The notes: a model not told the origin generated them from the letters alone. A DNA stretch of 42,843 nt from Ministeria vibrans ATCC 50519 (GCA_943704425.1 CALSCP010002404.1:1-42843); one strand, 5' to 3'. Positions 1 to 42,843 are shown, numbered from the stretch's first letter. Numbers and translations are program-made.

Positions 1-943
1 AAAAAAAAAGGAAAGGAAAGGAACGAGAGAGAGAGAGAGAGAGAGAAATAGAGAGAAAGAGAGAGAGAGAGAGCAGGTGGGAGGGGAGGATCATGGGCTG
101 TACCAGACTTGGAGGAGCCTGCTGACGCCATTGAAGCCGTACGCGCCCGCTTTATAGGCGGAGGAGATGAAATCTTGAACGAGAATCGACCAAAGAGTAT
201 CGACGAGCGCTGTCTGGGCGCGCGTACGCCGAAACTGAGGCAATGACCGCGAGGAGGATAAAAAAAGTGAAGAGGGAGGAAGGGCGGGGAGACTCGCGAG
301 GCACAGCAGCGGTCAAGGAGAGTGAAATGAACTGTAAAATTAATCAATCATAAATCATAATCATCAATGATCAATATCATCATATCACTTTCCTTGAAGC
401 TGGCCAGTGGCGACCCAACACTTCATATTTTCGCTACCCATTGCAGACCCTTTGCAGTATCTAGCCTATTGCTTAGTCTCTGACAGTCTGCTGTGGCCGC
501 ATAGCAAATTCGATAATTCTGTGCTGTTGCTCAGTGTCAATCATGTCCGATTCCCACACGCCTCCCGTCCTAAGCCATAAATCACCGCGCCCCAACCGCG
601 TAAGTTCGCTTCTACCCTTCTGCTTCTTCACTACAATGTTCTTTTTTTTTTTTTTTTTTTTTTTGCGACAATCTTCAATTTCCATTTGTAGCGTGCAAAC
701 ATGCCAGGACTGCGTCTTGGTGGTCTTCAGAGCGACAGTTGTCTGCAGTAAGTGTGAATGGAAGGGAGGAACTGTGTTTTTGTAAAGAGAAGTGATATTT
801 TTTTGATAAAATTCGAATTGCATTCGTTGTAGCGTTCCGCCTCCACTCTCTCCAGGCACGGGAATGGTCGTGCAGGCCCAGGCAACGACGCCGCCTGTCG
901 TCTCGCGTGGTGCGGGATTGTGTAAGTGCTTACATGATGATAA

Positions 944-1815
944 ATGGTTTCCCCTGACAACCGTGTGCATCGTTCCGTTGTCTTTGCTTCGTCTTTGCTT
1001 GCAGCCCCACCACATCGCGTTGCACGGAGCGCGACGGATGCCACGTCGCCTCTTTCGAAACGACTGGGACACTTTGCGTCGTTGCAGGACATGCGGGCCG
1101 TCGAGTCGAAGCTGGTGATCGCTGAAGACCGCGATGCGGAGGAGTCGCAGTCGCTGACATCGCCGTCGTCAGCACGCAAATCGCCGCGTGCACACGGGGC
1201 AAACGTCATGCCGTCTACAATGTACCACCATCATTGGGTGCAGCGACAACTTATGCACGAGCGGCAGCTACAAAAAGAAGAGGATCGTGAGCACGGATCG
1301 CTCTTGCCGCCCCTCGTGCCTCTCACTGACGCACAGCGTGCCATGTCTTTGGGGAGTGTCATGCTCCAGCGACATCATCCCCACCAACACCAACACCAAG
1401 CACTTAAGTTCTCACGAGACGCTCCGCACACGGTGAGCACCGCGTCGCTGTACTCGAGTGCCACGAGCATGAACAGCGACGACACAACGTACATCAGTCC
1501 GGCAAGCACAGACGATCTCACGTCATCGTCGGACGCCTCCTCACCAGCCTTCTTCCATCGTCGCATGCCTACACGAGGCAAAGAGGAAAACGCAGAGGCA
1601 GTTCGACAGGCATTGCGAGGCAACAAAGGGAGCATTGAGGGTCGACTAGACGAGAAGGAAGACGGAGAGGAAGGGGGCGAGGAAGTGCACGAGGTGTATG
1701 GCGGGCGAAAGTCACGGTTGGCAAGACTACGCTCGACCAGTGATGGTAATATGACACTGGATAGTGCGATGGTACGGCACACACAGCATCCACTACCACC
1801 GCAGCAACTGCAACC

Positions 1816-1862
<47 letters not shown>

Positions 1863-2613
1863 GCCAACAGGCCGAGCAACAGGTGAAGGGCAAGACAAAG
1901 AGGAAGAAGAAGACACGTCGGGCGCCCCGGCGACCAGGGGCGCCTCTGGGCGAGTGGGATGAAGAAGACGAAGAGGACGACGTGGCGGGCGACGAAGACG
2001 TCGACGTTGACAGCCATCAGGAAGCATTGCGAAGTATCACTTGCGCATTCGCACCCACTCAGGAGCCATCGGTGGCGGTGGTGGTGCCCTCACCACCCAC
2101 TCAGCGTGCCACAGCACAACACACACAACTCCTGTCGGCTCGCACCTTCAAGGCGAGTCGATCGGGCCGCTCCATGGCCGTGGGACGACCTGACGTGCGT
2201 GCTCTTGAACAGCAAGCCGAGTCCCCTCGTGTGTCCTCTCTTGCCTCGGCCGAACTCTCGCTTCCCACCGGCTACAGCAGCGCGCCCAACTCACCTCGTC
2301 AACACATGGAGGATCAAACAACTCTCAACAGCAGTGCTTTCATCACCCCTCTACCCCCACGCGACTCGGGCGACACACACCTTCCGCCCGTCCCGCCCAA
2401 GTCGCCCCCTACCCGTCGCCGTCTCAGTAGTTATGCCGACCCCAAACTGGCGTCGGGCCGTCCCAAAACCTTTTTCACTCAGCTTGAGGCCAGTCTTAAC
2501 GCATCATACCCCGCTCCCACCGCAACCAGTTCGCATCGACGTCAACAACCGCCCATTCCCTCATCCAGACCCGGTAAGTCGAAAGTATCCATGTGGCAGC
2601 GTACGAGGGACAA

Positions 2614-2647
<34 letters not shown>

Positions 2648-2734
2648 GAGGGAGAAAGAAACAAAGCGATAGAGAGAGAAAGGAGGAAGAAAGATACATA
2701 GAGAGAGAGAAACAAAGTGTGTGCGAGAGAGAAA

Positions 2735-2769
<35 letters not shown>

Positions 2770-2993
2770 TAGTGTGTGCGTGTGTCTGCCTGAGTGTCAG
2801 GGAATAGAAGCGCACACTCACACGTCATGTATGCATGCATCTAGAATCGGAGACAGTCCCTCCCAAACGACGCATGCTTCCGTCTTTGCCTCCCTCGGCC
2901 CGTCCCAGCTCATCACAGTCTACTGGCTCAACCGACTCAACAGCAACACGAGGAGATACAAAGGAAGAGGGAAAGCGCCAAGCATGGGTATAG
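944..2993 (+). CDS. Low-complexity S/P/Q-rich protein with polyQ tract, unknown function (2 exons)
   Basis: Long GC-rich ORF from ATG 944. Two phase-1 donors (GTAAGT 2574, GTACGA 2601) both splice across a microsatellite intron to the AG at 2844, giving ...SETVPPKRRMLPSLPP...KRQAWV* (TAG 2991-2993). Confidence 0.6.
1816..1861 (+). repeat. (CAG)n encoding polyglutamine
   Basis: Uninterrupted CAG run within the 944 ORF. Confidence 0.95.
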
Positions 2994-3139
2994 GAACAGC
3001 ACACATACACTCACACACAATGTACAAACAATTAAAATAAAAACTCCCTCGTGAGAACACCCAAAGTGTGAAGGAGAGAGAAAGGCAGAGGGGGAGGAGG
3101 CTCGTTGCGCACACGGTGAAAAAAAAATGAAAAAGTGAT

Positions 3140-4974
3140 TTACTGGAAGACATCGTCTGCGGTTGGGCAGTAGATCTTTGGGGGGTTGGACGGACTAGTG
3201 TTGGCGCCTGTGTCCTTCTTACCGACGGGCTGGAACATGTTGTTCCAAGTCATAACGGCAAACCCTTGGTGCGAGCACAGCGACGGGTGGAAACAGTCCA
3301 AGTTTGACAGGTAGTCTTCGCCCCACGTCGAGAAGTTCTCGTCTACACGAAAAAGCAGATCAAGGCATCAGAATAGTATAATTATAATATTATTATTATA
3401 ATAATTATAATTATATAATTATTATATTATATGTGTGTGGAAATATTCATGTATCGTATATTGCGCGCTTACTCTCCACGCCCGGTTGAACGACGGCAGT
3501 GAAGTTGGCGTCGCCCATCGCAGCAAACTCAGCAACAACCTTGCGCGACGCCTAAACAGAGTGTGCAGACGATTGAGTGCTACAGTCCTAGGAAGATACT
3601 CTCAGTGTAGCATACAGCGTTGTAGGCGGGCGTGACATCGTCCATGAGCTGACGCTGAGTGGCGTTCTTGTTGAGGCAATTGCACTCGTGCAGGATGGGC
3701 ACAGCCTCCTTGCAGTACAGCGTTGACTGAGCGTTCTCCCAGACGCTTGAGATGTTGAAAATGGTCATGACATTGACAAACACCTGCGAAGTGAAAATCC
3801 GGAAATCCGAGTTGGTATTTATCAGCAGGTCACTTTTTGAAGTCAAACTTTGTGCATGTGTGTGAACATATATATTATATGCTCAGCGTACATCGCGTGC
3901 TTAGTGTACTTGGTGTGCGCGTACCTTGGGAATTTCTTGACGCATCTTGGTGAGGACACCGCGGAGCTCATTCTCAAACGTCGCCGGCTTATCCTTCTCT
4001 CGGTTCGCATCGCAGGCTCCGCAAATGTTGTTTGCACCCTAGCCAATGTGTTAGAATTCAAATCGACGTGTATTGTCTGGTGTCTTACAATGAAAAGAGT
4101 CACCATTTTCCACTCGTCCTTGACACTCTTGTACTCGCCGTTGAGAAGTTCGACCATTCGATCAATCTGGGCGGGGACGTCCTGGATGACAGCGCCCGAC
4201 ACAGCCGTATTGAGACCCTACAGAGACCAATTGTGTGTGTGTGTGAGCTTTTTTCTGTGAGGAGAGGAGAGGAAGGCGGCACCTTTCCGCGCTTCGTCAG
4301 GGGAATGGTCGTGCCAGTGCATCCGCCCTGGATGTCGGGGCTGTACTGCTTGAGGAAGTTGTGCACCGTGTGCGATCCGAGCCCGGTGAAGTCGTCTCCG
4401 CCCGTCTGGTGCGACACCCCGCGGAACTCTGCAGCACACACGGACAAGGAAAGGGAGTCAGCGAGTACAGCGGCAGAGCAATGCGAAACAGCAAACAAGT
4501 CAAACAAAAAAGAGGCGAAAACAAAACTGAGTGTGTGGTCACTCAGCGAAGGAACACTCACAGACGTGCACATGTACAGCAACAACACGTAACATTAGGC
4601 TCAGGGAGAGACGTGCACAGTCGCTAGGAGCCTCTCTGCGCAACGTCACGGGAACAAACATTTTTTTTTTTTTTTTTTTTTTTTTTTAGTGTTGTGTGTG
4701 TGTGTGTCAATGAATTTTGTGTTGTGTGTGTGTGTGGGTGTGTGTGTGTTTTCGTACCGAGCGGCTCATCGCCAACGGCAGCGAAGGCGGCAGTGATGGA
4801 ATCACCCAGGGCACCAATGGCCTTGATGTTTCCCGGTCGGAGTTGGCGCACATTCGCAGCGGGAGGGGGAGTGGGGAGTTGGGGGCAGTTGAAGGGCGCA
4901 AGGCCGGGCGCGGGGCATTTGTAGTCGGCACGGGCCACGGCCACGACCGCTGCAATGACGATCAGTCGGAGCAT
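3140..4974 (-). CDS. PLB1: Secreted phospholipase B1-like SGNH/GDSL lipase (about 7 exons)
   Basis: Signal peptide MLRLIVIAAVVAVARA; LRPGNIKAIGALGDSITA (block I Ser); NTAVSGA; WKMVTLFI|GANNIC; C-terminal LDCFHPS (Asp/His); GT-AG introns keep the frame; stop at 3140-3142. Confidence 0.88.
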
Positions 4975-5240
4975 AGTGAAATATTGTAAATATATTTTAT
5001 TTCATTTATTTGTTTTGACTTCTGAAATTTGAAGTTTTTATCATCATACACTTCATATGGAATAACAACCAGCCCGCAATCAACAAGAGGCCTCCTACAC
5101 GCCATAATTTACGCCCCATCCACTCGGTAGCCTTCAAGGCTTCCGCAAGTAAGTGTATAGGGTGCCAGAGACGTTTCTTCTTCTCTCTCTGATCAGTCCT
5201 TACGTTGTCTCAGATTTTTAATTCTTTATATACAAGTGCG

Positions 5241-5584
5241 ATGAACAGCGACCAGATGGATGAACAAACGGCGTTTGAGATGGAGCGTGCTCACTTAATA
5301 AGCGAAATCACTCAGGTTTGAAAACGACACATTTTGACAGTTTCCCTCAAATGAGCCTCATCTCGTTGCCGATTTACGTTCTCACCGCACTACAGGGACT
5401 AAATGACATGGCGTCGAACATGACCAAGCTTGACGAGCAGCTCAAGAGTCTGTGTGCGTCAAACGAACCGCTTGAGGAAATTTCCAAAAAGTGGACGGCA
5501 CTTCAAGAGCGGGTTGCTGCCATCTCTGCCATGTCGACGACGACGTCTTCATCTGCATCGACGACGGCCGGAAGAGGGCGTTGA
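5241..5584 (+). CDS. DAD1: DASH/Dam1 kinetochore complex subunit Dad1-like (exons 5241-5315, 5396-5584)
   Basis: Spliced product MNSDQMDEQTAFEMERAHLISEITQ|GLNDMASNMTKLDEQLKSLCASNEPLEEISKKWTALQE... matches the recalled Dad1 pattern FExxRxxLIxEIxxxxxxxxxNxxxLxxxLxS...W; phase-0 GT-AG intron 5316-5395. Confidence 0.72.
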
Positions 5585-5679
5585 AGCAAGGCCTATGTGT
5601 GTCTTTTCAGCTGAAGTTGTACATTTTGTATTGTTATTACAATATTCTTGTTATTTCCTCGTAATCACAAATTTTAATC

Positions 5680-6938
5680 ATGAGCGACCTCCAGCAACTC
5701 CTCGACATGGGCTTCCCCGAGAACCGGGCGAAGCGTGCCCTTCAAAAGACCAGCAACGGCGGGGTCCAAGTGGCGATGGACTGGATCTTTGCGCACGATC
5801 AAGATCCCGACATTGACGATCCCGTCCAGGACGCTCCGGCAGCACACGCCTTGGGAACGGCCGCATCGTCGTCGGCTGCCGCCTCGGCTGGCGTCGCTGC
5901 TGCCCCCGCCGGTACAGCAGACGACACATCTGCAAAATCGCTGACTTGTCAAGAGTGTGGCAAGAAATTGCGCACATCGACCGATGTCCAGCTCCATGCA
6001 GGTACAGAACTCTTCTGCAACATGCAGACTGCTCTCGGTGTGGCGGCGTTCGTGTTGTTGTCGTTGTTGTCTTTTGCGATGTTCGTGAACAATTCCGTCA
6101 CTCAACCCTCATTCTGCCTTGGTGCGCTCGTCTCCTTGGGCTGCAGCCAAATCGGGACACACCAACTTTGCAGAGTCGACGGAAGAGATCAAGCCGTTGA
6201 CGGCGGAAGAGAAAGCGGCGAAGATTGAGGCGCTGCGGGAGCGGATGCGCGAAAAGCGCGCAGCGGAAACGCAGGAGACGCGCGCAGAGCAGATTGCGAA
6301 GGAGAAGATGCGCCGAATGCAAGGGAAGGATGTGCAAGAGGCCCGTCGACAGCACGAAATGGAGGAAATGCGAAAGGCAGCAGAGCAGAAGAAGCGCGAA
6401 AAAGCCGAAGAGTTGGCAGGTCAGTCGCGGTTTCAATTCCGCTTTTGTTGTTTTGATTTGTTTGTTTCTTTCTTTCGTGATGAGAATAGCACGCAATCGA
6501 GCACGCAAGCTGATTGAAGACGACAAGAAACGACGTCGAGAGGACGCAGAAGCAGCAAAAGCCGCACGTCTGGGCCAAACCGCCACGCCGACAGCCACAG
6601 CAGCAGCAGCAGCAACAACTACAGGACAAAGTGCCTCTGAATCGGTCGCGACAGTCGCCGCACCTGCCAAGGAATACACGGAGAGTCGTCTTCAAATTCG
6701 TCAACCGGACGGGCCCCCTCTCGTCCACACCTTCCCTGTCAGCACCACCATCGGCGACTTGTACACCTTCCTGCACCAACACCGTTCGTCATCGCCTGCC
6801 ACCGTCTCCCTCGCCCTCTCCACTACCTTTCCCCGTCGCGTCTTTTCCTCCGACGCTGATCTCACTCTCACTCTCACCCAGGCTCAGCTTGTTCCCTCTG
6901 CAGCCCTTGTTCTCACAACAAAGCCTCTTCCTCAGTGA
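5680..6938 (+). CDS. UBXN1: UBXN1/SAKS1-like p97/Cdc48 cofactor (UBA, C2H2 Zn finger, coiled coil, UBX; 3 exons)
   Basis: UBA LLDMGFPENRAKRAL; CQECGK...LHA|AKSGHTNFAESTEEIKPLT; charged coiled coil; UBX SRLQIRQPDG...TTFPRRVF...LVPSAAL; introns near 6002-6147 and 6420-6489. Confidence 0.9.
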
Positions 6939-7045
6939 GAATGGTTTTTATAATAATTTAAAACATTAATAATTATTGCTTTTGTTTTTTGTTTTTTGTT
7001 TTTTGTTTTTTTGTACACAAAGTCGATTTCACGATTTTCTTGAAC

Positions 7046-8632
7046 TTAATCGAGCATCTTTGCATCGAGGACCCACACAAACGCCTTTGTTTGGGCAGCA
7101 ACAATGCGTTGAGGCACATCGGGAACAACCGCGAGGGAAGTGGGGGTGAAGCCAAGGTAGACACGCGACGCAAGCACACCCGTCTGCGTGTCGTATGCGT
7201 GCAAAGCGGGTGTGCCTGCGCCAATGGCAATGAGCGACGCACCGTTGCGGTGAAAGACGGGTGATGTAAGCGAGCCCTGCTGACCGCGACGGTCGTGCTC
7301 GGCAAACGTGAAGAGGGGCGTTGCAGGTTGTCGCAAGTCGTGCAGTTTGATGGTGTGATCGAGGGAACTGGTGAAGAGAGTGTGGTCGCTGTGCGGTGCA
7401 AACCCTAGTGCACTACATGCTTTGGTGTGAATGTCAAGCATCTCAATGGCGACACTGGAGGTACGCGTGTCAAAGAGACGCAGAGCACGGTCGTTGCCAC
7501 ACGCGCCAAAGGTGTGAGGATCACGCCAGCGCACACACTTTAGCACTGAGTCACTCACGTCCATCACTTGTTCGACTGCAAGTGCACTCGAGCGCACATT
7601 TGTAATGGCGACAGTGCCATTCTTGCTTGCGGTTGCCACGCGCCCCGTGCTGGGTTCAAGGGACAGAGAGAAGAGACCGGCCTTGGCGTCGTCGTGGACG
7701 CGTCCACGCGACAGAGGCACCAGCTCCGTGTTGTCCTTTTCGAGACGCGACACAATAAGGTAGCCGTCGTCGGCGCTCGACAAAAGTGTTGTCGGGTCGT
7801 AGAAGGTGACCTCAGAGACCCAACGAGCGTGCAGCTTACACGCCAGCAGGGGTTCGCGCACGAGAGAGGAGGAGGGTGTCGATGAGGTGCGATACAGCGA
7901 CACAAAACCCATGCCCCCTGCAACGGCAAGGAGGTCGTCGTGTACGCTGGTCGAGTAGACGGCATGATTGTGGCCACTGCAGGCACACTGACACAGTCCC
8001 GACTCGAGAAGTTCGTCGGGCGCAGCAAACACATCACAGGCACTGCCCGCCACATTCGGCAAGGGAGTGCCGAGCATGACAGGCGATGGCGGTCGACGCG
8101 GAGCAGCGGGCTCGACAGACTCCGACGTGCTCGCAGCCGTTGTCGCCGACGAAGGTGGGATCTGTTGAAGACGGCTCGAGCGACGCACAAACAAGTCGCC
8201 GCTGTCGTCGTTGTCGCGAACGCGCTTTTTGGGCTGTTTGGGTTTTGCTTTGGATGCGGTCGCTGGCGACGCGCCTGCAGCCGTGACGGTTGCAGCGGTG
8301 CTCGCAAGCCCAAGGCGCGCCAGCAGCTCGTTGTTTCGTCGAATGTTGGCAAGGCGAGCTGCTTCAAAGTCGAGCGGAGGGGAAGGAGGCACATCACACA
8401 GCGCAACAGACAGAGACGGAGGCACATCACCCAGCGCAGCAGACGGAGGAGGAGACGGCGAGGGCAATGTGGCGGGCGGAGGAGGGGAAGGCAGGAGCAC
8501 GGTGGCGGGTGGAGAGGGAGAGCGTGATGCGACGGATGGAGGAGGAGAGCGCGTTGGATTTGACTTTGGCGCGCTTTCTGAGTTTTTGCGCACAAGCCAC
8601 CGATCGAGCGGACCACGGCCGGCAGTGAGCAT
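7046..8632 (-). CDS. WD40-repeat protein, WDR76/Cmr1-like
   Basis: Single 528-aa ORF with the N-terminal motif FEAARLANIRRNNELLARLGL and RRSSRL typical of WDR76/Cmr1, followed by WD40 repeats (LLSSADDG, ATASKNG, FTSSLDHTIKLHDLR). Confidence 0.75.
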   Translation of the reverse strand: MLTAGRGPLDRWLVRKNSESAPKSNPTRSPPPSVASRSPSPPATVLLPSPPPPATLPSPSPPPSAALGDVPPSLSVALCDVPPSPPLDFEAARLANIRRNNELLARLGLASTAATVTAAGASPATASKAKPKQPKKRVRDNDDSGDLFVRRSSRLQQIPPSSATTAASTSESVEPAAPRRPPSPVMLGTPLPNVAGSACDVFAAPDELLESGLCQCACSGHNHAVYSTSVHDDLLAVAGGMGFVSLYRTSSTPSSSLVREPLLACKLHARWVSEVTFYDPTTLLSSADDGYLIVSRLEKDNTELVPLSRGRVHDDAKAGLFSLSLEPSTGRVATASKNGTVAITNVRSSALAVEQVMDVSDSVLKCVRWRDPHTFGACGNDRALRLFDTRTSSVAIEMLDIHTKACSALGFAPHSDHTLFTSSLDHTIKLHDLRQPATPLFTFAEHDRRGQQGSLTSPVFHRNGASLIAIGAGTPALHAYDTQTGVLASRVYLGFTPTSLAVVPDVPQRIVAAQTKAFVWVLDAKMLD

Positions 8633-8921
8633 TGTATATGACTATTATACTGTCGAAAAAAGAAAAAGATAAGAAATAAGAATAAAGAATTTAGTTGTTA
8701 TTATAATTATATGTTTTGTACAATGTCTTGTGTTGACTGTTGACAATAGACATAATGATATTGATTATTGGTCATTGAGTACAGCGCTCGGCTCTCTGTT
8801 ATTATTATTATTATTCTTTCAGTATGAGTTTCCTAGATCATTATTTCACAATTTCTATTCACTATCAATCATTTTTTTTGTTAAGCTGATTTGTTGTCGT
8901 CTCGCCTGGTCATAGTCCATC

Positions 8922-11505
8922 ATGAGCTCTTCAAAAAGCCCTCCAAATTTTTGTACAGACTGAGAGTGGTGTTTTTTTTTTCATTTTCGGTTCGTTTCGT
9001 TTTTTCCGCCTCGCTCTCTTTCCGCTGTCGTTCCCTCGCGCCATCCTTCATACTGTGCGACTTATCCGTCTCTGTTTTGTTCTTGTTCGTCTCTCTCTCT
9101 CGCTCTCTGCAGCGTTTGACTACGTTTCGCGCAATCCGGTCGATGACGAGCTTCTGTGCCACATTTGCCATCAGCCGCTCGTTGACCCGCGAATGCTCGC
9201 CTGCGAGCACATGTTCTGCGCCGTGTGCCTGCAAAGCGCCCTCGCCCAAAAGCTCGCGTGCCCCGTCGATCGGAAGCCCGTCGTGCCGCAGGAAGACGTC
9301 AAGCCTGTGGCGAGTCCCTTCCTGAAACTACTGGGCAAGTCCAAAGTGTACTGCTCGAACAAAGCCAGCGGATGCGACTGGGTTGGGCCTCGCAGCAATC
9401 TGCTGACGGACCATTTGCCCGGCTGTGATCAGACGCCATGTGCCCATCGCGAGGCGGGGTGCAGCTGGACCGGGCGAGCACAGGCGATGGCGGCACATGT
9501 TGCGTCTGACTGTGTCGCCGCACCCGTCGCCTGTCCACACGTCCGCGACGGTTGCACAGAGAAGGTGCGACGAGATGCACTGGAGGAACACGAAGTGTCG
9601 TGTGAGGTTGGCGCGCGAGTGCACGCGGAGGCTATGGTGCGCGAAGAGGCGGAGCGAGCGGAGGCCAAGGCGGCGGCGGTACGAGAAGCGCACGAACGAC
9701 GTGTCGAGGCGCGCAAGGCGCTCTGCAGCCGACTCAACCCCAAGAGTACAGAAGTGGTGACGATGAACGTTGGTGGACGTGTCTTTCAGACTTCTCTTGC
9801 GACACTGCGTGGCGAGTCAGAGTCAGTGTTGGCGCAGCTGTTTGCCTCGGGTGAGGTGGACGTGCTGGAGCGCGACGAGACAGGCCGCGTCTTCCTCGAC
9901 TGCGACCCGGACGCGTTTGCGCTTGTGTTGCGGTGGTTGCGCTCAGGAGTGGTTCCGATTGTCACGAGCGAGACGACACTTGACAATGTCATGAGTCTTG
10001 CGCGTCTGCTGGACCTCGACCGACTTGTGGTTGGCCTCGGCGGTGAGCTGAGTGATGACGAGGCGGAGGAGGAGGAGGATGAAGAGGAGGAAAATAGTAT
10101 GTCGACGGTGGTTTCTGCATCTGCATCTGCACGCACACGTGTTACACCGATCTCAACGAATGTACCGGTGAGGGCGGTGCCGCGTGCAAAGACACAGCGC
10201 CAGCAGATGGAGTTGCTTCAGCTGATTGCTTTGTTTAAAAGTGGTCAGCAACAGGTGTCGCTGGCTGGCATGGACCTGCGTGGCTACCACTTGGCTGGCA
10301 TGGACCTCTCGTGTGGCAAGAAAGGGGCGTGTCTGCGCGGTGCAGTGTTGGCGAACATGGACCTGTCGGGTGTGCAGCTCAAGGGTGCAGACTTATGCAA
10401 TGTTGATCTCGGTGGTTGCACGCTGAGCGGCGCCGATTTGAGTGATGCGAACATGACTGATTCAACCCTCAATGGTGCAGACCTGACGGGTGCGAACCTC
10501 ACTGACTCGAACCTCACTGGCGCAAATCTTACTGGTGCGACGATTGACTGGTCGCGCATGGCCAACACACTCACTGGAGTCGATCTGTCAGGTCATGACC
10601 TCTCAGGCGTTGACTTGTCCTCGAAGGATTTGACTGGCGCGAACCTCACTGGCGCGAACCTCACTGGCGCGAACCTCACTGGCGCGACGATTGACTGGTC
10701 GCGCATGCCCAACACACTCACTGGAGTCAATCTGTCAGGTCATGACCTCTCAGGCGTTGACTTGTCCTCGAAGGATTTGACTGGCGCGAACCTCACTGGC
10801 GCGACGATTGACTGGTCGCGCATGGCCAACACACTCACTGGAGTCAATCTGTCAGGTCATGACCTCTCAGGCGTTGACTTGTCCTCGAAGGATTTGACTG
10901 GCGCGAACCTCACTGGCGCGACGATTGACTGGTCGCGCATGGCCAACACACTCACTGGCGTCAATCTGTCAGGTCATGACCTCTCAGGCGTTGACTTGTC
11001 CTCGAAGGATTTGACTGGCGCGAACCTCACTGGCGCGACGATTGACTGGTCGCGCATGGCCAACACACTCACTGGAGTCAATCTGTCAGGTCATGACCTC
11101 TCAGGCGTTGACTTGTCCTCGAAGGATTTGACTGGCGCGAACCTCACTGGCACGACGATTGACTGGTCGCGCATGGCCAACACACTCACTGGAGTCAATC
11201 TGTCAGGTCATGACCTCTCAGGCGTTGACTTGTCCTCGAAGGATTTGACTGGCGCGAACCTCACTGGCGCGAACCTCACTGGCGCGAACCTCACTGGCGC
11301 AATTCTTACCAACGCATATCTCACCAACGCAACTGTGACAAATGTGACACCTCCTTCGCCACTTAAATGTCCAAACTGTCATGGCCCTGCCACTGTAATT
11401 AAAATCACTGTCAAGAGTTCCTCCCGAGGCCGAAACGATTATCTCGTGAGCTACGGTTGGTTGTGGGGCACTTGTGCCACTCACACAGACTACTCTTACT
11501 TCTAA
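8922..11505 (+). CDS. RING + TRAF-type Zn fingers + KCTD-type BTB + pentapeptide repeats + C-terminal CxxC motif
   Basis: Proposed first exon 8922-8952 (MSSSKSPPNF) and intron 8953-9112. RING CHICHQP...CEHMFCAVC...CPVD; TRAF-like VYCSNKASGCDW...H...C and CPHVRDGC; BTB MNVGGRVFQTSLATL...FLDCDPDAFALVLRWLRSG; A(N/D)LTG repeats. Confidence 0.85.
10540..11300 (+). repeat. Six near-identical 117-bp (39-aa) coding tandem repeats with nested 15-bp units
   Basis: ACGATTGACTGG recurs at 10540, 10687, 10804, 10921, 11038 and 11155. The period is 117; the first gap is 147 (117 + 2x15). Confidence 0.95.
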
Positions 11506-11779
11506 TGCACACATCTTCTGAATATACAAATCACACTCAGTGTCTCGTCTGTAGTTTTTTTTTCTTTTTCTCTTTTCTCTTTTTTTTTTCTCTCCTGCTC
11601 GTTTTTCTTCTTTTGTTGTCACACACACGCTCAGTTTTTTTTATAATGTATTTAACTGATTCGGTCATTTTTGATTCTGTCGTTCTTTCTGAGCTATTTG
11701 TGTGTTGTTGACTTTCGTTTGTGAGTGATGATCATTAATAATTATTATTACTTTTCTTCCAAAATTTTATTACTTCTCT

Positions 11780-11821
<42 letters not shown>

Positions 11822-11908
11822 TATTATTGTTCTTTTTACACTAATAAAAATTATTATTAATAACACTAATAATTATAATACTACTAATTATTTACAAACC
11901 ACTTAATT

Positions 11909-14900
11909 TTAAACATTGACGGCCGCGGCGTGATAGGCCACAAGTGCCTCGCGATAAAGCTTGCGACGCTCTGCCATGGGATCGCTCTCGGTGGGCTCCT
12001 CCGTCGACGTGATCGTCCCGTTGTCGACAACAAGACGCATGCTTGCGAGAGTCAATTGAATCTGTTCGTGACTCTCGCCCAGTGCGCGCCGTCGCAACAT
12101 CAGTGCCCGTGCAAGGGTGTCAAAAGCTTCGGCGGGACGCTCCATGTCAATGAGACAGTTACCCATGTTGTGCAGCGTGTTGGCTACACTCACCATGGAG
12201 CCGGCCTCGCTGGCAACGCCACAACGCTCCTTCATCTCGAGCGCACTTTGGTGAACACTCAGTGCCTCGGCATACTTTCCTTCGCTCACAAACGCCACAG
12301 CCTGGTTGTTCAACACGCGCGCGAGCAACACGCCCTCGCCCACGGTGCGTCGGTACATCTGGGCCGTCGCCGAGTACATGTTGATGGCGGCTAGCAAAGG
12401 GGTTTCGCGCACAGCGCCACTCGCTGTCGACGCATCCGTCTCGTCCACCTCCACCCGCTCAACAGTCGTCGACTGGACCGCCTCCTCTTGATCATCTTTG
12501 TTGTCGTTGTTGTCGCTGCAAGCGGCAGCGCGTGCCTTTGCTGTCTTGGCCTCCTCGCGCGACATCAAGTAGTAGACGTCACCCAGGCTGTGCATAGTGC
12601 GCGCCACGTCAACGTGCGTGGGGCCGAGCATGCGACGGCGCATGGCCAGCGAGCGCTCCAGCGCTGACATAGCCTCGCTAAAGTTGCCCATGTCCATGCA
12701 GCCCTGGCCATAGCTAAACAGCGTCGCGGCCAACATGAGATTCTGAGCGGCACCGCCCGAGGAGACGCGCCGACGACTCGACATGGAGAGCTTGAACCAG
12801 TCGATGGCCTGCTGGAGTTTGTGCCTGCGCAAGAAAACCCGGCCCATGCGGTAGAGGACGGTGGCGCGCTCGTCTACGGGCAGCGCCACGTTGAGCGCAT
12901 CGTCAAAGGCATCCTTGGCCTCGTCGTAGTGTCCCAGGTCGTAGAGGAGGGTGCCGAGACCGGCGTAGACACGACCCGCCAGGAAGAGCACATGGTTGTC
13001 CTCGTCAGACGAGTCGCCGCTGTACACGGCACCACCAGTAGCACCAGCACTAGCACCAGTGAGCGACGACAGGTCATCGACACTATCGCTGCCACTGCGA
13101 GAGTTGCGATGGTCCTGACGCCCCATGTTGGTGCCATAAATGGTAAGGAGGTGCGCGAGGGTGTCGAGAAGATCGAGAGCACGCGGCTTGTTGTGAGCCG
13201 ACTCGAGGTAGTAGGCAGCAAGTCGCTCAATGAGGACAAGGCTGCGCGCGTCGTACGGCGAAAGGGTTCGCGAGACGGGGTTATGGACGCTGCTGTGAAG
13301 CGCAATGAGGCGCGTACAGAGTTCATCGACCATGAGCACTGCCTCGTCGACAAAGCGACGCATGGTGGGTGGGAAGGCTGCCGCGCGATTGCGCTCTTCG
13401 GGCATAAACTGCCACATGTGTAGAACAATTTCAACGGCAATGCGCAGGGGAACTACACAACGGTGCTCGGAACGTCCGCGTCGCGCTGCCTCGATGTCGT
13501 CCGACGACGCCAACGAAGACGAAGATGTCGCAAGAAGACGATCGTCGTTGGAGTCGACATAATCAACCACAAGCGAGTGAACGTGAAGGCGACTGCCAGA
13601 CGCGTCCAGGTTGACAATGCCCATGCCAAGAAGTTGATCGAGGGACTGGTGAACGGGCTGGGCGAGACGGATGGGAAAGGTGGGGTCGTCGGCGCACTCG
13701 ATCCACTCAATGGGAACGCCGTGAGCGGTGGCGGAGGAGCCAAAGGCGGTGATGACGCCAAGAAGTTCATAGGAGGCGTGGGTGAGCATGGCAGACTGGA
13801 TGACGATGGCAAGAAGACGCGAGAAGGGCACAGCGGGGGAGTCGGGGACAAAGGAGGGCATGCGACGGAGCAGTTCGGGGATGTTGAGACGAGCTCGGGC
13901 GCGCAGAACGGCACCGGCAATGCTGATGACAAGCGGGTGACCCCTCATATGACTGGTGGTGAGAACGGCGAGCTGAGCAAGCTCGAGCTGGCGACCACTC
14001 TTAAGACGCATAAGGGTGGTTGAGTCCGAGGCGTTCATGGTGGGAACGGCAAGCGTGGCAAGCGGGCTCGGGTAGAAACGAGTGGGCTCGAGCGAGTGGG
14101 TGGTGACAATGACGAGGCCGTCGTTGCTGAGGGACGCCTGGTGGGGCACGAGCGAGCGCAGGAGCACGCCGCTGCTAAGGTCATCGACAACGACCACCCA
14201 GTTGCGACGGACGGAGAAGAGTCGTTCGTTGACAAAGGGAAAGAGGGCGTCGAGGCGGAGGGTGCGAATGAGGGGTTCGAGGGCCGGCTGGAGGGTGATT
14301 GCAATAGCGCGAAGGTCCTGCTCGACGAGCTCAGTGGACGCGGCGTTGATCCAGAACACTTGCGTGTCATGCTCGTTGCGCAGGTCTATTGCAATGCGTG
14401 CGGCCAGCGTGGACTTGCCGACACCCGACGGCCCATAGAGCGACAGGAGACGGGGCGACGAGGCAACGCGAGCGGCGGGCGACAGGTCAATGAGGTCAAC
14501 AAGGGAGTCAAGGAGCGACTCGCGACCGACAAAGGACTCTTCGACAAGGGACTCAAGGCAGGCCGGGATGGGTGCGGCATCAGCGGCGTCGGTAAAAAAG
14601 TGGACGCCGCATGAGGAGGTGACCGACTTGCGCAAGTTGGACGCACTCGATTCAACGTTGCGGCGGCGGCTACCGTCTGCCATGCCACTATCGTCGCTCG
14701 TGCTGCGGTGGACGGAGCCGAGCGAACTGAAGAGAGACGATTCGGAGAGAACCTCGTAGGGAATGCTGCGCTCGACACGGTGAAGCGCGATCTCAATGTC
14801 ACGGGCAGTGCGCCAGATGGAACGCAGACCGGTGCGAACGGTGCGCAGGTCGGAGACAAGTTGCTGAAGAAGTTGCTGCGCAATGAGAAGATCCTCTTCT

Positions 14901-16508
14901 TCGGGCGTGAGGGAGGACATGGAAGGTAGGGCAGGTGGCAGCGACGTCGAAGAAGTGTGGTTGGTCTCGGCGGTGGCGCGGCCGCCTCTGTCGTCGCCGT
15001 CGTCGCCGTCGTCGTCATCATCGTCGTCGTCGCCGTGAGTGGTGGAGGGTGGCAAGGCCTCCATGGAAGAGTCAATGGAGCGGGACACTTCGAGCGACAG
15101 GCACGCAACCTGTTCATGCACATGGGAGACTTTGGCAGCAAGTTTGCGTCGTATCAAGGGTGGCGCCGCCGAGGAGGAGGTGGTGGAGGAAGAAGAAGAT
15201 GTCGTGGAGGGGGCGGCGGCGTCGGCGGCGAGTGACGAAGTCGTCGATTGTTCGAGGAAGAGCGTCTCATGGCTGGAGGCAATGCTCGGAGACGCAGGAG
15301 GAGAAGAATGAGAAGAAACGCGGGTGGTAGAATTATTATTGGAAATAGACGCGGTGCGACGGCTGCGGGCGTTCGCTTGGGCTTGGGAGACGTCGTGACG
15401 GGCGGCAATGACGAGCGACTGGAGCGACGTGAAGAACTCGTCAAAGGCACGCAGCATGGCCATTTGATGAGCGTGGAAACGATTCATTTCGCTGACCCAA
15501 GCATCCATAGCGGCCGTCTTTATGTCAATGGTGCAGGTGATGTTCTTCAGGCGCGACGATGAGAGGGACGCCAAGGAGGTGGTGTCGTCGGGAGGGGCGC
15601 CCATGTCGAGGGAGGTGTCTGACGGAGCAGGCACCAACGGGTTGAATTGCGAGGTGTACGAGGAGACGGTGGAGATCGAGGAGACGGGAGCGTTCTTGTC
15701 GCGAGCGGTCGCGGAAGGGTTGGAGGAGGAGGAGGAGGAGGAGGCGGGCCGGGTGAGCGAGTGGTCGGCGAGTGCACGGCGTGCGCGGATGCAGAGGACG
15801 CGGAAGCGCTTGAGGTCGTCGGAGTGGACGGAGCGCACGAGGCGGTGTGCCCAGATGCTCTTGTAGGCGTCGTGGAGGTCGCGCAGGGCGCTGCGGACGC
15901 CAAGCGCGAAGACAGTGCAGTGGACAAAGAAGGAGAGCAGAAGCGACAGCGTCGCCTGGCCGGGCGTGTGCTCCTCGCGAGGGATGGGCGACAGCGTTTT
16001 CATGTAGAGCTTTGCAATCTCCCATGGAACCGTTGCCCACAGTCGCGGGTTGCTAAGTGAGAAGTTGTGTTTTGTTATAATAACTATTATTATTATTATT
16101 ATTGTTTTTTTTTTCTGAGTTGGTTTTTGAAAAAGGCAAAACGAACATTGCAGGTTGGAAGGTAAAGGGAGAGAGAGAGAGAGAGGGAGAAAGAGGAGAA
16201 GGGACGTGCCTGTTGGAGAGGGACGTCTCGTCGATGCGGCTGGTGTGGAAGTGGTCAAGCAGACTGATGACTTTGCGACAGTGCGCACAGAGCTTGGAGG
16301 CGCGCGCGAGCACGGAGGCGCCGCCGAACGTGGCTGCCGTGGTGCATTTGCCGCATGCGAGAGAGCGGACCTGGGCGCGCTCGGCGATGAAGACGACGGC
16401 GGAGTTTGCATGGGCGCACAGCAGTGGCGAGAGACTGCCGACCAGGCGCCAGCACTGCTCCCAGTTGGCGCTCTCCGAGGCGGAGCCTGCCGGGGGTCGG
16501 TGCGCCAT
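11909..16508 (-). CDS. NLR-like STAND protein: CXorf38/DUF4559-like N-terminal domain, NB-ARC NTPase, TPRs (exons 16508-16210, 16052-11909)
   Basis: FVGRESLL; Walker A GPSGVGKST; Walker B WVVVVDDL; VIVTT; GHPLVI (GLPL-like); LHVHSLV (MHD-like); kinesin-light-chain-type TPRs (LGPTHVDVARTMHSLG, VANTLHNMG). The upstream exon joins via a phase-2 GC-AG intron. Confidence 0.85.
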
Positions 16509-16833
16509 AGAGAAAGAGAGTGTGCACAGTAGATATTAACAATAATGAAATATTTAATATGAATATCTGTTTGCAGTCATAGAAGAGTCAGTCACATTTC
16601 TGTGTATCTTGAGACATAATTTCACAGGAACCAAAGTTGAGACTTCCCATAGTGAATGGGTGGCAGTAACACACAGTCATGCCACAGATAGCGGGTAGAA
16701 TGGCACGGTGACCGTCTGTCTGTTAATGTTGACGTTTGTGTGAATAGAATTGTCAACAGTCAAAATTCATTCATTGTTGCGTTAAGAATACAGAGCATAA
16801 TAATAAATAATCAGTTTTTTTTCTTGTTGCGTC

Positions 16834-18721
16834 ATGTCACAGCTCTCCATTGGTATCAGACGCACTTTTTTCTGGTCATTTCCGATGAAATTGTCCTTAT
16901 CCATCGTTTGCGAAAACCCCCCCCCCCTCATCTTCCATCTCCTGCTGTGTAGCTATTGCGGCGGCAAACGAGGATGCGACGCACGCAAAGTACCTGCAGG
17001 ACCCTGTACATGGCATCATCTCGATGTCGCCGCTCATCTCGCAGTGCATCGACACGCCGCAGTTTCAACGGCTGCGCGACTTGAAACAGGTTCGCACGCA
17101 CGCACGCCCTCGCTGCTGCTGCCGCTGCGTGTGCCAGCACTGCCATCGGGGCGACGCGTCTGGAGTCTTTCTGTAGAGAGAGAAAGAGAAAGAGGGAGAG
17201 AGAGAGAGAGAGGGAGAGAGTTCTGGTTAAGCGCGCGTCTTTGGTTTGATGTGTTGTGGTCTATCTGTTTAATGTTCGTCGATCAGTGAGACGTATGATT
17301 TTATTACCTGTGTGGTGTGGCGTCGTCTGATGTGTCATGTTTGTGTTGTGACGTCGTCTGATGTGTCATGTTTGTGTTGTGGTCTCTCTTTCGACCTTCA
17401 ATGTTACGTCGATCAGTGAGGCGTATTGTTAGATGACCTGTGATGGTTTCGTCGGAGTGATTGTTTTTGGTTTTGATTCGATTTGAAGGGTTGATTTTGA
17501 GTTTGATTTGGGTTGGTCAAACCATATTTGTTTCGCAATGTTTCTTTGGGTTGTCTCAATTGAATTGTGAGTGGGTCGCAATGCGGTCGCTTTGCGCGAA
17601 CTGCTTGTTGTCTGATCAATATGATCTTTGTGTGTGCTTGTGGACCGACGGACCCGTCATTGCGACACGCTCATAATTGTGCGTCCCCTGTTTCAACCCT
17701 TCTACAACTAATGTGTGTCTTTGAATTGTTTTCTTTTTGTCAGCTTGGCATGACTTACTACATATTTCCCGGCGCGACCCACAACCGGTTTGAGCACTCC
17801 ATCGGAGTCGCTCACTTGGCCAAAACTTGGATGGAAATTCTCAAGGTACAACTCTTTTCGTATGTATGTGTCTGAGTGGGTTTGTCTCTCTGTTTTGTTC
17901 AAGAGTGTGTGGTGTGTGTTGTTTTCAATTTGTGGTTTTTGGGGTTTGGTTGAGTTTGCGACTGTGATTAGTTGTTTCATTGAATTGATTCGTTTTCGGT
18001 CGTTTGTGCTTTACAGTTGGTTTGAGACCATTCTGTTTGACTGGCTCGTTGTTACGAGCCTTTGTTTGTTTGTGAGTGGTTTACTCGTGTTTGTATTGTG
18101 TGTTGTGCGTATCAGTCAATTGCTGTTGAATATGCGTGCCTCGTTTTTCTATGTCGATTCACTTTTGTTTTTGTCGCATCACTTGTCTTAGGCAAAGCAG
18201 CCGGAGATTGACATAAACGCACGCGACATTGAGTTGGTGACGTTGGCGGGACTATGTCATGATCTGGGACACGGGCCCTACTCACATGTGTTTGATGGCA
18301 AGTTTATGCCTAGAGTGCGACCAGAGGTGCGCACAACACCGTTCCATTTACACAGAATACTGAAAGGATTTTGCGTCTGTAGCACAAATGGTCACACGAG
18401 AACTGGAGTGAGATGATGCTGGACTATTTGGTGAATGACAATGGCATTGACATTGACACGGATGATCTCAAGTAGAAACTGTATCAAGGCGAAAGATGTA
18501 TCAAACTGCTCCTCTTTTGTGTTAGGTTTGTCAAGTCATTGATTCAGGGGAAAAAACCACTGGACACGTCGCAACAGGAAAAGCGCTTTTTGTATGATAT
18601 TGTGAGCAATGAGCGGAATTCCATTGATGTGGACAAGTGGGATTATCTGGCAAGAGACTGTCTCAATGTTGGGATGAAAACAAGTATGCAACAAGGAAAT
18701 TGTTTGGGGTGTATGTATGTT

Positions 18722-18755
<34 letters not shown>

Positions 18756-20371
18756 CATGTTGATATTGATTTTTTGTGTGATATTTATTGTGAGCTGGGC
18801 TCTTCTGTTCCAGTTTTGTGTCAATGTGTGTTGCAGTCCCAGTCTCACTATTTATTTTGTCGTACTGTTTATTTGTTGTACGTTCATTCTACATTTGGAA
18901 AAATTCTCTTGAACATATTTGGAGTTTGTGAGTATCAATGAGGCTGTGTTTGTGGTTGTTGGTACTCTTGATGTTTTGAATAATCATTATTTTTCCACCT
19001 TGGTATATTGTTTGACGGCCAATAAAATATAAATGTGTGTGTGCGATTTTATTATTTGTATTGGGTGTGTAACTTTGTCTCTGTGTGCGTTTGTGTGTGT
19101 TTGTTTGCTTCCCCTCAGACTACGACTGTACGCGTCTGCTCAACTGGAGTCGTGTCATCGACGATGAAATCTGCTTTGCCGACAAGGAAGCATTCAACAT
19201 CTACGAGATGCTTCACACTCGCTATTCCATGTTCAAGCGTGTGTACACACACAGAGTGGGTCAGGTAAAAAAGAAGAGATACACGAGACGAGAATGCTTG
19301 TGTGTGTATGTGGATAAAAGAAGGACAGAGAGAGAGAGAGAGTGGAGGGTGAGAGAGAGTGTGTGGAGGGTGAGAGAGAGTGAGAGAGATAGAGAGGAGG
19401 GAGAAAGAAAAAGTGATAGAGACAGAGAGAAAAACAAAGTGATAGAGAGAAGGAAAGTGGGGTAAATTTGTGGCATGGTGATGTGTGCTGACTGAGTCTG
19501 TGCTCAGGCAATGTCACGCTTGTGCTGATGCTAACACATTATGTGACGGCGTTTGTGGGGTTTGCTTTTTATTCAAATGTTCGAATGGTGACCAACATGT
19601 CGGTTCTGACCCTTAAAAATATGATTCTTAAATTTATGAATAGGCCATGGAGCACATGGTTGTGGATGTGCTGACACATGCGGACGAGGCCATGGGCATC
19701 AGTGCATCTGTGGATGATCCTGCTCAGTTTATGAATATGACCGATTGTTTGTTGCGTGACATTGAGCGCAGTACCGTAAGTAGAGGGAACATGTATAATT
19801 TAGTATGTTTTTCAAGTCAGTGTATTGGTAGTACATTGTACATTGCTGTGATTATCAGGTTGTTGGTTTTGGATTCACAATCCCACCGGGCAGTTGTTTA
19901 TACTTGTGATTTTAAATTATTCTATCTCGTAATTCAGCCAACTTGTATTAATGCTTTGTTCGCTGGCATTTTGTGTTTTAGAGTGACAACCTCGCTTCCG
20001 CACGCGACCTCACGCGCCGCATCCGCACTCGTCAGCTCTATCGTCTTGTCGACGAATACCCCATTGAGCAGAATGTACGCCACTCACTTCAACGTAGTCA
20101 GGTCACTCCCGAAAAGATTGCCAGTTTCTCGTCTTCGGGCGAGCTTGACGCCAAGGACATTATTGTCGACTGGTCTTGCATTCACTTTGGTACTCCTTTT
20201 TTTTTTTTTGTTGTGTTTTTGTGTGTGACAAAAACTGTGTTTGGTGTCCCATGCGTAAGACTATGTGTTTTTTATGTACAGTACGTCCAGCGCACACTTG
20301 TTATTTTTTTGATGAGCACACACTAATTTAATTAATAATAATAATTATTATTATTATTCTTTTTCTTATTC

Positions 20372-20427
<56 letters not shown>

Positions 20428-20962
20428 ATAATATTTTCTGTAATAATATTATTAATGCTAATGATTTTTGTTTTTGTAGGTCTCAGCGACGGAAGTAATC
20501 CCCTCGCACACACTCGCTTCTTTTCTCGTTGGGATCCTTCCGAAGCTTACCACATTGATCCAATGCGCGTCTCTCATTTGCTGCCCAATCAGTTTCGTGA
20601 GGACTTTGTGCGTATCTATGTGCGCGACGCCGATCTCATGTACGACGCGCAAAATGCTTTCAGGCGCTTCAAAAAGGCCGTGCTGCCCACTACGTCATCA
20701 TCTCAAATTGATAATCAGTACGATAAAAATTGACAAACAACAAAACAAGGTGTGGTTGACACGGCAGAATGTGTGTAGGGGCTTGACCATGCCTTCAAGG
20801 GACGCGTCGCCTCGGAAGGGCACTCTTTCCACTCTGGGAATGGAGTCGCCCAGTCACCGCAAGAGACGTCGCATTCAGTTTGAGGAAGGCCCGTCGACAA
20901 GTGCGCTCAATGCCGCCTCGCCTGCTCCCTCGGATGCGCAGTACAGTGATTTGGAGTTGTGA
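16834..20962 (+). CDS. SAMHD1: SAMHD1-like HD-domain dNTP triphosphohydrolase without SAM domain (about 11 exons)
   Basis: Spliced motifs [19 protein letters not shown]|[72 protein letters not shown]; all junctions are GT-AG and in frame. Confidence 0.95.
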
Positions 20963-21619
20963 TTTCTTTTTCTTTTTTCTTTTTGAACATAATAATAAAA
21001 CATTAATAGAACATAGCAGAGATACTATTGGTTGAAATTGGCTGTTTAATAATACTAATAATAATAATAATTATTAACAATATTATTCTTATCGTGAGTT
21101 AATGTATTTTAATTATTGTTATAATTGTATTCTTCTGAAAAATTCTTCTTCTTTGCATTCATTTGGTAAATTTTATTGTTATTATAATTTATTATAATCT
21201 TCTTACAGCTCTCGATTCTCTATTTATTTTCCTATTATAACCTTCTTCTAATTTAGCAGTTGCACGTCTCTTCTTTATTACAGATCGGCTAATGATCAGC
21301 ACTTTAATACATAAATGGATTGTACATTATTCTTCTATCAATACATTCGATTTCACAGCTCTTAAACCCGAGTTGCAATATTAATTGTCAAGTAAATAGG
21401 GCTGTAAGGATCAATGTTAACTCAGCGCTTTGATTCTTGTGAATTCTGTCTATCTAATAACAGAATTGCTTTGCACTCATGATGACATGGCTTTACTTGA
21501 GAATTTGAAATCGTATAAAAATTATTGCAAATCTTGGTTACATCAGACGCGCACCCTCAGACCCTCTGCGATTTGTTAAATCCAACAAGAGACTTTCCCT
21601 TCATTCTTTTCTACTCACT

Positions 21620-24600
21620 ATGCACGACCTCTCCATTACCTTTCAGCATCGCCCAGATGCCCCGTGGCTTGGTACTCGCGCTCAAGTGCGTGCTTCGCGC
21701 CAAAATGATCAGCGGAGTGCGCCCGCTCGCGTTCTCCTCGTCCTCGACCGATCCGGCTCCATGGCCGGTAGTTGTTATGGCGGTCAAGACCTGTGGCATG
21801 AAGTGCAGCAGGCCGTGATTGGCGTTCTTGACCAGGGCCTCAAGTGTGACGTCGTCACGTACAACGACTCCGTCAAGGAGCTTTCCGATCCCCGCGGCAT
21901 TTACAACCTCAGCGCGCAATGCATGACCAATTTCGCGGCCGCCTTTGACTACGTCAAGACCTACAGCAACACTCACGTGAACGTGCCCGTCGTTGTCGGT
22001 CAGTTAGAAAATTCTTGCACTGAATATTGAATCAAAAGAATAATTATTATAAGAATTATAATAATAATTTTTAATCATTTCTAATTTTTCTCAGTCTTCC
22101 TCACGGACGGATGCCATACAAGCAGTGTGAAGGAGGCGCCAGCGCGCCAGCGCCTACAACTTGCCATTAGTATGCGCCAGGCCCCCATCACCATCCACGC
22201 CATTGGATTTGGTGCGCAACACGACTTTTCGCTGTTGGAAAAAATTCGCCTTGTGGGTACTTCTCCCGGACTCTTCCAGTACTACAACCAATCGACAGCG
22301 CGAGGCGATGTAAGCCAGAGCAACACGGCGTGCAGCATTCTCATGGAAATGGCGTCGTTTGCGGCGTCGGCCGTTCAGGCGACCGTGTCGATCGGCGCTC
22401 TGCAAGTCCCGTGCGACTTTGAAACGGACGACGACCACTCGACGACGACGTCCGCAACCTTCTGGATTCCGTCGCAGGTTGCAGCTCAGGTTCTGGCAGG
22501 TGAGCTCACGGTTGACGTGTCTACGATGAATCACACGTGCGTCCGTGTGCAGCGGTGCGAGGAGCAGCGCTGCGTCGACATGCACTTCGAGCTGGACGCT
22601 CTCGACTACCAGGCAGACTCGACGGCGACCGCAGCCGACGCCGAGCGTCTCCAGCGTGCCGTGACGTCCCTTCAGGTTCCGCGGGGAAGCTGCGACACTC
22701 GGATATCGCGCGAGGCACGCGCTGAGTGGGATGACAAGCGACGACAGCTGCAGGCAAAGCTGGACGAATTCCACGCGACCCTCGCGAGTGCCGCACGCAG
22801 CCAGCTGAACTCAGTGGACACCATTGCACGCCTGCGTTCACTTCAGTTTAGTGGACGACTCTCCAAGGCGCGGCGTCAGCGTGCAATGGACCGGCGCACC
22901 ACGGCGAACACTCGCTCGTTGATGGGCCTGGATGCGCGCCTCAAGACGCTCGCCGAGGGCTACGTGTCGTGTGACGATGCGGACCTGCAGCGCGAGCAGG
23001 CACAGTGGGAAGCACAGCAGCGTGATCTCACGTGCATGTTCTCGACTGACTCGGTGGCCAATGTGCTTGACGAGACAAGCGACAACTTTCTGGGCTTTGG
23101 CATTGTCATCGAGCGTCCAGAGCACGCCATTGACGACCCCACAATGGTTCGCGTGCTCTCCGTCTCGTCGACAATTCTCTCGTGGGCTTCCTTCCAGGAT
23201 GCGGCCGCCTACCACCAGCGATGTGGCGGTGTGCGCGTTGCTGGCGGCTTCTCGCGCGCTGATGGTGGGAGTAAAGCTGGCGCCTCTGTGCACGCGCCCA
23301 CAACGGTGCTCGAGGGCATGGCCAAGGAGCCCATCAATGCCATTCTGCCGGTGTACGCCTGTGCCAAGCACCAGGAGCGTGTCGAAGCGCTTCTCCCGCT
23401 ACTCTGTGGCTCACTCTTTACCCTCAACGAGTCCGCCTACGACCGGCGACAGGTGAGCGCGCTCTTCAGCGTGCTTGCACAGGTGCATGCACTTGTTCGC
23501 GTTGCCAGCAACGACCGTGCGCGTTTCTTTGCCGAACAATTCACTCGCGTGTGTGCCACCATTGACCTGGCAAGTGCGTCGGTGTGTCGCGCTCTTGGCC
23601 TTTCGGGCGACGAGCAGAAGCTGTGCGAGGCGTTTGAGGCGCAGGCGAGCGCCCGCTCCAAGGCATCACTTCCCTCGCTGCACACACTGGCGGGTCACAT
23701 GATTGTGCGAGCATGGCGCGAGCGCAACGTGTGCACGTGGGAGCACGTGGGTGACTGGCTGCTTGACCAGCCCCGGCTGGCGTGCGCTTTTGCTGCCGAA
23801 CTGTTGCGTCGTCGTGCTTCGGCCCTCATGTACCGCTGGGCGACATCTCAGGGCTCGAGCAACACCGCGTCGCCGCCAAAGCCGTTCCAGCAACAGTTGC
23901 GTCAGCTGGTGTACGGCACGTCAACAGCAGCGACTGTGTCGGCGCCGCTGACGGTCTCCCGTGAGCTTGAGCTGGCGCCTCGTGACGATTGGCTTGCCTG
24001 GGCGTACACCGATCCTCCGTTTGCGCCCGAGTGTACTCCTCGAGTGACGCCGACTTCCTTTGTCGAGTACACATCACGTCCCGTTGCCGGCATGGACGAC
24101 GTGGACGACTCGCAGGCGCTTGCTTTGCTATGTGAAGCACTTGGCGTTGCGCCCGGCACCTCGCTTGCCGGGGCAGTGCACATGCCCTTTCGTGCGCCCA
24201 TTGAGCTGTGTCTGGGGGCGACGACGGCCGAAGGGACGGCGCGTGCGGTCGCCGTACAGGCACTGTGTGGCTCGAGCAACAGCGACTATGCGACACTGCT
24301 CGACGTGGGCATGGCGCTCGACGACGCCCGAGACGGATCACAACAGCAGCGTCTGCTTGCGCACCTGGCAACGGGTTTGGACCAGCCGCGGCGATCGCGC
24401 TGGAATACAGCGACAGCAGTGCGTGCCGCTGACGACGTGGCACACGTGTTGCTCTACGAGGTCGAGGGTCTCGAGCGCGACATGACACAGCAAGTGTACT
24501 TTGCGGCGCTGTGCAATGCGCTGCTGCCGACACGTGGCGGTCTGCTCTGGACCCGTTTGGTAGAGGCGCTATTTGACGACGGCGCAGCCGCGGCCGAACT

Positions 24601-24916
24601 GAGTGCCGAGTACCGTTGTGTGCCGTCGGCGGCGCAGAAGATGGTGGCACTCGTGAGCGGAGTGTTGCTGCAACACGAGAAAATGCTTCCGGTGACGGCC
24701 AAAGGCGAGGCCTGGGCACCCGGCAAGGTGGTCGCCGAGCTCGTCAAGGAGCGCGTTGGGCGAGTGCTTGGCGATCGCCCTCTGGCTCAGCTTCTCTGCG
24801 AGTACATGGATGGCAAGACGGTGTGTCATGTGTACCGCCTCAGTGGCATTCCCAACCGCCACGGTCATTCCAACGAGAATCCCTTTTTGGGTCTTGCTTC
24901 GCGTTGGGATGCGTAA
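21620..24916 (+). CDS. Large vWA (MIDAS) domain protein with uncharacterised C-terminal region (2 exons)
   Basis: VLLVLDRSGSM, MTNFAAAF, VVV|FLTDG (intron about 21999-22094), IHAIGFG; helical middle region; C-terminal HVYRLSGIPNRHGHSNENP. Confidence 0.85.
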
Positions 24917-25044
24917 CATGGTGTTTTGTTTGATTGTGTTGCATTACTTGATACGAGTACAGGAGTTTCGTGTATTTTTTTTCGAAAATAGAGCAGTGTA
25001 CAGAAAAATGTGCGTGCATGCGTGCGTGCGTGCGTGTGTGTGTA

Positions 25045-25090
<46 letters not shown>

Positions 25091-25102
25091 CGCTTCTTAT
25101 GA

Positions 25103-26370
25103 TTAGTCTTTGTGTTGAATGAAAATATCGACAAGCTGATTGAGGGTGGGATTGGAGCGGATGCTCATAATCTCCTGGCGATGGAGTGCAAGCATGGACT
25201 GCAGCTGGTGTGGCCGCTTGTCGTCGTTGTTGTCGTTGTCGTTGTTGTTGTCGTCGTCTCTTGCTTGATCGTCGGGTACCACGGCCTCCATGCACTCAAT
25301 GAGAGACGCTTCAAACTCTTGGGCATAGACGGCGCGAGCAATAGCGCGCTGTGCCGGGGAGTTGCGAAGTCGTTCGCCCACTTCGCCAATGGTTCCGCAC
25401 AGCATATCGCGACGTAGGGCGACGCAGTCAGGACCATTCACCAGGGAAAGATCGCTGGCATCAATCCACACTGTAAAGCAGTGCCGTTGAAAGGGCGGCA
25501 CGACACGCGTGACACCATGCAAGACTCGGTGGGAGAGAAAGAGCAAGGCACGATCCATTGTGGGTGTGACTTCGACAGGGGGCGCCAGGAAAGGTTGCAA
25601 ACGCACCACTCCACCACGCTGATGAGCCTCGTCCATCTCGTTGAGGTACACCAGTAACGTGACCTGTTGAACACAAAGGTCAAAACGAAGTCAAAACTCA
25701 AGAGTAAAATTACAATAATAAATTGGCAGGTGAATACAAATGAGAACACAGCCGAGGAGGCCAACATCCATTTAACAAAACAGCGCACGACACAGAAAAG
25801 GTCTGGTGTACACATGACACATCGTTTTGACCATGATGATCATGTTTTCAGCGACAATAAAAATCACACGTAACGCATTATAAGAATGTGTGTTGTGACA
25901 ACGCGCTCTCCTACACAGCGTTTGTTGGGGGGTGCTGGGTTGTCGTAGTGCAGCGGAAAGGCCCCTCCCACGTTGCGCTGTAGCTTGATTGTGGTTGAGC
26001 GAGGACCGCGTGCAAGGGACAGTGGCGTGGGCGAAGCGGCCGAGGCGTCCTCCAGCGCACACTGCAAGTCAGGTTCGTCGTATTGGGCGCAGTGTTCAAA
26101 AAGCTCGTGAAACAAAGGCATCTCACGTCGAAGGTGTGCCTCGGGAACGCCGTGTAAGTCGCACTCGACTACGCCCGGCTTGGAGTAGCGCACCGTGCCG
26201 AACTGCGTCGAGTTGGGACTCATGGGAGCGCGAGACATTTCGTCGCGAAGCTGGTGCGCACAGGCACGCCCAAGAAAGTCGTCGAGGACCACGTAGCCAT
26301 CGGCAAGAAGCGCTTCGGTGTGACGGGCAAGTTTTTCGCGGAGGAGTGGCCAGTTGAGGGGAGGGGGCAT
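25103..26370 (-). CDS. 2OG-Fe(II) dioxygenase, EGLN/prolyl-4-hydroxylase-like (2 exons)
   Basis: GYVVLDDFLG; HxD in FPLHYDNP; KRC|VTLLVYLN (intron about 25665-25913); GG; VLHGV (distal His); RHCFTVW (2OG-binding Arg). Confidence 0.88.
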
Positions 26371-26756
26371 GAAAAAATAAAAATAATAATCGAATCGATT
26401 AACTTTTGAGAGTTTGACACCACGAAAAAGAAACAACGACTAGGTAGTCCGCCCCAAGCTCTTGCATGTCGCAAACGCGTAACTGATGCTACCGTATATT
26501 AAAGACGGCAAGCGCCTATAATAAGGCCGGCAGTGGCAGGCCGTTAGTTGTCGGCTTTTCCAAATACATTCGCGCCATTCCGGCCCATACTTTACAAACC
26601 CATGCGCTCAATAGCAGTAAAGCACTGCTAAAGATAACCTATTTAAGAACAAAGCTCGAAATTTTAATTTTGAAATACAAACGCACGTTTTATATCACTT
26701 TAAGCGAAAATCTCTCATCTGTGAAACAAATCTAATATTTGTCTCACAACCCTTGT

Positions 26757-26829
26757 GGGGTTTTAGCTCAGTTGGTAGAGCATTCGCTTCGCATGTGAAA
26801 GGCCGCGAGTTCGATTCTTGCAGACTCCA
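26757..26829 (+). tRNA. tRNA-Ala (anticodon CGC)
   Basis: Cloverleaf with acceptor GGGGTTT/AGACTCC carrying the G3:U70 Ala determinant, D arm GCTC/GAGC, anticodon arm TTCGC-TTCGCAT-GTGAA, T arm GCGAG-TTCGATT-CTTGC, and discriminator A. Confidence 0.96.
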
Positions 26830-26830
26830 C

Positions 26831-26839
26831 TTTTTTTTT
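26831..26839 (+). terminator. RNA polymerase III oligo-T terminator
   Basis: T9 run immediately after the tRNA 3' end. Confidence 0.8.
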
Positions 26840-27314
26840 GTTTTTTTTTTCATGCGCACTTTTGTAGATTTTTTTTTTTGGTTTCGATTAATTAATGATC
26901 ATTACACGATCATACAAATAATTTAATATTTTTTAACACTGATTGACAATGTACAATGACTTAACTTGTTATTGAGACAATGGAGTAGATTGATTATGGA
27001 ATATCATGAATAAGTATTAAGTTAAAGTTTCACAGTTTTTAGTTTGTCTTTCTTTCCTTTCCACTTTCCAGCGTTGGTTGCTGAGTGGGCTTCCTAGATC
27101 TCTAAGATCAGTTGATTAATCTTCTCAGACGGACACACACGCGTCATTTCCTCTTATTGATACACCGTTGACTGGTCTGTCTGTCACGAACACACTCGTC
27201 CTGTAAGAGGCACACGCACGCGATCAAGCACAGCCAAGCACCCACTCACTACCACCACCACCTTCATCGTGCACGGCAGCTCTGCTCGGCTGTCCCCCCG
27301 CCCGCCGTTCGTCC

Positions 27315-28536
27315 ATGGAAGTCTCCGTTGGTGCGACCGTCGGGTTCTCTCTCGGACTCGTCGCGCTCGCCGCCGCTCCCACGCGACTGCACAACACCAC
27401 CAGTCTGTATGCTGGCATGCTCGTTGGCTGCGCCGCGGGCGCCTGCTACGCCGGCCTGTCATTCGGCCAGGCAGTCGCGAGATCAGTTGCTCTCTTCAGT
27501 CTCGCCGTCGCAGTCGTCTTCGCCATCGCCATTGCCATCCACGGTCTCCCGAGCGACCTCAGCGCTCGCACCCTTCTTCCGCGTATCCTGCGCGTCTTTC
27601 ATGCGACGATGAAGCTTTTCTTGCGGTACCACACGACAATCTCTCCTCTTCTTGTTTTGTACTCATCCTAACCAAACTTATTAATCGAATAGTGTGCGTT
27701 ACCTGCACCTCGTCCCTCACCTGTGGATCCCCCCTTCCGCAACTCACATCATCAACGAGCGAGGCCTCTCCCTTGACTTGCATCGACCCAGCGGCGAAGC
27801 GAAAGAGTTACTTCCTGTCGTTGTGTTTGTGTATGGCGGCGCGTGGGGCAGCGGTTCACGCGCACAGTATGCCAAAGCGTGCGGAACGCTTGCTGAGAAG
27901 TGCGGCGCGCTCGTGTGTGTGGGAGACTATCGACTGTCTCCTCACGCGCACTGTGCTGACATGGTAAGCGACGTGCGTGACGCGTTGGTGTGGACTCTTG
28001 AGCATTGTGCGTCGTGGGGCGGCGACCCCTCTCGTGTGTGTGTGGTGGGTCATTCGGCAGGCGCCCATTTGATTGCGCTCACCTTGTTGCGCTGCGCCTC
28101 GCTGTTTCGAGAGCGCATATGCAAAGTGGTGCTTCTCGCGGGTGTCTACGACATCGACAGTCACTATGCGTATGAGCGGTCGTGGGGTGTTGAGTTCATC
28201 TCGCCCATGGCGCCCGCCATGCGCGTCGATGGATTTGCCGAGAACTCTCCGTTAACGCAGGTGGAGCGTCTTGCGTCGGGCGTGTCTTTATGTCGTGGCA
28301 CGGTGCTCGTGGTTCATGGCGACCAGGATGACGTGGTGCCCGTGAGTGCGTCTCTTACGTTTGCCAGTGCCCTTGAGCGCGCGGGACAGCCCACCGAGTG
28401 CGTGGTGCTGCCAGGTGTGGCTCACGCGGCGTTTGTAACGGATCTCATGGCGGGTACTAAGGCGCTACGTTCGCTAGGTGGCCATGCGAGCCTCCTCGAG
28501 CGCATTGTGGAGTGGGTGAGAATACGAGACGTGTAA
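27315..28536 (+). CDS. Alpha/beta hydrolase, isoprenylcysteine methylesterase (ICME)-like, with hydrophobic N-terminus (2 exons)
   Basis: PVVVFVYGGAWGSG, DYRLSP, WGGDPSRV, GHSAGAH, LAGVYDI, VHGDQDDVVP, catalytic His in GVAHA. Exon 1 encodes transmembrane-like helices; intron about 27627-27692. Confidence 0.85.
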
Positions 28537-28784
28537 AAGTCGCAATATGAAAGTATGTCACAGTAAAAAATAATACTGAATTAATATTGTTATTATTATA
28601 ATGAACGAAGTTATACATACAACACTTTCATAGATATAAAAAAACTCATTAGTGCTTATTAGGAACACAAATCACAATAAATAAAAAGTGAATGCGGCCG
28701 TCTCTCTTAAGAATCACAAAAGTTAATATTATTGTGATTCAGTCAACAGATGCTCTGTAAACAGTTACTATATTTTCATCATCC

Positions 28785-31100
28785 ATGTCCAGCGACGAGG
28801 AAGGCGGACGCAAGGGTCCACCCAAGAAAACGAAGCGAGTGGTTGCGACACTGGACACGGGCGCAGCGTCGTCGTCGTCGTCGTCGCCGTCGTTGGCAGC
28901 ATCGTCAGCGCACGGGCCAAGGCCAAAGAAGTGTATGTGCGCCTCTCTGTCCTCCTCGCGCCGCAGCTCGCTGCTCCCGCGCGCTCCTCTGTCGTCCACA
29001 CGCCCCTCCTTCCTTATCTGTCCCTCTTTCTTGTTCTCTCTGCCTGCTGGGTCCTGTTCTATTGTGTTCCTCTTCTTGTTCAACATCAGTGTCTGTGACG
29101 TGTTGTTGTTGCTCTCTCTGACGCCCTTGTCGTGTAGCGTCGCGTCCCATCGAGCCTCTCAGCGAAACAGACGAAGATGCATCCGACGATGATGATGGTG
29201 GTGGCGAGGCCGACGGCGATGGGAACAGCGAGAACGACGAGGAGGGCGAGGAGGACGACGAGAGCAACTACGACGAGGAGGAGCCCGCAAAGCCCGCGAA
29301 AGGGTACGCCGCCCCTGTGGCGCTGAGGTCGTGTCAGCCCCACTATGTGGACTCATCTCTCTTTATGCTCTTTGCAGGGGAAAACGGTCTCGTTCTGACG
29401 ACCCGCTCGCCTCAAAGGTGATGACAGTTCTGTTGTGTTGCTGGGTGGGTTGTTGGTGCATGTCACACACGCAGACATGAGAGATGACACGAAGCGTATG
29501 CGAGGTGTTATGCACATGCAGTCGTGAGAGATGACTCGAAGCGTATGCGAGGTGTTATGCACACGCAGTCGTGAGAGATGACACGAAGCGTATGCGAGGT
29601 GTTATATGGGGGGGGTGTTGTCGCAAATATACTCCCTCTATCACTTAGTTCCTTTCTTCTTCTCTTTTTACCTCTCTCTTTGTGTACTTTGTTCAACTGT
29701 TGATTTCATGTATATTCGACGAATAGCCAGCGAAACGTGCCAAGCCAGCGGCGAAGAAAAATGCGGCGCGTGCGTACTCGGATTCGGGGGATTCGAGTGA
29801 CGGGTATCAATCGGAAGAAGAAGACGTGCAGGTAAGAGAACACGAAGGCGGCGTACAGCAGTCTGAAAATTTGTGTTTTGTATGGCACAGCCCGTTGCGC
29901 CATCCGAGCCGTTTGTGTCTGTCATGCCCGAGGTATCAAGCGCTGTCTCTTATCACGCCCCACAACTTATCGACTTACGTTTGTGTGTGTGTGTGTGTGT
30001 GTGTTTGTGTGCGTGTGTAGAAATGGCACCCGAACACGTTCCATGCGCACGTCGCACACTTCATTGACTACATGAAGCGAACCGTACGATTTTTTTTGTG
30101 TTGTTTCTGATATAATATGATTATAAATATCTCACCCTGATTCAGATGCATCGCATTTTTATCTTTCACTACACATCTCGCCAACTCGTATCTCATTGGC
30201 TCACATGTCTTTCCGTACTCACATATAATTCACACCTTTTTTTGTACTGTCGCTTTCTTTGCGCAAAGTTCAATCATTTGCTCATTCCGCTGTCTCCAAG
30301 AACTCTCTTACCCACGCAATTACTCAATCGCTGCATATAAAGCGCACCACACTGACCCACTCTCACCAGATCAAGGGGGATGCAGAGCGTTCGGCGAACC
30401 AAGAGACAATGGAGTGCCAGTCTATTGTTGCGGCGGTCAAGGTTGATCCCGACTACATCGAAAAAGAGCAGGACCCAAAGGGTCTGGCTGTTCTCACTGG
30501 CACTGCGGTATCGTCGTTGATCTCAATATTTTATCACGTTTGTCTCTATCACTTTTGTTTCTCTGTCTGTATCACTTTTGTTTCTCTGTCTGTATCACTT
30601 TTGTTTCTCTGTCTGTATCACTTTGTTTCTCTGTCTGTATCACTTTGTTTATCTGTCTGTATCACTTTGTTTCTCTGTCTGTATCACTTTGTTTCTCTGT
30701 CTGTATCACTTTGTTTCTCTGTCTGTATCACTTTGTTTCTCTGTCTGTATCACTTTGTTTCTCTGTCTCTGTCTCTGTCTCTGTCTCTGTCTCTGTGTCT
30801 GTGTCTCTGTCTCTGTGTCTCTGTCTCTCTGTCTATTGGTGTTTATCGGTGTCTCTCTGCGATTCTCCCTTTATATTTTTTCCTGTCACTTTTTTTTCTC
30901 TCTCACGCGTTTGTTCCCTTCTTCCTCATGACATGTAGCAACCGAACATTTTCAAGCGGTACATTAAGCCCTCAAAGGAGTTTAGCACTAGTGAATACGA
31001 GGAGGGTGATGGCGAGGACGACGAGGAGGACTACGAAGAGCAAGGCGAAGAGTTCGAGGTAGAAGAGGATGACTTGGAAGAGGAGGAGGAGGAGGATTAG
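28785..31100 (+). CDS. Acidic/basic low-complexity protein of unknown function (7 exons)
   Basis: Seven phase-compatible GT-AG exons (about 28785-28932, 29138-29303, 29378-29417, 29727-29831, 30021-30083, 30370-30507, 30939-31100) read in one frame; D/E tracts, K/R clusters; ends EEEEEED*. Confidence 0.6.
29478..29604. repeat. Intronic 47-bp minisatellite, about 2.7 copies
   Basis: GAAGCGTATGCGAGGTGTTAT at 29491, 29538 and 29585. Confidence 0.9.
30540..30770. repeat. Intronic 22-23-bp minisatellite, about 10 copies
   Basis: Unit CTGTATCACTTT(T)GTTTCTCTGT; ATCACT at 30548, 30571, 30594, 30617, 30639, 30661, 30683, 30705, 30727 and 30749. Confidence 0.92.
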
Positions 31101-31433
31101 CGCAAGTGTACATAATTGAAGAAAACTCAAGAAACTAAAAACGCCGTCTTTCACTGCTCTCTCTATACTCGTTCGGCCGAGCGACAGTGTAGTTGTGTTG
31201 AGGTAGATATGAAAGTAATTGGGCATTATCATATACGAAAAGCAATAGAGTCAATAGAGAAGTAAATAAGAGAGCTGCAAAGTCAAACCAAAGACAATAT
31301 TAAACAAAGAATATAAGAAAAAATGAGGGTACTAAAGGTTGTTCTCAAGCGAATAATTTAAGGCAATTTGTAAAACGAGTATGGGCTCAGCCACAGCTTT
31401 CACTCTGACTCTTGAGTTGACACTTTTTTTTTG

Positions 31434-37330
<5,897 letters not shown>

Positions 37331-37968
37331 AATACAAAAATAAAAGAATAAGAAAATAAATAGAGAACGAAATCGAGAGCTGTACTCAATGTCAAAACAA
37401 AGCTATATACAAACAGCAATGTAATAATTACGACGATTCCGGCGTAGACTTCAAGACGAGAATGTCTCGAAAGAAATGGACCCACTGAATACTGATACAC
37501 CCATGAGAACTTGAGAAGAATGTACGGAGACCCTGCAGACGGCAGTCCCCGGCGCACCACTAACATCAATATACGATCAGTCATCATCATGATTAATTAT
37601 TACATTACTGATGATGCAAAAATCACAGGTCATCGTGATGCACAGCCAAACGACTATAAAACATTCCGATCAAATCCATTTCAAATCACTTTTCTTCTAC
37701 TCTTTCCCAGACTTTCACACACCACTCCTATCGGTACCCACACATGTCTTTCCCTTTTGATTGTCCTTTTTTTCTTCTTTTTTTTCTTTGTGTTTTTCTT
37801 TTCTTTTTACACTCTCACGCCATTTTCTGCGCGTTGGCGCACACTAACTGGGCTCCATTATGCACCCTCCTCTGCCTACACCGACTCCTCTGCTTTCTGC
37901 ACAACGTTTTGATCCTCTTTCGCTAAGTTTGACTCTTTTTTTTTCTTCTTTTTTTTCTCTCGTTAGAA

Positions 37969-40791
37969 ATGTCGAAAATGAGCTCATCATCGAGTGATTC
38001 CAAGGCTCAGCAGAACCTGTACCGGATCCCCCCGTACTTCTACATCCATGGTAAGTGCTTGCGGGCGCTGCTGGCCTGTGCGCTGTCGTTTGGCTCATTC
38101 GCTCTCTCTTTTCCGCAGTTCTTGACCAGAACAGCAACATCACCCGTGTTGAGGAGGGTCCCATGACCTTTATCCGCCAGGACAACGAGAAAGTCATCAT
38201 TGGACCCGAACGGTATGACAAATCCTCTTTTTTTTTTTTTTTCTGCTGACTCACTCTCTTTTGTTATTATATTTTTATATTATTGTATTATTGTTCTTTT
38301 GATGGATTAGGATGATCACTGTGCCGCCTCGTCATTACTGCATTGTGAGCAACCCTGTGCTTCGTGACGAGAAGGGCGATGTCGTGTTTGCCCATGGACA
38401 GGCCAAGCTCCGCTACGGCGACACAGAGATTCGCTTGACACAGGTGAGAAACAATATGATTTTGTTATTATTATTGTCGTATTATTTATATCCACTAATG
38501 AAACATTCTCCACATAGGAACCTTTCCCGCTGTACCCCGGCGAGAATGTGGTGAAGCAAATTACAGCACTGGCCATTGTGAATGCAAACGCGGCGCTGCG
38601 TCTGCAGGCAGTGCTCGACTTCGCCGACGAGAAGGGCATCGATCGCGTCGCGGGCGACGAGTGGCTCTTTGAGGGTCCCGGCACCTATCTGCCGCGCGTC
38701 GAGGTGCAAGTGGTGGAGACACTGCGCGCCACCATTATCCGCCCACAGCAGGCGCTGCGTCTGCGCGCCCGAAAGGATTGCACTGACCGCGAGGGCAACA
38801 AGCGCGTCACCGGCGAGGAGTGGATTGTGCGCAAGGTGGGTGCCTACCTGCCGGGTGCTGACGAGGAGGTTGTCAAGACAGTCGATGCCTTTGTGCTGAC
38901 CGACAAGAAGGCGCTGCATCTGTCTGCGACGCGCTCTTTTGTCGACGACTACAAGGTGGAGCGCAAGAGCGGCGAGGAGTGGCTCATCACGCTCAAGGAC
39001 ACCGAGACGCACATTCCCAGCGTCTACGAGGAGGTCATTGGCGTCGTTCCCATCACGACGCTTACCAACCGCGAGTACGCGATTGTGGTGGACCCCGTTG
39101 GCGAGGATGGCAAGCCGCAGCTGGGCCAGAAGAAGTTGGTGCGCGGCGAGATGTCCTTCTTTTTGCTGCCGGGAGAGTCACTTGAGGGTGGCGTGCAAGG
39201 TCTGTTTGTCCTTGGTGAGGACGAGGGACTCATTTTGCGCGCGAACGAACAGTTTAAGGAGGGCAACGTCGCACGCGAGCCCGGCGACCGCTGGATGATT
39301 CGCGGTCCCGCCGAGTACGTGCCACCCTGTGCCGTCACCGTGGTGCAGAAGCGCAAGGCGATTCCCCTCGACGAGAACGAGGGCATCTACGTGCGTGACA
39401 CCAAGACGGGCCGCGTGCGCTCCGTGTGCGGACAGACCTACATGCTCAACGAGAACGAAGAGCTCTGGTCCAAGGAACTGCCCAAGGCCATTGAGGATCT
39501 GCTCGCTGGTGGTCGCGACCCCGTGGCCGATCGCAACGCCAAGGGTTCCTCGTCCGCGTCCAGCTCGTCCTCTGGGTCAGCGGGCGCCACAAGCACAACC
39601 AAGCGCGACAAGACACGCGTCATCAACTTCCGCGTGCCCCACAACGCCGCCGTGCAAATCTACGACTACAAGGAGAAGAAGGCACGCGTCGCCTACGGTC
39701 CCGACCTCGTCATGTTGGGACCCGACGAGCAATTTACGCAGCTGTCGCTCAGTGGCGGCAAGCCCAAGCGCCCGAACCAGATTCGCTCGCTTGTGCTCCT
39801 GCTCGGCCCCGACTTCTGCACCGACGTTATTACCATTGAGACAGCCGACCATGCGCGCCTCCAACTGCAGCTGTCGTACAACTGGCACTTTGACGTTGAC
39901 CGCACTGGCGAGTCGGCCGACGCCGAAAAGATCTTCTCGGTGCCCGACTTTGTGGGCGACGCATGCAAGGCGATTGCGAGTCGCGTGCGCGGTGCCGTCG
40001 CCGCTGTCAACTTTGACGACTTCCACAAGAACTCAGCCAAGATTATTCGCTCGTCCGTCTTCGGCGTGTCCGAGGACGGCAAGGTGCGCGACCGCTTCTG
40101 CTTCCCGGCCAACAAGCTGGTGATCACGTCGATTGATATTCAGTCGGTGGAGCCGGTGGACCAGCGCACGCGCGACGCCCTTCAAAAGTCGGTGCAACTT
40201 GCCATTGAGATTACGACCAACTCACAGGAGGCGACGGCGCGCCACGAGGCGGAGCGACTCGAACAGGAGGCCAAGGGACGTCTGGAGCGCCAGAAGATCA
40301 ACGACGAGGCGGAGGCAGAGAAGTCACGCAAAGAACTGCTTTTGCTACAGGCGGCGTCGGCAGCCGTCGAGAGCACGGGTCAGGCCAAGGCGGAGGCACA
40401 GTCGCGTGCTGAGGCTGCCCGCATTGAGGGCGAGGCGGCCGTCGAGCAGGCGCGTCTCAAGGCGCAGGCAAGCGAGATTGAGGCGCAAAGCGAACTGACC
40501 CGTCTCACCGAGGCTCGCGGTGCCGAGAACAAGTACATTGGCGAGACGAACGAAATGGAGATTGCCAAATCGCAAGAGATGGCCAAGATTGAGACGGGCA
40601 AGTTCAAGTCGATGGTGGATGCACTCGGAGCGGACACACTGCGTGCCATTGCGACGGCAGGCCCTGAGATGCAGGTCAAGCTGCTGCAGGGTCTGGGCAT
40701 CAAGAGCACTCTCATTACCGACGGAAACTCCCCCATCAACCTCTTCCAGACCGCTCAGGGTCTTATTGGCGGTGCGACTGGCCAGCAGTGA
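37969..40791 (+). CDS. MVP: Major vault protein (exons 37969-38050, 38119-38212, 38312-38443, 38518-40791)
   Basis: [10 protein letters not shown]|VLDQNSN; vault repeats ([29 protein letters not shown]); shoulder [19 protein letters not shown] and [23 protein letters not shown]; cap helix; [12 protein letters not shown]. Confidence 0.98.
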
Positions 40792-41508
40792 TGAGCAGTG
40801 GTTCTTTTTTGTTCTCTTATTATTTTTCTTCTTCTCAGTACATACACAAGCATTATTATCCAACCACTAATAAATTTTAAGAATACTGCAAATCAATAAT
40901 AATGATAATGATAATTATAATAATAATAATAATAAAATGAATAAGAATGATAAAAATAATAATAATAATAATAATTCTACTCCTCCAACTCCCATTTCCA
41001 TTCCACTGACTGATTCACAATTTTGACCGACTGTCCGACTCGGGCGACTCCTCACTCAGTGATTTTTTTGTATCTTTTCCCTCTGTGAGTCGATGCAAGT
41101 TGCCACACTGCTGGTGGTGGTGGTGGCCACGACCTTCACGGCTCTTTTGCTCCCGGCTGGCGTCAATGCGGCCGCACAAGTCACTCAAAAGGTACAGTGG
41201 AAGTAAAAATGGGTTCTTTCGAGCACTTCCATGGTACGCTGCATCGCAATTCGCGTATGATTGTCTTTGCAAAACTCACTCAAGGCAACTGTCCTCGATT
41301 GAAGCTGGGAGTTGTCTTACGTCAACGAGATGTCAACTCACGTCAAAAAAAAAAGAAAAAAAAAAACATCGGAGTTGGCTGATAAGTCGAAAGACACATA
41401 CAATATACGTTACAGACGTGGATGAGATCTAAATTGACTTGCAATTGGCAACTATACGCTGCTCCATCGATTTGTTTCTGGCAATTTCGTTTTTTTTCGT
41501 GTGTTCAG

Positions 41509-42773
41509 TCTCAAATCCGTCTCGCCACGTCCTGTCTTCAAATTGCGATTGACACGCATATTACGTGAGTCAAGAGGTGGGCAACAGCACAGCGTGCAGG
41601 GGGCGTGTTGTATCTTCTTTCTGGACGAGATCAAGCGTGTTTTTCCACGGTACTCAGCACAGGGTGTTACGGGACCTTTGTGGGTTTGATTGCAACCGCA
41701 AGCGATATCGCCGCCTTGCCTCAAGGGCTTGGTGTCGTACGTCGTCGACGTCTCCCATGTTCTTGCGAATGTCGTGATGCACTAGTAGTGGAAAGCTAGG
41801 GCGTCAGAAATTGCATTAGTCAACCCTTGCTTTTGAGTTCGACTCGAACTCATGGATGATCTCCTCCAACGGTCCATGATCATCGAAACTCATCCTCATG
41901 TTTTCCTCCAACTCTCTTTTAAAACTGTTAGAATAGCTTGGATGTCGTTGGCCTGACGACTGGTACTAAGCTGGAGGAGGTGATCAATACTAATGCTGGT
42001 ATGGAAAGAATATTATTATTATTATAATTATTCTCTTCGACTGATCAAGACGACTTTTTTTTTCAACCCACACCAGAGGTCAAGGCGGATTCAAGCGACA
42101 GGATCGCTCGTGCCACTTCTTCGCAACATGATACCACTTCTCATTCTGGGGTCAAGGCGGATTCAAGCGACAGGCTCGCTCGTGCCACTTCTTCGCAACA
42201 TGATACCACTTCTCATTCTGGGGTCAAGGCGGATTCAAGCGACAGGATCGCTCGTGCCACTTCTTCAGAGCGTCAAGGTACGTGGTGGGTACAGACAGAG
42301 AAGCAAAAGCATGAATTGTTCCCCCTAATATAAAATATCCCCCCTCCCTCTATACATGTGTATACACCTCTGGCTCTTTTTTCCCACAGCGGGTTCTTCA
42401 CACGACGTCGAGGTCAAGGCGGTTACGAGCGACTCGCTTGCGGCCACTTCTTCGCAAAGTGAAGGTATGTACAACTAAAATTAAAAAAGAAACGAATTCG
42501 AAAAAACTCCCCTGTAATTAATTGGTTTTTTGTTCATGCATACGTATATGTGCAGCGGGTTCTTTACAGGACGAGGTCAAGGCGGCTACGAGCGATTTGC
42601 TTACGGCCACTTCTTCGCAAAGTGAAGGTACGACGTGCAACAGAGAAACCTCAAGAAGCGAGTTGTAATTAACCCCTTTGCTTGTATCGCTTTTTCCACA
42701 GCGGGTTCTTCACAGAACGAGGTCAAGGCGGTTTCGAGCGACTCGCTTGCAATCACTTCTTCACGACGTGAAG
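41509..42773 (+). CDS. Partial multi-exon gene with S/T/A-rich 24-aa repeats; start uncertain, continues beyond the window
   Basis: Clear phase-1 exons at 42077-42277, 42390-42464, 42556-42627 and 42702-42773. Tentative in-frame upstream exons at about 41509-41564, 41663-41737, 41838-41871 and 41937-41998. Confidence 0.5.
42077..42773 (+). repeat. 72-bp repeat family, both within one exon and as single-unit exons
   Basis: GGTCAAGGCGG...AGCGA...CACTTCTTC core at 42078, 42150 and 42222, and once in each of the next three exons. Confidence 0.93.
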
Positions 42774-42776
42774 GTA

Positions 42777-42843
<67 letters not shown>

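Follow-up and report, generated by a model that had tools for sequence, protein, structure and literature searches.

An NLR-like gene on the minus strand of a contig from Ministeria vibrans ATCC 50519 raises two linked questions: whether its N-terminal (head) domain belongs to the DUF4559/CXorf38 family, and whether such a head could still work as a HEPN RNase. A preliminary description, made from the sequence alone, had proposed the first and doubted the second. We call the window the whole stretch of DNA analysed, which is 42,843 nucleotides long, and give all positions in its coordinates unless stated otherwise (Table 1).

The gene is spliced and encodes a tripartite protein

The preliminary description joined a short exon at 16508-16210 to the long reading frame that begins at 16052, and the peptide strings it quoted were located on the minus strand. 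Transcript contigs of three runs, including the polyA RNA-seq library X5, show this join directly: the passage from 16210 to 16052 is present with 0 differences in X1 record 2, X2 record 8 and X5 record 15. The second of these is a 4565-nt contig that covers 11894-16052 without gaps, plus 16210-16520, and in the DNA run X7 the intron edges are retained. The 5' starts of the transcript contigs range from 16520 to 16718, and exon 1 is read through to 16210. An in-frame stop (16538-16536) lies 10 codons upstream of the ATG at 16508, and the codon spanning the exon junction is AGC (Ser). The intron sequence is of low complexity, CT-rich and later A/T-rich. We kept its GC..AG ends because shifting the cuts by 1-2 nt yields no canonical ends. 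An in-phase GT donor at 16224 was considered and rejected, since every transcript contig uses 16210.

Downstream of the head, Pfam recognised the NB-ARC domain (36.2 bits) and the TPRs that had been predicted, with TPR_12 giving 112 bits (E 1.4e-32) in 4 stretches and TPR_10 giving 62.8 bits. A DUF4559-type head, an NB-ARC and the four TPR_12 stretches are therefore encoded in this order within one spliced mRNA, which is the effector-NTPase-sensor layout first suggested. The gene is thus real, transcribed and spliced, and its product is a tripartite STAND/NLR-like protein. The long linker between head and switch, disordered or helical, gave no Pfam match; its run of Asp codons draws unrelated contigs.

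Elsewhere in the window, the seven ORF pieces of a neighbouring plus-strand gene gave no Pfam match at E <= 0.001. The window also holds a major vault protein, 72-75% identical to the MVPs of animals, Capsaspora and another opisthokont.

Table 1. Features of the window gene and examples of its paralogues (paralogue positions refer to their own locus)
Feature	Position	Strand	Basis or remarks
Whole gene	11909-16508	-	two exons; spliced product 1480 aa
Exon 1	16210..16508	-	ATG at 16508; 99 codons + 2 nt; transcript contigs
Zinc-ribbon insert (metal binding predicted)	16278..16355	-	CxxC 16344-16355 (aa 52-55), CxxC 16278-16289 (aa 74-77)
Intron, spliceosomal	16053..16209	-	157 nt; GCACGT...ACTTAG, non-canonical GC..AG ends
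Exon 2	11909..16052	-	single uninterrupted ORF, 1381 codons including stop
C-terminal half of the DUF4559/CXorf38-type HEPN domain	15803..16052	-	external-family HMM, hhalign, Pfam PF15112
Degenerate HEPN motif Y-K-S-I-W-A-H, aa 163-169	15845..15865	-	column counts; identical in RNA contig X5 record 15
Linker, Ser/Ala/Thr/Asp-rich, two helical stretches	14459..15802	-	composition; Asp run near 14990-15032
NB-ARC STAND NTPase	13895..14458	-	Pfam PF00931, 36.2 bits, cut-off 23.5
Walker A, G-P-S-G-V-G-K-S-T	14408-14434	-	motif in NB-ARC
Walker B, V-V-V-V-D-D	14177-14197	-	motif in NB-ARC
G-H-P-L	13928-13942	-	motif in NB-ARC
MHD-like V-H-S	13568-13585	-	beyond the NB-ARC match
TPR sensor region, C-terminal	12095..12973	-	TPR_12, TPR_10, TPR_1 repeats
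DUF4559-STAND paralogue L008 (intact; head at 4980-5789)	1419-5789	-	
Further DUF4559-STAND paralogues			L010, L012, L014, L015, L016, L022, L023

The head belongs to the DUF4559/CXorf38 family

We built a DUF4559 HMM from 150 proteins outside this genome; as a check on family identity, PF15112 was matched by 41/41 of the long members scanned. Against this external HMM, exon 2 scored 33.6-34.6 bits (E 5.5e-10) over HMM positions 102-189; of the 819 segments in the six-frame translation of the window, the runner-up had E 0.045. Exon 1 fell on positions 58-100, collinear with exon 2. Using hhalign against A4, an alignment of 77 rows (64 of them short members) in which 74/77 match PF15112, exon 2 reached 97.3% with E 1.7e-11. 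Exon 1 matched just upstream of it with E 0.014; by itself, exon 1 gave no significant match in the profile comparisons. The homology to DUF4559/CXorf38 put forward in the preliminary description is thereby confirmed, and the ordered motifs on which it had been founded go beyond chance.

The Pfam search of the head gave a mixed answer. PF15112 was the only match in that search (exon 2 alone, E 0.0022, profile positions 96-141), but its 18.0 bits lie below the gathering cut-off of 27 bits; the intron interrupts the domain, whose two exons were searched separately, and exon 1 gave no match to PF15112. In a genome-wide six-frame scan with the same model, the window copy scored 17.9 bits.

Regarding the motifs themselves, exon 1 encodes the first helix of the HEPN-like domain (A-N-W, aa 14-16), the zinc ribbon and a D-H-F-H stretch. 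The part of the domain carried by exon 2 holds N-P-R-L-W, P-W-E-I-A-K-L-Y-M (16001-16027), a helix with L-L-L-S-F-F-V-H-C and the degenerate motif. A zinc ribbon of four Cys is present after the first helix, and the CxxC pairs proposed to bind zinc fall, all four Cys of them, on the zinc-ribbon columns of the family, which are 94-100% conserved among the 150 external members. The conserved columns matched are C66, C69, C81, C84, H95, W112, W117, E118, A120, K121, M124, C151 and F154. Within the scaffold motifs W...W-E-x-A-K-x-F-M and L-L-N...C..F, the window protein keeps W, W, E, A, K, M, L, L, C and F, with Y for F.

Could these motifs have arisen by chance in an unrelated helical region that happens to contain Cys and His? 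The sub-threshold Pfam scores and the insignificance of exon 1 alone would fit such an origin, and neither the word-based protein search nor the protein atlas supported the family assignment. The former, queried with region 1-110 of the exon 2 protein among proteins of full-length size, gave 374 candidates with 0 at E <= 0.01, and no orthologue of the window gene was found in that size range. The atlas returned unnamed clusters only for the exon 2 head piece, with recognition under the useful level, and when this piece alone was run against its own genome, it matched only itself. We nevertheless consider a chance resemblance extremely improbable, given the independent 150-member profile and its distance from the next segment, the hhalign result, and the collinearity of both exons with the profile at conserved spacing. 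The head also occupies the same N-terminal position, ahead of a STAND ATPase, in at least 13 paralogues and in 55/58 long external members.

The active-site motif is degenerate

The HEPN signature R-x(4-6)-H takes the form R-N-x-x-x-H in this family and is accompanied by an invariant Asp. At these places the window copy has K-S-I-W-A-H and Thr, so that the degeneracy suspected earlier for the motif holds and extends to the Asp. K164 and S165 occupy the R-N positions, H169 is retained, and T134 (15950-15952) stands where the family has Asp. The D-R-N-H tetrad is found in 16/16 scorable paralogues and in 135/150 external members; the window protein reads T-K-S-H and is the sole sequence among 167 with three tetrad changes.

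In characterised HEPN RNases (Cas13, RNase L, Ire1) the Arg is required for catalysis, and it can sometimes be partly replaced by Lys. Because it carries T-K-S-H against the D-R-N-H of the family, the window head is probably not itself an RNase; since Lys sometimes partly substitutes for Arg, this loss of activity is something we infer. On the same grounds, namely K-S-I-W-A-H and Thr against the D-R-N-H of paralogues and outsiders, we class the window gene as a homologue whose site is degenerate, not as an active HEPN RNase.

We regard it as unlikely that the head is still an active RNase acting through Lys164, His169 and other residues, in which case sensor, switch and nuclease would be contained in the one protein, in the manner of its paralogues and of RNase L. 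Such an activity would be consistent with the retention of His169, a position of 100% conservation across the family, with the recurrence of Lys at the Arg position in two external members that read D-K-N-H, and with an expressed gene whose remaining scaffold and zinc ribbon are fully kept. However, D to T, R to K and N to S occur together here and in none of the other 166 sequences compared, and the general requirement for Arg also speaks against it.

The loss of catalytic residues could also mark a member of the family in decay, transcribed but with a head drifting without function toward a pseudogene. The window copy diverges further than any other in the genome and is missed by the paralogue profile, and its low-complexity linker is very long. 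Yet the 1480-codon frame is intact, a non-canonical intron is spliced correctly into polyA RNA, and the four zinc Cys, 13 scaffold columns, Walker A and B and strong TPRs are all retained. Decay is thus very unlikely in our judgement, and we prefer a selective loss of the active site over general decay because frame, splicing, Cys, scaffold, Walker motifs and TPRs are intact.

Paralogues in the genome and relatives outside it

A paralogue profile detected at least 18 DUF4559-like loci in this genome, and PF15112 itself gave 9. At least 13 STAND ORFs carry a DUF4559-like head in a genome of roughly 30 Mb, and the heads of the paralogues are fused to NB-ARC, NACHT, WD40 and APAF1 domains. The window gene is one divergent member of this family. 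It shares with the others the head-switch-sensor layout, and in the paralogues the head often lies in one exon. Unlike the window copy, they keep D-R-N-H, and all four zinc Cys are found in only 5/17 of them. In place of the TPR sensor of the window gene they have WD40, APAF1-type helical or unrecognised sensors. The distance is too large for HMMER to link them: the paralogue-only profile A1 gave 20 loci, with the window copy absent, and the paralogue HMM A2 gave the window copy 10.9 bits only. As paralogue-only profiles missed it, the broader external profile was needed to establish the link.

Outside this genome, proteins of corals and molluscs are among the external members recovered, as is a Branchiostoma 'NLR family CARD domain-containing protein 3-like'. 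DUF4559, NB-ARC and TPR in one protein, the combination for which the preliminary description recommended a survey of eukaryotic proteomes, are found in two metagenome proteins of uncultured eukaryotes. These, P0120 and P0042, have by Pfam an architecture identical to that of the window gene, and a third, P0115, is DUF4559-NB-ARC. All three are single long ORFs on contigs nearly devoid of other prokaryote-style gene calls. Their DUF4559 domains score 84-94 bits and, unlike the window copy, keep R-N-H, with E-R-N-H in P0120. The NB-ARC of the window gene and those of the metagenome proteins show weak sequence similarity only.

HEPN nature of the CXorf38 family

To our knowledge, human CXorf38 is a protein without a tested biochemical function, and we found no test of RNase activity, oligomerisation or immune role for its family in the literature. 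Anantharaman et al. (2013) described the CXorf38 family as HEPN domains into which a Zn ribbon is inserted, listed it as 'active', placed it in the Swt1-like group and proposed for it a role in antiviral defence; they also reported its fusions to NACHT, DEATH, CARD or ankyrin in amphioxus and cnidarians (PMC3710099). The suggestion that the present gene offers a fresh hint at an immune role of CXorf38 therefore does not stand, as the HEPN nature, the NACHT/DEATH fusions and the antiviral proposal were published in 2013 (PMC3710099). With both the architecture and the immune hypothesis already described, the gene opens no new category.

That the head is HEPN-like, as also proposed, agrees with this published assignment and with our Pfam results for the family: 34/77 members matched HEPN_Swt1 (PF18731) at E <= 0.01, the best at 1.7e-6, and HEPN_DZIP3 and HEPN_RiboL-PSP were matched by 1/77 each. 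The metagenome protein P0115 scored 26.5 bits on HEPN_Swt1. The window's own exon 2 gave no match to the Pfam HEPN models. Searching the PDB by sequence with A2 gave nothing significant, the top entry being a CRISPR-associated protein at E 0.33.

Structural comparison was made with the head of the paralogue L008, for which the predicted model had a pLDDT of 90.9 and a pTM of 0.88, and its PDB matches to HEPN proteins do not rise above noise. Foldseek returned nothing from the PDB at E <= 0.001 for two L008-head models. In the VIA wide search, HEPN structures ranked 22-41 among unrelated helical bundles (best Z 7.1), and PbAbiF (8vz6; Z 5.7, 145 aligned), Swt1 (4pqz; Z 5.5, 117/136 residues, rmsd 3.6) and AF_0298 (2hsb; Z 5.3, 95/126 aligned) all lay within this noise.

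Proposed mechanism and its meaning

Release by a repeat-bound ligand, oligomerisation, and RNA cutting by paired HEPN R-N-x-x-x-H motifs are established elsewhere for STAND proteins and HEPN RNases. By analogy, a ligand bound to the repeats of the intact paralogues would free the NB-ARC switch, and oligomerisation would bring their HEPN heads together. The paired heads could then form an RNase site from R-N-x-x-x-H and cut RNA, and this cutting may be the output in defence or cell death. The window copy, which keeps scaffold and zinc ribbon and has T/K/S for D/R/N, would most likely not cut RNA. We therefore lean, with moderate confidence, towards a spliced STAND/NLR-like gene whose degenerate CXorf38-type HEPN head makes the product a non-cutting sensing, regulatory or adaptor subunit. 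Its dead HEPN head might, for example, pair with that of an active paralogue, or it might bind RNA without cleavage.

A narrower proposal is that the gene is a dedicated 'dead-head' partner that gates or licenses the RNase of its paralogues in a network of HEPN-headed NLRs, analogous to plant sensor/helper NLR pairs and pseudo-enzyme regulators. We find it quite unlikely as it stands. If it were true, together with the 18 or more loci, immunity based on CXorf38-HEPN/NLR proteins, pseudo-nucleases included, would predate animals or have arisen outside them.

Independently of the role of the window copy, the CXorf38-type head has been recruited many times in this genome to NB-ARC/NACHT switches, whose sensors include TPR and WD40. 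HEPN-headed NLRs thus extend further than was known, and environmental eukaryotes have comparable genes that consist of a single exon. Being compact and intron-poor, these genes are material for biochemical tests of the CXorf38 family, for which the window copy, as a natural D-R-N-loss variant, could provide a built-in negative control or a candidate regulatory subunit.

Comparison with known systems

The closest described relatives are the CXorf38-NACHT fusions of amphioxus and cnidarians (PMC3710099), with which the window gene shares the head family, its position N-terminal to a STAND NTPase and the C-terminal repeats. It differs from them in having NB-ARC for NACHT, a TPR sensor and a head that has lost D-R-N, and its host, in contrast to those animals, is a unicellular marine eukaryote with a small genome. 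HEPN-NACHT proteins of the DZIP3 type, expanded as multigene families in cnidarians (PMC8260672), and the HEPN-STAND proteins of bacteria (PMC3710099) likewise combine an NLR-type switch with a HEPN nuclease head, but their heads come from other HEPN families. The nearest characterised HEPN clade to the CXorf38 family is the C-terminal HEPN of Swt1 (PF18731, 4pqz), which has neither the zinc-ribbon insert nor a STAND fusion. Finally, RNase L and Ire1 (PMC3710099) offer a model of how such a protein may work, with a repeat sensor, a nucleotide-binding regulator and a HEPN RNase activated by self-association; they differ in that their HEPN is of the KEN type and C-terminal, their switch is a pseudokinase, and the Arg lacking in the window copy is part of their site.

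Gene structure, transcripts and neighbouring features

The NLR-like gene starts at an ATG at 16508 on the minus strand, preceded by an in-frame stop at 16538-16536. The first stretch from this ATG comprises 99 codons and ends in a CT-rich and then A/T-rich segment, from which a 1500-codon ORF runs in another frame to 11909. We aligned public sequencing runs over window positions 11600-17500, and contigs from three of them (X1, X2 and X5) go directly from 16210 to 16052 with 0 differences, so that the splice in the preliminary description proved exact. X5 is a polyA RNA-seq library from a marine metagenome, obtained in a separate study. In the DNA run X7, both edges of the intron are retained by contigs that extend to 16069 and from 16203. 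The X2 contig represents a full-length mRNA from which a single intron has been removed; its junction codon, AGC, encodes Ser, and the spliced product has 1480 aa. Moving the cut yielded no canonical splice ends, leaving GC..AG, and the in-phase GT at 16224 does not serve as a donor.

Coordinates of the NLR-like gene, its transcript contigs, other window features and paralogues in the same assembly
Feature	Position	Strand	Remarks
Intron	16209-16053	-	157 nt, GC..AG ends
X1 record 2	joins 16210 to 16052		transcript contig
X2 record 8	11894-16052 + 16210-16520		transcript contig, 4565 nt
X5 record 15	joins 16210 to 16052		polyA RNA-seq contig
Asp-codon run	14990-15036	-	linker; eight Asp followed by Gly/Asp
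Transcript	16815-17096	+	starts ~300 bp from the NLR ATG, head to head; GT..AG intron, skips 16852-16951 (X2 record 13)
Convergent neighbour	9055-11505	+	816-codon ORF; RING, TRAF-type zinc fingers, BTB_2; ~ten pentapeptide-repeat stretches (E 1e-69)
Alpha/beta-hydrolase	27694-28536	+	Abhydrolase_3, E 8e-26
(TG)n array	32001-32119		gap flank
Assembly gap	32158-32841		684 N, within 32001-32991
(TTA)50 array	32842-32991		gap flank
Rhamnosidase-like fragment	34930-35703	+	like bacterial alpha-L-rhamnosidase six-hairpin domain, E 3.4e-15
Major vault protein (MVP) gene	38548-40791	+	Vault repeats and shoulder domain
Paralogue L008	L008:1419-5789	-
Paralogue L014	L014:982-5322	-
Paralogue L015	L015:1802-6019	+
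Paralogue L022	L022:2307-4820	-
Paralogue L013	G000:C1329:84000-91000		DUF4559-NB-ARC-APAF1

The NB-ARC and TPRs expected behind the head were both recovered from the long ORF with Pfam (NB-ARC, 36.2 bits against a cut-off of 23.5; TPR_12, E 1.4e-32 in four stretches), together with TPR_10, TPR_1 and TPR_2. The NB-ARC region carries a Walker A (G-P-S-G-V-G-K-S-T), a Walker B (V-V-V-V-D-D) and a G-H-P-L motif, and the MHD-like motif of the protein reads V-H-S. Head and NB-ARC are separated by a linker of ~450 residues in which Ser, Ala, Thr and Asp are frequent and which matches no Pfam family. In all sequencing runs, many unrelated contigs of high depth pile up at its Asp-codon run, as do loose ends; the depth spikes there are repeat artefacts, not expression.

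Elsewhere in the window, seven ORF pieces of the plus-strand neighbour, downstream at 16834-20959, gave no Pfam match at E <= 0.001. The long 'ORFs' listed around the assembly gap are artefacts of the gap and its repeat arrays. The Logan collection holds an 860-aa MVP product identical over the window ORF, and the window MVP is 72-75% identical to its nearest named relatives, the MVPs of animals, Capsaspora and 'Opistho-2'. These identities hint weakly at a holozoan affinity of the organism, whose assembly is small, with few introns, and whose transcripts occur in marine data.

The head as a divergent DUF4559/CXorf38 domain

Homology searches on the head were run exon by exon. DUF4559 (PF15112) was the sole Pfam family matched by the exon 2 piece, as had been anticipated, but the score of 18 bits (E 0.0022), reached over positions 96-141 of the 305-position profile, is short of the 27-bit cut-off; exon 1 alone gave no DUF4559 match in Pfam. 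We then used an HMM built from external domains only, namely the best 150 of the external matches of our paralogue-head profile. Among 819 six-frame segments, the exon 2 frame scored 34.6 bits (E 5.5e-10, HMM positions 102-189) and the exon 1 frame 6.8 bits at HMM positions 58-100, directly upstream and collinear. Likewise, hhalign against 77 aligned sequences, comprising paralogues and short outsiders (external family members), gave the exon 2 piece a probability of 97.3% (E 1.7e-11, from column 102) and placed exon 1 just ahead of it (columns 70-92, E 0.014). Column by column, the window has all four conserved Cys of the zinc ribbon and matches H95, W112, W117, E118, A120, K121, M124, L144, L145, C151, F154 and H175, while the family N..P..W motif straddles the splice junction with correct spacing. 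From these comparisons we conclude that the head represents a true but divergent DUF4559/CXorf38 homologue, in agreement with the preliminary description; a head without homology to this family would fit the sub-threshold Pfam score but is very improbable in view of the external HMM and hhalign results. The head is nearer to the animal-type consensus (K121, M124, C151, F154) than to the paralogues of its own genome, which is why the paralogue-only profile missed it.

Paralogues and external family members

PF15112, run over all 2860 contigs (29.7 Mb) of the assembly, matched nine loci; six exceed the cut-off, the strongest at 47.8 bits, and the weakest of the nine is the window copy. Nearly all are N-terminal in ORFs of 800-1500 codons that also have NB-ARC or NACHT/NPHP3_N, several with an additional APAF1 winged-helix or helical domain, or WD40. 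The paralogue-head profile raised the count to at least 18 DUF4559-like loci (E below 1e-7), with additional STAND fusions; across these paralogues (L008-L025), heads are fused to NB-ARC, NACHT/NPHP3_N, APAF1 WHD/helical and WD40 domains. Several heads (L018-L021) occur in short ORFs (155-351 aa) whose frame contains no recognised STAND part; these could be either solo genes or first exons. The L011 and L015 heads are near-identical and lie on separate contigs. In L013, a short N run stands in frame just upstream of the head match; an upstream exon or gap is likely, since the head begins at profile position 64.

Against 1.84 billion representatives, the paralogue profile matched 565 proteins at E <= 0.001, of which 142 also passed E <= 1e-10, and the domain lay inside the first 60 residues in 144 of the best 150. 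PF15112 was present in all 41 long external proteins scanned, accompanied by dsRBD in 18, NACHT in 12, TPR_12 in five and NB-ARC in four. Named outsiders came from corals, amphioxus, fishes and molluscs. The proposed survey for DUF4559, NB-ARC and TPR in one protein found this exact layout in two public metagenomic proteins, P0120 and P0042, which are probably from other eukaryotes, because their contigs are almost devoid of prokaryote-style gene calls. DUF4559-STAND proteins of two further clusters, P0010 and P0115, are abundant in ENA metagenome assemblies (156 members in one, 38 in the other; contigs of 4-17 kb), so that some sampled habitat may be rich in one or a few uncultured eukaryotes that carry genes of this kind.

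HEPN affinity of the family and changed signature residues

Anantharaman, Makarova, Burroughs, Koonin and Aravind (2013) placed CXorf38 in the Swt1-like group as a novel HEPN family, described it as 'Zn ribbon inserted into HEPN' and proposed that it serves to defend against RNA viruses (PMC3710099). In our data, Pfam HEPN_Swt1 also matched 34 of 77 family members (E <= 0.01), the DUF4559-NB-ARC protein P0115 reached 26.5 bits on this model against a cut-off of 27.5, and an invariant R-N-x-W-A-H motif is visible in the family alignment. The high-confidence model of the head of paralogue L008 (pLDDT 90.9, pTM 0.88) folds as a purely helical bundle apart from a small beta insert. Foldseek found no match to it in the PDB at E <= 0.001. 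A wide VIA search (48,161 chains; top Z 7.1) had three HEPN proteins in its top 50, all within the helical-bundle noise band: PbAbiF (Z 5.7, 145 residues aligned), the Swt1 C-terminal domain (Z 5.5, 117/136 aligned) and AF_0298 (Z 5.3).

At the signature columns (profile Asp140, Arg170, Asn171 and His175), D-R-N-H is found in 16/16 scorable paralogues and 135/150 outsiders. The window has T-K-S-H instead (T134, K164, S165 and H169 of the spliced protein), bearing out the degenerate motif (YKSIWAH) noted earlier, and none of the other 166 sequences has three changes. As the same bases occur in the independent X5 RNA contig, this is not an assembly error. All four zinc Cys are kept in the window, but in only 5/17 paralogues. 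One could argue that a lost signature marks a decaying gene; this is improbable, as the frame is intact, splicing is correct and the loss is limited to the catalytic signature, with scaffold and P-loop kept. By inference, this combination argues for a non-catalytic role of the head rather than decay.

Our working model is based on STAND NTPases such as Apaf-1 and the plant and bacterial NLRs, and on HEPN RNases, the sites of which form upon dimerisation (RNase L, Ire1, Cas13). By analogy, sensing by the TPRs would relieve NB-ARC autoinhibition, oligomerisation would cluster the heads, and paired HEPN heads would cut RNA. In the window copy the cutting step has probably been lost, in which case the head may be a module for pairing, regulation or RNA binding. 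A head still catalytic through Lys would accommodate K164 and the retained H169; with three changes in the signature, we regard it as unlikely.

Comparison with known systems

Our literature search on HEPN with NLR or NB-ARC found no protist description. CXorf38-NACHT proteins of amphioxus and cnidarians are known HEPN-headed NLRs (PMC3710099), cnidarians have DZIP3-HEPN-NACHT expansions (PMC8260672), bacteria have HEPN-STAND proteins (PMC3710099), and a Dictyostelium B-box/FNIP protein carries DUF4559 (PMC4554924). The order DUF4559-NB-ARC-TPR is common to the window protein and to P0120 and P0042. HEPN-headed NLRs are hence already known, and the sole distinctive feature of the window copy is its dead-looking head.
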